A stretch of DNA of 61,027 bases, the filler included, from Chloroflexota bacterium (GTDB lineage Bacteria; Chloroflexota; Chloroflexia; QHBQ01), in NCBI GenBank assembly GCA_043754535.1. It is 5 parts of 4 records of this genome, joined end to end, with 100 filler letters (N's around TTAATTAATTAA, not from the genome) between each part and the next. Parts side by side here need not be neighbours in the genome. Positions count along the whole stretch, not along the records: positions 40,034 to 51,058 come from JAYUUN010000093.1; 4 more parts are not named here. One strand, 5' to 3'. The translations under genes were made by a program, and so were the position numbers. The notes under the pieces are model-generated. The model ran no database searches. It worked only from the letters and a program-made list of their open reading frames with translations, and had not been told where the DNA came from. This document shows positions 1-61,027 of the stretch, in pieces; position 1 is the first letter of the stretch, and every line of letters begins with the position of its first letter.

Positions 1-85
1 GTGCAACTGTGGGTACAGCTAGAGGAGGATTGGTTTGGTCTTCTCACCACTGAGGTGAACGAGGCCGGTTACTTGCGACTTAGCC

Positions 86-114
86 ATTATACGACATCAG
101 CTTCTCACTGTCAA
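86..114 (-). promoter_or_regulatory. sigma70-type promoter (P2 of a tandem pair) firing out of the window
   Basis: Minus strand TTGACA-17nt-TATAAT, perfect consensus. Confidence 0.8.
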
Positions 115-215
115 GGGCTTTTGGCAACTTTAGCGGTAATTTGCTTCTGTTAGCTTTTTCGCCCTGAACACCACTTACCTCGCGGCAGTTGTGGCGGTCA
201 TTGCTGACAAAGCAG

Positions 216-244
216 AGTATACGACAACACAGCGTAGATGTCAA
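216..244 (-). promoter_or_regulatory. sigma70-type promoter (P1 of a tandem pair)
   Basis: Minus strand TTGACA-17nt-TATACT. Confidence 0.75.
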
Positions 245-284
245 GCGGATTCGCCGATTTAGGCACCTCCGTTCGAGGATTAGT

Positions 285-1190
285 TCAGACTAGCAACGAA
301 CCCAGTGCTACGCTTGCCAACCGTTCGTGCGGCACATCATCGCGGCTAGCGAGAATGATTGGTGCCTTGCCACCAACCACTACGCCCGCCGTGCGCCCAC
401 CAGCCAGGTAGCTGATCGCCATCACCAGCATATTACCTGCCTCAATGTCGGGTGCGATCAAGATGTCGGCTTGCCCCGCTACGGCAGAGCGGATGCCCTT
501 TGCCTTCGCCGCTGCTGGGCTGATCGCGTTGTCCAGACCCAGTGGCCCATCTACTAGCCCGCCGCGTATTTGACCACGCTCTGCCATTTTGCTCAGGTTG
601 GCCGCGTCCACTGTGGCTGGCATACTGGGGTTGACCATCTCCAATGCGGCAATCAAGGCCACCTTTGGTTCGCTAATGCCCACCTTCTGTACCACATCTA
701 TCGCGTTCTGTACGATTTGTATCTTCTCCTCTAGGGTGGGGGCGACCATCACGCCCGCGTCAGCCACCCAGATGATGCGGTCGAAGCCAGGTATCTCGAA
801 GGCGGCGACGTGGGTGAGCAGCTTGCCAATGCGGAGACCAATCTTGCTGTCCAATGCGGCGTGCAGGACGTTGGCGACGTTGACGCGCCCACCCATCAAC
901 ATATCCGCTTGCCCACGGGCGACGATCTCTACTGCGCGCCGCACTGCCAGCCCACTATTCTTCTCGTCGAGTAGCTGCATACCGGTCAGGTTGATGCCGT
1001 TCTCTGCTGCCAGCTTCTTGATTTGCTCGCTGTCGCCAATCAGGATTGAGTTGGCTATCTTATCCTCGTAGGCGGCCTGGGCTGCGGCCAGTACCTCTTT
1101 GTCCTGAGCAACAGCGATTGCCATCGTGCGCGGGCCACGGGCGCGGGCGGCCTCAATGATATCGGCGAAGTTGCGGGCTGGGTGGCTCAT
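285..1190 (-). CDS. ptb: phosphate butyryltransferase / PTA_PTB family
   Basis: VDGPLGLDNAIS and ADILIAPDIEAGN motifs, APIILASR; start moved to ATG 1190, which has a GGAGGG RBS. Confidence 0.85.
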   Translation of the reverse strand: MSHPARNFADIIEAARARGPRTMAIAVAQDKEVLAAAQAAYEDKIANSILIGDSEQIKKLAAENGINLTGMQLLDEKNSGLAVRRAVEIVARGQADMLMGGRVNVANVLHAALDSKIGLRIGKLLTHVAAFEIPGFDRIIWVADAGVMVAPTLEEKIQIVQNAIDVVQKVGISEPKVALIAALEMVNPSMPATVDAANLSKMAERGQIRGGLVDGPLGLDNAISPAAAKAKGIRSAVAGQADILIAPDIEAGNMLVMAISYLAGGRTAGVVVGGKAPIILASRDDVPHERLASVALGSLLV

Positions 1191-1270
1191 TATCCCCTCC
1201 ATCTCTATATTGGTGTCAGTTGTTGCTTGCATTGTAGCATATGCGCTAATACTATGCTATAATCTGCGCC

Positions 1271-2923
1271 ATGCGCGTACTAAGAGCAGGGGCTATGCTG
1301 GTGGTAGCGGTTGGCCTCTTTGTCTTCTCCCTTTGGCAGGTGGGCAACTATGAAGCCCGCCTCACTCGGCGTGCCTTCTTCGTCCCAGCTTTGCGGGCCG
1401 AGTTGCCGCCAGTGCCAGTGCTAGCCTTCTTTCCTGGCGGCAAGCCCACTGGCATTGCGATCATCGCGCATGGCTTCTCAGCTAACAAGGAGTTGATGCA
1501 GGGCTTCGCTATTGAACTGGCCCGCAACGACGGCTTGGTAGCCTACCTGTTCGACTTCCCCGGCCACGGCCAGGCAGCAGATCGCCTCAGCCTCCAGGAT
1601 GACAGCGGTAGCAGCCTGACCGCCAGCCTGACCGCTGTCTACGACTATGCTCAGCGCGAGGCTAGTACCACCGGATCGCCGACCGGCACTGTGCTGCTCG
1701 GCCACTCGATGGGATCGCGCACCGTTGCTCTCTATGGCCTCGACAACCGCGAGGTGCTGGCGACCATTGCGCTCTCGCCTGCCATGACTGATGCTGACCT
1801 GCGCCGCTTCAGCAACAACCAGCCGCGCAATCTACTGCTCCTCGCTGGCGAGCAGGATTTGCCAGTCAGCGTACAGGGGGTAGTCAGCGGCACCCGCTAT
1901 GCTAGCAGCGGTCTCGCTCGTGGCGGGGGAGACTCCACCGTGTTCGGTAGCTGGACAAACGGCACGGCGCGCAAGGGCAAGCTCTACCCTGGTCTCAACC
2001 ACCTGACCATCCTCTTTTCTACCGCTGTGTATGATGAGGTTGACCGCTGGGCCTTCCACAGCCTCGGTCTGCGCCTGGGTGATGGGGCAAGCCTGCCACC
2101 CACTGCCGCCGAGGGGCGGCTTGGCTGGGTGATCGCTACCCTGCTCTCAGCTATCCTGCTCACCTTCGCCGTCGTCGGTCTGCTCACTACCTTCCGCGAC
2201 CGCCGCTGGGAGGAGCAGGAACGTGCCACCCGCCCCAGCTTCATGGGGTCGGCTACCGCAACCTACCTGGTCATGGTGCTGTTCGGCTCGGTCGTAGCCA
2301 TCCTTAGCTATCGACTGTTCAGTGGCCTGGGCTTCAACCCCTTCGTCTTCCTCAGCGTCAGCCTCACTCCCTTCCTTGCTCTTTACTTCCTGGTCGTCGG
2401 CGTGGTCTGCTGGCTGGCGATCCGCGGCCTCAACCCTACCAGCTTGCCTACCTTCGACCTCAACGGGGTGGGTGGCGGGCTACTGGTCGGCGGCCTGATC
2501 TGGCTGGTCTGGTACCTCACCCTCGGCCTTGCCACCAGCTTCAGCCTCTTTCGCCTCACCTTCGACGAACACAACCTCTACCGCCTACCGATCATGCTGG
2601 CTCTTGCCCTCCTGTTCTTCCCCTATTTCAGCGTAGATGAGGCGATCTGGCGCGGCTGGCAGCAGAACCGCCGCTGGGGAGTTGGGCTGCTCGGCGGCCT
2701 GCTCAGTAAGCTGCTGATCCTTGCGGCTCTGCTGGTCGCCATCCTCACCAGTAGTGACCTGTTCTTCCTCACCCTCGCCCTGCCAGTGCTAGCGATCCTC
2801 TTTATTATCGCCCAGTTCTTTACCGCCTGGCTCTACCGCGCCACTGGCAACGTATGGGCTGGCGCGTGGTGGCAGTCCCTATTCTTCGCCCAGGTGCTGG
2901 CAATGCTGTTCGCCTTTGTCTAA
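1271..2923 (+). CDS. alpha/beta hydrolase with C-terminal multi-pass membrane domain
   Basis: HGF oxyanion motif, DFPGHG, GHSMG nucleophile elbow, GLNH; about 8 hydrophobic helices in the C-terminal half; ATG lies 7 nt after TGCTATAAT (possibly leaderless). Confidence 0.8.
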   Translation: MRVLRAGAMLVVAVGLFVFSLWQVGNYEARLTRRAFFVPALRAELPPVPVLAFFPGGKPTGIAIIAHGFSANKELMQGFAIELARNDGLVAYLFDFPGHGQAADRLSLQDDSGSSLTASLTAVYDYAQREASTTGSPTGTVLLGHSMGSRTVALYGLDNREVLATIALSPAMTDADLRRFSNNQPRNLLLLAGEQDLPVSVQGVVSGTRYASSGLARGGGDSTVFGSWTNGTARKGKLYPGLNHLTILFSTAVYDEVDRWAFHSLGLRLGDGASLPPTAAEGRLGWVIATLLSAILLTFAVVGLLTTFRDRRWEEQERATRPSFMGSATATYLVMVLFGSVVAILSYRLFSGLGFNPFVFLSVSLTPFLALYFLVVGVVCWLAIRGLNPTSLPTFDLNGVGGGLLVGGLIWLVWYLTLGLATSFSLFRLTFDEHNLYRLPIMLALALLFFPYFSVDEAIWRGWQQNRRWGVGLLGGLLSKLLILAALLVAILTSSDLFFLTLALPVLAILFIIAQFFTAWLYRATGNVWAGAWWQSLFFAQVLAMLFAFV

Positions 2924-2935
2924 AGCGCACGTACG

Positions 2936-2966
2936 AAAAAGGGCCACCAGCCGCAGCCAGTAGCCC
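2936..2966 (-). terminator. rho-independent terminator of cbs
   Basis: Minus strand GGGCTACTGG...CTGGTGGCCC hairpin followed by TTTTT. Confidence 0.6.
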
Positions 2967-2981
2967 CGATCATCTTGCAAG

Positions 2982-4421
2982 CTACCGCTGCCACGGCGCG
3001 CCCTTGCTGTTGACTACGTACTCTAGCAGGTCGGTGCGGGTGATGATCGCTGTTGGCCTGCCGCCCTCCTCTACCAGCACGGTCGAGGTGCCGTTGAGCA
3101 GCATTGGCAGCACGCGGTCTATGTCTTCGTCGGAGGAGACTATCGGGAAGGGTGCCTCCATCCACTTTTCTACCGCTGTGTTCAGGTTGGCCGGGTCGCG
3201 GAAGATGCTCTCTAGCAGTGTCTTCTCCTGGATGCTGCCGATCAGCTTGTCTTGGGGGCCAATGCCCACCTGCCCGCCATGCTGGTGGCCGCTGCTGTGC
3301 TGCTCGTCAGCGGGCATAGCGATCACTGGCATCTGGCTGATCTCGTACTTGTGCATCACCTCAACCGCCTCGCGCACGCTGGCCGCGCTGCATACGCTGA
3401 TCAGGGGTGGCAGGGTGGTGTGTTCTACCATCAGGTCTGCCACGTGCGCCTGTATTGGATAGCGATCCAGTAGACCGTTCTCGCGCATCCAGGCATCATT
3501 GTAGAGCTTGCTCAGGTAGTTGCGCCCGGTATCAGGCAGGATGACCACTATCAACTTATCCTCACCAAATCGCTTGGCGACCTCCAACGCTGCCCACATT
3601 GCGGTGCCACACGACTCCCCGACAAGGATACCCTCCTCGCGGGTGATGCGCCGAGCCATATTGAAGGCATCCTTGTCTGTGACCATGATCCATTCGTCTA
3701 CCAGGCTGCGATCCAGAGTGTCAGGGTAGAAGTCCTGCCCGATCCCTTCCTGCTTGTAGGTCTTGGGCTGCTGAATGCCGCTAGTGTAGATCGAACCCTC
3801 CGGGTCGGCCCCGACGATCAGGATGTCGGGGTTCTGCTCCTTAAGGTAGCGGGCCACCCCAGTGATCGTCCCTCCCGTGCCAACGCTAGCAACCAGCACA
3901 TCAACCCTGCCGTCCGTCTGCCGCCAGATTTCGGGGCCAGTAGTGGCATAGTGTGCCTCTGGGTTGTTCATGTTGTAGTACTGGTCGGGCAGGAACGCCC
4001 CTGGTATCTCCTCCGACAGCCGTTTTGCCACGCTGGTATAGCTCTGCGGCGAACCATGTGGCACGGCAGTGGGGGTAATCACTACCTCAGCCCCAAATGC
4101 TTTGAGGACGTTCACCTTATCGGTACTCTGCTTGTCGGCCATTACAAAGATAGATTTGTAGCCTTTGATCGCTGCGACGATAGCCAGCCCCGCGCCAGTG
4201 TTGCCGCTAGTTGGCTCGATGATCGTGCCACCGCGCTTCAAGAGGCCGCGCTGCTCAGCATCCTCGATCATCGCCAGACCAATCCGATCCTTAATGCTAC
4301 CACCAGGATTAAAGCCCTCCACCTTCGCCAGGATCGTTGGCCTCGAGCCGCGGTTTAGCTTCGGCACCCGCACCATCGGCGTGTTGCCGATTACATCAAG
4401 GATGCTATCATAAACTTCCAT
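2982..4421 (-). CDS. cbs: cystathionine beta-synthase with C-terminal CBS domain pair
   Basis: NPGGSIKDR (PLP Lys), EPTSGNTG, GTGGT, PDTGRNYLSK, then CBS domains; GGAGG RBS before ATG 4421. Confidence 0.9.
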   Translation of the reverse strand: MEVYDSILDVIGNTPMVRVPKLNRGSRPTILAKVEGFNPGGSIKDRIGLAMIEDAEQRGLLKRGGTIIEPTSGNTGAGLAIVAAIKGYKSIFVMADKQSTDKVNVLKAFGAEVVITPTAVPHGSPQSYTSVAKRLSEEIPGAFLPDQYYNMNNPEAHYATTGPEIWRQTDGRVDVLVASVGTGGTITGVARYLKEQNPDILIVGADPEGSIYTSGIQQPKTYKQEGIGQDFYPDTLDRSLVDEWIMVTDKDAFNMARRITREEGILVGESCGTAMWAALEVAKRFGEDKLIVVILPDTGRNYLSKLYNDAWMRENGLLDRYPIQAHVADLMVEHTTLPPLISVCSAASVREAVEVMHKYEISQMPVIAMPADEQHSSGHQHGGQVGIGPQDKLIGSIQEKTLLESIFRDPANLNTAVEKWMEAPFPIVSSDEDIDRVLPMLLNGTSTVLVEEGGRPTAIITRTDLLEYVVNSKGAPWQR

Positions 4422-4614
4422 CTGCTTTGTTCTCCTCCGGCCACCCCACTGTGGTTGCTGTACCATTAGCCTCGTTCATCGCTAAGTATAGGGAACTAGA
4501 GGTGGCAATGTCAATTAGCAGAGCCATTGTACAATCTTTCTTGTAAGTAACAGGTCGCGAGCCAGCTTGTGCGCTCAGCACGTTAGCCGCGCCAGCGCAG
4601 CTGTCGTTGGTTAC

Positions 4615-6261
4615 TCATCTGGTTAGCGGCTGGGCAACCGCCCGCACCTGCGTATCACCTGTGATCGTAAACCGCCGCCCCAAGCTGACCGCAGTGCTGA
4701 GGCCGCGAAAGAGCGCGCTGACCGCTAACCAGAGGCTAAACACTGCTGCCCCCACTATTGCCCCCACTATGCTGCTGATCGCATTTACTGCGTCGTTGTT
4801 CAGCCAACGCAAGCCGCGTCGGTAGGTGTTTGGCGTACCGTCGCCAGCGATCCGCTTCTCCGTCTCCTTCTCGTCGCCGGGCGCGTAGTACATCACCTGC
4901 ATCGTTGCCCCCAGCAGGCTGTCGAACATCGCCCCAGCTAGCCCACCAACCAGCGCGACGAGTGGCAGGGCCGCTAGTTGACTGATGCTAAGTCCCTGTG
5001 GCTGAAATAGGCCATGCACCAACAGCATCAGTAGCATCGCTAGGCCGATCAACAGGCCGCCCGCTGCCGCCGCCCCTGTCCCCAGGGCCGTCACCCCGCC
5101 GCTGGTCCCCGCCGTTACCAGCTTGCCAGTGGTGATCGAGCGCGGTGGTCGCTTGCTCAGTATCCCCAACTCCGTCGCCCAGGTGTCAGCGTTGACCGTT
5201 GCCAGAGCCGCAACGAAGGCGGCCAGCCAGAGCGGGCGCGGGTCGAGCAGGTGGACGAGAGCAAAGGCCACCGCTACCCCCCCGTTCGCAATCGCCTGTC
5301 CCCAATCTCTTGTGCCACCCTTGTCGAACTTCTCCGTCTCAAGCTGCTCCTTATCGCGCTTGCGGTAGTGCGAGAGCAGGGTAGCGGTGACAAAGAAGAC
5401 GATCAGCAGGAGACCCCACGACCAGCCGCCAAAGGCAAAGATGCTGCTACCCGTCACTACTGCACCCAACACTCCGCTCAAGCTCAGGCTGCGCTGTCGG
5501 TAGGAGAACAAGCCGATGGCACCGCTGACTGCCAGCCCCAGTGCCAGCCGCCAGCCCACCTCTGGGTAGCTTAGCAGCAGCCAGCCGAGGCCGCTGGTTA
5601 GCAGCGGTACGGTCAGATTGTCCAGGCCATGAGCCGTAACCGCCTCGATCAGCGTGGCACATACCGCTAGCAGCAGAGCAAAGGCTAGCAGAGTGGCGGT
5701 GGCAAAGCTGCTGCCGAAGTAGTTGGCGTTGAGGTAGAACAGGGTGAGCGAGATCGCCACCGCGCTAACCAGCAGCATCGCCGCTGAGCCTTCTACGCTG
5801 CGTCCGCCCGCTCGCCCAGCCGGGTAGACGTGGTAGGGGTGCCGCCCTAGCGGTTGGCCTATCAGAGCAGCAGCCGCGTCGCCCCAGGTCATTGCCATCA
5901 GCCCGACAAACACGACATATGTGGTTGGCTGGCTACTCCCGGCCAGGATCAAGAATAGCAAGGCGCAGGAGAGCGCAAACCAGACCGTTCCCGCCCCACC
6001 CGTTTCGACCGAACGCACCAGCCGGGTACGGTAGTTCAGGTAGTTGATCAGGATGAAGGCCGTAAACGGCACCACCCGCCACCAGGGAGACTCGAACAGG
6101 GCCAACGCCCCCCACGTCCACATCCCCGCGCCGACGTGTACAAACTTGCGGGTCAGATCGGGCGACACGCGGGCGTAGCGGCGTAGCAACTCGGCCACCA
6201 GCAGCAGCACGGTCGGGTAGACCAGCGAGACGATCAGGGCAAAAGTATCGCGGCTGCTCAT
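4615..6261 (-). CDS. phytol/dolichol kinase-like (CTP_transf) domain fused to DUF92 (TMEM19/VTE6-like)
   Basis: N-half RKFVH, WGDAAAALIG, RSVEGS, GLDNLTVP; C-half RDWGQAIANGG, NADTWATELG, GTSGGVT, DSLLGATMQ, NDAVN; ATGA overlap with the upstream gene. Confidence 0.85.
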   Translation of the reverse strand: MSSRDTFALIVSLVYPTVLLLVAELLRRYARVSPDLTRKFVHVGAGMWTWGALALFESPWWRVVPFTAFILINYLNYRTRLVRSVETGGAGTVWFALSCALLFLILAGSSQPTTYVVFVGLMAMTWGDAAAALIGQPLGRHPYHVYPAGRAGGRSVEGSAAMLLVSAVAISLTLFYLNANYFGSSFATATLLAFALLLAVCATLIEAVTAHGLDNLTVPLLTSGLGWLLLSYPEVGWRLALGLAVSGAIGLFSYRQRSLSLSGVLGAVVTGSSIFAFGGWSWGLLLIVFFVTATLLSHYRKRDKEQLETEKFDKGGTRDWGQAIANGGVAVAFALVHLLDPRPLWLAAFVAALATVNADTWATELGILSKRPPRSITTGKLVTAGTSGGVTALGTGAAAAGGLLIGLAMLLMLLVHGLFQPQGLSISQLAALPLVALVGGLAGAMFDSLLGATMQVMYYAPGDEKETEKRIAGDGTPNTYRRGLRWLNNDAVNAISSIVGAIVGAAVFSLWLAVSALFRGLSTAVSLGRRFTITGDTQVRAVAQPLTR

Positions 6262-6509
6262 ATCAGTGCGTCCAGCGTCGTCTTGCCAACGTAGATCACC
6301 AGCAGCAGCACAAGCATCGCCGCCCACCACACCCCCCAGAAGGGTGAGAGCAGGCTGCGCTCGTTATCGGGCAGGGGACCATTTAGTAGCCACCAGATAC
6401 CATGCGGGATCGCATAGACGATTGCCGCCACCAACGATCCCAGCACCAGCCGAGTGAAGCAGCCAAGATAGACATTGCGCCGCTTCGGTCGTACCTGCTT
6501 CTGTTGCAT
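6258..6509 (-). CDS. small two-TM membrane protein
   Basis: 83-aa ORF with two hydrophobic stretches, tightly packed between its neighbours. Confidence 0.65.
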   Translation of the reverse strand: MQQKQVRPKRRNVYLGCFTRLVLGSLVAAIVYAIPHGIWWLLNGPLPDNERSLLSPFWGVWWAAMLVLLLVIYVGKTTLDALI

Positions 6510-6515
6510 CCCCGC

Positions 6516-7697
6516 TCACCCCCCCGCAATCTTCGCCAGTGTTGTGCAGAAGCGGTCAAGCTCTGCCTCTGTGTTGTAGTAATGGACGCTGGCCCGCAGC
6601 AACTTGTCCAGCCCGCGTGTATCCATGTCCAGCCGGGCCGACCCTGCGTAGGAGACCCAGACGTTGATCTGCTGCTCCCACAGGGCCGCTCGGATCGCTT
6701 CCGGCTCGCGCCCTGCGACAGTAAAGGTGACGATCCCGCAGCGATCTACGCCCAGGTCGCGCCCTGTGACCGCCGCTAGCGTCGCCAACTGCGCCCGCAG
6801 GTAGTCAGCTAGCAGCATCACCCGCTCCTGGATGCTGTCCAGCCCCCAACTCAGGGCGTAGTCAATCGCCACCCCCAGGCCGATCTTGCCCGCGAAGTTC
6901 AGCTCATAGCTCTCGAAGCGGCTGGCGGCAGGATTCAGGCTGTAGCTGCTAGCCGATAGCCACTCCGCCCCACCTGTGTCCATCATTGCAGGCTCCAACT
7001 GCTCGGCTATTGCGCGACGCACGTAGAGCAAGCCGGTGCTGCGCGGCCCGCGTAGGTACTTGCGCCCGGTCGCGGCCAGGAAGTCGCAGCCAATCTCTTC
7101 CACGGACACTGGCATCTGCCCTACCGACTGGCAGGCATCCAGCAGGTAAAGTACACCCGCCTCCTTCGCCACTTGCCCAATCTCGGCAGCGGGGTTGACC
7201 AGGCCGCTGTTGGTCGCCACCTGGGTGATGGCAATCAGCTTCACCCGCTCGTCTAGCATCTGGCGCAGGGCAGCGGGCGAAGTCTGGCCCTGCTCATCGT
7301 TGGCGATCACTTCTACCAATGCGCCCGTGCGTTGGCTCACCTGCAAGATAGCCATGTAGTTGCTGACATATTCAGCAGTCGAAACCAGGATGCGGTCGCC
7401 AGCCTTGAAGGGGATGGCGTAGAAGGCAGCACCCCAGGCCCGACTCGCACCGTCGCTGAAGGCGATCTCGTCGCGCGCACAACCCAGCAAAGTAGCAGCA
7501 GCGTCGTAGAAGTGGGCTAGCTGATCAGCCGCTCTGTGTTCGGCCTCGTAGCCACCGATCTCGGCTTCGCGGCGCAGGTGGCCGAACACTGCATCCAGCA
7601 CCGGGTTGGGCTGCAAAGAAGCGCCCGCGTTGTTCAGGTGGATTAGCTGCTCCACCGCTGGCGTGTCCCGCCGCGCTCGCTCCAGGTCAATCGTCAC
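6516..7697 (-). CDS. aminotransferase class V PLP enzyme (cysteine desulfurase/EgtE-like)
   Basis: HLNNAGAS, LDACQSVG, TGRKYLRGP (PLP Lys), RASVHYYN; GTG start at 7697 (the ORF-track extension overlaps the divergent gene). Confidence 0.85.
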   Translation of the reverse strand: MTIDLERARRDTPAVEQLIHLNNAGASLQPNPVLDAVFGHLRREAEIGGYEAEHRAADQLAHFYDAAATLLGCARDEIAFSDGASRAWGAAFYAIPFKAGDRILVSTAEYVSNYMAILQVSQRTGALVEVIANDEQGQTSPAALRQMLDERVKLIAITQVATNSGLVNPAAEIGQVAKEAGVLYLLDACQSVGQMPVSVEEIGCDFLAATGRKYLRGPRSTGLLYVRRAIAEQLEPAMMDTGGAEWLSASSYSLNPAASRFESYELNFAGKIGLGVAIDYALSWGLDSIQERVMLLADYLRAQLATLAAVTGRDLGVDRCGIVTFTVAGREPEAIRAALWEQQINVWVSYAGSARLDMDTRGLDKLLRASVHYYNTEAELDRFCTTLAKIAGG

Positions 7698-7917
7698 CTC
7701 AATTACCCCTTGCTTGCTGTTTAGTTGCAACCAAATTATAGCACAACCAGCTAGCTGTGGCCTTACCCAACTCGCCATCAACCCGCCAGCTAGCTGCCAG
7801 TTAGTAACGAAGTGGCATTTTAGGGCTGAAGTGTCAAGAACTTTACACTTTTTCGGCTGGGATGTGCTATAATGCCTTTGCCTTGCAGCAACCTTGATCG
7901 TGGAGCGTGACTTTCGC

Positions 7918-8754
7918 ATGGGGGAACCACAGTTCGTCGTAATACCAATGGCTATTGGTGATGCCTTCAGCGACTCTTTCGCTCGTGGCAACGCAGGCTT
8001 CCTGATCCTCGCTGGGGATGAGCAGATCATGCTCGATTGCCCCCCACTGGTTGGCGCACTGCTAAAGCAGGCAAGCCACCTGAGTGGCGTGCCTGCCACC
8101 CTGGCTGGCATCGGCCACGTCCTCGTCACTCATCTGCACGACGACCATAGCGGCGGCCTCTCTGAGTACACTATTGTCCACGCCACCGCCCGTAATCCGC
8201 TCTCTGCCAGCCAACGCCGCTACTCTGCCGCAGAGCAGGCAGCAGCCCTACGCTACGGTCGCCCAACCCTGCACGGCCATCCACACCTGGTGAAACACTT
8301 CTGGCAGCAGAAGCTAAAGATTGCCCTGGGTCAGTCCTATACCAACGAAGGGGACTTCCAGGAGAACCAGGTCGGCGACTGGTTCTACACCCAGTCGCTC
8401 ACCCCCGGCCACCGCTTCCCCCTGGGCGACAGCGGCGTGGAGGTGGAGGCTCGCTATACCGTCCACCACATCCCCTGCGCCGCCTACAAGTTGTTCTTCA
8501 ACGGACACAGCGTCGGCTTCAGTGGCGACGCACACTTCGAGCCAGCCCTGATCGACTGGCTAGCCAACTGCGACCTAGTGTTCCACGAAAGCACCTACGG
8601 CCCCGGCCACACCGACCTTGACCAACTGCGCGAGTACGTAATGGCCCGCCCCGCCCTCGCCGCTAAGCTCTATGTCTACCACTACCCTAGCACCTATGAC
8701 CTCAAACGCTGCCCACTCAAGTTCGCCCAGGTTGGCAAGCCCCACTCGGTTTAG
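7918..8754 (+). CDS. MBL-fold metallo-hydrolase (RNase Z-like)
   Basis: THLHDDH (HxHxDH), TVHH, FSGD, FHE, GHT, YHY motifs. Confidence 0.85.
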   Translation: MGEPQFVVIPMAIGDAFSDSFARGNAGFLILAGDEQIMLDCPPLVGALLKQASHLSGVPATLAGIGHVLVTHLHDDHSGGLSEYTIVHATARNPLSASQRRYSAAEQAAALRYGRPTLHGHPHLVKHFWQQKLKIALGQSYTNEGDFQENQVGDWFYTQSLTPGHRFPLGDSGVEVEARYTVHHIPCAAYKLFFNGHSVGFSGDAHFEPALIDWLANCDLVFHESTYGPGHTDLDQLREYVMARPALAAKLYVYHYPSTYDLKRCPLKFAQVGKPHSV

Positions 8755-10079
8755 CCAACCCGCCTCTAGCAGAGCGGTTTGGCTGCTGCTTGCCGCCTAC
8801 CTCGCTATCTTCTTTGCCGCTTCCTGGTACAAGTACAGCCACTACGGTTATGGCTACGACCAGGTGGATTTTGAGCAGGCGGTCTGGGCGACGACGCAGG
8901 GGCGACCCTTCTTCGACTCGCGCTTCAACTTCACCGACTCGGTATTTGGCATGGACTTCATGCCCGCCCTCGGCCTGTTCGTCCCCTTCTACGCCCTCGT
9001 TCCTTCAGCCCTGACGATGGCCTGGGGCGAGACGGTGGTGATCGCCCTCGGCGCACTGCCGGTCTACTGGCTGGCGCGGGCAGTGATCGGCGGTCGCTGG
9101 GCAGGGTTGACCTTCGCCAGCCTCTACCTGCTCTATCCCACCATCCAGTACGTCAACCTGTTCGCCTTCAACCTGAGGCCGCTAGGGGTGACAGCGATCC
9201 TATTCGCCCTCTGGTTTTTGCACCAGCGGCGGTGGCTGCCTTTCGTCCTATGCGCTGCCTTCGCGCTGCTGGCCCGCACCGATGTCGCCCTCACTGTTGC
9301 CGCCCTCGGCCTCTACGCCCTGCTCACTACCAAGCCGCTGCGGGCAGGCTTGCGCTTCGGCCTGCCAGTGCTGCTTGGTGGCTTGCTCTACTTCTTCGTC
9401 TCTCTCTACCTGGTCGTTCCCGCCTTCACTTCCCCCTGCACCAACAGTGCAGCGACTAATCAGGTGCAGACTGCCCCCGCCCAGGCTGAAGATACTAGCG
9501 ACAGCCTGCAATCCAGCGAGCCAGGGGGGAATGGCTGTGGTGGGCGGAGCAACTTCCTGATCGGCTACTACAGTCACCTGGGCAACAGCAGCAGCTTTGG
9601 TGGGGTGATCAGCTACGTGGCTACGCACCCAGTCGAGGTGGCGAAGCTGGTCTTCACCGCGCAGAAACTCAAGTACCTGTTTTGGCTGCTGCTACCTGTC
9701 CTCTTTCTGCCGCTGCTACGCCCAGTTAGCTGGCTGCTGCTGGCCCCCACTCTCGCCCTCAACCTGCTGACCAATCGCCGTTCGCAACTGGACTACCACA
9801 GCCACTACCAGATGCTGCTCATCCCCGGCTTGCTGGTTGGAGCGATCTACGGCTTTGCCCGGCTACAAGGCTGGCTGCGCGCGATCAACCTGCCTCCAGG
9901 CACAGGAGAGGAGCAGGCCCACCCGCCCGCCGCTCGCCCGCTCGTGCTAGGGAGCATCGTATTGCTTGCGCTAGCGATCAACTTTGCCAGCGGCAATCCT
10001 GTCTACCACGCCTTCCGCTTCGGTGAGAGTGAAGCGCGGGTAGCGGCAGCCAATGCGCTAGTCGCCAGCGTGCCGCGTG
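8672..10079 (+). CDS. DUF2079-like integral membrane protein (GT-C-like), truncated at contig end
   Basis: YDQVDFEQAVW, LYLLYPTIQ, DYHSHY; many TM segments; start uncertain; runs into the N linker. Confidence 0.7.
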
Positions 10080-10179
10080 NNNNNNNNNNNNNNNNNNNNN
10101 NNNNNNNNNNNNNNNNNNNNNNNTTAATTAATTAANNNNNNNNNNNNNNNNNNNNNNNNNNNNNNNNNNNNNNNNNNNN
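10080..10179. other. artificial contig linker
   Basis: N44-TTAATTAATTAA-N44 (stops in all six frames). Confidence 0.98.
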
Positions 10180-10305
10180 CGCCGCCTGCGCCGGGGCAAG
10201 GCCGAGGCCGGGGGGCCAGAGTGTGCTTCGGTCAGAGAAGGACAGATTGTGGTGGAAAGCTGGAACGGCAACTTTGGCAAGAGGGGTAGCATGAATGGCA
10301 GGTAA
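10180..10305 (+). CDS. minC: septum site-determining protein MinC, 3' fragment
   Basis: Translates as ...GPECASVREGQIVVESWNG..., resembling the MinC C-terminus; overlaps the minD start. Confidence 0.65.
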   Translation, partial: RRLRRGKAEAGGPECASVREGQIVVESWNGNFGKRGSMNGR

Positions 10306-11095
10306 GGTAATTACGATCACAAGCGGTAAGGGGGGCGTGGGCAAGACGACGACGACCGCTAACCTCGGCACCGCACTTGCGCTATTGGGCAAGAAGGTGG
10401 CAGTGGTAGACGCAGATATTGGCCTGCGTAACCTGGACGTGGTGATGGGCCTGGAGAACCGCATCGTCTACGACATCGTAGACGTGGTAGAGGGCCGCGC
10501 TCGCCTCAAGCAAGCCTTGATCAAGGACAAAAGGCTGCCCGAACTGGCTCTGCTCCCTGCTGCCCAAACGCGGGACAAGAACGCAGTCAGCCCCAACCAG
10601 ATGAAGGCTCTCTGCGCCCTCCTGCGCGAGGACTTCGACTTCGTGCTGATCGACTGCCCAGCTGGCATCGAGCAGGGCTTCCGCAACGCGATTGCCGGGG
10701 CCGACGACGTGCTGATCGTCACCACCCCCGAAGTCTCTGCGGTACGCGATGCTGACCGCATCATTGGCCTGGTCGAGTCCAGCGGCCTGCCTCACCCCCG
10801 CCTGATCCTCAATCGGATCAAGCCGAAGATGGTCGCTCGTGGCGATATGATGAGTCAGCAAGACGTGATCGAAATCCTCGCCATCGAACTGATCGGCGTG
10901 GTGCCGGATGATGAAGCTATCGTGATCAACACCAACAAAGGTGAGGCTGCCGTCTACGACAAGGGATCGCGGGCGGGGTTGGCCTACCAGAACATCGCTC
11001 GCCGCTTGCTGGGCGAGAGCTTGCCGCTGATGAACCTGGAGGAGCGCGACGGTCTGTTCGACCGCCTGGGCCGCCTCTTTGGTAGCCGCCGCTAG
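10295..11095 (+). CDS. minD: septum site-determining ATPase MinD
   Basis: SGKGGVGKTT, DADIGLRNLD, DCPAGIEQGF, C-terminal amphipathic helix. Confidence 0.97.
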   Translation: MAGKVITITSGKGGVGKTTTTANLGTALALLGKKVAVVDADIGLRNLDVVMGLENRIVYDIVDVVEGRARLKQALIKDKRLPELALLPAAQTRDKNAVSPNQMKALCALLREDFDFVLIDCPAGIEQGFRNAIAGADDVLIVTTPEVSAVRDADRIIGLVESSGLPHPRLILNRIKPKMVARGDMMSQQDVIEILAIELIGVVPDDEAIVINTNKGEAAVYDKGSRAGLAYQNIARRLLGESLPLMNLEERDGLFDRLGRLFGSRR

Positions 11096-11108
11096 AGGGG
11101 AGGGGAAG

Positions 11109-11384
11109 ATGGGCTTCTTTGACAGACTGTTTGGCCGCAGCGACCGCCCCTCCGAGCGGGATGGCACGGCTGCCAACGCCGCCAAGCAGCGGCTGCAACT
11201 GGTGCTGGTGCAGGATCGGGTCAAGCTGCCACCAGAGGTGATGGAGCAGATGCGGAACGAACTGATCGCCGTGATCAGCAAGTACGTGGAGATAGATGAT
11301 GAAGGGGTTGAGTTCAACCTGACGAAGGGGGAGAAGTTCGACAAGCTCTCCGCCAACATCCCAGTCAAACGGGCGCGTAGTTAG
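11109..11384 (+). CDS. minE: cell division topological specificity factor MinE
   Basis: MGFFDRLF, AKQRLQLVLVQDR, LIAVISKYV, LSANIPV; follows minD. Confidence 0.95.
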   Translation: MGFFDRLFGRSDRPSERDGTAANAAKQRLQLVLVQDRVKLPPEVMEQMRNELIAVISKYVEIDDEGVEFNLTKGEKFDKLSANIPVKRARS

Positions 11385-11432
11385 CTCATCACGAGGACGG
11401 ATCGCGCGATCCGCCCCCGCTGCTTGGCGCGC

Positions 11433-11804
11433 CTACTGCTGATCAGCAGGCTGGTTGACCAGGAACTCGTTGCCGTCAGGGTCTTTGAACTGGAAGCGCG
11501 TTCCCCAGGGGTTAACTGTCACTTCCTGGCTGATCTCGACACCTTGTTCGCGCATTTCGGCGCAGGTGGCATGGGCATCGGCGCAGGTGAAGACAAGGGT
11601 GAGGGCAGGGCGAGGCTCTGAGGAAGGCTCAAGGAAAATGTGGGTGGTCGAACCTGCTGGGCCGACCTCGATCCAACTGTTGTTCGGGCCTTCGCCCATC
11701 GGGATGTTGGTGAACATGGTGAAGCCGAGCTTGTTAACGTAGAAGTCAACCGCCCGCTCCTGGTCGGTGACGATGATGCTTGTTGAATGCAACTTGTCAA
11801 TCAT
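11433..11804 (-). CDS. VOC family (glyoxalase/bleomycin resistance) protein
   Basis: DQERAVDFYVNKLGF, WGTRFQFKDPDGN. Confidence 0.9.
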   Translation of the reverse strand: MIDKLHSTSIIVTDQERAVDFYVNKLGFTMFTNIPMGEGPNNSWIEVGPAGSTTHIFLEPSSEPRPALTLVFTCADAHATCAEMREQGVEISQEVTVNPWGTRFQFKDPDGNEFLVNQPADQQ

Positions 11805-11806
11805 GG

Positions 11807-12211
11807 TTACGCTCCTTCCACATCCTGCCAGCCAACAAGCTGGTTGCCGTCAGGGTCGGTGAACATCATCGTGCGGCCCCACCACTCCGTAGTCGGCTCC
11901 TGGCTGACCGTCACGCCTGCCGCCTTGAGTTGCTCGTGCAGCGCGTCCACATCCGCAACCGCGAAGGTGATGCCGAGAAACGCGCCGGGAGCCTGGTTGT
12001 AGCTGGCGTAGAGTTCGGCTGGCTCCAGGTTGAAGCCGCTCTCTGCACCAACCGGAGCGACGACGATCAGGCGGTAGCTCTTACCTTCGTAGTTGTAAGC
12101 CTGGTCGTTGCGAACCTCAAGGCCCAGCACGTCCTTATAGAAGTCCAACGCCCGCTGCTGGTCGGTGACGTAGATGTTGATGCCCTTGATGCGCTTGATC
12201 ATTTGTGTCAT
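11807..12211 (-). CDS. VOC family protein
   Basis: DQQRALDFYKDVLG, WWGRTMMFTDPDGN. Confidence 0.9.
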   Translation of the reverse strand: MTQMIKRIKGINIYVTDQQRALDFYKDVLGLEVRNDQAYNYEGKSYRLIVVAPVGAESGFNLEPAELYASYNQAPGAFLGITFAVADVDALHEQLKAAGVTVSQEPTTEWWGRTMMFTDPDGNQLVGWQDVEGA

Positions 12212-12212
12212 C

Positions 12213-12599
12213 TTAGCTCTCCTGACTGACTAGGTACTCGTTGCCGTCGGGGTCTTTGAACTGGAAGTACGTCCCCCAGTCCTGGGTCTCGACCTCGTGG
12301 CTGATCTCGACCCCCTTCGCCTTGAGGTCAGCGGCTGTCGCTTCGGCGTTGTCGCACTGCATCAGCAGGGGGGCGTTGCCACCCGGCTCCTTGCCAGCAA
12401 ACGCTGCCGGGGTCAGGCTGATGTGGGTGGCGGAACCAGTAGGCGCAACTTCCACCCAGTTCGTGTTCTCGCCCCCTTCCTCGCCATAACCACCAGGTAT
12501 ATCGTGCAACAGTTCCATGCCGAGCTTGTTCACGTAGAAGTCAACTGCCTTGCGCTGGTCGGTGATGTAGATCGCTACTGCGCTAAACCTGGTAATCAT
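12213..12599 (-). CDS. VOC family protein
   Basis: DQRKAVDFYVNKLG, WGTYFQFKDPDGN. Confidence 0.9.
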   Translation of the reverse strand: MITRFSAVAIYITDQRKAVDFYVNKLGMELLHDIPGGYGEEGGENTNWVEVAPTGSATHISLTPAAFAGKEPGGNAPLLMQCDNAEATAADLKAKGVEISHEVETQDWGTYFQFKDPDGNEYLVSQES

Positions 12600-12817
12600 C
12601 TGTCCCTATCTTTCTGCGCTTGTGGCGCGGTTGCCCTCAAGTAGCCCAGCCAGCTTTGAGGAAGTGCTACCCAGCCAGGGGATACTGTACAATGCGCCGC
12701 TGCTGGTCGGCTGCGCTACCTGTGAGCCGCTTGCGCCTCTACGACGGCTGCTAGCAAGAGGAGGGTGGACAAAAAGAAAACAGGATACATCACTGTACCC
12801 TGTCGTTCGGTTGTGGT

Positions 12818-13147
12818 TCAAGCGGCCTTGCGCTGCCGCTTGGGAGGGGCTTCGACCTTCGCCCGCGCAGTGGCGATCTGGATTGGTGCGTTGTCCCGGT
12901 TGCCCTTGAGCGGGCTGGTCGCTACTACTGGGCCATACGCTTCATCGTAGCCGAGGTAGAAGTAGTTGGGCCGCAGGTGGGCGGCAGGGCGTACGGTAAT
13001 CTGGGGATGCTCGACCATTTCACGCTCAGAGACCAGGCAGATGTTGGGCCGCACGCCGTACTTAAACTCATACCGCTCTATCGCTTCTTCGATCTTCTCT
13101 GCCGCCGACTTCTTGGCCGTGTCGTCATACCAACCGAGGTAAATCAT
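12818..13147 (-). CDS. hypothetical protein
   Basis: 109 aa, AGGAGG RBS; globular N-part (WYDD...YEFKYGVRPNICLV) with a basic tail. Confidence 0.75.
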   Translation of the reverse strand: MIYLGWYDDTAKKSAAEKIEEAIERYEFKYGVRPNICLVSEREMVEHPQITVRPAAHLRPNYFYLGYDEAYGPVVATSPLKGNRDNAPIQIATARAKVEAPPKRQRKAA

Positions 13148-13214
13148 TACTTCCTCCTATGCGGAGCGGCTCGCTGACCGCACCTGCGAATGGCCCTCAA
13201 AGGTGTGCGTGGGG

Positions 13215-13661
13215 CTACCTGCCGATCACCCGGTAGCCACTGGGGGTGCTGCTCTTTACCACGGTAGCGCGGGGGGTGTGGGCGCGCTCATGTTCGTCGT
13301 ACTCATAGAACTCGGCCTCTACGTAAGCACCGCTGGCGGTTGCCTGGTCGGTAGGCACAGTAATGCGAACTGGCTGATGTAGGCGTTGGGGCTGGGGGCG
13401 CACGCTAAACTGCGGCTGGCCGCGCTCGAAGGAGCCGTCGCCCAGTGCCTCACGGTGGCTAGCCCAAACCAGGACGATCATCAGCATAGGGGTGGCAGCC
13501 AGCCCGCCGACCAGGATGCCGACCAACACGGCCCAGGTGTCGCTGGTGATCCGCAAGGCAGCTACAGTAGTAACCGTGATCGCACACAATGCGCCGATCA
13601 CCGCAAAGTATCTTTTCATCTCTGGTTCGCTCTCTGTACTAGACTGCGCGTAGTTTGCCAC
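13215..13661 (-). CDS. hypothetical two-TM membrane protein with disordered tail
   Basis: Two hydrophobic helices then a P/Q/E-rich tail; overlaps the FtsK-like stop; start may be ATG 13619. Confidence 0.7.
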   Translation of the reverse strand: MANYAQSSTESEPEMKRYFAVIGALCAITVTTVAALRITSDTWAVLVGILVGGLAATPMLMIVLVWASHREALGDGSFERGQPQFSVRPQPQRLHQPVRITVPTDQATASGAYVEAEFYEYDEHERAHTPRATVVKSSTPSGYRVIGR

Positions 13662-14847
13662 GGGCTACCGGGCGGTGGATGCGGGTAACTGCCACTGGTT
13701 GCTCCTGCTCATCATCATCAAAGTCATCTTGCACCGAAGCTCGCTTGCGTGCGCTGAGGTCGCGGGGGCGCATCTCCTCGCGGGGGGCTTGCTTGTCACG
13801 GGCAGCATCACGCTGCACCTTAGCCAGCAGGCCGACTAGCTGGCGGCACTCGCTGTCGCTGATCATGGCGGCCTGCATCCGCACCAACTCCTTGCCGATC
13901 ACTACCAGTGCGTCACCCAGGCCGAGCAGCTTCTCTGCGCCGCTGCCGTTCGTGCCTACCATCTGGCGGGCCTCCTCTGCGTCACCAGCCCGCAGCACGA
14001 CGCGGGTGCTGAAGTTGCTCCGTAGGCTATCGCCCATGATCGCATCGTCTGGGCGGCGGTTGGCGAGCAGCACGTGGATGCCCACGTCTGGCCCACGCTG
14101 GCAGAGGACGGTTAGTGCGTCGCGGAACTTCTGGCCGTGCTTGCTGAGGAGCGGCTGCGCGTCGTCAATGGCAACCACGATGGTGGGGCTGCTGATGTTC
14201 TGCTCCTCGCGGTACTCAATGTGGCGGGCCAGCCAGCGCAGGTGATGCACTGCGTCCAGAGCGTCGGTGATGATCGGGCGTAGGAGGTGGGGTAGACCTT
14301 CAAGCTGACGTAGGGCGTTGGACTTGCCGTAGCTGTCGATCAACAGCAGTTGCACCTCCTCTGGCGCGTTCGCCAGGGCCAGGCTGCTAATCATCGAGCG
14401 CAGCAGTTGCGACTTGCCACCGCTCGCCTGCCCAATCAGCAGCACGTTGCCAACCCCCTCACCGTCCAGGCGCAGGAGCAGGGGACTACCGTCGGTGTCC
14501 AGCCCTAGCAGGCAGGTGTTACCCGGTATCTCGCTCTGGTCGCCAAACTCGCCGCTGTCGAGCCGCTGGTAGAGGGGGAGCAGGCGCACGGTCGAGGGGT
14601 CGGGGCGCGGCACCTCTAGCACGGGTTGGCCGTTCTTGAGGGTCAGGCGGCAGGAGGCAACCCCCATCTCGCTGGCGATCTTCTCGGTCAGGCTGTTGAC
14701 GCGGCTGCGCTTGACCTGCGGCGGCAGGGTCAGGTCGAAGGTAAAGAGGCGAGGCGAAACCACGCCGCCATCCACCCGCGCATCAATGCCGTGCTGGTGC
14801 AGGACGTATTCGATTGTGTTGGCACTTTGTTCGAGTATCTGTTTCAT
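13639..14847 (-). CDS. FtsK/SpoIIIE-domain protein (alpha + ATPase, no TM or gamma domain)
   Basis: FtsK-alpha-like N-terminus ending LEVPRP, LGLDTDG, Walker A GQASGGKS, Walker B VAIDD, GIHVLLANRRP, GAEKLLGLGD. Confidence 0.85.
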   Translation of the reverse strand: MKQILEQSANTIEYVLHQHGIDARVDGGVVSPRLFTFDLTLPPQVKRSRVNSLTEKIASEMGVASCRLTLKNGQPVLEVPRPDPSTVRLLPLYQRLDSGEFGDQSEIPGNTCLLGLDTDGSPLLLRLDGEGVGNVLLIGQASGGKSQLLRSMISSLALANAPEEVQLLLIDSYGKSNALRQLEGLPHLLRPIITDALDAVHHLRWLARHIEYREEQNISSPTIVVAIDDAQPLLSKHGQKFRDALTVLCQRGPDVGIHVLLANRRPDDAIMGDSLRSNFSTRVVLRAGDAEEARQMVGTNGSGAEKLLGLGDALVVIGKELVRMQAAMISDSECRQLVGLLAKVQRDAARDKQAPREEMRPRDLSARKRASVQDDFDDDEQEQPVAVTRIHRPVARGKLRAV

Positions 14848-14909
14848 CGTCTTTAACCCAGGCTAATTTGGTGTTACGCAGGACAGGAGGGGGTCGAAAC
14901 AGGAGTGCT

Positions 14910-14966
14910 AGAAACTATGTTCTAACCGCCTGCCAAGATTATAGCACACTAGTTCGCGCAATGCAA
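14910..14966 (-). promoter_or_regulatory. sigma70 promoter with two LexA/SOS-box-like sites
   Basis: TTGCAT-17-TATAAT (14966-14938); GAAC-TAGT-GTGC in the spacer and AGAAC-ATAG-TTTCT downstream. Confidence 0.65.
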
Positions 14967-15083
14967 TAGGCAGACGCTAGAATCTTAGATGAATCTGAAG
15001 GCAATCTAAGCCCAAATCTGGGTCAAACAGGCCCGACCGTAGCAGAGTAGTCGGTTGCGCCCAGCCGCCTGATCTGGTATGCT

Positions 15084-16538
15084 ATGGCTATTATGGCAAA
15101 CCTACGTTCCTCACTCGCCATCGCGGCAGGCAAGGGTAGCGCATGGCTAACCCGACGGATCGGGCGTGGCGGCACTGCCCTCCCCGGCCTGGTCGCCAGC
15201 ACGCTCGACCCACACCTGATCGGCAAGCTAACCCGCAGCTTGCCACGTGGAGCGGCGGTCGTCACTGGCACCAACGGCAAGACGACAACCACGCGGATGA
15301 TCAGCACGATCCTGCAACACGCAGAGTGGCGCGTACTGCACAACCGCAGCGGCAGCAATCTCATCCGTGGGCTGGCAGCAACCCTGGTACAGGCGGCTAG
15401 TGTGGGCGGCAAGCTGCCTGCCGACTTCGCCCTCTTTGAGGTGGATGAAGCGGCGGTGCCAGCGGCGATGCTTGAGGTGCAGCCGCGCCTGCTGCTGTTC
15501 AACAACTTGTTCCGCGACCAGCTAGACCGCTATGGCGAGGTGGAGAACGTGCGCCGCAAGTGGGTGGACGCGCTCAAGCAGGTGCCGGTTGGCACTACAG
15601 TGCTGCTCAATGCCGACGACCCAGGCATCGCTAGCCTGGGCCTCGGTCTGGACTCGGCCACCGTGCTGTACTTCGGCCTCGACGATGAGGAGGGGGCGCA
15701 CAATATGGGCGCGCTGCAACACCAGGCCGATAGCCTGGAGTGTCCTGTCTGCCGCACTCACCTTGCCTACGAAGCTGTCTACACCGCGCACGTAGGCCGC
15801 TACCACTGCCCCAACTGTGGCTTCAAGCGACCAACCCCTCACTTCCGCGCTCGCCGCGTACTGCTGCACGGCACCCAGGGCAGCACCGTGCTGCTAAGTA
15901 CCCCCGACGGTGAGGGTGAGCTTGCGGTGCTGGTACCGGGGCTGTACAATGTCTACAACGCCCTGGCTGCCACTGCCGCCAGTATAACCCTGGGCTTGAC
16001 CCTGGCGCAGGTGCAGGCGGGGCTGGCCGAGTTCAAGGCGGCCTTTGGGCGGATTGAACGGATCGCAATCGGCGATAAATCGCTGCTGATGGCCCTGGTC
16101 AAGAACCCGGTCGGCTTCAACGAGGTGATGCGGATGCTGCTTGCCAGCGAGGATCGTCTGCACCTGCTGATCCTGATCAACGACCTCTTTGCCGACGGGC
16201 GCGACGTTAGCTGGCTGTGGGATGTGGACTTCGAGTTGCTGACCAAAGCGCACGAGCTTGCCGCCGTCACCACTGGGGGTATTCGCGCCGAGGAGATGGC
16301 CCTGCGCCTCAAGTACGCGGGCGTTGACCCAGCCCTGATCAGCATCGTTGCGGGTGATGCACCGACCGGGCGGGGCAAGACACACCTCTATGACACTGCG
16401 CTGGACAAGGCCCTGGCAAGCACACCAACTGGCACGACCCTCTATGTGCTGCCCACCTACACCGCAATGCTGGGTTTGCGCGAGGTGTTGGCTGAACGTG
16501 GGCTGGTCAAGCAGTTCTGGGAGGACTTATGCAGCTAA
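15084..16538 (+). CDS. murT: lipid II isoglutaminyl synthase subunit MurT (Mur ligase + DUF1727)
   Basis: GTNGKTTT, EVDE, NLFRDQLDRYGE, CxxC..CxxC zinc finger, KNPVG, DGRDVSWLWD, PTYTAML. Confidence 0.92.
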   Translation: MAIMANLRSSLAIAAGKGSAWLTRRIGRGGTALPGLVASTLDPHLIGKLTRSLPRGAAVVTGTNGKTTTTRMISTILQHAEWRVLHNRSGSNLIRGLAATLVQAASVGGKLPADFALFEVDEAAVPAAMLEVQPRLLLFNNLFRDQLDRYGEVENVRRKWVDALKQVPVGTTVLLNADDPGIASLGLGLDSATVLYFGLDDEEGAHNMGALQHQADSLECPVCRTHLAYEAVYTAHVGRYHCPNCGFKRPTPHFRARRVLLHGTQGSTVLLSTPDGEGELAVLVPGLYNVYNALAATAASITLGLTLAQVQAGLAEFKAAFGRIERIAIGDKSLLMALVKNPVGFNEVMRMLLASEDRLHLLILINDLFADGRDVSWLWDVDFELLTKAHELAAVTTGGIRAEEMALRLKYAGVDPALISIVAGDAPTGRGKTHLYDTALDKALASTPTGTTLYVLPTYTAMLGLREVLAERGLVKQFWEDLCS

Positions 16539-17263
16539 ACATTGCGTTTCTCTATGCAGACCTGATGAACATCTACGGCGACCGGGGCAACATCATCACC
16601 CTTCAGCAACGCTGCCAGTGGCGAGGCATCGCGGTGACAGTGGACAGCCCCACAGTTGGCGACCCACTGGATACTGAGAAGTACGACCTCTACTTCTTTG
16701 GCGGCGGTCAGGATCAGCAGCAGGTGGCGGTCTCTGCCGACTTGCAGCGGGGCGGCAAGGGTGAGCGGCTGGCGGTGGCTCTGCGTGACGGGGCAGCCTG
16801 CCTCTCGGTCTGCGGCGGCTACCAGTTGCTCGGCCACTACTACCAGCCGCACCAGGGCGCGCAGCTACCAGGGATCGGCTACTTCAATGCGACTTCCCGC
16901 GCCGAGGCTGACCGCTACATTGGCAATGTGGTGGTTGAGAGCGAACTGTTCGGCACCCTGGTTGGCTTCGAGAACCACTCGGCGCGCACCTACTTGCAAG
17001 ACGAGACGATCAAGCCGCTGGGCCGCGTGGTCGTCGGTAAGGGCAACAACGGGCGAGATCGGTTGGAGGGAGCCGTCTACCAAAACAGCATCGGCTGCTA
17101 CCTGCATGGCTCCGTGCTACCCAAGAACCCCGCGCTGGCCGACTGGCTGATCGAGCGCGCTCTACACCGCCGCTATGGGGCCGTGCAGCTAGAGCCGCTG
17201 GCCGACAGCGTAGAGCGGCTGGCCCACGATGCTGCTATAATCAGGGCGAAGCAGACGAAGTAA
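16529..17263 (+). CDS. gatD: glutamine amidotransferase GatD (CobQ-like)
   Basis: MNIYGDRGN, GGGQD, VCGGYQ, GFENH, YLHGSVLPKNP; overlaps murT. Confidence 0.92.
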   Translation: MQLNIAFLYADLMNIYGDRGNIITLQQRCQWRGIAVTVDSPTVGDPLDTEKYDLYFFGGGQDQQQVAVSADLQRGGKGERLAVALRDGAACLSVCGGYQLLGHYYQPHQGAQLPGIGYFNATSRAEADRYIGNVVVESELFGTLVGFENHSARTYLQDETIKPLGRVVVGKGNNGRDRLEGAVYQNSIGCYLHGSVLPKNPALADWLIERALHRRYGAVQLEPLADSVERLAHDAAIIRAKQTK

Positions 17264-17274
17264 GGGAGGGAGGT

Positions 17275-17661
17275 ATGGCTATGGAGCGGCAAACTGAGGT
17301 TAGCAGCACTACGGTGGTGCCACGTTACTACGGCTACGACGAGATGATCCCGCAGGAAGTGATCGAGGCGGCTGTCCGCAAGGTCGTTGAAGGCTTCCGA
17401 CCAGAGCGGGTCATCATGTTCGGTTCCTATGCCTATGGGCAGCCCCACGTCGGCAGCGATGTGGATTTGTTCATTGTAATGGACACAGCACTTCGACCTA
17501 ATCCGCAGGCGGTGGCGATCCGTCGTTATGTCCGCTTCCCCTTTGACGTTGACCTGATCGTGCGTACCCCCGCGATGGTAGAAGAACGTCTAAAGATTGG
17601 TGATCCATTTATCCATCAGATAGTTGAGCAAGGTAAGGTGCTGTATGAACGCCCTTGCTGA
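17275..17661 (+). CDS. minimal nucleotidyltransferase (MNT) antitoxin
   Basis: FGSYAYG..GSDVDL motif, ends EQGKVLYE. Confidence 0.88.
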   Translation: MAMERQTEVSSTTVVPRYYGYDEMIPQEVIEAAVRKVVEGFRPERVIMFGSYAYGQPHVGSDVDLFIVMDTALRPNPQAVAIRRYVRFPFDVDLIVRTPAMVEERLKIGDPFIHQIVEQGKVLYERPC

Positions 17662-18022
17662 AGACTGGGTGGAGAAGGCGGAGGAGGATTATGGGAGCGC
17701 AGGGGTACTGCTGCCATACGCGGCCCTATACCCTAGCGTCATCTGCTACCATTACCAGCAAAGTGCGGAGAAGTACCTCAAAGCATTCATCATGGAGCAA
17801 AACATCTTTCCACCCAGGATACACAATTTGCTAAGTCTAATGAATGGCTGTGCCACTTACGACAGCAGCTTCCATTCGCTTTATCCTCAGCTAGACCTAC
17901 TCACCCAGTACGCTGTTGATTTTCGTTATCCTGGTGCGGATGCTAATGACGTTGAGGCGCGTGATGCTTACCAGGCCGCCTCTGATGTACGCACCTTCGT
18001 CCGCAGCAAGCTGTTTATCTAA
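17645..18022 (+). CDS. HEPN domain protein (MNT-HEPN pair)
   Basis: WVEKAEED, HYQQSAEKYLKA, IHNL, RYPG; overlaps the MNT gene. Confidence 0.88.
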   Translation: MNALAEDWVEKAEEDYGSAGVLLPYAALYPSVICYHYQQSAEKYLKAFIMEQNIFPPRIHNLLSLMNGCATYDSSFHSLYPQLDLLTQYAVDFRYPGADANDVEARDAYQAASDVRTFVRSKLFI

Positions 18023-18048
18023 GCCCAGCAGAGAAGAAAGAAGCGACG

Positions 18049-18726
18049 ATGCAACTTGTTTCACTCAACGCCACTGACCAGGCGCAGCCAGTACGGATCA
18101 GCGACAGACGCGTGGATCAGAGCGCGATCTACAAGCAACCCCAGGGTGAGGCTATTTGGCTGGGGGCCGAGGGGCTGGTTAACGACATCCAAATTGACCG
18201 CAAGTATCATGGCGGCCCAGATCGGGCGATCTGCCTCTATGCACTTGAACACTACCCCCATTGGGCGGCGAAGCTGGGCAGGGAGCTTCAGTACGGCGCG
18301 TTCGGCGAGAACTTCAGTAGCACAGGGCTGCTGGAGGACGAGGTGTGCATCGGTGACAGCTACCGTGTGGGCGAGGTAGTCGTGCAGGTAAGCGAACCGC
18401 GTGGGCCGTGCAACACGCTGGCCGCCCGCTGGCAGCAACCGAAGCTGGTGCGCTGGGTTCAGCAGCACGGCTCCACCGGCTTCTACTTTCGTGTGCTGCA
18501 ACCGGGCCACGTGCGCGCTGGCGACGCTATCACCCTGCTGGCTCGTCCGGCGCATGGTGTCACCGTCAGCGACGTGAACCAGGCCATGTACAAGGCCAAG
18601 AGCGACCTGGAGGTGATCGAACACGCCCTCACCGCCCCCGAACTCGGCCCCGACTGGCGGCAGAAGCTCGGTGAGCGGCTAGCTAGCCGTCGCCGCAAAC
18701 TGGCACGAGCGATGGCGGGGGTGTAG
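18049..18726 (+). CDS. MOSC domain protein (YiiM-like)
   Basis: HGGPDRAI, GAFGENF, CIGD, SEPRGPC, TGFYFRVLQPG. Confidence 0.9.
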   Translation: MQLVSLNATDQAQPVRISDRRVDQSAIYKQPQGEAIWLGAEGLVNDIQIDRKYHGGPDRAICLYALEHYPHWAAKLGRELQYGAFGENFSSTGLLEDEVCIGDSYRVGEVVVQVSEPRGPCNTLAARWQQPKLVRWVQQHGSTGFYFRVLQPGHVRAGDAITLLARPAHGVTVSDVNQAMYKAKSDLEVIEHALTAPELGPDWRQKLGERLASRRRKLARAMAGV

Positions 18727-18745
18727 AAGGAGCGGTTGAGCAAGC

Positions 18746-18778
18746 AAAGGGGCGCACAGTGTTCGTGCGCCCCCCTTT
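18746..18778. terminator. bidirectional terminator / REP-like palindrome
   Basis: AAAGGGGCGCAC..GTGCGCCCC..TTT between convergent genes. Confidence 0.65.
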
Positions 18779-18790
18779 CGTCGTAAGCGG

Positions 18791-20244
18791 CTACTTTGTG
18801 GTATTGGGCTTGTCTGGCAGGTTAAAGTAGTAGGAGATGATGTTGCCGACCGCTGGTACGGCGTAGCTGGAGCCTTCGATAACTGCTACGCTGTTGTTCT
18901 CAGTCGTCAGCTTACGGTCGCCTTCGATGAAGACAGTAACGGCGATTTGCGGGTTGTCGTAGGGGGCGAAGGCGGTGAACCAGGCGTGGCTCTTGCGTAC
19001 TCCATTTGCGTCTGCTTCGCCATACTCCGCCGTGCCGGTTTTGCCCGCGAGAGCAATGCTCTTGTAGTTGATCCGCCAGGCTGTGCCATAGGCGGAGAGC
19101 GAGTTGCCTGTCACCGCCTCGCGCATCCCCTGTCGCACCAGCGCAAGGTTGCCTGCGTTGACTGGCAATTGACGGATCACCTCTGGCTTGAAGTCCTTGA
19201 CCACCGTCTGGCTGTCGCCGCTGCGTAGCTGGTAGACGAGGGTGGGGCGATAGAGGATACCGCCGTTGGCGATAGCAGCGGTGGCATTGTTCATCTGCAA
19301 AGGGGTGGCGGCCATGTAGCCCTGCCCGATGGAGCTAATCAGTGTGTCGCCTAGCGACCAGAAGTCGCCGGGGTAAGTGCGCTCCTTCCATTCCTGCGTG
19401 GGGACGAGGCCAGAACTCTCCTCTGGTAGCTCGATCCCTGTCTGCGCGCCGAGGCCAAAGGCGCGGGCGTAGCTGCTGATCCGCTGGATGCCCAGGCCAC
19501 GGAAGAACTGCAACTGGCTAGAGCCGGGCGGTAGCCAGCGCGTGTGGTTGCCTGCGTCGTCGGTCTGGTCTGGCCCACCAAGCTGGTAGAAGAACACGTC
19601 ACTTGACTGGCTGAGGGCCTGCACGATGTTGATGTTGCCGAAGCCCCGCGTGTTCCAGTCGCGGTAGGTGTTGAACTTGCTATTGTCTTGGGTGTAAGGC
19701 ACCCGGATCGCGGGGGGGCAGAAGAACTGGTCGCTGGGGCTAACTACCTGCTCTTGCAGACCGGCAGCGGCCATAATGATCTTGAAGGTAGAGCCAGGAG
19801 GCTGTGGGTTGATCACCCGGTTGATCAGCGGGCTGGCTAGGTCGTTCCGCAGCTCGTCGAACCGCCGCTGCGAGATACCAGTGGCAAAGAGGTTGTTGTC
19901 GTAGTCTGGTAGGCTGACCATCGCCAGCACTGCCCCGGTTCGCACATCCTGCACTACCGCCGCACCCGTTCGCACGCCCGCTGCTGTCAGTTGCTCTTGC
20001 AGGTACTGGCGCACCTTCTGCTGCAACTTAGTGTCAATGGTTAGATAGACATTGTTGCCGTCCACCGCTGCCGTTTCAGTCAAGACCTGGGTGATGTGGC
20101 CGCTGCTGTCTACCACCACCTGCCTGCTCCCCTTGCGCCCGCGCAACTGCGCCTCCAGGGCTAGTTCCAGGCCGTCCTTGCCAGCCTTGTCGTCGTTCTC
20201 ATAGGTAGGAACGTAGTTGGCGTTGAGGTCGTCAGGGTTGATCG
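18791..20244 (-). CDS. mrdA: penicillin-binding protein 2, 5'-truncated at contig end
   Basis: GKDGLE..LRG, PGSTFK (SxxK), SSD (SxD), GKTGTAE, HAWF; frame stays open up to the linker. Confidence 0.88.
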
Positions 20245-20344
20245 NNNNNNNNNNNNNNNNNNNNNNNNNNNNNNNNNNNNNNNNNNNNTTAATTAATTAA
20301 NNNNNNNNNNNNNNNNNNNNNNNNNNNNNNNNNNNNNNNNNNNN
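20245..20344. other. artificial contig linker
   Basis: N-TTAATTAATTAA-N. Confidence 0.98.
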
Positions 20345-20478
20345 TTGTCCACGTAGTTGGTGCTGACCTGGCGGCCCGCCCAGCGGCAGTCGATCACGGC
20401 AAGGCCGACCTGAAGGCCAAGATGCCCGACATGGATATGAGCCGCTAACCACCGACCACGTAGAACAACTACCAGTCA

Positions 20479-20512
20479 ACTGGCCCCCGCTTCTCCAGCG
20501 GGGGCCAGTTTT
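20479..20512 (+). terminator. terminator after a truncated upstream ORF
   Basis: ACTGGCCCC(C)GCT..AGCGGGGCCAGT followed by TTT. Confidence 0.65.
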
Positions 20513-20530
20513 GCGCGCTCTTTTGGCGAC

Positions 20531-20559
20531 TTGACGAAAACCGCCTGGCTGCCTATAAT
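20531..20559 (+). promoter_or_regulatory. sigma70 promoter of the ECF operon
   Basis: TTGACG-17-TATAAT. Confidence 0.7.
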
Positions 20560-20620
20560 GGGGGTAGGCCAGCACGTTTGGCAACGAAGCGGCGCGACAG
20601 AGAGCGACGGAGGTAGGGCA

Positions 20621-21202
20621 ATGGATGCAGCCGTACTGGAACAAGCGAAGCAGGGCGATGCCGACGCATTCGCTGTGATCTACGAGCAGTATCATCTGGC
20701 AATCCACAATTACGCCTATCGGCTGCTGGGCAACCAGGAGCAGGCCGACGATGTAACCCAGGAGAGCTTCATTCGCGCCTACCAACACCTGCGCGAGCTA
20801 CGCGACGAGGCGGGGCTGCAAGCCTGGCTCTACCGCATCGCCTCCAACATCTGCATGGACAGCCTGCGCCGCCGCCGCATTATCTCCTGGCTGCCGCTGC
20901 GTCATGATAATGACGACGACGAGCAGCACGGTAGCCGCAATGAGCAGGATGCCCAGGTGCCACCTACCCCTGATTTCAGCATCCAGTACGCCGAGTCCGA
21001 TCTTGTCCACAAGGCTCTCGCTCTGCTACCCCCCCCGCTAGCCACCTGCCTGGTGCTACGTACCGTCGAAGGCTTCTCCTGCGAGGAGATCGCCGACATC
21101 CTCAAGATACCACGTGGCACCGTCTGGAGTCGGCTGGCCCGCGCCCGCGAACTGTTCGTTGCTAGCTACAACCAGGTGAGCCACGAACTGGGAGGCAGAT
21201 AG
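20621..21202 (+). CDS. ECF RNA polymerase sigma factor
   Basis: GDADAF, ADDVTQESFIRAY, WLYRIASN, region 4 EEIADILKIPRGTVWSRLARAR; GGAGG RBS. Confidence 0.93.
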   Translation: MDAAVLEQAKQGDADAFAVIYEQYHLAIHNYAYRLLGNQEQADDVTQESFIRAYQHLRELRDEAGLQAWLYRIASNICMDSLRRRRIISWLPLRHDNDDDEQHGSRNEQDAQVPPTPDFSIQYAESDLVHKALALLPPPLATCLVLRTVEGFSCEEIADILKIPRGTVWSRLARARELFVASYNQVSHELGGR

Positions 21203-21204
21203 AG

Positions 21205-24200
21205 TTGGGTTGTTCCGGCTACAAAGACCTCCTCTCTCGCTACATAGATAATGAACTAAGTAAGCGTGAGCGCGAAGAACTACTTGCACACCTGCAACAT
21301 TGTAGCAAGTGCAGCCACGCCCTGGCAAAGTACCGGCAAGTGGAGAGCCTGCTGGCCCAACCTGGCCGCGAGGAAACGAGGCCGAACCCAGCGGTGCGCG
21401 ACCGCGTGTTGGAGGCAATCCGTCCCGCCAGCCAGCAGCCTCCCCGCCCCCTGCGCCTCCCCGCCCACCGGGGCCGCCTGCGCTGGGTGGGACTGCTTGC
21501 CCTGACCAGCGCAACCTTCATCTTCACCGTACTGCTGGCCCAAAGCCAGACGGGGTTTCTCACCAACTTGCTGACCAGCCCGCCCAAGCCGAGCAGCACA
21601 CCCGACTTTGGTGCTACTGCGCTGGTCAGCAAGGCAGCTACTGCTACCTCGGTCGCTGCCCTACCGCCCGCCCATGTGGTCAGCGTGCAGCCAACCACCA
21701 GCCCGCTGGCTCTCGACCAGCCGATTGTTGCCCGCTTCGACGTGGCGATGATGCAGACCTCAGTGGAGGAAGCCTGGCAGATCGCGCCGCCTGTCCCTGG
21801 TAGCTTCCTCTGGACAGCCGACAACGAGCTAACTTTCCAGCCCTACAGCCTCGGCTATCTGCCCGGCATCACCTATACCCTGACGATCAGCAACACCGCG
21901 CATGGCAGCACCAACGGCGCACTGATCACCCCGGTCGTCTACAGTTGGATGACACGGCCAGCACCCCGCCTGCTTAGCCACGAGCCAGCCGAGTTCGCCA
22001 GCAGCACGCCGCTGACCGCCCCACTTACCCTGCGCTTTGATCGCTCGATGCAGCACGCTGCTGTGCAGGCCGCCTTCAGCCTCAGCCCCAGCCAGCAGCT
22101 TGAGTGGACATGGGCGGCAGACAGCCAGAGTGCGACAGTGCAGCCGACCACACCCCTCAATCCCAACCTGGCCTACGTGGCTACCCTCGGCCATGCTGCC
22201 CTCGACAGCAGTGGGGTTAGCATTGGCCGCGACCAGGCCTGGCGGTTCAGCACAGCAAGCCTGGCCCAGCTGACGTTTGCTGCGACCACCCTGGCGGGCA
22301 ACATAGTACTACCCCTCGCCTATAGCCCGGCTGCGAGCTACAGCCTCACCTACACCCTCACCCGCCCAACCCTGACTGCCACCAACTTGCGCTTCGACCT
22401 CTACCATGTGATCCCCACTGCGGTCGCCTTTGGCAGCCGCGCCGATCAGCGCACCCTGCTTGCCAGCTTCGCCGCCCCCGCCGAGGGCAGTAGCTCCTTG
22501 ACCGCCATCCTCGCCTTCGACCTGCCAGCAGTGGGTGACTATCTCCTGTTGCCCCAAATCGAGGGGGACGACCTGTTCAACCGCACGGTGCAGGGCTGCC
22601 TGCTGATCGTCGGGGCAGAACAGGTGCGGGTGGAACAGGTTGGCGCACAGGTGATCCTCTGGGCTACTAGTGGGGGGGCAGTGGTAGCAGGGCTGGCCCA
22701 GTTCTACGACGCGCAAGGGGTGCTGCTGGACAGCGGCCCAACCGATGCAACTGGTAGCTACCTGACCACCCTTGCTCCCGGCGTGCGGCCCGCCTTTGCT
22801 GCCCTGCGAGTAGGAGACCAGATACGCGCAGTGCTGCCGCTCGACGGCCAGCCTGCCCCCGCCAGTACCGCTCGCCTCTATGCCTACAGCGACCAGCGCA
22901 GCTACCAGCATGGGGAGAGCAAGATCAACTTCAAGGCGATCCTTTTTCTCGGTGACAGCGCAGGCTATAAACCTGCTGTGGGCGAGACCACGATCAACGT
23001 CGCCCTAGAAGATGCGGCGGGCGCACAGATTGCCAGCACTGCCTTGCGGCCCGACGACTTTGGCGCGGTCAGCGGCTCCTTTCCACTGTTGACGGGCCTG
23101 CTGGGGGGCTGGTACAGCCTGAAGGCGACCGCCCTCGACCAACAGTACAGCCAACCCCTCTACGTGCAGGGCGGCTTCGGCTGGCAGAGCGCAGAGCAGC
23201 TAGCGAATGCCGCTCCGCTACCCCCCCCCCGCAGCGACGAGCCTGCCAACAACAGCCGCTTCACGGCAGCAGCCCGCAGCTACCAGGTGGGCGAGACCGC
23301 CGCCCTCACCCTCACCCTACCAACGGCACCGACCACCCCAATGGCGGGGCTGCTGCTGCTGCGCCGTGATGGGATGATCAGCCGCCAGCCAGTGGTGATC
23401 ACGGCGGCGGAGAGTAGTTTCAGCTTGCCGCTGCCCACTGCTGCCCAGCCACTGGCGGTAGCAGAACTACTGCTGGCGGATGGCAGCGGCAGCCTGCGAG
23501 TGCCAGTGCAGGTAGGGGCGCGCAACCCATTGCTAGACGTGCGGCTGGGCCTGCCCGCCAACATCCATCCTGGCACGCCAACTACCCTCACCCTCGCCCT
23601 GAGTAATGGCGGCCAGCCGAAGCGGGGCAGCGTCAGCCTGGCGATCAGCAGCCAGCCTGCCGCTGACAGCCTACCCTCTTACTTCTACCCCCCCTTCAGC
23701 CTGGGGCTGGTGGGACAGAGCGAGCCGGGTAGCGTCGCTTACTGGAACGCCAACCTGGTGGTCAGCGAGAGTGGTGTGCTGACTGTCCCCTTCGTGCTAC
23801 CCAACGACGCGGCAGGGGGCTGGTGGCTAACGGCGCGGGCTATTGGGGACGACGGGGCAGTAGGCGAGACGGTTAGCCGCCTGACAGCGGTCGAGCCGCT
23901 CAGCCTGCGCCCGCTCACCCCCACCTATTTTGTGCAGGGGGATCGTGCTACCGTTGGCGTGCGGCTGCACAATAGCACCGGGCTGCCGCTCAAGGGCCGC
24001 GTCACTCTTAGTTCGGACGGCCTCACCTTCCTCAAACTCAATACCCTCCCCGCCGCTCAGGACGTGCTGATCGCTCCCTTCAGCGACCGCGATGTACAGT
24101 GGAGGGTCGAGATGCGGCGCAGCGGCAATGTTGACCTAGTGTTCGACTTTGCGGCTAACAGCGACGGTAGCCGCGAGTTGGGCCTGCTGCTGGATAGCTC

Positions 24201-26022
24201 CCGCGAGTTGCGCGTCCTCGTGCGCCCAGTCAGCCCACCCATCGTTAGCGCACTCGCGGGCGTGGCCGAGGAGGGGCAGCCGCTCACCTTCACCATCGCT
24301 AGCAATCTCGCCAGCGATCTCAGTCGGGTGGAGCTAGAAGTCGCGCCGTCACTAGCCGCCTTCCTGCTTGGCAGCATAGAGGCGATGACGGACGCGCCAG
24401 CCACGGGGGTGGAGCAGATCAGCAGCCAGGCGGCCAGCGTCGCTAGCCTCGATCTCGCCCTGCGCCAGTTGCGCTACAGTAGGCTGACCCTTGCCCCCGC
24501 CAGTGCCATGCTAGCCCGCACCTTGCCGCTAGTCTACGCCAGCCAGCAGGCAGATGGTAGCTGGCTGCTGGCTGGTAAGTCGGACTTCAGCACGACAGCC
24601 CTCACCCTGCACAACCTTGCGCGGCTGCGTGACAGCGGTGTGCCACCCGACAACAGGGTTAGCAGCCACGCGGTTGCCTACCTGCGGTCGCAACTACCCA
24701 CCTTGCAGGGAGAAGACCTGGCCTACGCTTACTACGTGCTGGCTCTCTACGGGGCCGCCGACCTTGATGAGGTGCGCCCGCTGCTCGCCGCCCCGCTCGA
24801 CTCCTTCGGGCAGGCCGCCCTGATCCTTGCCCTCGACAAGCTGGGCGACCGCTCTGCTGCCCGCCTGCTCGCTCGCCTGCTCAGTAGTCAGGCGATGCTC
24901 GACGCACAGGGGGCGCACTGGCTGGCCGCCTCTGCCCCGGCCAATCTTACCAGCGCAACCGTGCTGCTTGCCCTCAGTGGCAGCCTCAGCGATGACCCGA
25001 ATATTGGGCGAGGGGTACGCTGGCTGGCAGCCCAGCGGGTGGCTGGGGGCTGGGGTTCGCCACGTAGCGACGCAGCCGCCCTCGAAGCTCTTAGCAACTA
25101 TGCAGCGGCGACCAACGACGGCCAGATCATCAGCCTGGCTAATCGACCTGCCGAGGGCGATGGCCCTGCCGTTGGTGGATCGCGCCCAGCCAACCAGGCA
25201 CGCAGCTACCGGGCCTACCTGAATGGCACGCTGCTCAACGAGGCGGATGGCAAGCTGACCTCCAGCCCGCTCGACGACCGTACCCGCCTCAAGTTGCCCC
25301 TCGATCAGCTACACAGCGGCGCGAACGTCCTTCGCCTGGCAACGCAGGAAGGGGTGCCGCTCTACTATGCCCTGATCCTGGTCGCTTACCCAGCGATCAA
25401 CGCCAGCTTTGGCGCGAGTGACGAGCAGGCAGGCCAGTTCGCAGGCAACCCCCGCACCGTCTCGGCCAGCGAAGGGAGCGACCTGCGCCTGGAACGCAGC
25501 TACAGCCGCCTGGCTGGTAGTGGCCCGCTCAAGCCGGGTGATCTCGTGCGTGTAGCCCTGACGGTGACGGCTGGCATCCCCCTGAGCGGGCTGATGGTCA
25601 ACGACTACCTGCCAGCGGGCCTGACCCTCTCTGGCCCAGAGTGGCCTGCGCCCACTCCCCGGCGGCAGGCCGGTGCTTTTGGCGAGGACGAGGTGGCTAG
25701 TGACCAGCCCGCCACTACGCCGCAGGGGTTTGGCGCAGAGCAAGGGCAGGTTAGCTACTATCTGCCGGAGGTGGAGGCAGGGCCGGGGGTCAGCTACCGC
25801 TTCACCTACCTGGCCCAGGCCAGCAGCTATGGAATCTTCATCGCCCCCCCCGCCACCGTTTCGGGACGAATGGGCAGCACAGCACACACGGCCAGCGACG
25901 TGATCACCATCGAACAGGAGGATGCGGCGAAGTTATGGAGAAGTTCATCATCGAAGGCGGCCACCACCTCAGCGGCACGATCCGCCCGGCGGGGAACAAG
26001 AACGCAGCCCTACCCTTGCTAG
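21205..26022 (+). CDS. zinc-finger anti-sigma factor fused to Ig-like (Big_5) domains and alpha-2-macroglobulin
   Basis: LSRYIDNEL..HLQHCSKC (HxxxCxxC), one TM, two Big_5-like repeats, MG2-like SDQRSYQHGE, A2M AYWNANL..PTYFVQGD, TED-like QQADGSW, C-terminal GDLVRV..DYLPAGL. Confidence 0.85.
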   Translation: MGCSGYKDLLSRYIDNELSKREREELLAHLQHCSKCSHALAKYRQVESLLAQPGREETRPNPAVRDRVLEAIRPASQQPPRPLRLPAHRGRLRWVGLLALTSATFIFTVLLAQSQTGFLTNLLTSPPKPSSTPDFGATALVSKAATATSVAALPPAHVVSVQPTTSPLALDQPIVARFDVAMMQTSVEEAWQIAPPVPGSFLWTADNELTFQPYSLGYLPGITYTLTISNTAHGSTNGALITPVVYSWMTRPAPRLLSHEPAEFASSTPLTAPLTLRFDRSMQHAAVQAAFSLSPSQQLEWTWAADSQSATVQPTTPLNPNLAYVATLGHAALDSSGVSIGRDQAWRFSTASLAQLTFAATTLAGNIVLPLAYSPAASYSLTYTLTRPTLTATNLRFDLYHVIPTAVAFGSRADQRTLLASFAAPAEGSSSLTAILAFDLPAVGDYLLLPQIEGDDLFNRTVQGCLLIVGAEQVRVEQVGAQVILWATSGGAVVAGLAQFYDAQGVLLDSGPTDATGSYLTTLAPGVRPAFAALRVGDQIRAVLPLDGQPAPASTARLYAYSDQRSYQHGESKINFKAILFLGDSAGYKPAVGETTINVALEDAAGAQIASTALRPDDFGAVSGSFPLLTGLLGGWYSLKATALDQQYSQPLYVQGGFGWQSAEQLANAAPLPPPRSDEPANNSRFTAAARSYQVGETAALTLTLPTAPTTPMAGLLLLRRDGMISRQPVVITAAESSFSLPLPTAAQPLAVAELLLADGSGSLRVPVQVGARNPLLDVRLGLPANIHPGTPTTLTLALSNGGQPKRGSVSLAISSQPAADSLPSYFYPPFSLGLVGQSEPGSVAYWNANLVVSESGVLTVPFVLPNDAAGGWWLTARAIGDDGAVGETVSRLTAVEPLSLRPLTPTYFVQGDRATVGVRLHNSTGLPLKGRVTLSSDGLTFLKLNTLPAAQDVLIAPFSDRDVQWRVEMRRSGNVDLVFDFAANSDGSRELGLLLDSSRELRVLVRPVSPPIVSALAGVAEEGQPLTFTIASNLASDLSRVELEVAPSLAAFLLGSIEAMTDAPATGVEQISSQAASVASLDLALRQLRYSRLTLAPASAMLARTLPLVYASQQADGSWLLAGKSDFSTTALTLHNLARLRDSGVPPDNRVSSHAVAYLRSQLPTLQGEDLAYAYYVLALYGAADLDEVRPLLAAPLDSFGQAALILALDKLGDRSAARLLARLLSSQAMLDAQGAHWLAASAPANLTSATVLLALSGSLSDDPNIGRGVRWLAAQRVAGGWGSPRSDAAALEALSNYAAATNDGQIISLANRPAEGDGPAVGGSRPANQARSYRAYLNGTLLNEADGKLTSSPLDDRTRLKLPLDQLHSGANVLRLATQEGVPLYYALILVAYPAINASFGASDEQAGQFAGNPRTVSASEGSDLRLERSYSRLAGSGPLKPGDLVRVALTVTAGIPLSGLMVNDYLPAGLTLSGPEWPAPTPRRQAGAFGEDEVASDQPATTPQGFGAEQGQVSYYLPEVEAGPGVSYRFTYLAQASSYGIFIAPPATVSGRMGSTAHTASDVITIEQEDAAKLWRSSSSKAATTSAARSARRGTRTQPYPC

Positions 26023-27236
26023 CCGCTTGCCTCCTCAGCGAGGAGACGATTACCTTCCACAATATGCCACAGATCGGTGACGTGCATACGATGCTGGCAA
26101 TCCTCGACGATCTCGGCGTGACGGTCAACACCGACCGCTGGCGAGGCGAAGGGGTGGTCAGCCTCACCGCTGCCGAAATCCGCAAGAGCGAGCCAGACCC
26201 CACTCTAGCCCGCAAGATACGCGCTTCCCTGGTGCTGATGGGGCCGATGCTAGCCCGCCTGGGGCAGGTGAAGATGGGCCACCCAGGAGGCGACCCGATT
26301 GGCAGCAGGCCAGTGGATACCCACTTTCAGGCACTCGGCGCGCTCGGTGCAGCCTGGGAGGTGGGCCGCACCACGTACACGCTCAGTGCAGCCCAGGGCT
26401 TGCATGGAGCCGACATCTTCCTGGTGCAGGCCAGCGTGACTGGCACAGAAAACGCGATCATGGCGGCAGTGCTGGCGGCTGGGCGTACTACTATCCTCAA
26501 TGCAGCCAGCGAACCGCACGTACAGGAACTCTGTCACTTCCTCAACAAGCTGGGGGCGCAAATCACGGGTGTGGGCAGCAACCAGCTAACCATTGACGGT
26601 GTGGCCCGCCTGAGTGGCGGCGAGCATACCATCGAGAGCGACTACATCGAGGTGGGCAGCTACATCGGGCTGGCGGCGATCACGGGCAGCGAACTGCTGA
26701 TCAAGGATGCGGTGCCACAGCATATGCGGATGACGCGGCTGATGTTCGAGCGGTTGGGGGTTCGTAGCGAGGTGCGCGGCGGCGATCTGTTTGTGCCTGG
26801 CGGTCAGCAGTTGAGGGTCAGCTACGACGTGCATGGTGGGGTGGCCTACATCGACGACGCACCCTGGCCTGGCTTCCCCGCCGACGTGATGAGCATCGCG
26901 CTGACGGTGGCGACCCAAGCTGAGGGGACGATCTTGATCTTCGAGAAGATGTTTGATGCCCGCCTGTTCTTTGTGGACAAGCTGAACAGCATGGGCGCAC
27001 GGATCATCCTCTGCGACCCCCATCGGGCGGTGGTGATCGGCCCAGCCCGCCTGCACGGGGAGGAGCTATCCAGCCCCGACATCCGTGCCGGCATGGCCTT
27101 GCTGCTGGCTGCCCTCTCAGCCGAGGGGACGAGTACGATCTTCAACGTGCAGCAGATCGACCGGGGCTACGAGCGGATCGAGGAGCGGCTGCAAGCCCTG
27201 GGTGCGCGGATCGAACGCCAGCCGGTCGCGGACTAG
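25935..27236 (+). CDS. murA: UDP-N-acetylglucosamine 1-carboxyvinyltransferase
   Basis: GNKNAALP, RAS, PGGDPIGSRP, SVTGTEN, PWPGFPAD, DIRAG, IDRGYE. Confidence 0.95.
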   Translation: MEKFIIEGGHHLSGTIRPAGNKNAALPLLAACLLSEETITFHNMPQIGDVHTMLAILDDLGVTVNTDRWRGEGVVSLTAAEIRKSEPDPTLARKIRASLVLMGPMLARLGQVKMGHPGGDPIGSRPVDTHFQALGALGAAWEVGRTTYTLSAAQGLHGADIFLVQASVTGTENAIMAAVLAAGRTTILNAASEPHVQELCHFLNKLGAQITGVGSNQLTIDGVARLSGGEHTIESDYIEVGSYIGLAAITGSELLIKDAVPQHMRMTRLMFERLGVRSEVRGGDLFVPGGQQLRVSYDVHGGVAYIDDAPWPGFPADVMSIALTVATQAEGTILIFEKMFDARLFFVDKLNSMGARIILCDPHRAVVIGPARLHGEELSSPDIRAGMALLLAALSAEGTSTIFNVQQIDRGYERIEERLQALGARIERQPVAD

Positions 27237-27269
27237 TAGCGGTAGCCCTTCACCAGACACAGGAGCAGC

Positions 27270-28232
27270 ATGGCAGCAATCACCAACTTTGAGCAGTTGC
27301 GGGCGGAGGCGAAGCGGCGCGGGCCGCTGACGGTGGCAGTCGCCGCTGCTCAGCAGTATTCGAGCATTGAGGCGGCCCGCGAAGCCTGCGACGCAGGGAT
27401 CGCCAATGCGATCCTGGTTGGTGACGAGGAGCAAATCCGCAAGATCGCGGCGGAGAACGCGGTCAGTCTGGATGGCTTGCGCGTCATAGACGTGCCAGAG
27501 GTACACGAGGCGGCGCGGGAGGCCGTGCGCCTCGTCCACGACGGCACCGCCCAAATCCTAATGAAGGGCAAGCTGGAGACGGCAGACCTGCTGCGCGCCG
27601 CTCTCAACAAGGAGGCGGGGCTGCGGGCTGGCGCGCTGCTGACGGTGGTGTGGGTAGGTGAGATACCGGGCTTTGGCCGCCTGCTGTTCATCAGCGACCC
27701 TGGCGTGGTGATCAGGCCGACGATTGACCAGAAGGTAGATATTGTACAGAACGCGATCAATGTCGCTCTGCGCCTGGGGCTGATTGAGCCGAAGGTGGCG
27801 GTGCTGGCTGCGCTGGATATGGTCAGCCCGACGATCCCAACCACGGTGGATGCAGCCAACTTGAGCAAGATGGCGGATCGCGGCCAGATTACTGGGGGTT
27901 ATGTGGATGGGCCGCTGGGCTTTGATACTGCGATTTCGCCAGCCGCTGCCCTGGCGCATGGCTTGCGCGGACCAGTTGCTGGTCAGGCTGATATCTTGAT
28001 CGTGCCAGATATTGAGGCGGGTAACGTGCTAGTCAAGGGGCTAACTTACTTCGCTGGGGCAGCCAGCGCAGTGATAGTCGCAGGCGCACGCGCTCCCATC
28101 GTGATCACCAGCCGGGCCGACCCGCCGGAAACCAAGCTGACCAGCATCGCCCTCGCCGCCCTGCTAGCCAGCAGTCCACTGCCTCTCCACGAGACGATCC
28201 TCACCCTCGCCGACGTGCAGCAGCGCAGTTGA
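27270..28232 (+). CDS. ptb: phosphate butyryltransferase (second paralog)
   Basis: LMKG, VDGPLGFDTAIS, ADILIVPDIEAGN, TSRAD; clearly similar to 285..1190. Confidence 0.85.
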   Translation: MAAITNFEQLRAEAKRRGPLTVAVAAAQQYSSIEAAREACDAGIANAILVGDEEQIRKIAAENAVSLDGLRVIDVPEVHEAAREAVRLVHDGTAQILMKGKLETADLLRAALNKEAGLRAGALLTVVWVGEIPGFGRLLFISDPGVVIRPTIDQKVDIVQNAINVALRLGLIEPKVAVLAALDMVSPTIPTTVDAANLSKMADRGQITGGYVDGPLGFDTAISPAAALAHGLRGPVAGQADILIVPDIEAGNVLVKGLTYFAGAASAVIVAGARAPIVITSRADPPETKLTSIALAALLASSPLPLHETILTLADVQQRS

Positions 28233-28363
28233 GCGGCTAGATGTTCGCGCTTAGCGATTGTGAACCGCTACTCTCCGCAAACCTCTTTCCCCTGAACGCC
28301 ACAGATCGTGTATAATCACACAGGTACAACCGAACCAAACCACAACTGGAGAGGAGACCTGCT

Positions 28364-28810
28364 ATGAAGCTCAAGCTGCACCGCACAGTCCGCACGCCGC
28401 ACTCCGAGGAGATTTACGTCTACGACCTGGATGAGAAGGATGACGCGGGCGAACCGCTGGATATCGGCAAGATGGACTTGCACTACACCGAAGATCAGAT
28501 CGTCGGTACCCTCTTGCTCTGGCAAGATTGGCAAGAGGGCGTGGGCGCAAGCCTGGACTTGCAGGCGGTAGTGGACGAAATCTTGGAGGAAATCTCCGAG
28601 CCGCTGGGCGTACCTGCCGAGTATGACATCGAGTACTACCTCTGCAACCGCGACAGCCGCCAGTTTGTCAGCAATATTGACGACGACTTTGACGAGATGT
28701 ACGACAGCGATGACATCTACGGCGATGAGGAGGCCGACGAGGCGGATGAGAGCAACACCAGCGACCCCACCACCCGGCAGGCCAACGCCAACACCGACAG
28801 CAACAAGTAG
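28364..28810 (+). CDS. highly acidic hypothetical protein
   Basis: AGGAG RBS, upstream TATAAT; D/E-rich 148-aa ORF. Confidence 0.75.
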   Translation: MKLKLHRTVRTPHSEEIYVYDLDEKDDAGEPLDIGKMDLHYTEDQIVGTLLLWQDWQEGVGASLDLQAVVDEILEEISEPLGVPAEYDIEYYLCNRDSRQFVSNIDDDFDEMYDSDDIYGDEEADEADESNTSDPTTRQANANTDSNK

Positions 28811-28895
28811 ACCTGGGGCGCATGGCACGCACAACCGCAGATCAGGCAGGGGCGCACAGCAGTGCGCCCTTCATCTTTGTTGGGAGGGTTGAACT

Positions 28896-29774
28896 ATGAG
28901 TCCCTTCTTCCAGTTCCGCAACCTCGCTGCCCAGGCTGGCTTGCGCCACGCAATCACCCGACGCTGGCGACCACAGCCCGACGGCACGCTGGTCGAGTTC
29001 AACCTCGGCTACCGCTCCGCCGCCCATCGCCTAGAGGACACCGCCGCCAACTGGCGATACCTGGCCGCCGAGTTGGAGATCGAGCCAGCGCAGATCGTGG
29101 GGGCGCAGCAGGTGCATGGCGGCGTTGTTGCCCCGGTTGGCCGCGCCAATTGGGGGGCAGGTATTCGGCTGCAAGCCTTTGCCACCAGCGTAGAGGGCGC
29201 AGACGTGGTGGATCAGCCACCAGAGCAGCCCGCCGTTGCCAACGCTGACGGGCTGGTGACGGCGGTGCCGTACACCTGGCTGCTCTGCGCCTACGCTGAC
29301 TGTGCGCCACTGCTGGCATACGACCCCCGCCAACGGGCTGTTGGCCTGGCCCACGCGGGCTGGCGCGGGACGGTAGCCGGTATTGGCGCGGAGATGGTGC
29401 GCCAGATGGCCGCCACCTTCAGCAGCGATCCCGCCGACATCCTCTGTGGCATCGGCCCCGCCGCTGGGCCAGAGAGCTACCAGGTGAGCGAGGAGGTGAT
29501 CGCAGCAGTGCTAGCTGCCTTCCCCCACCAAGGGGAGACCCTGCTGAACTTTAGCGGGCAACCAGCGGGCCACGCCCTGCTCGACCTGTGGCAGGCTAAC
29601 CGCAGCACCCTGCTTGCCGTGGGCGTGCCAGCCGCCAACATCGAAGTGGCTGGCATCAGCACCCTGACCAATGCAGACCAGTTCTTCTCTGCTCGCGCCG
29701 ATGGTGGCTTGGCGGGCAGGTTCGTGGCGGTGATCGGGCTGCGGGGGGCAGATGCGCCAACTTTGCGCTCCTAG
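28896..29774 (+). CDS. pgeF: peptidoglycan editing factor / YfiH laccase-like protein
   Basis: QVHG, ADGLVT, ADCAP, HAGWRGT, IGP, FFSAR. Confidence 0.9.
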   Translation: MSPFFQFRNLAAQAGLRHAITRRWRPQPDGTLVEFNLGYRSAAHRLEDTAANWRYLAAELEIEPAQIVGAQQVHGGVVAPVGRANWGAGIRLQAFATSVEGADVVDQPPEQPAVANADGLVTAVPYTWLLCAYADCAPLLAYDPRQRAVGLAHAGWRGTVAGIGAEMVRQMAATFSSDPADILCGIGPAAGPESYQVSEEVIAAVLAAFPHQGETLLNFSGQPAGHALLDLWQANRSTLLAVGVPAANIEVAGISTLTNADQFFSARADGGLAGRFVAVIGLRGADAPTLRS

Positions 29775-29851
29775 CACGCTGCCCCGCGCTTGCCCGCTGC
29801 GTGCTATAATGGCTGGAGCCAAGATTACTTTAGCTAAAGGAGGGTAAGCGG

Positions 29852-31201
29852 ATGGTGACGCAAACGACAGGGCGAACGTTCCCCCGGCTGGCCGGGCTGC
29901 CAGTGATCGGCAACCTGCACACTTTCCTGCGCGACCGCGTTGGTATGCTCGATCAGGTGAAGGAGCAGTGCGGCGACATTGGTGGCTTCCAACTGCTGGG
30001 CTGGCACGGCGTGATGATCAACTCCGCCGAGTATGCGCGCCATGTGTTGGTCACTGACGCGGCTGAGTACGAGAAGGGCATGGTGCTACGCCGCTACCTG
30101 CGCCCAATCCTCGGTGATGGGATGCTCAACAGCCTCAACGTCAAGCACCGCCGCTTGCGGAAGCTGGCCTCGCCCGCCTTCCACATGAAGCGGATCGCGG
30201 GCTACGCAACCACAATGGCCGACCACGCCGAACGCGCCCAACGACAGTGGGTGACAGGGCAGGTGGTGGATGTGCAACAGGAGATGACCCGCATCGCGCT
30301 AGGTATCGTCGGCAAGACGCTGTTCGACACTGATGTGCTGGATGAGGCGGACGAACTTGGCCGCGCCCTGACCACGGTGCTACATCACGCCAACACCCAG
30401 ATCACTGCGCTGGTAAGGGTGCCACTGCATTGGCCGACTTTGCGGCATGGGGCAGTGCGCCAGGCAGTAGCCCGCTTGGACGCGACGATCTACCGCCTGA
30501 TCACCGAACGACGGCGCAGCGGTGAGGACAAAGGCGACCTCCTCTCTATGCTGATCGCCGCCCAGGACGAGACGGATGGTAGTCTGGACGACAGCCAGTT
30601 GCACGACGAGGCGATGACTATCCTGCTGGCTGGCTACGAGAACACCGCAAACTCGCTGGCCTGGACCTGGTACCTGCTCACCCAGCATCCTGAGATGTAC
30701 GAGAGGGTGGCAGCCGAGGCCGACGCAGTATTGGGCGGGCGGTCGCCAGTGATGGCCGACCTGCCCAAGCTGACCTACACCATGCAGGTACACAAGGAGG
30801 CGATCCGCCTCTACCCGCCTTTCTACGTGATCGAGCGGGAGACCAGCCACGACCTCAACCTGGACGGCTACCGCATCCCCGCTGGCACCTGGGTGATCAT
30901 CAGCCCCTACTTCCTGCATCGCCGCGCCGACTACTACCCGCAGCCACTGCGGTTTGACCCTGAACGGTTTACCCCGGCAAACGAGAAGCGGCTGCCCGCC
31001 TATGCTTACATCCCCTTTGGGGCAGGGCCACGCATCTGCATTGGCAACAACTTCGCTATGATGGAGATACAGATCGTCCTTGCTGCTCTTGCCCAGCGCA
31101 TCCGCTTCAGCCTGGAGCCAGGCCAGCAGGTTGAGCCAGAGCCACTGATCACCCTGCGCCCAAAGGGCAAGCTGCTGATGCGCGTGACGCGACGGTTATA
31201 G
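29852..31201 (+). CDS. cytochrome P450
   Basis: AGYENT I-helix, EAIRLYPP (ExxR), FDPERF, FGAGPRICIG heme motif. Confidence 0.95.
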   Translation: MVTQTTGRTFPRLAGLPVIGNLHTFLRDRVGMLDQVKEQCGDIGGFQLLGWHGVMINSAEYARHVLVTDAAEYEKGMVLRRYLRPILGDGMLNSLNVKHRRLRKLASPAFHMKRIAGYATTMADHAERAQRQWVTGQVVDVQQEMTRIALGIVGKTLFDTDVLDEADELGRALTTVLHHANTQITALVRVPLHWPTLRHGAVRQAVARLDATIYRLITERRRSGEDKGDLLSMLIAAQDETDGSLDDSQLHDEAMTILLAGYENTANSLAWTWYLLTQHPEMYERVAAEADAVLGGRSPVMADLPKLTYTMQVHKEAIRLYPPFYVIERETSHDLNLDGYRIPAGTWVIISPYFLHRRADYYPQPLRFDPERFTPANEKRLPAYAYIPFGAGPRICIGNNFAMMEIQIVLAALAQRIRFSLEPGQQVEPEPLITLRPKGKLLMRVTRRL

Positions 31202-31217
31202 GTGTCGCTGGATAGCA

Positions 31218-31251
31218 GAATGGCCCTCAGCCAGACGGCTGTAGGGCCATT
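31218..31251. terminator. hairpin between convergent P450 and small-peptide genes
   Basis: AATGGCCCTCAGCC..GGCTGTAGGGCCATT inverted repeat. Confidence 0.55.
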
Positions 31252-31280
31252 GCTACGGGAAGGGAGAGGAAGCTAGCGGC

Positions 31281-31454
31281 TTAGGCTACTGCCTTCGGGC
31301 TGATCCCCTCGATCCAGTGTGTGTCTGGGTCGCCAGCTACCGTCTGAACCTGGTTGGTGGTCAAGTTAAAGGGTGCATAGCCACCCACGAAGCAGGCACT
31401 CGACACTACTAGCCACAAAGCGACAACTGCGCCAGCCACAATCTTCTTGGTCAT
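31281..31454 (-). CDS. small secreted peptide, 57 aa (not in ORF track)
   Basis: MTKKIVAGAVVALWLVVSSACFVVGYAPFNLTTNQVQTVAGDPDTHWIEGISPKAVA; KK plus hydrophobic core resembles a signal peptide. Confidence 0.65.
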   Translation of the reverse strand: MTKKIVAGAVVALWLVVSSACFVGGYAPFNLTTNQVQTVAGDPDTHWIEGISPKAVA

Positions 31455-31548
31455 CTTAGTATCTTTCTTTATAGATGCCCAGCGGACGGGCAGTAATCAG
31501 CTTCGTTTTGGTTGATTGGTGGCTGGTTGGACGGGGTGGGGTTAGCTA

Positions 31549-32676
31549 CTATCCGGACTCGTTAGCCCCGCTCAGCCTGCGCTCCAACTCGGCCAGGCGT
31601 TGCTCTACGGTGCTGAGGCGGGTGGCAAGGAGGGCAGAGCGGAGCAACTCATGTTGGCTACCACCTACCTGTGGCGGCGTGGTCAGCCGCTGGAGAGAGG
31701 CCAGCCCAGCGGCTAGCGCGCGCTGGTGAACAGTCAGGGCGGTCCGCCCCCGCCCAGGGTTGCTACCTGGGGGGGAGGACTGCAGCAGAACAGGGTCGGA
31801 GGACCATGGCAGGAGAGATGAGGCAAAATTGCGCCAGCGCACTGTTGAGGATGCGCCTCCCTTTAGCCGCTCATAGAACCCCGGCAGGGCCGACACCTCG
31901 CCCTTTGCCTGTATTACATAGAAGTTGGCTTCGTTGCGAACCTGGTCAATGACCAGTCCCACTCTGGGACTGCCAAAGCCCAATCGCTGGATGTTCTGGT
32001 CGTTAGCCGTGAACTCGGTGCCGCCATTGGGCCGTGAGTGGTACCAACCGACGATCCGCATATTCAAGTGCTGTGCGGCCTGGGCAAGTAGGGTCGCCCA
32101 GCCCTCGTGACTGAAAACGAAATGGCCTGCCATCGCCAGGGGGTAGGGCAGCGCGTCGGCGACCCATAGGTGCTGGCGGCTGTTGGCAGCGTATATCTGG
32201 CCGAGCAGCAGCCCCCCGACCTCGACCCGGCTAGCCCGCGCCTGGGCCATCACCTTTGCGTAGCTGCTCTGGCTAAAGGAAACTTGTACGCTAGCTTGCT
32301 CTGGTTCGCCCCAAATAGCGTGTTGCTCAGGGAAGCAGAAGGGGCTAGCGGGTAGGTAAGGGATGCAAGCGGTTTGCTCAAGCACACGCCCTGTGCTGCT
32401 GGAGGCCGCAGCGACAGGCCTGCTGCCCTCGGCAAGCGGGGTCGTCAGCAGGCGCAGGGTGTCATGGTCAACCACCCCAGCCGCCCGCAGCGTCGTGTCG
32501 CCAGCCAGAAGCTGACCGCTACGGCGCAGGAGCAGGCGAGCCTCAACCGGAGCTGTCACCCCCAGGCTGGGTAGCAGCGGTGGCAGCAGCGCAGCCAACC
32601 GCGCGTCACTGGGTAGCAGTACCTCAAAGCGGTTGTCACCCAGCAGATCAACGATGTACACAACTTGCTTTTTCAT
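31549..32676 (-). CDS. EsaB/YukD-like ubiquitin-fold domain fused to degenerate JAB/MPN domain
   Basis: N-terminal ..TTLRAAGVVDHDTLRL (Ubl); EVGGLLLG and IVGWYHSRP..FTAND (JAB); AGGAG RBS. Confidence 0.75.
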   Translation of the reverse strand: MKKQVVYIVDLLGDNRFEVLLPSDARLAALLPPLLPSLGVTAPVEARLLLRRSGQLLAGDTTLRAAGVVDHDTLRLLTTPLAEGSRPVAAASSSTGRVLEQTACIPYLPASPFCFPEQHAIWGEPEQASVQVSFSQSSYAKVMAQARASRVEVGGLLLGQIYAANSRQHLWVADALPYPLAMAGHFVFSHEGWATLLAQAAQHLNMRIVGWYHSRPNGGTEFTANDQNIQRLGFGSPRVGLVIDQVRNEANFYVIQAKGEVSALPGFYERLKGGASSTVRWRNFASSLLPWSSDPVLLQSSPPGSNPGRGRTALTVHQRALAAGLASLQRLTTPPQVGGSQHELLRSALLATRLSTVEQRLAELERRLSGANESG

Positions 32677-32743
32677 CAGGCCACTCCTTGCCGTTCGTTT
32701 CAGAACTGCAAGAGCATCGTACCCGCAAGCCTGTGGCTGGCTA

Positions 32744-32797
32744 TGTCATTCTGTGTCAGCACTAAAACTTGACAAAGCTCGATTTCTGATCTAAGAT
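32744..32797 (+). promoter_or_regulatory. promoter of the STAND gene with TGTCA repeats (putative operator)
   Basis: TTGACA-17-TAAGAT; TGTCA at 32744 and 32754, inverted TGACA at 32770. Confidence 0.55.
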
Positions 32798-32841
32798 ATA
32801 GGTGGGGAAGATATGGAGACGCAACAGAGGGGGAACAGGCG

Positions 32842-35823
32842 ATGTACAACCTTGACCGCTTCTGCGAGGCGGTGACAGCCCACTGCCATCAAGCGCGGGT
32901 GTTTGACGGCAAGAAGGCCCGGCAGCAAGACCTGGCTGACGCGATCAACATCAGCCTCACCGCCCTCAACAAGCGGCTGCACAACAAGGACGGCCACCAC
33001 CTCAGCCACGAGAATGCAAGGGCGATAGTGCGTACCCTGGCGGGCTGGGAGACGGTTAGCAGTCAGGCTGAAGCGCGGGCGTTGCTCGACCTGGTAGATT
33101 GCCCCGACTTCACCGCCGCCGAGTGGCAGGCCGCCCCGCTCTGCGATCTTGTTCCCGACCTGGCTGCGCCACCAGCCCCTGCGCCAGCCACCAGCCCTGC
33201 TGCGCTGATCTACCGCCCCACTGCGCCGCTGCGGGTGCGGGGTAGGGTGGCAGAACTGGGCCGCTTGCGCCGCTTGCTCCGCCAGCAACGCTGCCTGGCG
33301 ATCACTGGTCTGCATGGGCTAGGCAAGTCTACGCTCGCCACCCTCTACTACACCCAGTTTGAGCAGGAAGGCGGTCGCTGCTACTGGCAACTGATAGATG
33401 AGCATACAACAATGCGCGATTTGGCTGGCGGCTTCTTCGACGCTATTGGGCAGCCTCGCGACCTGGGGCGGCTAACCGCCGACCAGCAGGCAATTACCCT
33501 GCTCAACTGGTTGCGCCAGCAGCCCGAACGGTACCTCTTGGTGCTGGATAATTGCGAAGCCTTGCTGAACAAAAACAGTGTCTTCCGCCGCGAAGGTTTC
33601 GACCGCCTGCTGACGGGTTTGATCGAGCAGAGTGGCAATAGCGAAGCGATCCTTACCAGCCGCTACCTGCCACGCACCAACCAGGGGCGCGAACCGCTCG
33701 AGCTATGCCTCACAGGGCTGGACGCAGAGGAGGGAGCCTTGCTGCTGCGCGATCAGCAGATCGGCGAACTGCTAGGTGCCGAAGTGGGCGACCTGGACGC
33801 ACTGCTGGCGACGGTCAGTACCAGAGCCAGCGGCCACCCTCTCGCCCTGATCTACCTGGTGCAGTTGCTGCGGAAGGGCTACACCCTCACTCGCTTGCTG
33901 GCCGACGAGCAGTTGTGGCGGGGCGAGATCGGGCAGAACCTGCTTGGTTCGGTCTACGCCCAGCTAACCCCCCATGAACAGCAACTGCTACAATTCATTG
34001 CCGTATTCGGCCAACAGCCGGTCACCAGGGCCGACGTAGCCGGGATGCTAGCCCAACTCAGCCCACCGCCAGATAAGTGGTCGCTCGCCAGCATCGAGCG
34101 GCACGCCCTGGTGCTGCGCCGCCGTGCGCTGGTCAGCATCGAACAGGACAGCTACTATCTCCTGCCTCTGGTGTGCCAGTTTAGTTATGAACAGCTAGCC
34201 CACGCCCCACGCTACCACGCCGCTGCCGCCCGCTACCTGCTTAGTTGCGCCCCTAATCCCAGCAACCCTGCCCGCACGCTGGCAGAGGCTCGCCCACTGC
34301 TGCGCGCCTTCGAGCAGTTCTGCGCCGCTGCCGACTACCAGGCCGCCCACCACCTGTTGGACGAGCGGCCCATCGCCTACTTGAGCGATGGTAGTCCGCT
34401 CAACCTGGTCGAGTTGCTGCACCGCTGGGGGGAGTACCAGTTGCTTGCCAGCCTCTGCGACCAGGTGTTGGTGGGCGAGAACGATTTGGCGGTGGAGCAG
34501 AGGGCCGCGGCTATGAGCAACGCGGGCTTGGCCTGCTACCTACTCGGCCAGGTAGAGGACGCAGGGGATTACCAACAGCGGGCATTGGCCGCCCAGCCGA
34601 GCGATGAGCGGCAATTGGCGATCTGCCTGACCAGGCTGGGCCAGGCCAACAATCGGCGTGGTCAGCCCGACCTCGCCCTCAGCCAGCACGAGCAAGCCCG
34701 AGCCCACGCCGAAGCCGCAGGCGACCGCCGCATCCAGGCCCAGTGCCTCGGCAACCAGGCGATGGTCTATGGCGATCTTGCCCTTTATGGCGAGTCGCTG
34801 GCCCAACTGGAAGCGGCCTTGCTGCTGGCGCGGGCGAGCGGTGACGAGCGCGGCATTGCCAGCTATCTTGCCAACCTCGGCTCGATCCATTACAAGCAAG
34901 GGGCGCAGCAGGCAGCGGTCACTTGCTATGCCGAAGCCCTGGCGGTGGCCGAAGTGATTAACTACACAGAGTGCAAGGCGGGCTTGCTTGGCAACCTTGG
35001 CCTCACCCAGATGGCTTTGGGCGACTATCGGCAGGCAGTTGATCGCTACGAGCGGGCGATTGCGCTGGACGAGCAACGCGTCAACCTACGCTCCCAAGCC
35101 ATCAACCTCAACAACCTCGGCTACGCCCACGAGCAGCTTGGCTCCTACCAGCAGGCAGAGATGTACTACGCGCAAGCCTTCCTGGTTGCCACCCAGAGCG
35201 GCATTCGGCGCAGTGCGTGCCTGGCCCAGGCCAACCAGGGTAGTGCATACCGCGGTCTCGGCGACCTGGCAGCGGCGGTGGCCTGCAATGAGCGGGCCTG
35301 GAACCTGGCTGAGGAGCTGCAATACCCGCTAGGGATGACCAGTGCCGCCAATAACCTGACGCTCGTATATGCAGACCTGGGCGACTACCAACAAGCCATC
35401 GACTGGGGCAACCAGGCTCTCACCTGCGCCAGCGAAGCAAAGAATGAGGAAGGCAAGGCCAAAGCCCTGGCTCACCTGGGCCACACCTACACCCTTGTCG
35501 GGCAGCAACAACAGGCTCATCGGCTGCTGCATGATGCTTTGCAGATTGTGCAGCGCACTGGCAACCGCCGCAATGAGGGACAGTGCTGGCACTACCTGGC
35601 CGACCTGTTCGCCACCCTACCTGCCCCGCGCGAGGCCGTCGCTTGCTACATCAAGGCGCAAACTCTGCGCGAAGCAACCAGCGACCCCCAGGCGGCGGCC
35701 AGTAGTGGGCGGATCGTTGATCTCTACCAGCAGACCGCCGCCACGCTCTGGCCCGACCTCTACGCCGCCGCGAGTGCGCTAGCCGTCCTACCAGGCTGGC
35801 TGCCCGCTCTCGTTGGCGACTAG
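32842..35823 (+). CDS. XRE-type HTH - NB-ARC (STAND) ATPase - TPR protein
   Basis: QQDLADAINISLTALNKRL HTH, GLHGLGKS Walker A, LLVLDNCE Walker B, ILTSR, GHPLAL, about 9 NLG..Y..LG TPRs. Confidence 0.88.
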   Translation: MYNLDRFCEAVTAHCHQARVFDGKKARQQDLADAINISLTALNKRLHNKDGHHLSHENARAIVRTLAGWETVSSQAEARALLDLVDCPDFTAAEWQAAPLCDLVPDLAAPPAPAPATSPAALIYRPTAPLRVRGRVAELGRLRRLLRQQRCLAITGLHGLGKSTLATLYYTQFEQEGGRCYWQLIDEHTTMRDLAGGFFDAIGQPRDLGRLTADQQAITLLNWLRQQPERYLLVLDNCEALLNKNSVFRREGFDRLLTGLIEQSGNSEAILTSRYLPRTNQGREPLELCLTGLDAEEGALLLRDQQIGELLGAEVGDLDALLATVSTRASGHPLALIYLVQLLRKGYTLTRLLADEQLWRGEIGQNLLGSVYAQLTPHEQQLLQFIAVFGQQPVTRADVAGMLAQLSPPPDKWSLASIERHALVLRRRALVSIEQDSYYLLPLVCQFSYEQLAHAPRYHAAAARYLLSCAPNPSNPARTLAEARPLLRAFEQFCAAADYQAAHHLLDERPIAYLSDGSPLNLVELLHRWGEYQLLASLCDQVLVGENDLAVEQRAAAMSNAGLACYLLGQVEDAGDYQQRALAAQPSDERQLAICLTRLGQANNRRGQPDLALSQHEQARAHAEAAGDRRIQAQCLGNQAMVYGDLALYGESLAQLEAALLLARASGDERGIASYLANLGSIHYKQGAQQAAVTCYAEALAVAEVINYTECKAGLLGNLGLTQMALGDYRQAVDRYERAIALDEQRVNLRSQAINLNNLGYAHEQLGSYQQAEMYYAQAFLVATQSGIRRSACLAQANQGSAYRGLGDLAAAVACNERAWNLAEELQYPLGMTSAANNLTLVYADLGDYQQAIDWGNQALTCASEAKNEEGKAKALAHLGHTYTLVGQQQQAHRLLHDALQIVQRTGNRRNEGQCWHYLADLFATLPAPREAVACYIKAQTLREATSDPQAAASSGRIVDLYQQTAATLWPDLYAAASALAVLPGWLPALVGD

Positions 35824-35848
35824 CAAGCCACAACCACAAGGTTTTGCG

Positions 35849-35876
35849 GGCGGATCGCTGATCCGCCTCTTTTTTT
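35849..35876 (+). terminator. rho-independent terminator
   Basis: GGCGGATC-gct-GATCCGCC followed by a T run. Confidence 0.75.
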
Positions 35877-35900
35877 GCCCGCAAATGATGGTCAGTTTCC

Positions 35901-35929
35901 TTGCAACTCTGATCTTTATTTGGTAGAAT
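35901..35929 (+). promoter_or_regulatory. sigma70 promoter of marR-RND
   Basis: TTGCAA-17-TAGAAT. Confidence 0.55.
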
Positions 35930-36025
35930 GGTTCTCGGTACGTGAAGCATTAACGAGTTACGAAGTATCACTGTGGCAGTAAGTAGTTGGCAGACATATT
36001 GGTTGACATGGGATGGAGGCGGTAA

Positions 36026-36505
36026 TTGACGGATCGGGAGGCACAAGCACGGGTGATCCTCGGCTTCGGCGAAACGGTGATGACGATCATCGCCCGAAAG
36101 CAGGTTGAGAGTTGGATGCAGCGGGTTGACTTGACCTTCAACCAGATGCGGATGCTGCTGGTGATCCGCGATGCGGGCGAGGCTGGCGCGACGATGGGTA
36201 GCCTGCGCGAGCAGGTTGGGGTCGCCAGCCTCTCCGCAATCACCGGGCTGGTAGATCGGCTGATCGAACATGACTTCGTTGAGCGTCACCCTGACCCCAG
36301 CGACCGCCGCCTGGTTCGCATCCGCCTATCGCCCACTGGCATTGCCCAGCTAGAGGCGATGTACCAGACCGATAAGGCAGTATGGGGTACTGCCCTCGAC
36401 AACTTGACTGATGAGCAGATCGCGCAGGTGGCCGAGGGCCTCAACCTGTTGCGGGCTGCCCTCGAACGCTGGTCAAACGACCAGCAACCCACCGCAAACA
36501 AGTAG
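36026..36505 (+). CDS. MarR family transcriptional regulator
   Basis: LTFNQMRML, SAITGLVDRL, DPSDRR..LSPTG. Confidence 0.9.
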   Translation: MTDREAQARVILGFGETVMTIIARKQVESWMQRVDLTFNQMRMLLVIRDAGEAGATMGSLREQVGVASLSAITGLVDRLIEHDFVERHPDPSDRRLVRIRLSPTGIAQLEAMYQTDKAVWGTALDNLTDEQIAQVAEGLNLLRAALERWSNDQQPTANK

Positions 36506-36527
36506 CTTAGCATAGGAGGGAGTCCCC

Positions 36528-39500
36528 TTGTCCAAACTAACCGATTTCTCGCTCAAACGCGCTTCGGTAATCATCCTGCTGATCCTTGCAGTGGTGGCCG
36601 GTGGCGCATACACAACCACCCGCCTGCGTACCGAGTTGCTGCCCGATATCACCTTCCCGGTACTATCGGTGATCACTATCTACCCTGGGGCCAGCCCCAG
36701 CGATGTGGCCGAGGGCGTGACCAGGCCACTAGAGCAGGCGATGGGCAACACGGCCAAACTGCAAACCCTGCAATCTACCAGCGGCGAGAATCTCAGCCTG
36801 ATCAGTGCCAGCTTCGCCTTCGGCACTGACATGAAGGAAGCAGCCAGCACGGTAGAGAACAGCCTCAAGTCGGTAGTGCTGCCCCAGAACGCAGTCGCAG
36901 CCCGCGTGCTACGCTTCGACTTCAACAGCTTCCCAGTCGTGCAGTTGAGCCTGCTCAGCACCGACAGCAAGTTGACCCCCAACCAGCTTGAGCAGATCGC
37001 CCGCGACCGGCTCGTTCCAGAGTTGGCGAAGATTGACGGTGTATTCAACGTAGAGGTAACGGGTGGCACCACCCGCGAGGTGCAGGTTGTCTTCGACGCG
37101 GCCAAACTGCGCCAGAAGAAGCTGACTGCTGGGCAGGTGAGCGGCATCTTGCAGGCCAACAACCTCTCCTTCCCCAGTGGCACGATTGAACAGAATGGCA
37201 CCAGCGTACCAATCCGCACCACCAACCAGTTCACCAGCACAGCCCAGCTTGAGAACCTGATCGTCGGGGTAGAACTGCCCGCGGGTGCAACCGGTGCAGG
37301 TAGCGGCTTTGGCGGCGCAAGCGGCGCACCGGGCGGCGCACCAAGTGGCAGCGGCTTTGGCGGCGCAAGCGGCGCACCAAGTGGCGCACCAGGCGGCGTA
37401 TCCACTGGCAGCGGCTTCAGCGGCAGCCAGGCGATCACGGGCAGCTTGCCGATCAGTGGCACTGCGACTGGGGCGGCAGCCTTCCAGCCCAAGCCGATCC
37501 TGCTCAAGGATATCGCCAGCGTGGTCGTCACCGACTCGGCGGCCAGCACTATCGTGCGGACGAACGGCCAGACCGCCGTTGGCATCTCGGTCAGCAAGGC
37601 GCGGGAGGGCAACACGGTTGAGATTTCGCACAAGATACGCGATACAGTCGCTCGCCTCGCTCCTGACTTCGCCAACCAGCAGATCAAGGTGGAGACGATC
37701 CAGGATCAGGCTCCGACCATTGAGGAGTCTATCGACGGGCTGCTGAAGGAGGGGCTGGTTGGCGCACTGTTCGCTATCCTGGTCATCTTCATCTTCCTAC
37801 GCTCAGTGCGTAGCACGCTGGTTACGGCGATCAGCCTGCCGCTCAGCATCATCGCCACCCTGCTAATCATGGGCTGGCAAGGGCTGAACCTCAACATCTT
37901 CACCCTCGGCGGCATCGCCATCGCGGTAGGTCGGGTGGTAGATGACAGTATTGTGGTCTTGGAGAACATCTATCGCCACGTGCAGATGGGCGAGTCGCCC
38001 CGTGAGGCGGCCTTCAACGGCACCAAAGAAGTGGCCTCGGCGATCACCAGCAGCACGATCACCACGGTGGCGGTCTTCCTGCCACTCGGCCTGGTCGGTG
38101 GCATCATCGGCGAAATCTTCCTTCCCTTCGCCTTGACCGTCACCTACGCCCTGCTCTCCAGCCTGGTGATCGCCCTGACTGTAATCCCAGTGCTGGCAAT
38201 GTTCTTCATCAACGCCCGCACTGTGCGCCACGAGGAGGGCGACAGTGCCGTACAGAAGTTGTACGCGCCTGCTCTCAGCCTGGCATTGCGCCACCGCAAG
38301 CTGACCTTGTTGCTTGCAGTGCTGCTGTTCTTCGCTTCGTCCGCGCTCGTTCCTTTCATCCCCACCAGCTTCTTGCCCAACCAGGGCAGTAAGCTAGCGA
38401 CAATCAGCGTCAGCCCGCCGCCAGGTGGCAGCTTCGCCACCTTGAGTGCCAAGACTGCGCAGATGGAGGCGGTACTGGCCGACCCCAAGACGCAGGTTGC
38501 TACAATTCAAAGCACGATCAGCACTGGCTCAAGCTCGTCGGCCTCGTTGCAGGCAGCCAGCCAGGGGCAGGGAACAACGACTGCCTCGATCCAGGTACGC
38601 TTTAAGGATGAGGCCGACCTCGATGCCCGCATCCGCGACCTGCGCGCAACCGCCACTGACTTGAGCAAGGACGGCTCGCGGATCGCGGTCAACGTCCTCA
38701 CCGGCGGCCCACCAACCTCGCGCCTGTCAGTGATCCTCAGCGGCCAGACCCAGGATGAGTTGCGCCAAGCTGGCGAACAGGTGACCAAGACGCTAGCCGA
38801 GGTCAAGGGGCTGGCGAACCTCAGCAGCGACGTGCAGAGCGCACGCCCAGAGATCGCAGTGCAGGTTGACCCCAACAAAGCGATCCTCAGCGGCCAGACT
38901 ACGATCCAGCTTGCTCTCAACATCCGCCAAATCCTCGCTGGTAGTACAGCCACGACGGTGCGGCTAGAGGGGAGCGGCAGCCCGCTCAACGTGCGCCTGC
39001 TCTTTCCCGCCGACACGCTCGGCAGCGAAGCCGCCCTGCGTAGTTTGCCGATTGGCACCGGGCCAACCGGCCAGCCAGTGTTGCTGGGCGACGTGGCAAC
39101 GGTCAGCACGGCCAGTGGCCCGACCCAGGTTACGCGCTACAACCAGCGGCTGGCGGCCACCATCTCGGCAGACATCATCGCCGAAGCGACCGGCCCGCTC
39201 ACCCTTGACGTAAACAAGCGGCTCAACGCGCTCGCCCTGCCTGCTGGCGTGACCCGCGAGGTGGGTGGCTCGTTCGCCCAAAATAGCAGCAGCTTCAACA
39301 ACCTCGTCCTCGCCCTACCGATTGCCATCCTGCTGGTCTACCTGGTGATGGTGATTACCTTCGGCAGCCTACTCACCCCGTTCATCATCCTGTTCTCGCT
39401 ACCACTAGCCAGCGTCGGCGCGTTCGTCGCACTGTTTATCACTAGGCGACCAATTGGCATCTCGGCCCTGATCGGCCTGCTGCTGCTGATCGGCATCGTA

Positions 39501-39860
39501 GTAACCAACGCAATCGTGCTGATCGACCGCGTAGAGCAGTTGCGCGGCCAGGGGATGCGGGTCAGCGATGCGCTAACCCAGGCGGCCCGCACTCGCGTGC
39601 GCCCGATCCTGATGACTGCGGTAGCTACCATCCTCGCTCTGCTACCGCTGGCCCTCGGCTTCAACCAGGGGTCGTTGATCGCGGCTGAACTGGCGACCGT
39701 GGTAATCGGCGGCCTGCTTACCTCAACCCTGCTCACCCTACTCGTCGTACCAGTCGTCTACAGCCTGATCGAGGGGCTGAAGCAGCGGCTGGGTGGCAAC
39801 CGCCAGCCAGTAGCCCGCGTTCAGGAGCCAGTGCAGCCCGAAGCTACAGCGGCGGCGTAG
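36528..39860 (+). CDS. RND efflux permease (AcrB/SwrC-like)
   Basis: ELLPDITFP, YPGASP, GRVVDDSIVVLENIYRH, GIVVTNAIVLID, RVRPILMTA. Confidence 0.93.
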   Translation: MSKLTDFSLKRASVIILLILAVVAGGAYTTTRLRTELLPDITFPVLSVITIYPGASPSDVAEGVTRPLEQAMGNTAKLQTLQSTSGENLSLISASFAFGTDMKEAASTVENSLKSVVLPQNAVAARVLRFDFNSFPVVQLSLLSTDSKLTPNQLEQIARDRLVPELAKIDGVFNVEVTGGTTREVQVVFDAAKLRQKKLTAGQVSGILQANNLSFPSGTIEQNGTSVPIRTTNQFTSTAQLENLIVGVELPAGATGAGSGFGGASGAPGGAPSGSGFGGASGAPSGAPGGVSTGSGFSGSQAITGSLPISGTATGAAAFQPKPILLKDIASVVVTDSAASTIVRTNGQTAVGISVSKAREGNTVEISHKIRDTVARLAPDFANQQIKVETIQDQAPTIEESIDGLLKEGLVGALFAILVIFIFLRSVRSTLVTAISLPLSIIATLLIMGWQGLNLNIFTLGGIAIAVGRVVDDSIVVLENIYRHVQMGESPREAAFNGTKEVASAITSSTITTVAVFLPLGLVGGIIGEIFLPFALTVTYALLSSLVIALTVIPVLAMFFINARTVRHEEGDSAVQKLYAPALSLALRHRKLTLLLAVLLFFASSALVPFIPTSFLPNQGSKLATISVSPPPGGSFATLSAKTAQMEAVLADPKTQVATIQSTISTGSSSSASLQAASQGQGTTTASIQVRFKDEADLDARIRDLRATATDLSKDGSRIAVNVLTGGPPTSRLSVILSGQTQDELRQAGEQVTKTLAEVKGLANLSSDVQSARPEIAVQVDPNKAILSGQTTIQLALNIRQILAGSTATTVRLEGSGSPLNVRLLFPADTLGSEAALRSLPIGTGPTGQPVLLGDVATVSTASGPTQVTRYNQRLAATISADIIAEATGPLTLDVNKRLNALALPAGVTREVGGSFAQNSSSFNNLVLALPIAILLVYLVMVITFGSLLTPFIILFSLPLASVGAFVALFITRRPIGISALIGLLLLIGIVVTNAIVLIDRVEQLRGQGMRVSDALTQAARTRVRPILMTAVATILALLPLALGFNQGSLIAAELATVVIGGLLTSTLLTLLVVPVVYSLIEGLKQRLGGNRQPVARVQEPVQPEATAAA
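37299..37398 (+). repeat. 48-bp tandem duplication encoding a G/S/A/P linker in the RND gene
   Basis: AGCGGCTTTGGCGGCGCAAGCGGCGCACC at 37302 and 37350. Confidence 0.85.
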
Positions 39861-39881
39861 AGTCTTTGACCGCAAGTACAA

Positions 39882-39913
39882 AGAAGGGGCTGGGCTTGCG
39901 TCCAGCCCCTCTT
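39882..39913 (+). terminator. terminator after RND
   Basis: AGGGGCTGG..CCAGCCCCT hairpin. Confidence 0.55.
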
Positions 39914-39933
39914 GTGTGTCAGATGAACAGCAA

Positions 39934-40033
39934 NNNNNNNNNNNNNNNNNNNNNNNNNNNNNNNNNNNNNNNNNNNNTTAATTAATTAANNNNNNNNNNN
40001 NNNNNNNNNNNNNNNNNNNNNNNNNNNNNNNNN
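39934..40033. other. artificial contig linker
   Basis: N-TTAATTAATTAA-N. Confidence 0.98.
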
Positions 40034-40618
40034 CAGGTGTTGATCTTCGCCGTCCTCGGCTTCCTACTGGCCTACTTCTACGTCGCCCCACCGATTGCTT
40101 ACGGCTACATCGGGCGTGGCCTCGGCGAAATCGGCGTGCTATTCAGCTTCGGCGTACTGCCTGTGATGGGTGCCTACTATACCCAAACCGGGGTGATCAG
40201 TTGGGCCGCCTTCCTCGCTAGCCTGCCCACTGGCCTGCTGACCACGGCGATCCTGCTCAACCACAGCTTCTTGCAGTGGAGGGCCGACAAGCTGGCGAAC
40301 AAGAACACACCAGTCGTCGCCTTCGGGGTGGATGGTGCGCTCAAGTTCAGTTGGGTGATCGCGATCAGTGCCTACGTCAGTCTGCTCGTGGGTGTGCTGC
40401 TTGGCGTGTTCCCCTGGTTCGCACTACTTGCGCTAATCAGCTTCCCAATTGTGGCAAAGGGCTTGCAGGCTGCCCAGCAGATCAAGGCAGTGCCAGGCTA
40501 CGGTCAACTGATGGCTGCCACCTTCCAGAGCGACGTGCTGACTGGCGCACTGATCGCGGTGTCGCTCCTAGCTGCCACCTTCATTGGCAGCTTCAGCTTC
40601 CTCACCTTCCTGCGCTAA
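40034..40618 (+). CDS. menA: UbiA/MenA family prenyltransferase, 5'-truncated
   Basis: YVAPPIAYGYIGRGLGE, ADKLANKNTPVV, multi-TM. Confidence 0.7.
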   Translation, partial: QVLIFAVLGFLLAYFYVAPPIAYGYIGRGLGEIGVLFSFGVLPVMGAYYTQTGVISWAAFLASLPTGLLTTAILLNHSFLQWRADKLANKNTPVVAFGVDGALKFSWVIAISAYVSLLVGVLLGVFPWFALLALISFPIVAKGLQAAQQIKAVPGYGQLMAATFQSDVLTGALIAVSLLAATFIGSFSFLTFLR

Positions 40619-40632
40619 CCAACCGTCGTTCT

Positions 40633-40663
40633 AGCCCCTCTCTGTTGCCAGAGGGGGGCTTTT
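40633..40663 (+). terminator. rho-independent terminator
   Basis: AGCCCCTCTCTG-ttgc-CAGAGGGGGGCT followed by TTT. Confidence 0.7.
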
Positions 40664-40680
40664 GGCTGTCAGCCAGCGGG

Positions 40681-40722
40681 TTAGCACTCAAACTTGCAGA
40701 GTGCTAAGGCATTTGGTACAAT
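40681..40722 (+). promoter_or_regulatory. CIRCE (HrcA operator) overlapping a sigma70 promoter
   Basis: Perfect TTAGCACTC-N9-GAGTGCTAA at 40681-40707; TTGCAG-17-TACAAT. Confidence 0.92.
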
Positions 40723-40785
40723 TGAGCGTAGAGGCGTACTTGCGCCAGCAGTAAACAGGCCACTCAACCAGGGGAGTCTAGTACA

Positions 40786-41181
40786 ATGCCAATTTACGTA
40801 TACCGTTGCCCCGATTGTGGCAGCCAGTTTGAGAAGCGGCAGGGCTTTGATGCCGAGCCAATCTACACTTGCGAATGTGGAGCCACGGCCAAGCGTGTAC
40901 TGCAAGCCACGGGGATCGTCTTCAAGGGGACGGGCTGGTATATGAGCGACAGCACTGCTAGCAAGTCGAGCCGCTGGGGTGCCGTAGACAGCGGCGAGGG
41001 CAACAGCGAACCGTCCGCCAGTGAGGGCAAGGCAGAGGGCAAGGCGGAAGGCAAGGCAGAGGGCAAGGCAGAAGGCAAGGCGGAGGCTAAGGCAGAGGGC
41101 AAGGCGGAGGCTAAGGCAGAGGGCAAGAGCGAAGCCAAAGCCGACAGCAAGAGCGACACGCCCAGCACCGCCAGCAGCTAG
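40786..41181 (+). CDS. FmdB-family zinc-ribbon protein with disordered AEGK-repeat tail
   Basis: MPIYVYRCPDCG..CECG..IVFKGTGWY. Confidence 0.9.
   Translation: MPIYVYRCPDCGSQFEKRQGFDAEPIYTCECGATAKRVLQATGIVFKGTGWYMSDSTASKSSRWGAVDSGEGNSEPSASEGKAEGKAEGKAEGKAEGKAEAKAEGKAEAKAEGKSEAKADSKSDTPSTASS
41023..41139 (+). repeat. 12-bp coding tandem repeat (AEGK/AEAK)
   Basis: About 10 degenerate copies of GCRGARGGCAAG. Confidence 0.9.
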
Positions 41182-41212
41182 CTAGAACCCGCCAGCCGAC
41201 GGAGGGTGAGTG

Positions 41213-41956
41213 ATGGAGCTACTTTACGGGCGCAATGCTGTGCGCGAGGCACTGCGGGCCGGGCGGCGCAATGTTCACCGCCTGCTGCTGGCCGAAGGGG
41301 TCAAGAGCGAGAGCAGCAGCACCTTGGAGCAGGCAATAGCCCTGGCGAAAGTAGCGGCGGTGCGGGTGGAGAACACCCCACGTGAACGCCTGGACCAGCT
41401 TACTAGCGGAGCCAACCACCAGGGGATTGCCCTGGAAGTGAGTGACTACCCGCTAGCCGACTTCGACGACATCCTGGCCGCCCTGGATGTAACTACCAAT
41501 CCCCTCCTGCTCGCTCTTGACCACCTGCAAGACCCCCAGAACGTCGGTACCCTCCTGCGTGCTGCCGAGGCAGTGGGGGTGGCTGCGGTACTGCTGCCCA
41601 ACCGCCGCGCCGCCAGTATCACCCCCGCGGTCAGCAACTCCTCTGCTGGGGCGGTTGAACACCTCCAGATCGCCGAGATAACCAACCTGCCACGCACTAT
41701 CGAGCAGTTGCAGGCCAAAAGTGTCTGGGTAGCGGGGCTAGACGAGACTGGCGATCACCTGTTTGAGAGTGCTGACCTGACTGGCCCGCTGTTGATTGTG
41801 GTTGGCAGCGAGGGGAGCGGCCTGCAACGCCTGACCCGCGAGAAGTGCGACTTCCTGGTGCGCCTACCAATGCACGGTCAGGTCGAGTCGCTCAATGCTG
41901 CTGTCGCGGGTAGCATCGCCCTCTACGAGTCGTTGCGCCAACGTGGGCCACGCTGA
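41213..41956 (+). CDS. rlmB: 23S rRNA Gm2251 methyltransferase (TrmH family)
   Basis: YGRNAVRE, NHQGI, DPQNVGTLLR, GSEGSG, SLNAAVA. Confidence 0.9.
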   Translation: MELLYGRNAVREALRAGRRNVHRLLLAEGVKSESSSTLEQAIALAKVAAVRVENTPRERLDQLTSGANHQGIALEVSDYPLADFDDILAALDVTTNPLLLALDHLQDPQNVGTLLRAAEAVGVAAVLLPNRRAASITPAVSNSSAGAVEHLQIAEITNLPRTIEQLQAKSVWVAGLDETGDHLFESADLTGPLLIVVGSEGSGLQRLTREKCDFLVRLPMHGQVESLNAAVAGSIALYESLRQRGPR

Positions 41957-42056
41957 AGTGACAACTTACGCGGGCAAGAAGATAGACCTAGACTACTTCG
42001 GCGAAGAATAGCGGCCATAATGCGTACTTTGGTGCGCTCTCTTTTGAGGGAATCCG

Positions 42057-42954
42057 ATGTCCATCCCCGACGTGCAAGCTCTATTGCTGACGCTACTGCG
42101 GTCGCTGGAAGACCGCCACGAACATGGGCTAGAGCAGTTGAGCAGTCAGCTTGCCGCCCAGTTCGGCATGGGCCTGGCGGATGATGAGCAGCAAGCACGC
42201 TTCAGCAACCGGGTGGCAAACGCCCGCGACGAGTTGAGCAACCTGCGGCTGCTGCGGCGCACCAGTTGGGGACGGCTGCGAATCACCAAGCTGGGACTAC
42301 GTACGCTGCGGGGCAAGCCGGGCAAGCAGCCGGGCCGCCTGCCAAAGGGGATAGCCAGCAAGCAGCCGCTGATTGCGACCAGCGAATTGCTAGCCACTCC
42401 ACCCCAGGCTGCCCCTCTCAAGGAGCGCATCGAGGCTGACTATCTGGCCTTGCAGAAGCTGCTCGGTGACGAATTGATCGCCCGCATCTTGCAGGCCTCC
42501 CCCCGCCTGTTCGAGTACCTCTGCGTTGATCTGCTGGTGGCGATGGGATACAGCGGCGGCTCGCGCAAGGAGGTGAACGCGCAGGTGACGAAGGCGAGCG
42601 GTGACGAGGGCATTGACGGCATTGTGCGGGGCAACGACAAGCTCAACCTCTATACTGTCTACATCCAGGCCAAACGCTACCAGCCATCCGGTTGGGCGGC
42701 CAATGTTGCAGGAGTTCGAGGGGTCACTGGCGGGTATCCGCAAGGCAGTGATCGGCGTGTTCATCACCACCAGCCGCTTTACCCGCGAAGTAAAGGAGTA
42801 TGTGGCAAAGATCGACCGCCAGATCGTGTTGATCGACGGCAAGCAGCTAGTAGACTTGATGATCGAGTACAAACTGGGCGTGATCGAGGAAGCGAGCTAC
42901 ACCCTCAGCCGCCTGGACGAGGGCTACTTCCAGAGGTACGCGGGGCAGAAGTAG
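42057..42954 (+). pseudogene. mrr: Mrr type IV restriction endonuclease, frameshifted near 42685
   Basis: Mrr_N, FEYLCVDLLVAMGY, GDEGIDG, IQAKRY in one frame; VGRPMLQEF..GVFITTSRF..LIDG..LMIEY in the +1 frame. Confidence 0.85.
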
Positions 42955-42995
42955 AGGGCGCAGCATGGAAGTAGTGCGCCCTCTCACCTTATTGG

Positions 42996-43361
42996 CTACT
43001 TAGTGCGTTTGACGATGTGCCAACCGTAGGGGCTGGTAGTGGTATCGAAGTCGGCGATACCTACGCCGCCCACTTCGAGCGGGAAGCCCGCGTTGCCGAA
43101 GGCAGGTACCATCTGGGTGCGCTGGTATTCGCCTTGAGCGGGCTTGACCCCTTTGTTGGACATCCCATAGATGCCAGGGTGCGAGTCGTCGGTGTACTGC
43201 TTCACCAGCCCGTCAAAGTCGGTTCCACCCTGGGCCTGGCTCAGGAGGTCATAGGCAAGGGTCTTGGCCTCCTCCTTGCTGCGGCTGATTGGCTTGCCAG
43301 GGACGCTGCCCTTGAAGCCGATCAGGATGTGTTGTACCTGGATGTGTTCTGCTTCAGCCAT
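42996..43361 (-). CDS. parvulin-type peptidyl-prolyl isomerase
   Basis: VQHILI, MVPAF, SPYGWHIV; AAGGAG RBS. Confidence 0.9.
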   Translation of the reverse strand: MAEAEHIQVQHILIGFKGSVPGKPISRSKEEAKTLAYDLLSQAQGGTDFDGLVKQYTDDSHPGIYGMSNKGVKPAQGEYQRTQMVPAFGNAGFPLEVGGVGIADFDTTTSPYGWHIVKRTK

Positions 43362-43460
43362 GTTGTGAATACTCCTTTGTTGAGATGAGGATTGATGAGC
43401 AAGGGGCGTGCCGTTGCCCAAAATCGCTGACACTACCCATTGGATGGTGTATAGTTGCCA

Positions 43461-43649
43461 TAGGCGTGACCTCAAAAGGGGAGAGGCCTTCTGCGGGGAG
43501 CGAAAGCTGCCCCCTTTTCATTGCCTACAACCTGACGATGCCAAGCGGATCGTCCTTTGAAGCTACTTTGCACAGTACGGGGTCTAGCTAGAGAAAGTAG
43601 CGATCCCCCGTGTAGCACAAGCGGGGCAGGTGTCGCCACCCGCCCCTAC
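43461..43649 (+). ncRNA. candidate unclassified structured small RNA
   Basis: CTGACA-17-TATAGT upstream, several stems including a GAAA tetraloop, terminal hairpin, no convincing ORF. Confidence 0.35.
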
Positions 43650-43675
43650 TACTACTTGCTACTTCCCTCCGCCGA

Positions 43676-46600
43676 TCAACTGCACCCCGTCGTCGCGCCG
43701 CAACTATCGCACTTCATGCAGGTGCCGTTGCGAACAAGGGTGAACTGGCCGCACTCTGGGCAGTCCTCCCCCTCATAGCCCTTCAGCTTCGCCTCGGCCT
43801 GCTGGCTGGCGGTGCTACGAACGAGAGTGATCGTGCTGGCTAGTGCAACCGCCGTACTGTTGCCATGGCCGTTACTGACCAGCGGGCTGCTGACGGCGTG
43901 GCTGTCACTGGCGTGCGCGTCGGCAGTGTGGCCGTTGCCTGCCAGCCTGTCTAGCGGACGCAGGTGGCTGCTGGGGGCGGCAGGTCCAGCGTTGATGATC
44001 GCGTGGGTTGGCTCAAGCTGGCGTACCGCGTCGCTGCGGATCGCTTCGCCATCGTCGCCAGGGATGTGCGCGAGATCGAGGCGGTCGAGGTAGCTAATCG
44101 CCAGTTCGCGGAAGATGTAGTCGATCACCGAGGTCGCCATCTTGATGTGGTCGTTGCCCGCTACCATGCCGTTCGGCTCAAAGCGGGTGTAGACAAAGGC
44201 ATCCACAAACTCCTCCAGCGGCACGCCGTACTGCAAGCCGAGGCTGATAGCGATGCTGAAGCAATTCATCAGGCTGCGGAAGGCCGCGCCCTCCTTGTGC
44301 ATATCGATGAAGATTTCGCCGAGGGTGCCGTCTTCGTACTCACCGGTGCGGACGTAGATTTTGTGGCCGGTAATGCGTGCCTTCTGGGTGTACCCGCTGC
44401 GGCGATTCGGTAGGCGGCGGCGCACCACAGCCTGCTGCACTTCACTGGCGTAGCTGGCAGCTAGCTGCTCCACCTGCGCGGCAAAGCCAGGCGTGCTGGC
44501 GGCTACCTCCTCCAACGTCTCCTCGTCCGCTATGTCGTCCTCGCTACCGCTGTTAAGCGGCTGGCTGAGCTTCGAGCCATCGCGATAGAGCGCGACCGCC
44601 TTGAGACAGAGCCGCCAACTCTGCATATACGCCTCCTCCACGTCGCGGATCGTTGCCTCGCTGGGCATATTGATCGTCTTGGAGATCGCGCCACTGATGA
44701 AGGGCTGGGCCGCCGCCATCATTTGCAGGTGAGCCGAGGCCGCCAGGTAGCGTTGGCCCTTGCGCCCGCAGCGGTTGGCGCAGTCGAAGACGGGGAGGTG
44801 TTCATCACGCAGGCCGGGCGCGCCCTCCACCGTCATCGTGCCACACACATAGTCGTTGGCCGCGCTGATCTCGTCCTTGCTGAAGCCGAGCGTGCCGAGC
44901 AGGTTGCCAGCCGCGATTTGCTCCGCAGTCAGGTGTAGCTGATCGCGCAAGAACTCCTCGCCCAGCGTCCAGGGGTTGACGGCGAACTCAAGCTCGAAGG
45001 CGGTTGGCAGGGCCGCTTCCAGCCGCTGGAGAGCCGCGTCGTCGAAACCTCGCGTCCGCAGCGTCTCATGGTTGATCGCTGGCGCACCTAGCAGGCTACC
45101 GTGACCAATAGTGTACTTGATGATCGCGTCGATCTGCGCCTCCGTGTAGCCGAGCAAGCGCAGGGCGGGCGGCACCGATTGGTTGACGATCTTGAAGTAG
45201 CCACCACCCGCCAGCTTCTTGAACTTCACCAGAGCGAAATCTGGCTCGATGCCTGTGGTGTCGCAGTCCATGATCAGGCCGATAGTACCAGTTGGGGCCA
45301 GCACGCTGACCTGCGCGTTGCGGTAGCCATGTGCCTCGCCTGCATTCAACGCCTCGTCCCACACCCTACGGGCTGCTGCCAGCAGGGATGCAGGGCTAAG
45401 GGCAGGGCTTATGCCACGCGGGGTGACAGTCAGCCCCTCGTACTCGGCGGCGGCGGCGTTGTAAGCAGCCCGGCGGTGGTTGCGGATCACCCGCAGCATC
45501 GGCTCGCGGTTGGCCTCGAAGCGAGCGAATGCGCCCACCTCACCGGCAATGGCGGCGGACTGAGCGTAGGCGGCCCCAGTCATCAGCGCAGTGATTGCAG
45601 CACAGATAGCATAGCCCTGCGATGAACCGTAGCCGATACCCAACTGCATCAGCAGTGCGCCGAGGTTGGCATAGCCGAGGCCGAGGGTGCGGTACTTGTA
45701 GCTGCGTTCGGCGATCTCCTGACTGGGGTACTGGCCCATCAGCACGCTGATCTCCAAGACCATGGTCCAGAGGCGGCAGGCGTACTCCAGGTCGGCAATC
45801 TTGACCGCTTCGCCAGCGACATCGCTCTTGAAGGTAAGCAGATTGAGGCTAGCCAGGTTGCAGGCGGTATCATCCAGAAACATATATTCGCTGCACGGGT
45901 TGCTAGCATTGATAACACCATCGTTGCTGCTAGTATGCCACTCGTTGATCGTAGTGTCATACTGAAGACCAGGGTCGGCAGAGGCCCAGGCTGCGGCGGC
46001 AATCTTCTGCCAGAGGTCGCGGGCCTTGAGCGTCTTGCTCACCTTGCCGTTGGTGCGGAAGGTTAGTTGCCAATCGCCATCCGCAGCTACCGCCTGCAAG
46101 AAGGCATTGCTGACCCGCACACTGTTGTTAGAGTTCTGCCCAGCCACGGTCATGTAGGCCTCGCTATCCCAATCGGTGGTGTACTCAGGGAACTGGAAGC
46201 CCTCGAAGCCCTGGGTTGCCGCCTGCAAGACGCGCTGGATCATCCCCTCTGGCACGCCAGCCTGCCTTGCGCGGCGGATCGCCCGCTTGTGTTCTACTAG
46301 CAGGCTCGGCCCCTGCCCATTCACCCCCTCGGCGTGCGCGTTGAGGTAGCTGGTGGCAATCTCGGTCAGGTGCTTGCGGCAGAGCTTGCTACCCGCAACC
46401 AGGGCGGCTACCTTCTGCTCCTCGATCACCTTCCAGTCAATAAACTGCTCAATATCGGGGTGATCTACGTTGAGGATCACCATCTTGGCGGCACGTCGGG
46501 TGGTGCCACCGCTCTTGATCGCCCCGGCTGCGCGGTCGCCGATCTTGAGAAAGCTGATCAGCCCACTCGACTTGCCACCGCCGGACAGTGGCTCGTTCTC

Positions 46601-47302
46601 ACCACGGATAGAGCTAAAGTTACTGCCGGTGCCAGAACCGTACTTGAAGATGCGCGCTTCCCGCGTCCACAAGTCCATAATGCCGCCCTCGTTCACCAGG
46701 TCGTCACTAACCGACTGGATGAAGCAGGCGGAGGGCTGAGGCCGCTCGTAGGCACTGGTGCTGCGGTGGACTGCTCCCTGCTCGTCGGCGTAGTAGTGGC
46801 CCTGGGCCGGGCCTACGATGCCGTAGGCCCAGTGTAGCCCCGTGTTGAACCATTGCGGCGAGTTCGGGGCGGCCATCTGGCGGGCCAGCATGAAGCAAAG
46901 TTCTTCGTAGAAGGTGCGCGCGTCCGCCTCGCTGCTGAAGTATCCCGCCCGCCAGCCCCAGTAGGTCCAGGTGCCAGCCATGCGGCGGAAGACCTGCCGC
47001 GAGTCGGTCTCGCCACACGACCTGCTACTGTCTACGCCCTCGTCTGGCACACTGCGCCAGAGCCATTCTGGTACGCCTTGCTCCTCCACTGGCTTCAGCG
47101 TGGCGGCTACCCCAGCCTTGCGGAAATACTTCTGGGCTAGGATGTCCACCGCCACCTGCGACCAGCTATCTGGCACCATCACGTTTTCGGCCTTGAAGAC
47201 TACCGAGCCGTCGGGGTTGCTGATTTTCGAGGTTCGTGCTACAAAGTTGATACCTGCGTAGGGGTCACTGCCCTCTCGCGTAAAGTGACGAACGATCCGC
47301 AT
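43676..47302 (-). CDS. nrdJ: class II (B12-dependent) ribonucleotide reductase
   Basis: [40 protein letters not shown]-like domain, C-terminal CxxC..CxxC. Confidence 0.96.
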
Positions 47303-47396
47303 GGATATACTCCTTGAACTTAAATGTTGATTGATGTTCAGCGGCGGGCGCAAGGCCGCACCTATCCACTTCCCGCCTAGCACTACTTACTGCCTG

Positions 47397-47783
47397 CTAC
47401 TCTGCCACCGCGTCCTGCTCGGCAAAAAGCTCCTGGGCCAGATAGGCAGCGTTCAGGGCGGCAGGGAAGCCCGCGTAGACGGCCATCTGGATGATTATCT
47501 CGACCAACTCCACACGGCTACAGCCAACGTTGAGCGCAGCCGCCATATGAAACTTTAGTTGGGCGGGCGCGTTGCCCAGAGCGGTCAGGGCGGCAACGGT
47601 AGCTATCTCACGGCTCTTTAGCTCCAGGCCAGGGCGGGAGACAACATCGCCAAAGGCAAACTCGACGGTGTAGCGGGCCAGGTCGGGAGCAACAGCATTC
47701 AAGCGGTCTACTACTCGCTGCCCGCCCACCGCATCCAACTGCGCCAGCGTACGCCAGCCGCGTTCATAACGATCTTCGTTCAT
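47397..47783 (-). CDS. carboxymuconolactone decarboxylase family protein
   Basis: EFAFGDV.SRPGL..REIATVAAL, HMAAALNVG, YAGFPAA. Confidence 0.88.
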   Translation of the reverse strand: MNEDRYERGWRTLAQLDAVGGQRVVDRLNAVAPDLARYTVEFAFGDVVSRPGLELKSREIATVAALTALGNAPAQLKFHMAAALNVGCSRVELVEIIIQMAVYAGFPAALNAAYLAQELFAEQDAVAE

Positions 47784-48351
47784 CCGCTACCTCCTTGAGG
47801 CTGCTAGCTGCGCGTCGCCCCTTCTTTGCTGCGGTACGGCGGGGGCGGCCCACCCGCCGCGAGCCGTCGTCCAACACTGCCGCTGGTTCAGCAGCCAGCT
47901 TCGGCTCCTCCAACGACTCTAGCTCCTGGCGCAGACTGCCAATGTCGCGGAAGTTGCGGTAGACGCTGGCGAAGCGGATGTAGGCCACATGGTCTAGCTT
48001 ACGCAGCTTCTCCAACACCAGTTCGCCGATCATCTGGCTGGGAACTTCGCTCTCCCCCGTGCGGAAGATGGTCGCTTCGATCTCGTCAACCATGTTGGTG
48101 ATCGCTTGCCTGCTGATCGGTCGCTTGGAGCAGGAGATCATGATCTTCTCCAACAGCTTCTCGCGGCTGTACTCCTCGCGGCGGGTATCCTTCTTGATTA
48201 CCGCAATGCTGACTGGCTGCACCCGCTCGTAGGTGGTGAAGCGTTGACTGCAAGCCATGCACTCGCGGCGACGGCGGATGCCATCATTGTCGGCAGTGTC
48301 CCGCGAGTCGATCACCCGCGAGTCGTCCTGGTGGCAGTAGGGACAGCGCAT
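47764..48351 (-). CDS. nrdR: transcriptional repressor NrdR
   Basis: MRCPYC..VIDSR..IRRRRECMACSQRFTTYE, ATP cone, AYIRFASVYR. Confidence 0.96.
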   Translation of the reverse strand: MRCPYCHQDDSRVIDSRDTADNDGIRRRRECMACSQRFTTYERVQPVSIAVIKKDTRREEYSREKLLEKIMISCSKRPISRQAITNMVDEIEATIFRTGESEVPSQMIGELVLEKLRKLDHVAYIRFASVYRNFRDIGSLRQELESLEEPKLAAEPAAVLDDGSRRVGRPRRTAAKKGRRAASSLKEVADERRSL

Positions 48352-48457
48352 AAGTTAGCCTCGATTGCGATAACGCGGCCTGTTCTTGCCAATTCGCAAG
48401 AAAGCTGAGCCGAAGCGGGTGCCAGGTAGCTGCCCACCCGCCGCTGAAGGCTGGTGG

Positions 48458-48529
48458 AGACTACATCTTGGGTTTGGGGACGACTAAAAGCACAAGATAA
48501 AGGGTATCACAAGATGTTGTGTCTGTCAA
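48458..48529 (-). promoter_or_regulatory. NrdR boxes overlapping the nrdR operon promoter
   Basis: 16-mers AGACTACATCTTGGGT (48458), GCACAAGATAAAGGGT (48490), TCACAAGATGTTGTGT (48507) resemble acaCwAtATaTwGtgt; TTGACA-17-TACCCT. Confidence 0.75.
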
Positions 48530-48534
48530 GGGGT

Positions 48535-48750
48535 TTATCCACAAATTGCCCCTCTTATCCACCAGAATCAGGGGGTTTGTCCACAAACGACCGCTGCAAG
48601 CTGGCAAGCGCACAGAATGGTAGAACACGTGTACTATTCTTCACATTTTGGCAAATTGGTGGCGGCTACCTATTGCATTTTGGCAGAAAATGAGTATAAT
48701 GTGGATAAGTGGGGTGCAAAGTGGGGAAAAGTGGGGAAGAAAGTGGATAA
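48535..48750. promoter_or_regulatory. cluster of DnaA-box-like 9-mers
   Basis: TTATCCACA 48535, TTATCCACC 48555, TTGTCCACA 48577, TGTGGATAA 48700, AGTGGATAA 48742. Confidence 0.65.
48673..48750 (+). promoter_or_regulatory. dcw promoter with MraZ-binding GTGG repeats
   Basis: TTGCAT-16-TATAAT followed by GTGG at 48701, 48709, 48721, 48731, 48743. Confidence 0.7.
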
Positions 48751-48774
48751 CTTCCTCCCTTCCAAGCGCAACCA

Positions 48775-49058
48775 GAGTTTAGGGGCCATCTAAACTCCAG
48801 GCGACCACAGCACCCAGCTAGCCACACAAGGTCGTACAGCTTGCTGGTGGGTGAAGGGCAGGGGCCATCTGACCGCTCATCCTAACCAGCACTTGCGACC
48901 AATAGCGTCGGTGCCGACCGCAGACCAGCGGCCTGCTGCTCAGGCGAGGGGAGAGGGGCCATCCTCCCCCCTCCGAGAGGGGAGCAGCCAGCCGCCATAC
49001 AGATCGAGAAGCCGGTGAGCGGGTGAGGGGCCATCCTCCCCCACTCTGCCGGTCTTCT
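48775..49058 (+). ncRNA. structured mraZ leader: four hairpins with a shared AGGGGCCAUC apex
   Basis: Identical 10-mer at 48781, 48860, 48954, 49026, each capping a different complementary stem. Confidence 0.7.
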
Positions 49059-49094
49059 TTGTCTAGAATGTTCTAGTTTTGAGGGGAAGAAGCG

Positions 49095-49523
49095 ATGTTC
49101 CTCGGCTCGTTTGAACACACTATGGATGCTAAGGGGCGGCTGGCGATACCGGCTCGGTTTCGCAACTCGCTCGGCAGCACCGCAGTGCTTACCCGTAGCC
49201 CCGACCACTGCCTCTACCTCTTTCCAATGGATGCCTGGAACAAGCTGGCCGAACGGCTCAGTCAGTTGTCGCTGGCCGACCGCAACGCCCGCAATATGCA
49301 GCACTTCTTCTTCGGTGGGGCTAGCGATGTGGAACTGGATGCTCAGGGCCGAATCGCCGTGCCAACCATGCTCCGCCAGCACGCTGAAGTCGAAGGCGAC
49401 ACGGTGGTGGTGGGCATGAACACCTACATCGAAATCTGGGCCAGGCAGAAGTGGCAGAACCTTGAAGCACAGGTCAGCGAGGACATTGACAACATCTCGG
49501 CCCAACTAGTTGGGTTGTTCTAA
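49095..49523 (+). CDS. mraZ: transcriptional regulator MraZ
   Basis: MFLG.FEHTMDAKGRLAIP, DAQGRI, IEIW. Confidence 0.96.
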   Translation: MFLGSFEHTMDAKGRLAIPARFRNSLGSTAVLTRSPDHCLYLFPMDAWNKLAERLSQLSLADRNARNMQHFFFGGASDVELDAQGRIAVPTMLRQHAEVEGDTVVVGMNTYIEIWARQKWQNLEAQVSEDIDNISAQLVGLF

Positions 49524-49584
49524 GCCATAATTCTCTCCTCCCTTTCGCGGGGTGGGCAGGGTAGGGGTTGGTGGACGTTAACAA

Positions 49585-50526
49585 ATGCACATCTCGGTAC
49601 TGTATGCAGAAGCGTTGGCGGGGCTGAACATCCGGCCTGGTGGTCGTTACGTTGACGGCACGCTGGGGGCGGGCGGCCATGCAGGGGGTATGCTTGAGGC
49701 TAGTGCGCCAGACGGCTTGCTGCTGGGCATAGACCTTGACCGCAGCGCGATGGCGTTGGCAGCGGAGCGATTGCAGCCGTTCGCTGCCCGCTATCGTCTG
49801 GCCCAGGGCAACTTCGCGCAGATGACAGAGCTTGCCGCCAGCACATGGGGCTGGGAGGCGGGGGAGGTGGACGGCGTGCTGCTCGACCTCGGCCTCAGTT
49901 CAATGCAGCTTGACCAGGGAGAGCGCGGCTTCTCCTTCCGCACGGACGCGCCACTGGATATGCGGATGAACCAGTCCGCAAGTGGCGGGCCAACTGCCGC
50001 CGACCTGCTAGCCGACCTCGACGAGGAGGAGCTTGCCAACCTGCTCTACGAGTATGGCGAGGAGACAGCTAGCCGCCGAGTCGCCCGACGGATCGTAGCA
50101 GCCCGCAAGGAGCAGCCGATCACCACTACCGCGCAGCTAGCGGGAATCGTCAGTGACGCACTGGGCGGCAAGGTAGCGGGGCGCACGCGCAACCCGATCC
50201 ACCCAGCCACCCGCAGCTTCCAGGCTCTGCGGATCGCCGTCAACCGCGAGTTGGAGACGCTGCCCCAGGGTTTGCAGGCGGCCATGCGGCTGCTGAAGCC
50301 AGGGGGCAGGCTGGAGGTGATCAGCTTCCACTCGCTGGAAGATCGCGCCGTCAAGCAGTTTATGCAGCGCGAGGCGGGCGGCTATGTGGAGGGCAGCATC
50401 TACGCGCATGAGCGGCCAGCGACGCTCAGGCTGCTGACGCGCAAGCCGACAGTGCCGGGTGAGCAGGAGGGGCGCGACAACCCCCGCGCCCGCAGCGCGA
50501 AACTGCGGGTAGCCGAGAAAATCTAG
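49585..50526 (+). CDS. rsmH: 16S rRNA m4C1402 methyltransferase
   Basis: HISVL, DGTLGAGGH, DLGLSSMQLD, FQALRIAVN, ISFHSLEDR, NPRARSAKLR. Confidence 0.96.
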   Translation: MHISVLYAEALAGLNIRPGGRYVDGTLGAGGHAGGMLEASAPDGLLLGIDLDRSAMALAAERLQPFAARYRLAQGNFAQMTELAASTWGWEAGEVDGVLLDLGLSSMQLDQGERGFSFRTDAPLDMRMNQSASGGPTAADLLADLDEEELANLLYEYGEETASRRVARRIVAARKEQPITTTAQLAGIVSDALGGKVAGRTRNPIHPATRSFQALRIAVNRELETLPQGLQAAMRLLKPGGRLEVISFHSLEDRAVKQFMQREAGGYVEGSIYAHERPATLRLLTRKPTVPGEQEGRDNPRARSAKLRVAEKI

Positions 50527-50654
50527 GGCAGAGAGGGCAGAGAAAAGAGGAAAGCAGTGCGGCACTGGTCAGTAGTCAGACTTCTTTCCTCTTTTATCTT
50601 CCAGCTTTGCCTGCAATAATAGCACCAATCCTAACCTCTCAGGAGCAACTGCTT

Positions 50655-51058
50655 ATGGCCGTCCAGTCTATGGGGCTACCGCGCAACCGACGCGACGACT
50701 CCCTCTCTGCTACGCGGGTACGCACCCGCCGCCAACACCTGCCTCGCTACCTCGAACTGCACCCGGCAGTGCGCTACTTGCTGGCGGTTGCGCTGGTCTG
50801 CGCGATCAGCCTGCTTTATCTGATGCAGACTAGCCAGGTCGCCAGCCAGTCCTACCGCCTGCGCGCATTTGAGGCGCAGCGTAACGCGGTGGTGCGCGAC
50901 AACAACCGCCTGCAACTGCAAATCGCCGAACTCAAGTCCCGCACCCGCATCCAGCAGATCGCCCGCAACAAGCTGGGCATGGTACCACTGGGCAAGAACG
51001 TGATCTACGTGCTGGTAGACGACCGCGCGACCAACACCAGTGCCGAGGCTCCGCCGCA
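50655..51058 (+). CDS. ftsL: cell division protein FtsL-like, 3'-truncated
   Basis: TM plus coiled coil, RIQQIARNKLGM; position after rsmH. Confidence 0.8.
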
Positions 51059-51158
51059 NNNNNNNNNNNNNNNNNNNNNNNNNNNNNNNNNNNNNNNNNN
51101 NNTTAATTAATTAANNNNNNNNNNNNNNNNNNNNNNNNNNNNNNNNNNNNNNNNNNNN
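51059..51158. other. artificial contig linker
   Basis: N-TTAATTAATTAA-N. Confidence 0.98.
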
Positions 51159-51159
51159 C

Positions 51160-51465
51160 ATTCAGCATCTTACGCACGACCTCGGCGTGAACCTGGCTGG
51201 CGTGCAGATCATCTTGGAGATGCTCGACGAACTGGGCAAGCACGGCCTCGACTACAGCGAAACGCTGCTCAACAAGCAGCCAGCCGCCAAAAAGTTACGC
51301 GCCCGTCCTCTGTGGCGGGCCTGGGGAGGTAGCACACCGCTATGGCAGACAACGACAAGCAGAAAGACGAGCATTCTAGCTCCAAGGTCAACCTGGTTGA
51401 GGTTGGCAAAAACACGATCCAGGAGTTCGGCGACGACGATATGCCCACCTATGCAGGCGCGCTAA
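51160..51465 (+). CDS. MerR-family (HspR-like) regulator, 3' fragment
   Basis: IQHLTHDLGVNLAGVQIILEM resembles the HspR C-terminus; long overlap with the next gene makes the end uncertain. Confidence 0.55.
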   Translation: MQHLTHDLGVNLAGVQIILEMLDELGKHGLDYSETLLNKQPAAKKLRARPLWRAWGGSTPLWQTTTSRKTSILAPRSTWLRLAKTRSRSSATTICPPMQAR

Positions 51466-52505
51466 CCTATTTCATCTTCCTCGCTATCTTCCCCCTCGCT
51501 CTGCTCGCCCTGGCAGTCGTTGCCTTGCTCTACAACTCGGAGGAAGGGCGCAGGACGATCAGTGACGCGATCACCAAAAGTTTCCCCGGCCTGGGCGAGA
51601 CGGTGATCAAGAGCGCGGTTGACAACGCGACCAAGGAGGGCGGCGGGGCCAGCATCGGCGGTGTAATCGGCCTCGTCTTCTCCTCGCTTGGTATCTTTGG
51701 CACCCTTTCGCACGCCATGACCATCGCCTGGGACGTGAAGGCCAAGAGCAACATCGTATTCGATTACTTTCGCAATCTACTCAGCCTGCTAGTGGCAGGA
51801 GGGTTGTTCCTGGCGGTCAACGTCGCCAGCGGGGTACTGGGGGTGGTCTCCAGCGGGGCGCAGGACCTGGCGTTCCTCGGTCTCAGGCTGCCGCCCTGGG
51901 TCTTCTACATCGTCAACCTGCTGATCTCAGTGCTGCTGCTCTGGTTGGTGCTGATCATCGTCTACAAGTTCCTGCCACGAACGAAGATCGATTTCAAAGA
52001 CGTGATCCTCGGCTCATTGGTTGGTGCGCTTGGCCTCACGCTACTGCAAAACTTGTTTGCCTTCTACCTGGCCTTTGCCAACAACAGCAAGGTCTATGGC
52101 CCGCTTGGTTCGCTGGTTGGTCTCCTTTTCTACATCTACATCGCTGCCCAAATCCTGCTGATTGGGGCGGAGTTCTGCTCTGAATATGCGAAGCAACGTA
52201 GGGAGGTAACGGAGAAGGGTGCCAGCAGGCAGCAGGTAGCCAGCGAGCGTAAGTCAAGCATCGCGCAGGCCGCCGAGCAGAAGCGCACCCAGGCGGAGGA
52301 GGAATTGGCCGCCGTGCGCGCTCGCATCAGCCAGCGGCAGCAGGCTAGCCAGCAGCGGATAGACCCGGCAGCGGCAGGAGCCGGGGGTCGTACCCTTGCG
52401 CAGAAGCAGGATGAGACGCTGGTCAAGGCCGCCCCAGTGGTGGCAGTGGCCGCAGGCGGCGCACTGCTAGCGGGGCTGCTTGCAAGATTGACCGGCAAGA
52501 AGTAG
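51342..52505 (+). CDS. YihY/BrkB family membrane protein
   Basis: AGALTYFIFLAIFPL, IVYKFLP, YGPLGSLVGLLFYIYIAAQILLIGAEF. Confidence 0.9.
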   Translation: MADNDKQKDEHSSSKVNLVEVGKNTIQEFGDDDMPTYAGALTYFIFLAIFPLALLALAVVALLYNSEEGRRTISDAITKSFPGLGETVIKSAVDNATKEGGGASIGGVIGLVFSSLGIFGTLSHAMTIAWDVKAKSNIVFDYFRNLLSLLVAGGLFLAVNVASGVLGVVSSGAQDLAFLGLRLPPWVFYIVNLLISVLLLWLVLIIVYKFLPRTKIDFKDVILGSLVGALGLTLLQNLFAFYLAFANNSKVYGPLGSLVGLLFYIYIAAQILLIGAEFCSEYAKQRREVTEKGASRQQVASERKSSIAQAAEQKRTQAEEELAAVRARISQRQQASQQRIDPAAAGAGGRTLAQKQDETLVKAAPVVAVAAGGALLAGLLARLTGKK

Positions 52506-52581
52506 AATAAAGCGAAGTTTGCTGTTCCCCACGTGGGGTGGCAAGGTGGGTGTTTCCACTAACAACAAGGAGAAAAGGCAA

Positions 52582-52749
52582 ATGCGGAATATCATGGAAG
52601 CGATGCAAGGCGGGCGCGGTGGCGATCAGGAGGAGTTGCCTCGCCGCATCCTCGAAGCGGTATTGACCATCCTGCTTACCACCCTGGCAACCCGCCTCGC
52701 GGTGATGCTAGTAGATCGCATCCTCGGCGAACCGAAGGGTGGCCGCTAG
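52582..52749 (+). CDS. small single-helix hypothetical protein
   Basis: AAGGAG RBS; 55 aa with a hydrophobic helix. Confidence 0.55.
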   Translation: MRNIMEAMQGGRGGDQEELPRRILEAVLTILLTTLATRLAVMLVDRILGEPKGGR

Positions 52750-53758
52750 AGCAGTGGCATTGATTGGTGCTGAGAGTCGGGCGCAGGTTGCCTGGCTCTC
52801 TTGTTTTTGCTGGGCGCACAGGAGTAGCTAACTTTAGCTGTTGGTCGAAGAATTGGTAGAGGCGGCTGCGGTAGGTGTCTGGCTCCTGCTCGTAGGTAAG
52901 CGAGTGGGCGGCATTGTGGATCACTACCAGATCGCTCTGTGGGCTGTGGCTGGCAGCACGTAGCTCCTGCGCTTGCGCGAAGGGGATCAGCTCGTCGCTG
53001 TCGCTGTGGAAGAAAAGGATGGGCCGCTCTGCTTGCGCCCGCACCTTGTCTACGGGGCGTAGGTCGGGATCAACCCCGAACAACGGCCCCAGGGCCAGGG
53101 TCGGCCCAGTGTAGAAGGAAAGGGGGCCAAGCCGTCTACCCAACTCCGCTTCTAGCAGCGGGCGCAACTCAGCGTAGCCGCTGTCCACCACCACTGCGCC
53201 GAGGGTAGGCATCTGGTCGGAGGTTTCCAGCAATGACGCACCACCCATGCTGACCCCAATCATGCCCATCTTCGCTGGCTGATAACCCTGCGCCTGCATG
53301 AAGTCGTAGGCGGCCAGCACATCGTGCCACTCTTTGTTGCCGAGCGTCTGGTGGTCGCCACCGCTCTCGCCACTGGCCCTTTGGTCAAAGAGCAGCACGT
53401 CATAGCCATCCTTGATCAACTGGCGGGCCAGGGGAGCGTGATTGCCGTAGCGTTGCGAGTACCAGCCGTGGATGAAGACGACGCTGCGCCCGTTTGGGTG
53501 TTCGCTGTTGAACAGCCAGCCCTTGAGTGGCACCTGATCTTCGTGGCTAGCGAAGGCGACATTGCGCCACTTCGGGCCAATCCAGTCAGCCACCTCTGCC
53601 TTCATCGTCAGGTGGATCGGCCAGGTCATGCCCACCGCGATGATCAGCGGTAGGGTGAGCAGAATCAGGGTGAGAGTGGCAAGTAGTACGTTGCGTAGTC
53701 GCTTGCTGCTGCGCCGTCGTGGTGCCGCAACCTGTATCTCCAGTGCTGTCAGGGCCAT
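52676..53758 (-). CDS. membrane-anchored alpha/beta hydrolase
   Basis: N-terminal TM, HGW, DQRASGESGG, GVSMG, D..IP, AAH. Confidence 0.85.
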   Translation of the reverse strand: MALTALEIQVAAPRRRSSKRLRNVLLATLTLILLTLPLIIAVGMTWPIHLTMKAEVADWIGPKWRNVAFASHEDQVPLKGWLFNSEHPNGRSVVFIHGWYSQRYGNHAPLARQLIKDGYDVLLFDQRASGESGGDHQTLGNKEWHDVLAAYDFMQAQGYQPAKMGMIGVSMGGASLLETSDQMPTLGAVVVDSGYAELRPLLEAELGRRLGPLSFYTGPTLALGPLFGVDPDLRPVDKVRAQAERPILFFHSDSDELIPFAQAQELRAASHSPQSDLVVIHNAAHSLTYEQEPDTYRSRLYQFFDQQLKLATPVRPAKTREPGNLRPTLSTNQCHCSSGHPSVRRGCDLLASPRGGLPGW

Positions 53759-56683
53759 CTATGCTTCCTTGCTGGCTTCCCTCGCTTTGCGCTGCAATTC
53801 GTACAGCCGTGTCATCGCCTCAATCGGCGACATCTCATCTACTCTCATACTAGTCAGTTCGCTAGCCAGAGCTTCGAGGGCAGGGTTGGCAGCAGCAACC
53901 TCTACTTCAAGCGCGGGTGGGGCGATCACGGCACTACCGTTGCCAGAGCCAAACATCAACATCTGGTTGCTGCCCACCTGGTTGAGGCGGGTCATCGCCC
54001 CACGTCGTTCCTCCTTGCCGCCGCTGCGTTCCAGTTCGGTCAGCACCTCGTTGGCCCTGCGGATCACGCTGCGTGGCAGGCCCGCCATCTCTGCCACGTG
54101 GATGCCGTAGCTGCGGTCGGCCCCGCCACGCACGATCTGGCGCAGGAAGATCACGTGGTCGCCCTCCTCGGCCACCGCCACGTTGTAGTTCCGCACGCGG
54201 GGTAGTAGCTTCTCAAGCTCGGTTAGCTCGTGGTAGTGGGTGGCGAACAGCGTCTTTGCACCCAGGCGCGGGCTATTGTGCAGGTACTCGACGATAGCGC
54301 GGGCGATAGCCAGGCCGTCATAGGTGCTGGTGCCACGCCCGATCTCGTCCAGGATGATCAGGCTGCGCCGGGTGGCATGGTTGAGGATGTTGGCCGTCTC
54401 TACCATCTCGACCATGAAGGTAGACTGACCAGTGGCGAGGTCGTCCTGCGCACCAATACGGGTGAAGATGCGGTCAACCAGGCCGATCTGTGCGCGCTGA
54501 GCTGGCACCCAGGAGCCGATCTGGGCCATCAGGGTGATCAGCGCGACCTGCCGCAAGTAGGTGGACTTGCCCGCCATGTTGGGGCCGGTAATCAGCAGCA
54601 GTTGCTCCTCGTCAGCCGAGAGGCTCAGGTCGTTCGGCACAAATGGTTCGCCGCGCAAGGCCAGTTCGACGACCGGGTGGCGGCCCGCGACGATCTCGAT
54701 GCGCTCGCCCTCGTCCAGGGTCGGGCAGGCGTAGTTGTTGGCGACCGCCGTCTCTGCTAGCCCCGCGAAGACCGCGATGTGGGCGATAGCATTGGCCGTC
54801 GCCATCAACTGGTCGGCCTGCTCGGTGATCGCCTTGAGGATGCGGAAGAACGCCTTGCGCTCAATCTCCACCAACCTGTCCTGTGCGGTCAGTATCTGGT
54901 TCTCAAGCTCCTTCAGCGCGGGGGTAACGTAGCGGTTGGCGTTGACCAACGTCTGCTTCTGCACGTAGTCGGTGGGTATCTTGCTGTTGTTGTTTGAGCC
55001 ATGCCCAATCTCGATGTAGTAGCCAAACACGCTGTTGTTGCTGATCTTCAGCGTTTTGATGCCTGTGCGCTCGCGTTCGCGCTCCTGCATCTTCGCCAGG
55101 ATTTCCTCGGCGTTGTCCAGGATGTAGCGCGCCTCGTCGTAGTCGCGGTCATAGCCGGGCGCAATCGCCTTGCCCTTGCCCAGCACCGTGACCGCCTCGC
55201 CAGCCTCGTTGCGGTAAATCGCGCTTTCCACCAACTGACAGATGTCTGTGCAATCGGTCAGGCGGGCAGTTAGCGCACCAAAGATCGCATCTCGCTTCCG
55301 TTCTCCGCTCACACTAGTTGGTAGGATGGGGGTTCCTGTCTCATCCTCGTCTGCCGGGCTGGTTGCGGTGGGCCGCGTTGCGCCAAACAGTTCCTTCAGG
55401 CGTGGCACCTTGAGCAGCGACAGGCTGAGAGCGACCAGTTCACGCGGCAAGGCAATGTTCTGGGCAATACGGTTGGTGATCCGTTCAATGTCGGATATGC
55501 TGCTAAGGGTTTGCAGAATCTCCGCTCGCTTGCCGTGCGCCTCAACCAGTGCGCTGACCGCGTCTTGCCGCGCTCGCAGCCGATTGAGATCGATCAGTGG
55601 TTGCGACAGCCAGCGGGTGAGCAGCCGTGCGCCCATTGCCGTCTTGACTTCGCGGCCCAGCACGCTGATCAGGGTGAAGGCCCGTTCGCCGTTGCGCTCA
55701 ACCAGTTCAAGGTTGCGGCGCGTCTGTGGGTCAAGGTTCATGAAGTTCTCGACTGAGTAGGTGGTCAGCTTGCTGATCTGGGCCAGAGCGGTCGGGTTGG
55801 TGTCGCGCAGGTAGGCGGCCACCGCCCCGGCAGCACGGATCGCCAGCGGCAGTTTGGCGCAGCCGAAAGGCTCCAGCGTGGGCGTGCCGAAGTGTTGAAG
55901 CAGCAACGCCCGCGCTCGCTCCAACCCCCAGTAGACCATTGGATGCGGGCTTTGGGCAGCGGTGGTGATGTCGCTTGGTGGGGCAATGTCGGCCTGTGTA
56001 GGGCTAGCCACTGCGTCGTTCGCCCCCTCGCTCGACCAACGGCGCATCTCGGCGGTAGAGGCAGGGCGGGTAGTGCGCGGGTTGATCGCCGCTGGCACAA
56101 GTACCTCGGCGGCCCCGATGCGGTCAAGCTCTTGCCTGAGGCGCAGGAGGGTATCCGCGCCCTCGATCTGGGTGGTGTGGAACTCGCCAGTGGTGATGTC
56201 CACGTAGGCCAGGCCCGCCTTCTCACCGTCTAGCAACACGGCGGCCAGGTAGTTATTGCGTGTCTCGCTCAACATCCCCGGCTCGACGACGGTGCCAGGG
56301 GTGATCACCCGACTGATCTTGCGCTCACGTAGCTCCTTGTTGCTGGTCTCGACCTGATCCGTGACCGCTACCTTGTAGCCTTTGGCGATCAGCCGCGCAA
56401 TGTAGTTCTCCGCAGCGTGGTAGGGAACGCCCGCCATGGGGGTGCGGTCTGGGCTGCCGATCAGCATCTCGCGGCTGGTCAGCACCACGTCAAGCTCGCT
56501 CGACACGATGAAAGCGTCGGTCTCGAACGTCTCATAGAAGTCACCCAGGCGGAAAAAGAGGATCATGTCGGGATAATCGGCCTTGAGGGCTAGCCACTGC
56601 TTGTAGATCGCAGTGGGCTGACCCTTGCTGTCTTTGGTTTTGCTGCTCTGCTGCCCGCGGTTGTACGGCATCTTTCGCTCCAC
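53759..56683 (-). CDS. mutS: DNA mismatch repair protein MutS
   Basis: FRLGDFYETF, TGPNMAGKSTYLRQ, STFMVEM, DEIGRGT, ATHYHEL, SYGIHVA. Confidence 0.97.
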   Translation of the reverse strand: MERKMPYNRGQQSSKTKDSKGQPTAIYKQWLALKADYPDMILFFRLGDFYETFETDAFIVSSELDVVLTSREMLIGSPDRTPMAGVPYHAAENYIARLIAKGYKVAVTDQVETSNKELRERKISRVITPGTVVEPGMLSETRNNYLAAVLLDGEKAGLAYVDITTGEFHTTQIEGADTLLRLRQELDRIGAAEVLVPAAINPRTTRPASTAEMRRWSSEGANDAVASPTQADIAPPSDITTAAQSPHPMVYWGLERARALLLQHFGTPTLEPFGCAKLPLAIRAAGAVAAYLRDTNPTALAQISKLTTYSVENFMNLDPQTRRNLELVERNGERAFTLISVLGREVKTAMGARLLTRWLSQPLIDLNRLRARQDAVSALVEAHGKRAEILQTLSSISDIERITNRIAQNIALPRELVALSLSLLKVPRLKELFGATRPTATSPADEDETGTPILPTSVSGERKRDAIFGALTARLTDCTDICQLVESAIYRNEAGEAVTVLGKGKAIAPGYDRDYDEARYILDNAEEILAKMQERERERTGIKTLKISNNSVFGYYIEIGHGSNNNSKIPTDYVQKQTLVNANRYVTPALKELENQILTAQDRLVEIERKAFFRILKAITEQADQLMATANAIAHIAVFAGLAETAVANNYACPTLDEGERIEIVAGRHPVVELALRGEPFVPNDLSLSADEEQLLLITGPNMAGKSTYLRQVALITLMAQIGSWVPAQRAQIGLVDRIFTRIGAQDDLATGQSTFMVEMVETANILNHATRRSLIILDEIGRGTSTYDGLAIARAIVEYLHNSPRLGAKTLFATHYHELTELEKLLPRVRNYNVAVAEEGDHVIFLRQIVRGGADRSYGIHVAEMAGLPRSVIRRANEVLTELERSGGKEERRGAMTRLNQVGSNQMLMFGSGNGSAVIAPPALEVEVAAANPALEALASELTSMRVDEMSPIEAMTRLYELQRKAREASKEA

Positions 56684-56826
56684 TTCTCTCCTGAAACTGG
56701 CATATTAGCACATATGTATGAGTTATTCTACCCGATCTGACTCGCTCTTGACAAGTTTGGGCGCATTGTATCACATCCAGATGCGTTATAATAGGCAGAG
56801 ATAACGGCTTGAGGAGGGGTAGCAGC

Positions 56827-58023
56827 ATGGCTAGCAACAGCGACGGTGGCGGTGGCGGTGGCGGCTTCAATCCACTGGGCATCCCCGTGACGCTCAAAGA
56901 CTTGCGCTCGTTGTGGAGCAGCGTGGATTGGCAGGGCATCCGCCAGCAGGTGCGTGCCGAGGCGAACGCGCAGATCGTGATCGTTGGGCCGGTCAACTCT
57001 GGCAAGAGTACCCTGTTCAACCTCTTGCAGGGCGGTGAGGTCAGCGAAGTCAGCCCGATTGGGGGGACGACCCGGCGCAATATTGGTGAGCAGCTTGGCC
57101 CCTTCACCCTGGTAGACACTCCTGGCTTTGGCGAAATGGGCGACACCGAGCGGGCTAACACCGCTCTGGCGGCAGTGCGCGGCGCAGGCGTAGTGATCAT
57201 GTTGCTAGATGCGGCCCAGGGCTTGCGCGAAGGCGACATCGCTCTCTATCGTGCGCTCCGCAAGAGCAACCAACCCGTAGTGGTCGTCCTCAACAAGGTT
57301 GACCTGCTGCACAAGAGTGGCCTCTTGCGGCGCGGCGGTGACCAGGCCGAAGTTGACAAGGTGGTGGCCGACATGAGCAACTACCTAGCCACCCCGGTGA
57401 TCCCGATCTCCGCCAAGACAGGCAGCAACGTGGCCGAGCGGCTGATCCCAGCAGTGCTGGCGCAGCAACCCGCAATGGCGGTGGCGATTGGCCGCGAACT
57501 GCCCGCCTTTCGCCGCATGGCCGCCCAGCAGGTGATCAAGCGATCCATGCTGATCAGCACCATTGCTGGAGCCGAGCCGATCCCCTTTATTGACATCCCG
57601 ATTGTGATCGCCAAACAGGTGCAGATGGTCACACGGCTGGCGGCGGTCTACGGCGAACCGTTGGAGAGCAAGAACGCCCGCGAACTGATGGGGGCGATCC
57701 TCGGCGGCCTCAGTGTGCGCTACCTTGCCCAGCAGGGGGCTAAGTTTGCAGCGCGCGAGACGGTGGCAAAGGTGATCCCTATCGCGGGTAATATTGTGGC
57801 GGCCAGCTTTGCTGCCGCTGGCACCTGGGCGATAGGGCAGGCGGTCGCCCAGTACTATGAGAGTGGCAAGCGGTTGAGCATGGCCGAACTGAATGCCACC
57901 TACAACCGCCTGCTCACCCAGCGGCCCTTCAGCCTCGAACGCAAACAAGGGGAGCCACTACCCGATGCGGACGAGCAGCCTGAAGTGGATCGGGACACAC
58001 GTCGGCTACCAGGGCGCAATTAG
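56827..58023 (+). CDS. Era-like GTPase fused to DUF697/YcjF domain
   Basis: GPVNSGKS, GTT, DTPG, NKVD, SAK; PIPFIDIP..QVQMV.RLAAVYG. Confidence 0.85.
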   Translation: MASNSDGGGGGGGFNPLGIPVTLKDLRSLWSSVDWQGIRQQVRAEANAQIVIVGPVNSGKSTLFNLLQGGEVSEVSPIGGTTRRNIGEQLGPFTLVDTPGFGEMGDTERANTALAAVRGAGVVIMLLDAAQGLREGDIALYRALRKSNQPVVVVLNKVDLLHKSGLLRRGGDQAEVDKVVADMSNYLATPVIPISAKTGSNVAERLIPAVLAQQPAMAVAIGRELPAFRRMAAQQVIKRSMLISTIAGAEPIPFIDIPIVIAKQVQMVTRLAAVYGEPLESKNARELMGAILGGLSVRYLAQQGAKFAARETVAKVIPIAGNIVAASFAAAGTWAIGQAVAQYYESGKRLSMAELNATYNRLLTQRPFSLERKQGEPLPDADEQPEVDRDTRRLPGRN

Positions 58024-58074
58024 CTGCGATCTGGTATAATGGGCGCGACCTGAACGAGAGAGGAAACCGCCCTT

Positions 58075-59082
58075 TTGCAAGAGACTATCACCAACACCCT
58101 TACTGCTGTGCTGACTGCCAGCGGCACCGTTACTGCCACTGGCAGCGTTACGCCAACTGTGCCAATCAACATCCCGCTACCGGGCAATACTGGCTTGCTG
58201 ATCACCAGCTACGGAGTGGTGATGGCCTTCGCGCTGGTACTGGCTGTCGCCCCAGCCCTCTACCTGCGGCGGCGATTTGGGGCCACCTGGCTCAACTTCG
58301 GTTGGGGCGCATTCGTGGGCATCGTCGCCCAGTTCGCTATCGGCTATCTGGTGCAGCCGCTGGCCGCCAGCGTGGTGGGGGGCGACCCCAGCAAGTTGCA
58401 GGGCTTCAACCTCTTTCTCGCCGAACTGGTGTTGATCGCCTTCAGCGCGATCCTCAACATCGCCCTACTCTATCTGGCCTATGTGCTGATCCTCAAGTGG
58501 ATATACGACCGTACCTGGGCCAACGCGATGATGTTCGGCGCAGGCGGCCTCGCCCTAAATGCGATTGGCAGCCTGGCCTTCGCTGCGCTCCAGGGTCTCA
58601 GCTTCCTGCTAGGCCCACCCACCGAACTGCCAGTTGATCAGGTAGCCTCCTACCGTGATTTCGTCAAGAGTCTGGGGACGTTGAGTGGGGTTGAGCCGCT
58701 GTTCTCGCTGCTCAGTGTCGCCGCCCAGGGTGCCGTCTTGTTCGGGGTGGCGGTGCTGGTGATGCAGACGCTCAAGGGGCGGGGCTGGCAGTGGGCAGCT
58801 ATCGCCCTCGCTCTCTACGCTGCGCCCAACGTGGTCGCCTCGTTCGCGGGCAATGTCCTCTCACCCAATGGCTTGCTGGTCGCGGGGGCGGTTAACTACC
58901 CGCTGCTGCTTGGTTGCGCACTGGTCGGCCTCTACTTTGTGCGCCGCTTCTTCGAGGTCGAGGTTAGGGATGAGCAGAGAGAGGCAGTGCAGGCCGCCGC
59001 CAACCCGCCCCGCGCCGTAGAGCAGGTGATGAGCGACATCAAAGAGGAGCCACCTGCCCCCCGCAACCGCCGCCGCCGCTAA
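58075..59082 (+). CDS. YhfC/DUF2324-like intramembrane protein (divergent)
   Basis: FGWGAFVGIVAQ, TWANAMMFGAG; multi-TM; TTG start uncertain. Confidence 0.55.
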   Translation: MQETITNTLTAVLTASGTVTATGSVTPTVPINIPLPGNTGLLITSYGVVMAFALVLAVAPALYLRRRFGATWLNFGWGAFVGIVAQFAIGYLVQPLAASVVGGDPSKLQGFNLFLAELVLIAFSAILNIALLYLAYVLILKWIYDRTWANAMMFGAGGLALNAIGSLAFAALQGLSFLLGPPTELPVDQVASYRDFVKSLGTLSGVEPLFSLLSVAAQGAVLFGVAVLVMQTLKGRGWQWAAIALALYAAPNVVASFAGNVLSPNGLLVAGAVNYPLLLGCALVGLYFVRRFFEVEVRDEQREAVQAAANPPRAVEQVMSDIKEEPPAPRNRRRR

Positions 59083-59144
59083 CCCCAGTCGCCAGAACCT
59101 CCCGCCGTTTCGTCCCTCATAATAACAGTTTAAGGAGAGATTTC

Positions 59145-59495
59145 ATGCAGAACCAACTACTGGTCACTACCGGGTTCGACTTCTCAGGTTTCGAGGTGGT
59201 GCGCTACCTCGGCATCGTGCGCGGCATCACCGTGCGCTCGCGCAGCGTCTTTGGGCAGATCGGCGCGGGCTTCCAACAGATGGTTGGTGGCAACATCAGC
59301 CTCTACACCGAACTGTGCGAACACGCCCGCCAGGAAGCCTTCGACCTGATGATGCAACACGCCGCCCAGACCGGCGCGAACGCCGTGATCGGGATGCGCT
59401 ACGACGCAAACGAGGTCGCCCAGGGTGCTACCGAAGTGCTGGCCTATGGCACGGCAGTGGTGATCCAGCCGGTAGCCCGCAAGCAGATGGGTTGA
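59145..59495 (+). CDS. YbjQ/UPF0145 family protein
   Basis: YLGIVRG, AR.EAF..M..HA..GANAVIGMRYD, EVLAYGTAV. Confidence 0.92.
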   Translation: MQNQLLVTTGFDFSGFEVVRYLGIVRGITVRSRSVFGQIGAGFQQMVGGNISLYTELCEHARQEAFDLMMQHAAQTGANAVIGMRYDANEVAQGATEVLAYGTAVVIQPVARKQMG

Positions 59496-59718
59496 GCTGC
59501 CGTTCCCTCTACGTACTGTCTGGAGTTGAGAGCAGCTAGCGGATAGCTAGTTGGGTGAGCGGCTGTTTAGCTGTGGGGCTAATCTGCCCTCTTATCCACA
59601 GCGATGGGCTGCCCAGCTTCTATCCGCTTCTACGCATCTACCAACCGTGGCGGCAACCCCAAACGGTTTGCCCCTACCCCCCTTGCCAATCACGGCTAGA
59701 TAAGTTAAACTTCAGCTT

Positions 59719-61027
59719 ATGGCACAAGCACGTCAGAATGGTAATAGTGATCGCGGCAGGCTGCGCGAATCGGCGCAGGAGCAGCCTGAGCGCAAGAAGG
59801 TGATCAAGTTTAGCAACGTCAGCAAGCGATTTGTGCTGCACCATGAGCGGCCCAACAGCTTCCAGGGGATGCTCACCAGCCTATTTGGGCGGCGCACCGA
59901 CGCACTGACGCGGCGGGGGGCTGCTGCTGGCCCACGCAACGAGACCTTCTGGGCCTTGCGCGAGGCCAACTTTGGCATCTACGCAGGCGAGGCGGTTGGC
60001 ATCATCGGCGAGAACGGCAGTGGCAAGTCTACCACCCTCAAGCTAGTGACCCGCATTCTCACCCCCACCAGTGGCACCGTCACTGTGGATGGGCGCGTCT
60101 CCGCCTTGCTCGAACTGGGCGCGGGCTTCCACCACGACCTGACCGGGCGCGAGAACGTCTACCTCAATGGCAGTTTGCTCGGCTTCAGCCGCAAGCAGAT
60201 GGACGGCAAGTTGGAGCAGATCATCGACTTCTCCGAACTGCGCCAGTTTATCGATACCCCAGTCAAGCACTACTCCTCTGGTATGTACATGAGGCTGGGC
60301 TTCGCGGTGGCGATCAGCATGGAGCCAGACATCCTGATTACCGACGAGGTGTTGGCTGTCGGCGACGAAGACTTCCAGCGCAAGTGTTTGGCAAAGATTG
60401 GCGACTTCCGACGGGCGGGCAAGACGATCATCTTCGTCTCCCACGCCCTGGAAGCAGTGCGTGGCCTGTGCAGCCGCGCGATCTGGATTGACCACGGCCA
60501 TGTGCGTGAGGACGGCCCAGCCTCGGATGTGGTGGACAAGTACCTGCACTTCAGCAATGAGAAGCAGCGCAACCGCCTGGCTGAGGAGAGCCGCCACCAC
60601 AGCGGTCCTGTACCCCTGCCCAGCGCACTTGAGGGTGAGCAGGAGCAAGCACAGGAGCTGGTGGTAGAGGATCGCAGGCTGGGGCCGCCGCCGATTGGTT
60701 CAGCCAATCGCTGGGGCAACCAGGAGGCACAGATCAGTGGCGTGTACTTCATTGACAGCAAGGGTAAGCAGCAGAGCCTCTACCAGACTGGTGACGAGAT
60801 GACGATCCGCATCGCTTACGATGCTCCGCAGCAGGTAGCATTGCCCACCTTTGGGCTGGCGATCTACAAGCTGGGGCAGGTGCAGGTTAATGGCCCGAAC
60901 AACAAGTTTGCTCACGCTCCTATCCCCTACATCCACGGTAAGGGCTACGTGGATTATAAGATCGCCAAGCTGCCGCTGCTGGAGGGCCACTTTGATGTTG
61001 CCGTTTCGATCTATGACAACGAACTGA
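59719..61027 (+). CDS. wzt: polysaccharide ABC transporter ATPase with Wzt C-terminal domain, runs off the window (not in ORF track)
   Basis: Open frame from ATG 59719: FWALRE, GENGSGKST, LLELGAGF, YSSGMYMRLGF, DEVLAVGD..FQRK, VSH, RWGN. Confidence 0.9.
   Translation, partial: MAQARQNGNSDRGRLRESAQEQPERKKVIKFSNVSKRFVLHHERPNSFQGMLTSLFGRRTDALTRRGAAAGPRNETFWALREANFGIYAGEAVGIIGENGSGKSTTLKLVTRILTPTSGTVTVDGRVSALLELGAGFHHDLTGRENVYLNGSLLGFSRKQMDGKLEQIIDFSELRQFIDTPVKHYSSGMYMRLGFAVAISMEPDILITDEVLAVGDEDFQRKCLAKIGDFRRAGKTIIFVSHALEAVRGLCSRAIWIDHGHVREDGPASDVVDKYLHFSNEKQRNRLAEESRHHSGPVPLPSALEGEQEQAQELVVEDRRLGPPPIGSANRWGNQEAQISGVYFIDSKGKQQSLYQTGDEMTIRIAYDAPQQVALPTFGLAIYKLGQVQVNGPNNKFAHAPIPYIHGKGYVDYKIAKLPLLEGHFDVAVSIYDNEL

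Follow-up and report, generated by a model that had tools for sequence, protein, structure and literature searches.

Pairs of ECF sigma and anti-sigma factors rank with the major signalling systems of bacteria, and the signal is known for a minority of them. The anti-sigma RsiW releases its sigma factor by regulated intramembrane proteolysis. RsiV is itself the lysozyme receptor, and in the SigP/RsiP system, the subject of PMC8844934 and PMC8092216, the penicillin-binding protein PbpP senses beta-lactams; in both of these systems site-1 cleavage is performed by signal peptidase. Bacterial alpha-2-macroglobulins (A2Ms) are generally viewed as protecting the envelope from proteases, and we know of no signalling role described for them. 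In Type II bacterial A2Ms, which have no thioester, the bait is nevertheless cut and the protease trapped (PMC5764988).

Here we describe a locus in a Chloroflexota genome that brings these two kinds of protein together. The fusion ORF (21205..26022, + strand; 1605 aa) begins 2 nt after the end of a sigma factor ORF. From the N-terminus, its product comprises a zinc-finger anti-sigma domain, a single membrane helix, a pair of Big_5 domains and a full A2M body. Features are listed by position along the window, by which we mean the whole 61,027-nucleotide stretch of DNA that was analysed.

20246..20344, no strand: scaffold gap (N runs with TTAATTAATTAA linker)
20480..20512, +: terminator-like end of the upstream gene, a GC-rich hairpin followed by a T run (read from sequence)
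20531..20559, +: sigma-70-type consensus promoter, TTGACG-17 nt-TATAAT, separated from the sigma ATG by 61 nt
20621..21202, +: ECF sigma factor, 193 aa, sigma-2 and sigma-4 only (Pfam, NCBIfam, homologue starts)
21205..26022, +: anti-sigma/A2M fusion protein, 1605 aa, TTG start, GGGAGG 8 nt upstream
21205..21429, +: cytoplasmic class-I/ZAS-type anti-sigma domain, residues 1-75, with C3, H29, C33 and C36 invariant
21484..21543, +: single transmembrane helix, residues ~94-113, on the C-terminal side of an Arg-rich stretch (Kyte-Doolittle peak 2.04 at residue 94)
21667..22254, +: two Big_5 Ig-like domains, residues ~155-350 (Pfam)
22270..23604, +: MG beta-sandwich domains, residues 356-800, with the MG2 and A2M_BRD matches among them (Pfam, fold model)
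23680..23739, +: loop at the bait-region position, residues ~826-845, pLDDT <50 at 831-840 (fold model, alignment)
23737..24009, +: A2M (MG7) domain, residues 845-935 (Pfam)
24352..25113, +: all-helical TED-like domain, residues ~1050-1303 (fold model)
25483..25863, +: bacterial MG10 domain, residues 1427-1553 (Pfam)
25935..27236, +: murA, UDP-N-acetylglucosamine 1-carboxyvinyltransferase (TIGR01072, 466.9 bits; cut-off 392.7)

The contig carrying the locus (C93) begins at window position 20345. DNA to the left of this point belongs to another contig, so its adjacency to the C93 genes is unsupported. A PBP2-type transpeptidase (18791-20146) sits on a different contig from the fusion ORF.

The window comes from a metagenome-assembled genome with a scaffold gap at 20246-20344, and one run lists a joint that skips 388 nt (22594 to 22983). 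Such signs would fit a merger of two separate genes, one for a small anti-sigma and one for an A2M, by a chimeric join or a lost stop, an artefact that the first-pass annotation had named among the outcomes that would refute it. The listed joint, however, has a 20-letter side in a half-depth contig (the guidance minimum is 30 letters), and three independent studies each supply a single contig (10,879, 9,412 and 10,879 nt) that runs across 20414/20436-27300, with 14-19 substitutions and zero gaps. The frame is uninterrupted throughout the order (1493-1814 aa without internal stops), down to 24-30% identity. Relative to a 93%-identical ortholog, dN/dS is 0.166 overall (0.07-0.22 in ectodomain segments), which also counts against a chimeric join or lost stop. 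The artefact reading is refuted, and we assign it a probability close to nil. To judge from the substitution ratios, the whole A2M body, TED-like domain included, is under purifying selection. In run X10 coverage of the stretch is split into three pieces that leave small holes (21394-21480 and 22357-22372), which carry no weight as evidence.

Profile searches matched the start of the anti-sigma domain in 39/40 genomes of one order of Chloroflexia, once per genome except in G439, where the match is split over two overlapping contig-end pieces. The same architecture beside ECF genes in other genomes, which the first reading had proposed to look for, is found across the order. A co-oriented sigma gene lies directly upstream of the fusion in 29/29 loci. 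Downstream, murA is present in 26/29, and the remaining three stop at a contig end, so murA follows in every locus with downstream DNA (26/26); neighbours other than sigma and murA vary. It is close to certain that the architecture, an apparent three-gene operon of ECF sigma, single-pass anti-sigma with A2M ectodomain, and murA, is real and conserved across one order. A 401-genome sample of the phylum contains the full-length fusion in the window's own genome only, and whole-collection protein searches returned, among the matches listed, only members labelled Chloroflexota. A word-based search with residues 1-130 reached just the closest family (8 proteins), the order-wide family being seen by profile searches. 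Half of the eight loci considered, L005-L008 (Bacteroidales, Acidobacteriaceae), are ordinary small anti-sigmas that match residues 3-45 only, and were rejected. We found no description of this architecture in the literature searched, in keeping with the novelty originally proposed for it. Public annotations of the family read 'Ig-like', 'MG2 domain-containing' or 'hypothetical', so a regulatory role is at present invisible in databases. The source label of one member is 'YfaS (alpha-2-macroglobulin family)'.

The sigma ORF is open from TTG 20531 (20531..21202, +), which had been annotated as its start. That position is 90 nt too far upstream; we place the start at ATG 20621 because TTG 20531 is the -35 hexamer of the promoter and the homologous sigmas all begin MD(A/S)AV. 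The protein matches Sigma70_r2 (2.4e-18), Sigma70_r4_2 (3e-13) and Sigma70_ECF in Pfam and the sigma70-ECF model TIGR02937 in NCBIfam (96.7 bits; cut-off 42.9), and no region 3 or region 1.1 match is listed by either. All NCBIfam equivalog models score below their own cut-offs. The best are SigW models at 127.8 bits, below the SigW cut-off of 209 bits, so the sigma is not a SigW equivalog. As in the SigW/RsiW system of Bacillus subtilis, the ECF sigma gene is followed by one for a single-TM zf-HC2 anti-sigma.

Unlike SigW/RsiW, the operon has a housekeeping-type promoter. In 9/9 loci inspected and 8/8 scanned, the pattern TTGAC-N17/18-TA(T/A)AAT precedes the sigma start by 45-98 nt. Motif searches detected no ECF-type promoter upstream of sigma in the 8 loci scanned, where the sole conserved dyad is the sigma-70 consensus, and none upstream of murA, where the top dyads stem from conserved coding sequence; the method was a simple exact-word count, which weak or degenerate motifs would escape. 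Read from sequence, then, the promoter preceding the operon is of housekeeping rather than ECF type, and autoregulation and control of murA are unsupported, given the absence of an ECF-type promoter before either gene. The first-pass annotation included neither this promoter nor the conserved murA linkage.

The anti-sigma assignment rests on a zf-HC2 match at residues 3-36 (39.7 bits; curated Pfam cut-off 22.2) and on the H29-x3-C33-x2-C36 motif plus C3, all four residues being invariant in 17/17 family representatives. The HxxxCxxC zinc finger and single membrane helix noted at the outset are both borne out; the only other Kyte-Doolittle window above 1.6 falls within the MG10 domain. The N-terminus is near-invariant in the family, compared with ~40% identity in the A2M body. 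A predicted complex of sigma and anti-sigma reached a median score of 0.69 over 3 runs, against 0.00 for the best control, passing a mark that is reached by 116/157 solved complexes and 2/215 mismatched pairs. Contact agreement between runs was at least 90% and partner pLDDT at least 76, with modelled contacts on sigma-2 (residues 12-54) and sigma-4 (129-183). Since this is a textbook pair, resemblance to solved complexes may account for the pass. The model, in which the sigma and the N-terminus associate as had been supposed, suggests that the zinc-finger domain would bind sigma.

Outside the membrane, Pfam places Big_5 (two stretches, 1.1e-18), A2M (residues 845-935, 32.9 bits; cut-off 21) and bMG10 (1427-1553, 28.8 bits; cut-off 26.2) above the curated cut-offs. 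Most of the domain set predicted in the first-pass annotation was recovered in this way (zf-HC2, Big_5 and A2M), the exception being MG2 (557-648), which falls below its threshold (27.2 against 32.8 bits), as does A2M_BRD (689-798; 20.3 against 22.7). Pfam gives no TED match in the fusion ORF; the TED-like domain that had been proposed appears in the fold model as an all-helical domain. Over residues 356-1555 the model has a mean pLDDT of 77.1 and a pTM of 0.50. Its best PDB matches are native ECAM of E. coli (5a42; E 1.6e-43, TMq 0.50) and Salmonella A2M (4u48; E 2.9e-43, TMq 0.49), and activated A2M forms fit worse (TMq 0.30-0.32). Sequence identity in the structural alignment is 14%, and a sequence profile search of PDB chains returned no A2M, only weak matches to L,D-transpeptidase Ig domains; these come from the Big_5 region, which weakly resembles the Ig domain of LdtMt2/LppS (E 1.6e-3 to 8.6e-3). 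The equivalent of the thioester site, G1068-V-E-Q1071 (24406-24417), has no Cys, and the thioester Cys (CXEQ, which defines Type I) is absent from the site in 17/17 representatives. The ectodomain is thus modelled as a complete thioester-less bacterial A2M in the overall A2M/C3 fold, and the proposed fusion of anti-sigma and A2M holds.

The fusion shares features with both described types of bacterial A2M. Like those of Type II (MagD of Pseudomonas aeruginosa; YfaS), it has a full body without CXEQ and is associated with the cytoplasmic membrane. However, magABCDEF is absent beside the fusion ORF, as is pbpC, the flanking genes being ECF sigma and murA; MagD is held by MagB, whereas the fusion is anchored by its own TM helix joined to the anti-sigma domain; and the loop at the bait position is short. 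Between conserved FYP and YW anchors this loop is 15 aa here and 2-70 aa in the 17 representatives, with ~2 aa in 10/17 (8/8 of the ~1500-aa forms and 2/5 of the ~1750-aa forms), although at 25% identity this alignment is not secure. Type I A2Ms (ECAM/YfhM of E. coli; Salmonella A2M) provide the best structural matches and are likewise anchored at the N-terminus, in their case as lipoproteins rather than by a TM helix and anti-sigma domain, and they have the thioester Cys that the fusion lacks. They are also linked to a peptidoglycan-synthesis gene, pbpC (PMC5764988), the counterpart here being murA; the partner is thus cytoplasmic MurA instead of PBP1c.

The same genome encodes a further two A2Ms that are unfused, of which one has CSEQ, and these canonical proteins are anchored by an N-terminal TM helix. 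As A2Ms of relatives are N-anchored by a lipobox or TM helix, the fusion replaces only the cytoplasmic end of the anchor. This raises the possibility that the input is cytoplasmic, with the Cys/His cluster acting as a thiol-redox switch of the RsrA/RslA kind and the A2M as a tethered inhibitor that happens to be anchored by the anti-sigma. The four invariant Cys and His residues, the anchoring of the unfused A2Ms and a weak match to RsrA, the anti-sigma of the mycothiol system (33.2 bits, under the cut-off of 62.5), would fit such a switch. Many ZAS-motif anti-sigmas are not redox sensors, however, and the switch leaves unexplained why a 1480-residue ectodomain is fused in 39/40 genomes when unfused, anchored A2Ms exist. 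We consider it improbable.

The linkage to murA also bears on what the ectodomain may sense. murA begins inside the fusion ORF, sharing its final 88 nt, and no second murA was found in the genome. A single-copy, order-universal block beside the sole murA fits envelope homeostasis as well as defence. The A2M fold might accordingly have lost its trap function and serve as a wall-spanning scaffold or ligand-binding module that reports wall integrity or precursor state, sigma release (by proteolysis or unfolding) tuning wall synthesis together with a presumably co-transcribed murA. The lack of a thioester in all representatives, the 2-aa loops, the patchy Pfam matches among the 17 family members (A2M in 8/17, bMG10 in 7/17) and the near-universal, single-match block with murA as its one constant downstream neighbour would all be consistent with this, as would the weak likeness of Big_5 to the L,D-transpeptidase Ig domain and the position of Type I A2M genes beside pbpC (PMC5764988). 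On the other side, no ligand- or wall-binding domain was identified, purifying selection extends over the whole A2M body including the TED-like domain, the native trap conformation fits the model best, and no ECF-type promoter precedes murA. Sensing of envelope or peptidoglycan status is therefore a tentative reading, and we think it rather unlikely.

The first-pass annotation saw the A2M cage as a possible surface sensor, for instance of foreign proteases or envelope damage. In the foreign-protease form an A2M would have become a transcription-coupled protease receptor, and cutting by, or capture of, a foreign protease at the tethered cage would free the ECF sigma. For this the evidence is mixed (no thioester Cys, a 15-aa loop, linkage to the sole murA), and we regard it as doubtful.

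Release of the sigma by regulated proteolysis, as for RsiW, RseA and RsiV, is the mode of action that we favour, at a little less than an even chance. The zinc-finger domain (residues 1-75) would hold sigma in the cytoplasm, with the 1480-residue A2M body outside the membrane on a Pro/Ser/Thr-rich tether. The ectodomain would be cut, whether by proteases arriving at the envelope or following a conformational change; the leftover stub would become a site-2 protease substrate; the freed anti-sigma domain would be degraded; and sigma would direct RNA polymerase to a regulon related to the envelope. Proteolytic attack as the trigger is an inference, as are the cascade of cuts and the output. Conceptually, the locus would resemble SigV/RsiV and SigP/RsiP in that an anti-sigma ectodomain could recognise an attacking enzyme and so license cleavage, although the sensor domains are unrelated to those of RsiV/RsiP and ligand binding is hypothetical here. 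As with SigW/RsiW, the genome encodes a site-2 protease (Peptidase_M50, PF02163; 5.5e-51, 467-aa frame), but this lends proteolysis little weight because the family is near-universal. In contrast to that system, no PrsW-type site-1 protease (PF13367) was found in the genome (88.9% complete), and 1480 aa of A2M stand in place of RsiW's small domain. The short loop at the bait position, the missing thioester (17/17) and the lack of a Pfam bMG10 match in the ~1500-aa forms would also speak against proteolysis, as would the lack of an ECF-type promoter before sigma or murA, and the unfused A2Ms of the genome could cover protease trapping. A universal, single-copy block next to the sole murA also has more the look of core envelope homeostasis than of a defence against foreign proteases.

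The conserved sigma and fusion protein, together with murA, suggest that attack on the envelope may be sensed in a way not described before. An ECF anti-sigma and an A2M are united in one protein in 39/40 genomes of the order, always beside the only murA. This sharpens an older idea, that A2Ms and peptidoglycan synthesis may cooperate (pbpC in proteobacteria, murA here). If the A2M body is the sensor, the fusion would link protease attack or damage to the envelope directly with transcription, and would offer a natural test case for how conformational change of an A2M is read out. Should the protease-receptor reading be true, a molecule resembling those of innate immunity would, throughout an order of Chloroflexia, be wired directly to transcription and to the step that opens peptidoglycan synthesis.

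The ECF sigma gene, the fusion gene and murA lie on contig C93, which begins at position 20345. The window consists of concatenated contigs (C91, for example, supplies positions 1-10079 only) from a source genome of 3.87 Mb that is 88.9% complete. The region around the start of the operon is organized as follows:

20246-20344: scaffold gap, runs of N around TTAATTAATTAA linker
Right of the gap, before 20480: 3' end of an upstream gene (read from the sequence)
20480-20512: GC-rich hairpin with a T run (read from the sequence)
20531-20559: consensus promoter, TTGACG-17 nt-TATAAT (read from the sequence)
20621-21202: ECF sigma gene, 193 aa (start placed from homologous sigma starts)
21205 onward: 1605-aa fusion frame, starting at a TTG 2 nt after the sigma stop

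The first-pass annotation had started the sigma gene at TTG 20531, which is actually the -35 hexamer of the promoter. We place the gene at 20621-21202 because homologous sigmas all begin MD(A/S)AV. The sequence bears out the 2 nt reported between the end of the sigma gene and the 1605-aa frame. Within 20345-20465, all four independent assemblies are broken at about 20414-20465, and 20345-20443/20465 is covered by a short contig (326-458 nt) at about twice the depth (29-48 vs 15-26). The break and double depth just upstream of the operon suggest either a repeat present in two copies or a junction that varies. A PBP2-type transpeptidase (18791-20146) lies across the gap from the operon and, as the gap separates contigs, may not be adjacent to it in the genome. 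The overlapping pair at 15084-17263, a MurT-like Mur ligase (484 aa) and a GatD-like amidotransferase (244 aa), is also on another contig than the operon. This pair resembles lipid II isoglutaminyl synthase, with scores below the NCBIfam equivalog cut-offs (315 vs 800 bits and 204 vs 400 bits). A 402-aa ORF at 13639-14847 (minus strand) is much shorter than FtsK and partially matches an FtsK/EccC-type ATPase; its match to the FtsK model, at 2.4e-29, falls far short of that model's cut-off.

The sigma factor contains Sigma70_r2 and Sigma70_r4_2 (Pfam) and scores above cut-off with the ECF superfamily model; among equivalog models those for SigW fit best, each below its cut-off. In the fusion protein we identified zf-HC2 at residues 3-36 (C3 and H29-x3-C33-x2-C36), one hydrophobic helix at about 94-112, a Pro/Ser/Thr-rich linker and then two Big_5 stretches (Pfam), in agreement with the HxxxCxxC zinc finger, single transmembrane helix and two Big_5-like domains originally described. 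It is improbable that the zinc-thiol cluster is the true input. The MG, TED-like and C-terminal alpha-2-macroglobulin (A2M) motifs described earlier are borne out: A2M and bMG10 are above Pfam cut-offs and the predicted fold includes a helical domain; MG2 and A2M_BRD are below cut-off and Pfam found no TED domain in the protein. An AlphaFold2 model of residues 356-1555 (alignment of 27 rows; mean pLDDT 77.1, pTM 0.50) predicts runs of beta-sandwich domains together with a domain made up of helices only (about 1050-1303) and beta domains at the C-terminus. The top Foldseek match is native E. coli ECAM (5a42, E 1.6e-43, TMq 0.50), followed by Salmonella A2M (4u48, E 2.9e-43, TMq 0.49); protease-activated ECAM scores below the native form (4ziq 0.32, 4rtd 0.30). 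A PDB sequence-profile search with the fusion protein did not retrieve the ECAM or Salmonella A2M structures, and thus the A2M identity is based on Pfam and fold.

The fusion is not an assembly artefact. Single contigs from three runs in three separate studies (10,879, 9,412 and 10,879 nt) cover 20414/20436-27300 with 14-19 substitutions and zero gaps, and include the sigma gene, the sigma/anti-sigma junction, the entire fusion and murA. In a fourth run the stretch is covered by three pieces. A joint skipping 388 nt at 22594 was also listed; its only source is one contig at half depth in which one side spans just 20 letters, short of the tool's reliability guidance. Against an artefact stand the gap-free contigs and a dN/dS of 0.166 overall relative to the 93%-identical ortholog L001 (anti-sigma domain, 0.06; ectodomain segments, 0.07-0.22). 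The chimeric join or lost stop between the anti-sigma and A2M parts that the first-pass annotation had allowed for was not upheld, and we consider its likelihood negligible. The last ~35 residues of the fusion (25918-26022, after ...ITIEQED) differ, with dN 0.054 and dS 0 relative to L001. This tail shares its DNA with murA, which is read in a different frame. The ~40%-identical family members P0005-P0009 lack the tail, ending ...KGQE/KGQQ; it is probably read-through after loss of an ancestral stop.

The first protein search identified zf-HC2 plus A2M domains in 7 clusters among 33 matches, and when one genome per species was scanned, four true loci were found, all in Chloroflexia/Chloroflexi MAGs. 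In an even sample of the phylum (401 genomes), only the window's own genome had a full-length match; others matched in the A2M core or Big_5 region alone (frames of ~1740-2270 aa). We then compared a profile of fusion residues 1-700 with the 41 nearest genomes. A match starting at the anti-sigma domain was found in 39 of 40 genomes of the same order (35/36 without G415, G407, G434 and G412, flagged as unpublished), the sole miss being G422 (71% complete). The single genome from another order (51% complete) had no match to this profile. The match reaches about position 670-700 in 36/39; the frames, unless truncated by the contig, measure 1493-1814 aa. Among 1.84 billion representatives, HMMER matched at least 15 proteins (1495-1792 aa) unbroken from residue 1 to about 700, and at least 7 more that are N-terminally cut; the remainder of the best 150 matches are Big_5-repeat proteins and unfused A2Ms. 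In 17 aligned representatives, zf-HC2, Big_5 and MG2 each occur in 17/17, and A2M, bMG10 and A2M_BRD in 8, 7 and 5, respectively (E <= 1e-3). At E <= 1e-8, a search with the anti-sigma-domain profile matched at least 59 longer proteins, and every one listed belongs to the fusion family (among matches listed, zf-HC2 in 56/59 and MG2 in 55/59). Their labels go no further than 'Ig-like domain-containing', 'MG2 domain-containing', 'hypothetical' or 'YfaS'; the organisms, where named, are Chloroflexia, Chloroflexi, Chloroflexota and Chloroheliales.

Gene order was compared by tblastn at 29 loci in 29 genomes. The sigma gene is directly 5' of the fusion gene at all 29, so the same architecture, sought beside ECF genes elsewhere as first suggested, recurs across the order. 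Directly 3' is murA (TIGR01072, above cut-off; the single murA found in the window's genome) at 26 loci; at the other three (L003, L047, L061) the contig ends within the fusion gene. Outer neighbours vary upstream (L002 has a Crp-like regulator, L004 a protein without a Pfam family) and downstream (phosphate acyltransferase in the window, other genes in L004). Thus, the conserved unit is exactly these three genes. In the window's family, sigma and anti-sigma are 2-3 nt apart and there is no spacer before murA, whose ATG is 1 nt past the fusion stop in L004 and L002 and 88 nt inside the extended frame in the window. The order's other two fusion families have an intergenic spacer before murA, often with heptamer-repeat hairpins. 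In L043, L044, L048, L035, L055 and L057 tandem heptamers (e.g., GTGGTTA) are followed by their reverse complement, with long hairpins predicted; they could serve as attenuators or terminators, or represent small repeat elements.

Within the window's family, sigmas are 70-72% identical (55-56% to the other two families); anti-sigma residues 1-50 are almost invariant and the body is about 40% identical. A model of sigma with anti-sigma residues 1-88 scored 0.69 (median of three runs; best control 0.00), a value reached by 116/157 solved complexes and 2/215 mismatched pairs. Contacts, predicted on sigma-2 (12-54) and sigma-4 (129-183), agree by at least 90% between runs, with partner pLDDT of at least 76. 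Because similar complexes are already solved, what the model establishes is a resemblance to class I anti-sigma binding, which is not proof that this pair binds. We identified TTGAC-N17/18-TA(T/A)AAT 45-98 nt 5' of the sigma start at all nine loci printed, and the same consensus in 8/8 scanned loci (near-identical L001 excluded). A crude motif count, which weak motifs could escape, found no second shared dyad upstream of sigma across the scanned loci and, upstream of murA, none besides conserved coding sequence. Given a sigma-70-type consensus at all of these printed and scanned loci and no other shared dyad, the operon looks constitutively driven by the housekeeping sigma; from these sequences, autoregulation and ECF control of murA are not supported.

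The nearest unfused A2Ms have lipobox-like or transmembrane N-termini. In structural terms, the fusion amounts to an anchored A2M in which an anti-sigma domain has taken the place of the short cytoplasmic end. Two unfused A2Ms, each with an N-terminal TM anchor, are encoded in the window's genome as well: a 2092-aa frame on contig C90 with a CSEQ thioester motif, and a 2195-aa frame on C82 without it. The fused body lacks Cys at the thioester site in 17/17 representatives (G-V-E-Q in the window's protein). Where the bait is expected, between the A2M_BRD and A2M matches, the window's protein has a loop of 15 aa; some close relatives have 30-70 aa there, including PQDRGGL-type repeats. The loop aligns to 2 aa in 10/17 representatives, an alignment uncertain at this distance. 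Forms of ~1500 aa have no bMG10 match. These three features cast doubt on a trap function, and the body might instead report wall or envelope state with trapping lost, which we think possible, though less likely than not. Type II A2Ms such as MagD also lack the thioester and are still cut in the bait and trap protease (PMC5764988). This precedent, purifying selection on the entire A2M body (dN/dS vs L001) and a model closest to the native, uncleaved conformation argue for keeping the trap function. Proteolytic attack on, or cleavage of, the fusion ectodomain is our tentative candidate for the trigger, held at somewhat below even confidence.

Allosteric signalling via the fusion is unlikely, due to the single helix and long flexible tether. 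RsiW, RseA and RsiV are anti-sigmas that give up their sigmas through regulated proteolysis, and by analogy such a release is the best-supported mode here: a cut in the ectodomain would lead to regulated proteolysis and free the sigma factor. A Peptidase_M50 site-2 protease is encoded in the window's genome; no PrsW was detected in this 88.9% complete genome.

A full-text literature search for anti-sigma together with macroglobulin, with subscription papers outside its reach, returned nothing relevant. The main text of the ECF re-classification (PMC7826278) does not mention macroglobulin, A2M, MG2, murA or Chloroflexi, and neither macroglobulin nor A2M occurs in the portion of its supplement covered. 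In the class I anti-sigma survey (PMC7406223), Chloroflexi come up in the main text for abundance only. The ECF/anti-sigma pair is of a familiar type; what we rate as new are its sensor domain, for which this search found no description, and the murA partner conserved beside it.

Follow-up and report, generated by a model that had tools for sequence, protein, structure and literature searches.

GutR of Bacillus subtilis carries an N-terminal HTH, and its gene and its target are divergently transcribed; the eukaryotic proteins Rpn8 and CSN6 contain MPN-minus (non-catalytic) MPN domains. Among the STAND proteins covered in PMC13581612, MalT, GutR and AfsR are presented as non-immune transcription regulators. 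Prokaryotic Ubl and JAB proteins are encoded in E1-E2-RING-Ubl-JAB operons (Iyer et al., 2006, PMC1779556; Burroughs et al., 2011, as related in PMC7159879), and YukD figures in the account of PMC1779556 as a non-conjugated Ubl. Kaur et al. (2020; PMC7159879) set out systems of multicellular bacteria in which small processed peptides cooperate with Ubl systems and AP-ATPase+TPR proteins. Bacterial Ubl systems and STAND sensors are studied intensely as the ancestral forms of signalling and immunity in eukaryotes.

The locus described here lies in a window of 61,027 nucleotides (the whole stretch of DNA that was analysed) from a Chloroflexota genome (GCA_043754535.1). It consists of a STAND gene located back to back with a Ubl/JAB gene, which is followed on the same strand by a repeat-protein gene (Table 1). 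ORF calling, folding and a promoter scan confirmed the ORFs, the hairpins on either side and the promoter region between the divergent genes; the layout proposed by an earlier, sequence-only reading of this DNA stands as described. The hairpin 3' of the repeat-protein gene is conserved in a second genome of the same genus (G001) and also lies just past a convergent P450 gene; it may thus terminate both genes. The spacer between the Ubl-JAB and repeat-protein genes is strongly conserved in both species of the genus, and these genes are presumably co-transcribed. As the main interpretation, to which a probability of roughly 0.4 is assigned, we propose that a GutR/MalT-style STAND transcription factor controls the divergent operon, and that the apparently inactive Ubl-MPN protein is its partner or its output.

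Table 1. Features of the STAND/Ubl-MPN locus (positions along the window).
Feature	Position	Strand	Details and evidence
Strong hairpin 3' of the repeat-protein gene	31211..31256	-	-32.8 kcal/mol, z -4.5, 0/200 shuffles as stable
Gene of the putatively exported repeat protein	31281..31454	-	57 aa here, collapsed form
Single 51-nt repeat unit and assembly-collapse site	31293..31343	-	Depth, contig ends
94-nt spacer, Ubl-JAB gene to repeat-protein gene	31455..31548	-	No strong structure (z -0.57)
Ubl-MPN fusion gene, 375 aa	31549..32676	-	Pfam YukD and JAB
C-terminal helical (coiled-coil-like) tail, residues 316-373	31558..31731	-	AF2 helices 316-332 and 340-373
MPN/JAB domain, residues 119-270, Rpn11-like fold	31867..32322	-	AF2, Foldseek
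Degenerate JAMM motif, residues 213-226	31999..32040	-	Alignment A5
YukD-like Ubl (beta-grasp) domain, residues 3-80	32437..32670	-	Pfam, AF2
Putative divergent control region, 165 nt	32677..32841	.	Promoter-like sites both ways
STAND gene (HTH, NB-ARC, TPR), 993 aa	32842..35823	+	Pfam, alignments
Putative Xre-like HTH domain, N-terminal, ~100 aa, conserved	32842..33141	+	Alignment A4, profile, AF2
NB-ARC (AP-ATPase) NTPase module	33286..33882	+	Pfam; Walker A GLHGLGKS, Walker B LLVLDN
TPR sensor array	34222..35688	+	TPR_12 in 6 stretches, other TPR families
Intrinsic-terminator-like hairpin and T run after the STAND gene	35848..35878	+	9-bp stem and T7

The STAND protein matched the Pfam models NB-ARC (residues 149-347, 29.3 bits, cut-off 23.5) and nSTAND6 (28.5 bits, cut-off 27.7), its TPR_12 match had an E value of 5e-36, and residues 461-670 matched a generic TPR model of PADLOC. 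G156, G159, G161, K162 and D236 are invariant in all 8 aligned orthologs and paralogs, and the combination of Walker A and B motifs, NB-ARC match and C-terminal repeat sensor identifies the protein as a STAND NTPase. A match to the NCBIfam model of AfsR was confined to the TPRs and reached 43 bits against a cut-off of 1430. The single sequence yielded no Pfam call for an HTH at E<0.01. A profile made from 8 paralog N-termini found PDB entry 4ich ("Transcriptional regulator") at E 1.3e-3, weak Pfam matches were obtained among the family members for HTH_24 (7 of 8) and HTH_3 (5 of 8), and the fold search returned a list almost wholly made up of Xre/lambda-repressor-type HTH folds, none of them at E<=0.001. 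Residues 1-100 were modelled by AF2 with a pLDDT of 76-88. These weak but consistent signals point to an Xre-like HTH as putative DNA binder, and the domain calls of the sequence-only reading, HTH-NB-ARC-TPR and Ubl/JAB, are borne out by Pfam and profile searches with weak scores for the HTH. Comparison of the genus's two species gave a dN/dS of 0.12 for the STAND gene, and all three genes of the locus are under purifying selection.

In the fusion protein, a YukD match (residues 12-76, E 2.1e-6, 28.8 bits, cut-off 27) and a modelled beta-grasp fold (strands 3-9, 16-22, 44-50 and 73-80, helix 27-34; pLDDT 84-96) reveal a YukD-like Ubl (PF08817), the only YukD match in the source genome (G000) and likewise one of a kind in G001. 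The JAB match (PF01398; residues 151-231, E 9.7e-5) scored 22.6 bits at a cut-off of 22.5. The model of the whole protein has a pLDDT of 83.8, its MPN domain mostly exceeds 90, and Foldseek aligned this domain with Rpn11 (4owp_B, E 5.5e-10) and also with a Caldiarchaeum Rpn11 homolog, CSN5 and PfJAMM1. The zinc site, H-x-H-x7-S-x2-D with an upstream Glu, is incomplete: the residues present are H213-S-R215-x7-T223-x2-D226, E152 is retained, and the second zinc His is replaced by Arg and the Ser by Thr. Among the 63 JAB-bearing sequences in alignment A5, 60 have the regular H-x-H...S (His 215, Ser 223), and Arg at 215 occurs in three, namely the source protein, its G001 ortholog and P0011; the HSR substitution was also found in L107. 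Since the second zinc His is an Arg, the Ubl-MPN protein is probably not a protease. Where conjugation-type Ubls end in small residues (...TAG, ...TAGG), the aligned sequence reads ...PLAEGS and runs on into the MPN domain, and the broken JAB site makes release of the Ubl in cis doubtful. The protein lacks a signal peptide, and its helical tail replaces the TM segment and PT-rich or LysM tail of its closest relatives (Pfam LysM in P0005 and P0009). Its G001 ortholog differs from it by 25 amino acids over 375 codons, with a dS of 0.14 and a dN/dS of 0.24.

Relatives of the Ubl-MPN protein occupy E1-E2-RING-Ubl-JAB operons in Chloroflexota and other phyla, which carry ThiF E1, UQ_con E2, Prok-RING_1, FHA and vWA proteins. 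Of 80 related loci, 64-68 were matched by E2 queries, 33-34 by RING queries and 70 by one E1 query, and in all 12 Anaerolineae-type loci that were examined a gene of its own encodes the Ubl, which ends in ...VTAG-stop. Neither an E2 nor a RING gene lies beside the Ubl and JAB domains at the source locus, and the E1-like matches in the source genome are confined to two other contigs. Three E2 and two RING queries had no tblastn match in the source genome, and E2/RING family and protein searches were empty in G000, G001 and G002; as these genomes are 84-89% complete, E2 and RING count as not found, their absence being unproven. The loss of the zinc-ligand His and the failure to find E2 and RING genes make a working ubiquitin-like system unlikely.

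Conservation of the neighbourhood, which the sequence-only reading had named as a test, extends to the STAND and Ubl genes, which form a divergent pair in three genomes of two kin genera; the complete trio is confined to one genus. In the sister genus (G002) an orthologous STAND gene is divergent from a gene for a YukD-like Ubl and has other flanking genes. This STAND is 39% identical to the source STAND over 979 aligned columns, compared with 25-29% for in-genome paralogs, and was matched at E 2e-73, all other matches outside the source genus being 1e-47 or weaker. It adjoins the sole Ubl of G002 that matches the Ubl-MPN protein, a stand-alone Ubl with 43-45% identity to the source Ubl domain. 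The pair was not found in the sister genus's other genomes (G003 and G004, 83% complete), and the 80 other Ubl/JAB loci lack any relative of the source STAND. The retention of the pair in the sister genus supports the idea that the STAND protein, a putative DNA-binding regulator, is functionally tied to the divergent Ubl gene.

The strongest alternative, which we nevertheless consider rather unlikely, holds that the three genes are unrelated neighbours. The STAND protein would have its target elsewhere or none nearby, the Ubl-MPN gene would be a decaying remnant of a ubiquitin-like operon since lost, and the repeat protein would be an ordinary size-variable surface lipoprotein. Size-variable surface lipoproteins comparable to the repeat protein are those of the mycoplasma Vlp/Vsa type. 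The lost zinc ligand, the lacking E1, E2 and RING partners, the very narrow distribution and a repeat number that differs between assemblies are compatible with this explanation. Furthermore, the STAND family has expanded: G000 contains 12 matches and G001 18, and the source STAND is one of at least 7 full-length paralogs in its genome. A single STAND-Ubl adjacency could therefore be due to chance. However, the Ubl-MPN gene is intact and under purifying selection, the fold of its product is confidently predicted, and STAND and Ubl have stayed adjacent although the genes on both sides differ from one genus to the other.

It appears unlikely that the locus is a conflict system in reduced form, serving defence or programmed death, in which an invader protein is recognized by the STAND protein and the Ubl-MPN protein and peptide act as effector or amplifier. 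In favour of this reading, PMC7159879 describes peptide-processing modules, each with a metallopeptidase and a small peptide that diverges rapidly, which are coupled to AP-ATPase+TPR proteins and to Ubl tri-ligase systems; HTH domains are listed there among the effector modules, and at the Anaerolineales locus L013 an nSTAND3-HEAT protein adjoins E1-Ubl-E2-JAB. In contrast, the source locus contains a JAB-type metallopeptidase with a broken zinc site instead of a zincin, no nuclease, protease, TIR or pore effector was seen there, and no radical-SAM, vWA-MoxR or FtsH genes adjoin the trio. A STAND of the source type is, as mentioned, missing from the 80 Ubl/JAB loci. PADLOC returned generic JAB and TPR models only and no Avs-type model, and the trio is surrounded by housekeeping genes, a single Mrr-like gene lying at a distance of 6 kb; these results provide no evidence for the defence module that had been suggested.

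The third gene had been read as coding for a secreted peptide. As assembled, the 57-aa ORF comprises a leader (MTKK...VSSAC), a 16-aa spacer, one 17-aa unit (TVAGDPDTHWIEGISPK) and an AVA tail. By inspection, its N-terminus with MTKK, a hydrophobic run and SSAC looks like a signal or lipoprotein-like leader, and the protein is thus putatively exported. Other assemblies contain 3 (P0152), 4 (L107) or 5 (G001) tandem units. In all four metagenome runs the flanking contigs end at 31311-31326, short unit and unit-junction contigs span 31285-31340, and the summed depth over the unit is 3.8-5.0x that of the flanks. The ORF is an assembly-collapsed tandem-repeat gene, and the predicted product is a multi-unit exported repeat protein instead of one peptide. 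The leader differs between the two species by 4 synonymous and 0 nonsynonymous substitutions, and 15 of the 17 unit residues are invariant over 10 units from both species, with synonymous differences in 4 of the invariant codons.

Such a gene could serve cell-cell signalling if the precursor were cut to 17-mers or shorter peptides, re-imported and bound by the STAND TPRs, with an ensuing change in transcription; the circuit would then resemble RRNPP systems but have a STAND as receptor. This scenario would agree with the position of a signal-peptide-bearing gene in an operon adjoining an HTH+TPR receptor, with the near-identity of the 3-5 units and their invariant residues despite synonymous changes, and with the one Lys per unit, which was noted by inspection as a candidate processing site. 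However, the locus neighbourhood contains no processing protease or Opp-type importer, the G002 locus keeps STAND and Ubl and lacks the peptide gene, and the lipobox-like Cys and size-variable repeats fit a surface lipoprotein equally well, which renders peptide signalling improbable. Less probable still is a circuit in which the exported polyprotein of 3-5 17-residue units is cut, the returning peptide switches the HTH-NB-ARC-TPR factor and the dead Ubl-MPN protein, taken over from a ubiquitin-like conjugation system, is a cytoplasmic adaptor or anti-activator; if true, RRNPP signalling would gain its first NTPase-gated analogue, and fungal multi-copy pheromone precursors a bacterial counterpart.

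Regulation of the divergent operon by the STAND protein would take place in the intergenic region, where promoter-like sites are arranged back to back (plus strand 32769-32797, TTGACA/17/TAAGAT; minus strand 32775-32748) and the scanned region contains 3 sigma-70-like promoter matches at 1.1 expected. The intergenic region is 98% identical in the source genome and G001. Inverted repeats (>=6 nt, gap <=30 nt) and operator-like repeats were not found in it; it shares no motif with the intergenic regions of the paralogs and shows neither conservation nor a common motif with its G002 counterpart. Six of the 7 full-length STAND paralogs in the source genome have a divergent upstream neighbour, and in four of these cases exported cell-envelope proteins are encoded (three times SLH directly, once a subtilase and then SLH), which fits local regulators. 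This pattern was recognized post hoc on ORF calls made in the present analysis; SLH proteins abound in the source genome (150 domain matches scored from 268 candidates), and by a rough, uncomputed estimate their enrichment near the paralogs is weak under a plain 6-kb distance criterion.

Following the STAND logic of GutR, MalT and AfsR, the locus would be a lineage-specific regulatory cassette. We infer that the Xre-like HTH would bind the promoter region common to both sides, the NB-ARC NTPase would be the switch, and the TPR array would sense a protein or peptide ligand. The controlled operon would yield the Ubl-MPN protein as first and the exported repeat protein with its 3-5 units as second product. 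The former may be a cytoplasmic, non-enzymatic adaptor with a coiled-coil tail, left from an E1-E2-RING-Ubl-JAB system, that contacts the STAND protein as a feedback ligand on the TPRs or else constitutes the main output. A Ubl-MPN protein that has lost a zinc ligand but is kept under selection, beside one STAND across genera and with no conjugation machinery detected, would show in a bacterium the "pseudo-enzyme adaptor" route of eukaryotic MPN-minus proteins. The tandem-repeat export product offers a testable link to the cell-surface or signalling biology of filamentous Chloroflexia; the narrow, uncultured lineage limits the immediate impact.

Several described systems share features with this locus. 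RRNPP receptors (Rap, NprR, PlcR, PrgX, AimR) likewise are HTH+TPR proteins encoded beside an exported pro-peptide, but have no NTPase module; membership was rejected given the NB-ARC module and the lack of an RRNPP model among the Pfam/NCBIfam matches, and the pro-peptide here is multi-unit. The peptide-processing systems of Kaur et al. (2020; PMC7159879), as laid out there, likewise combine a metallopeptidase fold, a small lineage-specific peptide, an AP-ATPase-TPR protein and a multicellular lineage. Of their defining parts only the AP-ATPase-TPR matches, as they employ a zincin peptidase and radical-SAM proteins, whereas the source locus has a JAB domain with a broken site and no radical-SAM; their peptides have FxSxx, RxD or an acidic C-terminus, whereas the source peptide has an export signal and tandem units. 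An Avs or other antiviral STAND was dismissed on the basis of the generic PADLOC TPR models (PDLC01169, PDLC01171), the N-terminal HTH and the lack of a defence island. The YukD model was matched above its cut-off as in YukD/EsaB of type VII secretion; this context was rejected, as no FtsK-like ATPase (EssC/EccC) or WXG100 protein occurs among the genes annotated by Pfam between 20531 and 56683 and the closest Ubls are of the conjugation type. The E1-E2-RING-Ubl-JAB operons contain the same JAB family and a YukD-like Ubl, but in the source protein Ubl and JAB are fused and the JAMM motif reads HSR, and no E1 is encoded at the locus. Like Rpn8 and CSN6, the source MPN domain has an Rpn11-like fold and an incomplete zinc site, which makes a role as scaffold or in Ubl binding plausible; in contrast to these proteins it has lost one ligand, with Glu, first His and Asp kept, and is only presumed to be inactive. 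GutR, to which the source STAND is likened by architecture, MalT and AfsR each combine a STAND NTPase and a TPR(-like) sensor with a DNA-binding domain in one polypeptide, the counterpart of the last in the source protein being the putative HTH. The neighbours here are genes for a Ubl-MPN and an exported repeat protein and not for catabolic enzymes, a sugar is unlikely to be the ligand, and the Ubl-MPN protein is a concrete protein candidate for what such a TPR-STAND transcription factor senses.

The genome from which the window derives is metagenome-assembled, with 132 contigs and a completeness of 88.9%. The window consists of its contigs joined by N (352 N in total), and features spanning these joints would be artefacts; the three genes under study all lie on contig C93 (window position = C93 position + 20344). 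Their open reading frames and the 165-nt gap match the description in the sequence-only reading exactly, and the bounding hairpins were recovered as well, one after the repeat-protein gene (−32.8 kcal/mol, z −4.5) and one, with a 9-bp stem and a T7 run, after the STAND gene. A promoter scan of the intergenic region revealed back-to-back sigma-70-like promoter matches. The operator search detected no inverted repeat of at least 6 nt with a gap of at most 30 nt in this region, no k-mer of at least 9 nt was common to at least three of seven paralog intergenic regions, and the 8-mers common to the latter resemble −10 elements. No alignment was obtained between the focal intergenic region and its counterpart in the sister-genus genome (G002). 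The trio is flanked by a P450 gene on one side and MarR and AcrB genes on the other, and the surroundings consist of housekeeping genes. Near-identical DNA was found in four metagenome runs (X1, X5, X6, and X8); sediment, glacier, and freshwater samples of several studies contain it, so the source organism is widespread in such habitats. Runs X1–X4 may represent the source sample. The 16 sequencing runs returned included no RNA runs, and a metagenome scan matched a single contig, in which the JAB gene shows 100% identity.

Coordinates of the three genes, of other features of the window, and of features at related loci.
Sequence	Position	Strand	Feature
Window	1–10079		Contig C91
Window	from 10180		Contig C92
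Window	from 20345		Contig C93
Window	20531–26022	+	ECF sigma factor gene, then 1605-aa protein with zf-HC2 anti-sigma zinc finger, Big_5, A2M, MG2, and bMG10 (unusual anti-sigma/macroglobulin fusion)
Window	28364–28810	+	148-aa strongly acidic protein, C-terminal half Asp/Glu-rich, no Pfam family
Window	31100–33000		Near-identical DNA in runs X1, X5, X6, and X8 (92–99% of sampled words)
Window	31281–31454	−	Repeat-protein ("peptide") gene
Window	31549–32676	−	Ubl-JAB gene
Window	32842–35823	+	STAND gene
Window	36528–39860	+	AcrB-type RND transporter 3′ of MarR gene; Gly/Ser/Ala-rich low-complexity insertion of ~70 residues around residues 250–320; best ACR_tran stretch 321–1081
Window	42057–42974	+	Mrr-like restriction endonuclease (Mrr_N + Mrr_cat), 6 kb downstream; sole defence-type gene seen near the trio
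C29 (source genome)	35898–37415		Second small JAB gene adjoining E1-like (ThiF) gene
L013 (Anaerolineales chromosome)	3505–5679		nSTAND3-HEAT STAND, of a family other than the focal one, immediately upstream of E1-Ubl-E2-JAB operon; IS-type integrase inserted between E1 and Ubl
L108 (G002)	6077–6739	−	vWA-like gene after Ubl, ending in MIDAS-like stretch (…LIDMSGSMDESGD)

Co-occurrence of homologs, a check named in the sequence-only reading, was found for the STAND and Ubl genes in the sister genus, which belongs to the same family, whereas none of 80 Ubl/JAB relative loci fetched from reference genomes contained a relative of the focal STAND. Outside the genus of the window, G002 encodes the protein that matches the focal NB-ARC best within the order (44% identity, E = 2e-73), all other matches being at 1e-47 or weaker. 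A sample of 401 genomes of the phylum yielded only distant matches to this NB-ARC type (33–38% identity, one other family). The G002 STAND has 996 aa and is colinear with the focal protein, with an identity of 39% over 979 aligned columns (25–29% for the in-genome paralogs of the focal STAND). Its gene is divergent from the only match to the window Ubl in that genome, a stand-alone 102-aa YukD-like protein with 43–45% identity, after which a vWA-fragment gene follows. The latter may be rearranged or broken, since a MIDAS-like stretch normally opens a vWA domain. In G002 the pair is flanked by PGA_cap and DUF3160 at one end and by PQQ and PBP at the other, unlike in the window, and no Ubl was present within the fetched flanks of the other 15 family matches of the focal NB-ARC type. 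As the pair thus recurs between other flanks, and neither these 15 matches nor the 80 Ubl/JAB loci show it, the pairing is specific, conserved across rearrangement, and narrow, as seen in three related and non-independent genomes. The unpublished genome G012 contributes to none of the claims made here.

Of the domains assigned to the STAND, Pfam confirmed NB-ARC (residues 149–347 of the 993-aa protein) and the TPRs (six stretches of TPR_12). None of the eight aligned sequences deviates at the Walker A and Walker B residues. The N-termini of eight orthologs and paralogs align as a conserved domain of ~100 residues with a core resembling an Xre-type helix-turn-helix (HTH). Their profile matches the HTH of PDB 4ich (E = 1.3e-3), and HTH_24 and HTH_3 are weakly matched by seven and five of the eight, respectively. 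A fold search with the AF2 model of this domain (pLDDT 76–88 over residues 1–100) returned almost exclusively DNA-binding domains of the lambda-repressor/Xre type (among them DdrO, HipB, C.Esp1396I, P22 c2, and SinR), none of them at E ≤ 0.001. These results point consistently, if weakly, to an Xre-type HTH. The family is expanded, with residues 1–453 of the query giving 12 matches in the source genome and 18 in the same-genus genome (G001). Among ten loci of the source genome examined on greedy ORF calls, seven carry full-length STAND genes (C93, C78, C43, two on C97, C71, and C62); divergent upstream neighbors occur at six of these (Pfam on 27 neighbor proteins). At the focal locus this neighbor is the Ubl-JAB gene; at the paralogs it is an SLH-GH5 protein, a DUF7948-SBBP-SLH protein, an SLH-LamG protein followed by another SLH protein, an S8 subtilase followed by a 3395-aa DUF7948-S8-SLH protein, or an unannotated 118-aa ORF followed by a Ser/Thr kinase and an FHA regulator. 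The large exported-protein genes with SLH, subtilase, or GH5 domains are located on C78, C43, C97, and C71 (loci L099–L103). The genome as a whole is rich in SLH proteins (150 scored domain hits among 268 candidates). The neighbor pattern, spotted post hoc, is suggestive of STANDs of this family acting locally as regulators of exported or envelope proteins in this lineage.

The 375-aa Ubl-JAB protein likewise contains both expected domains (Pfam; YukD residues 12–76, JAB 151–231). An exhaustive HMMER search against 1.84 billion representatives returned 1299 hits at E ≤ 1e-3, of which 129 reached E ≤ 1e-10; with few exceptions, the hits align to the JAB part only. In the closest relatives (36–44% identity), an N-terminal JAB is followed by a membrane segment and PT-rich or LysM tails, and two helices take the place of this membrane/LysM tail in the window protein. 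Genuine YukD-JAB fusions elsewhere (database proteins P0026, P0094, P0137, and P0139) have an identity of 26–29%. In a collection of 5.8 billion proteins, a word-based search retrieved only the protein's own cluster, and a protein atlas look-up gave only JAB and LysM clusters, each <0.9. The JAMM motif reads GWYHSRPNGGTEFTAND. In the alignment of JAB relatives, H-x-H and the Ser are present in 60 of 63 JAB-bearing sequences; the remaining three, namely the window protein, its G001 ortholog, and P0011, have Arg at the second zinc-histidine position. P0011 (39% identity) has also lost the Ser and Asp, so inactive members recur among the JAB relatives. The predicted fold is confident (AF2, pLDDT 83.8) and Rpn11-like (Foldseek 4owp_B, E = 5.5e-10). 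Compared with the same-genus orthologs, dN/dS is 0.24 for Ubl-JAB, 0.12 for the STAND, and 0.08 for the neighboring P450.

Relatives of the Ubl-JAB protein lie in ubiquitin-like conjugation operons with ThiF E1 (in some operons carrying a GntR HTH), Prok-RING_1, UQ_con E2, YukD-like Ubl, JAB, FHA, and vWA. By tblastn, E1 was matched in 70 of the 80 relative loci, E2 in 64–68, Ubl in 57–60, RING in 33–34, FHA in 31, and vWA in 17. In all 12 Anaerolineae-type loci, Ubl is a separate gene ending in …MMTADVTAG-stop, with the JAB gene next. The same E2 and RING queries had no match in the source genome, and family and protein searches detected neither enzyme in this genome, G001, or G002. E1-like matches in the source genome were confined to contigs C29 and C84; the JAB and ThiF genes on C29 probably form a sulfur-carrier pair of the ordinary MoaD/CysO type, with no link to the trio. 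A type VII secretion (T7SS) role of the YukD-like domain was rejected because no T7SS genes lie in the neighborhood and the most similar Ubls belong to the conjugation-operon type. Given the broken JAMM motif, the E2 and RING enzymes not found in the source genome, the confident fold, and the purifying selection, the protein is probably a maintained, non-catalytic Ubl-MPN adaptor and not a working deubiquitinase.

We tentatively propose, with a probability of roughly two in five, that the STAND is a GutR/MalT/AfsR-type transcription factor in control of the divergent operon, with the Ubl-MPN as its conserved partner. The architecture, degenerate active site, orphan status, selection, and synteny are observed features of the locus. 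What we infer concerns binding to DNA, regulation, and contacts between proteins: the STAND would control the Ubl-MPN/repeat-protein operon, the Ubl-MPN would either feed back on the STAND as a ligand or be its output, and the exported repeat protein would have been added specifically in this genus. A rival explanation is a reduced conflict system of the kind described by Kaur et al. (2020; PMC7159879), in which AP-ATPase proteins with TPRs, Ubl systems, and processed peptides co-occur. However, the PADLOC matches are limited to generic JAB and TPR models and the trio lies among housekeeping genes, and the defence role raised in the sequence-only reading thus found no supporting evidence.

Another rival, an RRNPP-like circuit, would make the repeat-gene product the peptide sensed by the TPRs. 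The 57-aa ORF of the window, which has no Pfam family, contains a single unit. In a DNA alignment, G001 has a 204-nt insertion of four extra copies of the 51-nt unit and encodes a 125-aa protein with five units; a metagenome contig (L107) with a JAB gene 100% identical to that of the window has four (108 aa), and a protein-database entry (P0152) three (91 aa). In four runs from four studies, the flanking contigs end at the unit, which is covered by short unit and unit-junction contigs, and the summed depth over it is 3.8–5.0x the flank depth in every run (contigs mapped on the window). Because of these unit numbers, contig breaks, and depths, the single unit in the window is an assembly collapse. 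The natural gene encodes an N-terminal export signal, judged by inspection (lipobox-like SSAC), then a spacer of 16 residues and three to five units of the form [AVT]VAGDPDTHWIE[GR]ISPK. Across ten units from two species, 15 of the 17 residues are constant, and four of the 15 invariant codons show synonymous differences. An order-wide search found the protein in two of 40 genomes, both of the same genus, and when the five-unit form was used as query against the 5.8-billion-protein collection, word matching retrieved only P0152 and the doubtful low-complexity P0153. The latter (JGI, 187 aa, DPDPHYFGKL-like repeats with the exact stretch DPDTHWIE; E = 0.03) was set aside as a chance match. A predicted complex between the TPR region of the STAND (440–993) and the mature four-unit protein (L107, residues 22–108) scored 0.00 and 0.00 without controls and is evidence neither for nor against an RRNPP-like circuit. 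The last alternative, three unrelated neighbors, would suit a full trio that was found only within the genus, but the STAND and Ubl genes stay paired across rearrangement.

Regarding known systems, the literature search found no paper on a YukD-JAB fusion with a STAND or on a bacterial signal-peptide-bearing tandem multi-unit precursor adjoining a TPR receptor (supplementary files and Burroughs et al., 2011, being outside its scope). Nor did the literature searched describe a Ubl-MPN fusion that is under selection although its zinc site is broken, that lacks accompanying conjugation enzymes, and that is linked to a single group of STAND orthologs. The parts are nevertheless of known kinds, namely a STAND regulator, a prokaryotic Ubl with JAB, and a tandem-repeat exported protein, and related architectures may be listed in Figure 1-source data 1 of PMC7159879.

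Follow-up and report, generated by a model that had tools for sequence, protein, structure and literature searches.

The window analyzed here is a 61,027-nucleotide stretch (filler included) of a 3.87 Mb Chloroflexia genome, G000, in which several contigs are joined across N gaps at positions 10080–10179, 20245–20344, 39934–40033 and 51059–51158. The mraZ leader lies on contig C93, between the divergent neighbor nrdR (47764–48351, minus strand; Pfam Zn_ribbon_NrdR and ATP-cone) and, on the plus strand, mraZ (49095–49523; PF02381, E 3e-39), mraW/rsmH (49585–50526; PF01795, E 1e-103) and an ftsL/divIC-like gene (50655–51058; PF04977) that ends at the assembly gap. Because the contigs are joined across N gaps, genes past 51059 are not genuine neighbors of ftsL; ftsI to ftsZ carry on in contig C21. 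ARAGORN output for this genome includes calls of tRNA-Pyl (cta) and tRNA-SeC.

The mraZ/dcw promoter, TTGCAT-16-TATAAT (48673–48700, plus strand), puts the inferred transcription start near 48707, 5′ of all the hairpins described below, and its -10 element stands 400 nt from the mraZ start. The first-pass annotation of this DNA, which read the leader as a four-hairpin regulatory RNA, had named a start downstream of the hairpins as fatal to its proposal; the inferred promoter instead lies upstream of all four. A consensus promoter scan did not flag the element, the -35 of which matches at three of six positions; the form TTGCNN-16-TATAAT/TAAAAT is kept in all 29 leaders that have a -10.

An MraZ operator, recognized by its pattern, occupies 48701–48750 (plus strand; GTGG boxes at 48701, 48709, 48721, 48731 and 48743), and GTGG boxes upstream of mraZ are conserved throughout the order. 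Three 9-mers nearby we take to be DnaA-box-like with a corresponding presumed function, namely TTATCCACA and TTATCCACC (48535–48563, 5′ of the promoter) and TGTGGATAA (48700–48708); GAAC-N4-GTAC at 48623–48634 is presumably a LexA-box-like site, with similar text 5′ of mraZ in other leaders, and two 16-mers at 48495–48535, upstream of nrdR, are presumably NrdR-box-like. Together these NrdR-, DnaA- and LexA-box-like sites would make up a dense replication/SOS control region shared with the dcw promoter. The MraZ site has been described as GTG(G/T) boxes with 6-nt spacers (PMC12957436); a reading of the hairpin loops as additional MraZ boxes was rejected, GTG being absent from the loops. Leader L214 (G140) holds a frame of ~125 codons between the MraZ boxes and mraZ.

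Four hairpins in the mraZ leader and their relatives

The sequence AGGGGCCATC recurs four times on the plus strand, at 48781, 48860, 48954 and 49026 (spacings 79, 94 and 72), as first annotated. The whole window holds no other match with one mismatch allowed; the shuffled window, searched with one mismatch, gave a mean of 6.2 matches, so that the clustering and not the count is the signal. The leader contains four of the 14 exact copies in G000, and only 2 of 5000 dinucleotide shuffles of the leader reached four copies of any 10-mer. Its folding energy is -181.3 kcal/mol (z -4.07; 0/100 shuffles as good), and the GCCA core is unpaired in all four copies (ensemble probability 0.99–1.00). Each copy forms the apex of a different hairpin in the ~390-nt leader, which bears out the earlier description; the accompanying statement that the loops are identical holds for their sequence and fails for their register, as the loop of copies 1 and 2 is GGGCCAU (7 nt), or GGCCA if a G.U pair closes it, and that of copies 3 and 4 is GGCCAU (6 nt), or GCCA with a G.U closing pair.

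By folding, all on the plus strand, h1 (48775–48797) pairs GAGTTTAG with CTAAACTC beneath a GGGCCAU apex, h2 (48830–48900) is a long irregular stem with the same apex, and h3 (48930–48991), which has a basal stem, and h4 (49002–49063) are capped by GGCCAU; h3 and h4 resemble a local duplication. A CGAGAGG(G) internal loop on the 3′ side of h3 (48974–48981, plus strand) is invariant in all five leaders of the family to which G000 belongs. After h4 there is a weak U-rich tail, TCTTCTTTGT (49053–49062), where the terminator scan made no call. The Shine-Dalgarno-like UGAGGGG of mraZ, identified by sequence (49080–49086, plus strand), is complementary to the C-rich 3′ arms of h3 and h4.

We compared 126 mraZ leaders: 35 usable ones from the 40 genomes of the order, and 91 from outside it (90 of 276 other matching phylum genomes, plus G040). 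The order comprises the family of G000, f1 (five genomes; genus g1, including G000 and G001, and genus g2, three genomes), its sister family f3 (nine genomes) and a third family, f2 (26 genomes); the leaders missing from it are two in f3 cut by contig ends and three in f2 genomes where mraZ was not found. The unpublished genome G012 contributes one of the seven f3 leaders, one row of the A3 alignment and one of the seven mraW sites discussed below; the unpublished G007, G015 and G034 count toward the f2 negatives, and G078, G171, G208 and G304 figure in the phylum tallies alone.

Hairpins with a GCCA apex are present in 5/5 leaders of f1 (in 4, 4, 2, 2 and 2 copies) and in 0/23 of f2, 0/7 of f3 and 0/91 outside the order. 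In 13 of the 14 f1 hairpins, the loop can be read as GGCCA straight after a G.U or G-C closing pair. In the three g2 genomes, the loops read GGCCAAA or CGGCCAUA and the stems differ, 10 of their 48 consensus pairs showing double changes; a five-way f1 alignment is poorer (11/40, with many broken pairs). The sense strand folds clearly better than the antisense in all three g2 leaders (-138/-88, -142/-99 and -127/-106), and about equally well in G000 (-170 vs -172). The conservation and covarying stems that relatives had been expected to reveal were thus found, in all five f1 genomes, and the conclusion stands that the dcw leader, with its conserved loops on variable stems, contains an RNA structure under selection.

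In f3, the positional equivalent is a hairpin with the loop CCGUCAC, present in 7/7 leaders and mostly single-copy. Its stems show double changes at 6 of 22 pairs (n = 8 hairpins; 0/500 shuffles), among kin that are not independent. A 13-mer of the f3 leader occurs nowhere but in the mraZ leader in 5/5 genomes, and a U-run follows the last hairpin in 7/8 f3-type leaders and in none of g2.

Wider scans extended the survey. Among named records, the GGCCA-loop leader type is seen in L149, L155, L160 and L169 (Chloroflexia/Chloroflexi bacterium). A metagenome scan gave 16 loci and no new f1 member except two identical to the query protein. A collection-wide pattern scan returned 27 stretches, including four f1 leaders, four Ktedonobacteraceae leaders with GGGCCATCG in the stem, which are pattern-selected, and one Pelolinea hairpin with apex GGGCCAUU, the relatives of which show other loops. 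The reverse complement of the g2 loop, GATTTGGCCCC, occurs in the hairpin-less f2 leaders L012, L014, L015 and L017; their close relatives read GATTTGACAG, so its presence there is probably chance.

A third leader type came to light in Ktedonobacteraceae: a long hairpin with an (A/C)GGGAGA(A) apex and a UGGGGA / AGGGG internal loop (L088, L089, L096, L107 and L190; L147, L157, L164 and L167). GGGAGA-loop leader hairpins are present in 5/16 leaders of the Ktedonobacteraceae-like f30, and four named Ktedonobacteraceae leaders are alike. The two such leaders scanned had no Rfam match. A search for a terminator complementary to the GGGAGA loops, a weak test of 26 hits of one pattern in five genomes, gave no partner.

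A putative sRNA with complementary loops in a par-rep-like cassette

Among the ten copies of AGGGGCCATC that G000 has outside the leader, one caps a perfect hairpin at C10:7397. On the minus strand, this hairpin reads as a U-tailed terminator with the loop AUGGCCC, and a conserved TTGACA-17-TATCAT promoter stands ~170 nt upstream; promoter and terminator delimit a putative sRNA of 163–190 nt (C10:7380–7550, minus strand, outside the window). Its terminator loop is the complement of the leader GGGCCAU in 5/5 f1 genomes, where it sits on two unrelated stems, and is the sole UGGCC apex among 168 terminator-like calls in G000. In f3, the terminator loop is instead GUGACGG (8/8 loci), the exact complement of the leader CCGUCAC. 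Of the 24 pairs retained in the sRNA alignment, 16 show double changes, and in 10 of 11 loci the terminator region folds better on the minus strand. Elsewhere in G000, intergenic hairpins after minus-strand genes at C28:28008 and C70:27504 have minus-strand loops that resemble the sRNA loop (GGAUGGCCGU and AAUGGCCGC); the top extra hairpins, on C28, C70 and C128, were judged by eye.

The f3 and g2 loci were found via the neighboring protein and not via RNA sequence, and the idea of complementary loops predates that protein-guided search. BLAST with the sRNA region returned G001 only, and nucleotide searches failed outside genus g1; the exact complement of the g2 loop gave no hairpin partner, and the resulting reading of ‘no partner RNA’ was overturned by the protein-guided search, which gave a g2 sRNA with the loop AUGGCCC. 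The same sRNA–protein arrangement was found in 13 genomes, the neighbor gene being present in 5/5 f1, 8/9 f3 and 0/26 f2 genomes; in G012 (f3, 85% complete), the leader hairpin is present and the sRNA locus was not found. In f2, the protein, its profile and strong hits of an RNA model all gave 0/26 (the first pass of the model scored just 65 candidates per genome), and the best RNA-model match, at 25.6 bits, is a generic terminator. The RNA model is strong in the same 13 genomes, 10 of which are its training rows. The neighbor protein was found in 0/300 other phylum genomes, and a homolog of its gene in 0/22 of f30.

The sRNA is counter-transcribed between parB and the initiator-like winged-helix gene. 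In G000, the latter encodes an orphan 582-aa winged-helix and DnaA_N-like protein (C10:7804–9552, or L265:1501–3249, outside the window); across loci the protein has 530–670 residues, and its resemblance to a winged helix at the N-terminus and to DnaA_N at the C-terminus is weak. Pfam HTH_36 and DnaA_N both fall below their cut-offs, making initiator identity weak; matches in the PDB are ArsR/MarR-type HTH proteins at E 0.009 or worse, and Atlas neighbors give, as leads only, HTH_36, and RP-C or DnaD_N on 25% of the members of two clusters. Database homologs number only eight, and a 42% identical one is labelled ‘Candidatus Chloroheliales bacterium’. The protein may represent a new family of replication initiators, confined to two families of Chloroflexia. 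Iteron-like repeats inside the gene (6, 7 and 5 copies) flank an AT-rich core, where the 60-nt GC minimum is 0.32–0.52 vs medians of 0.62–0.75 in 4/4 genes.

In 12 of the 13 loci, parB lies upstream on the strand of the protein; in the remaining one, G003, the contig stops at the sRNA. parA precedes parB in G000 and G002; the scanned frames of G006 and G008 did not include it. The parB–sRNA distance is 0.5–0.9 kb in f3 and about 2 kb in f1, where other genes fill this interval of about 2 kb in four genomes. The initiator-like gene of G000 has a promoter-like TTGACG-17-TATAAT of its own downstream of the sRNA; its own promoter and the intervening genes weaken the case for copy control in cis.

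In G006, the cassette lies on contig C2 (2.61 Mb), which has 30/47 tRNAs, 1/5 class II synthetase matches and the best-scoring parB, with dnaA, mraZ and rpoB all located off it. That share of tRNAs and that parB set it apart from a gene-poor chromid; on the matter of a separate replicon, GC skew was uninformative, and so was a check of the contig ends, which showed no overlap. The contig would fit either a main-chromosome piece or a core-gene-rich second chromosome of the type seen in Chlorohelix, for which two core-gene chromosomes have been reported (PMC10972752). Full-length rpoB is present in two copies in G006 (C3 and C6), and likewise in G016 and G020.

Proposed loop–loop pairing and competing explanations

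Pairing energies were computed for naked duplexes, without unfolding cost. So computed, the sRNA apex pairs with h1 over 11–12 bp (-23.7 kcal/mol), with h2 over 14 bp (-29.3 kcal/mol), with h3 as an 11-bp perfect complement (-25.6 kcal/mol) and with h4 at -25.6 kcal/mol (range for h1–h4, 11–14 bases). The f3 leader–sRNA pairs span 9 bases at -19.4, and cross-family pairs reach -11.9 to -18.7. The terminator-loop:leader-loop match is the top accessible complementary run in nine of ten genomes and the second in G002; G022 has both parts and lies outside this ten-genome matrix. A finer match is seen as well, with AGGGG in g1 leaders facing CCCCU in the sRNA and GGGGG (hairpin A) in the leaders of G002 and G004 facing CCCCC. 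In g2, the leader loops gained AA with the sRNA loop unchanged, which leaves 6–8 contiguous pairs, and the G003 leader shows no preference for its own sRNA (-16.5) vs that of the sister family (-16.6).

In f1, the sRNA has a second loop, CCUCUCAYA. It is matched by the invariant GAGAGG internal loop on the 3′ side of h3 (7 bp in G000, where each side is unpaired at about 0.86), by GUGAGAG in the loop of the first hairpin of g2 and, within genus g1, by the Shine-Dalgarno sequence of mraZ. The second match in f3 is weaker (GGUUAAG with CUUGACC, -8.6, in 3/5). The chance of a specified 7-mer is ~6e-5, counted as one evolutionary event, and a switch in only two families amounts to one independent contrast. 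The switch holds without the unpublished genomes, as G006, G008, G010, G014, G020 and G022 have both parts.

Taken together, a model for the leader emerges. We consider it probable, at roughly 0.7, that the four hairpins are tandem docking sites for the unlinked putative sRNA, the two RNAs pairing by 7-nt loop–loop kissing, with the CCUCUCAYA–GAGAGG/GUGAGAG contact assisting. Kissing had been proposed from the outset, as self-pairing of the GGCC palindrome; kissing itself remains likely, and the partner would be another RNA in trans, because the f3 loop CCGUCAC cannot self-pair (-0.3 kcal/mol) yet has a complementary sRNA loop. Tandem hairpins that kiss one another through GGCC in the manner of guanidine-II, possibly in response to a ligand, appear distinctly unlikely: GGCC is self-complementary at -8.7 to -9.3 kcal/mol, copy numbers in f1 are even and identical tandem loops have precedent (PMC5558903), but the mostly single-copy f3 equivalent is not self-complementary, and the sRNA match and its switch would be left unexplained.

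Less likely still is functionless shared descent, in which the hairpins would derive from the sRNA terminator by inverted copying, or from a dispersed repeat, followed by local amplification. The duplication-like h3 and h4, and a match reaching 2–3 nt into the stems, would suit such an origin; past the apex, however, the sRNA and leader stems are unrelated, and the leader stems show compensatory change while the loops stay invariant. Nor are GGCCA loops enriched across G000 (71/16723, or 4.2 per 1000, vs 3.5–5.4 in nine controls), and the f3 13-mer is confined to the mraZ leader in 5/5 genomes.

Complementarity to the sRNA extends into the operon. A possible fifth, bulged site lies at about codons 12–17 of mraW (49619–49634, plus strand; -19.6). 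It is near-perfect in f3 (about codons 13–17; -23.8 to -26.4 in 6/7 loci), ranges from -9.1 to -16.3 in 21 f2 loci and is absent from the three g2 genomes; no complement was found in the mraZ–mraW spacer. In f3, a hairpin over about codons 11–19 of mraW repeats the leader loop as CCGUCAYC (seen in L011, L021, L133, L134, L137 and L037), within the lineage-specific residues LAV(T/I)PGG. A synonymous-codon test of the mraW hairpin gave mean z values of -1.2 in f1 (5), -1.9 in f3 (7) and +0.7 in f2 (21), and -0.26 in G000 itself. The f3 loop also resembles what we take to be the 16S rRNA stretch beside the RsmH target; that reading was dropped because the f1 loop lacks the likeness and the sRNA explains both loops.

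The multivalent protein-binding sites suggested by the first-pass annotation survive as a minor rival, which we regard as improbable. The initiator-like protein, or MraZ, would bind the loops in the same sense in the leader and in the parB–rep transcript, and complementarity to the sRNA would be a by-product of its being antisense to the plus-strand transcript. In favor of this, the leader's loop also caps a predicted hairpin on the plus strand of the sRNA locus, the loop recurs within f3 mraW, and protein and hairpins co-occur. Set against this, promoter, U-tail and G.U pairs all mark the minus strand, the specificity of the protein would need to change from GGGCCAU to CCGUCAC, and the second loop pair (CCUCUCA with GUGAGAG/GAGAGG) fits RNA–RNA pairing too.

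Returning to docking, both loops of the mraZ leader recur on the plus strand of the parB–rep spacer, which makes the leader look like a mimic of the cis target of the RNA. A step further removed from the data, the sRNA may control the copy number of a repABC-like origin cassette as an antisense RNA, and mimics of its natural cis target in the dcw leader would couple dcw transcription to initiator expression. Granted docking, it is about an even chance that the leader serves mainly as a decoy titrating the sRNA, and somewhat less than even that the sRNA represses or processes dcw mRNA; both may hold at once. We prefer the decoy on two counts: i) the sites number 1, 2 or 4 and lie 45–310 nt from the start codon or in mraW, and ii) the f3 sites sit atop a putative terminator, at which a short leader RNA would be released.

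A bolder proposal, which we hold tentatively and think rather doubtful as a whole, is that the dcw leader offers decoy loops that titrate an antisense copy-control RNA belonging to a domesticated origin of plasmid type. Transcription of dcw under MraZ, DnaA and LexA control would then license a second origin, or dosage of the RNA would gate division; compensatory loop switches would have re-keyed the system between families. Should this be true, the loops of the mraW RNA and of the Ktedonobacteria leaders would also dock partner RNAs yet to be found, and should the par-rep cassette be an active origin, the arrangement would be a new way to coordinate replication with division.

Comparison with known systems

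Rfam gave no match for the leader, the leaders of relatives or the sRNA loci, and we found no earlier description there or in the literature, in which subscription journals were thinly covered. In Actinobacteria, mraZ lies just upstream of the mraW RNA motif. The first-pass annotation had placed that motif at the equivalent locus, which does not hold: it is listed directly upstream of mraW and not of mraZ (PMC3890552, PMC5784534), as one long hairpin with a CUUCCCC loop in Actinomycetales (PMC2864571, supplement 5). The mraW RNA (RF01746) is likewise found in the dcw operon and likewise joins a short, invariant loop to a long stem that varies; it differs in its loop (here GGCCA(U/AA)), in its place (here upstream of mraZ, in Chloroflexia) and in that the cited accounts describe no partner RNA for it, whereas a complementary sRNA loop is found here. 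Its best scores in G000 are 14.5–15.4 bits, elsewhere in the genome, vs a cut-off of 50, and no mraW RNA-like motif was found in the mraZ–mraW spacers. In the Acidimicrobiia L153 and L162, a very long hairpin with a C-rich loop stands between mraZ and mraW, possibly a distant mraW RNA variant. For the orphan mraW RNA class, the present case supplies a hypothesis: seek a complementary terminator loop.

The closest functional parallel is UpsM of Rhodobacter sphaeroides, a 268-nt mraZ leader with an intrinsic terminator, with which the trans-acting sRNA StsR pairs to alter dcw output (PMC5089854, PMC8266604). Both systems combine a long mraZ 5′ leader with a trans sRNA, putative in the present case; a comparison made through Rfam gave no link by model or sequence. 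StsR is a stress-sigma sRNA and the sRNA here belongs to a par-rep cassette; UpsM/StsR depends on cleavage involving Hfq and RNase E, and it has neither the tandem identical loops nor the pairing through an sRNA terminator loop proposed here. The 2016 description termed UpsM-type leaders exclusive to Rhodobacteraceae (PMC5089854), beyond which the present leader would extend RNA control of the dcw operon. UpsM also pairs with mraY and ftsW (PMC8266604), and the G000 mraY has GATGGCCCC at its MAP codons; that the leader acts in trans on mraY is nonetheless scarcely credible and largely refuted, since the same-genus G001 and G002 read ATGGCTCCG at that place and hairpin-less f2 genomes often read ATGGCCCC. 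mraY is tandemly duplicated in G009, G013, G017, G023 and G027, one copy reading MSPLHNH/RSPLHNH instead of MAPLHHH.

Two further RNA systems share parts of the design. The trans loop–loop recognition of rot and coa mRNA by 3′ hairpins of S. aureus RNAIII (PMC4691137) is alike in that multiple sites are redundant, a further contact falls within the coding region and the Shine-Dalgarno sequence is masked; the redundancy lies in the sRNA loops there and in the target loops here, and the sequences are unrelated. Guanidine-II RNAs likewise have two or more identical self-complementary loops, a feature confined here to f1, but their ACGR tetraloops and Rfam match are absent.

The cassette itself recalls repABC, where repC, the initiator gene, contains the origin and the initiator is kept in check by an antisense RNA encoded between repB and repC (PMC6090056, PMC3155836). 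The order parA–parB–antisense RNA–initiator, the terminator stem-loop and an AT-rich region inside the initiator gene (a candidate origin here, in 4/4 genes) are shared with the repABC counter-transcribed RNA (RepE/incA), which at about 50 nt is shorter than the 163–190 nt seen here; the initiator here is not of the RepC family and has iteron-like repeats, and the cited repABC descriptions contain no trans target on a dcw leader of the kind proposed. Exact-complement loops that switch together point to a previously undescribed RNA link between replication control and cell division, and make this a rare sRNA–target pair read from genomes through a whole-loop compensatory switch between unlinked loci. 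The nearest counterpart in purpose is Vibrio crtS, a main-chromosome locus that licenses a plasmid-type origin and ties it to the cell cycle (PMC6090056); crtS is a DNA site acting on an initiator protein, whereas the link proposed here would be RNA–RNA and, under the more tentative reading given above, an all-RNA counterpart of crtS.
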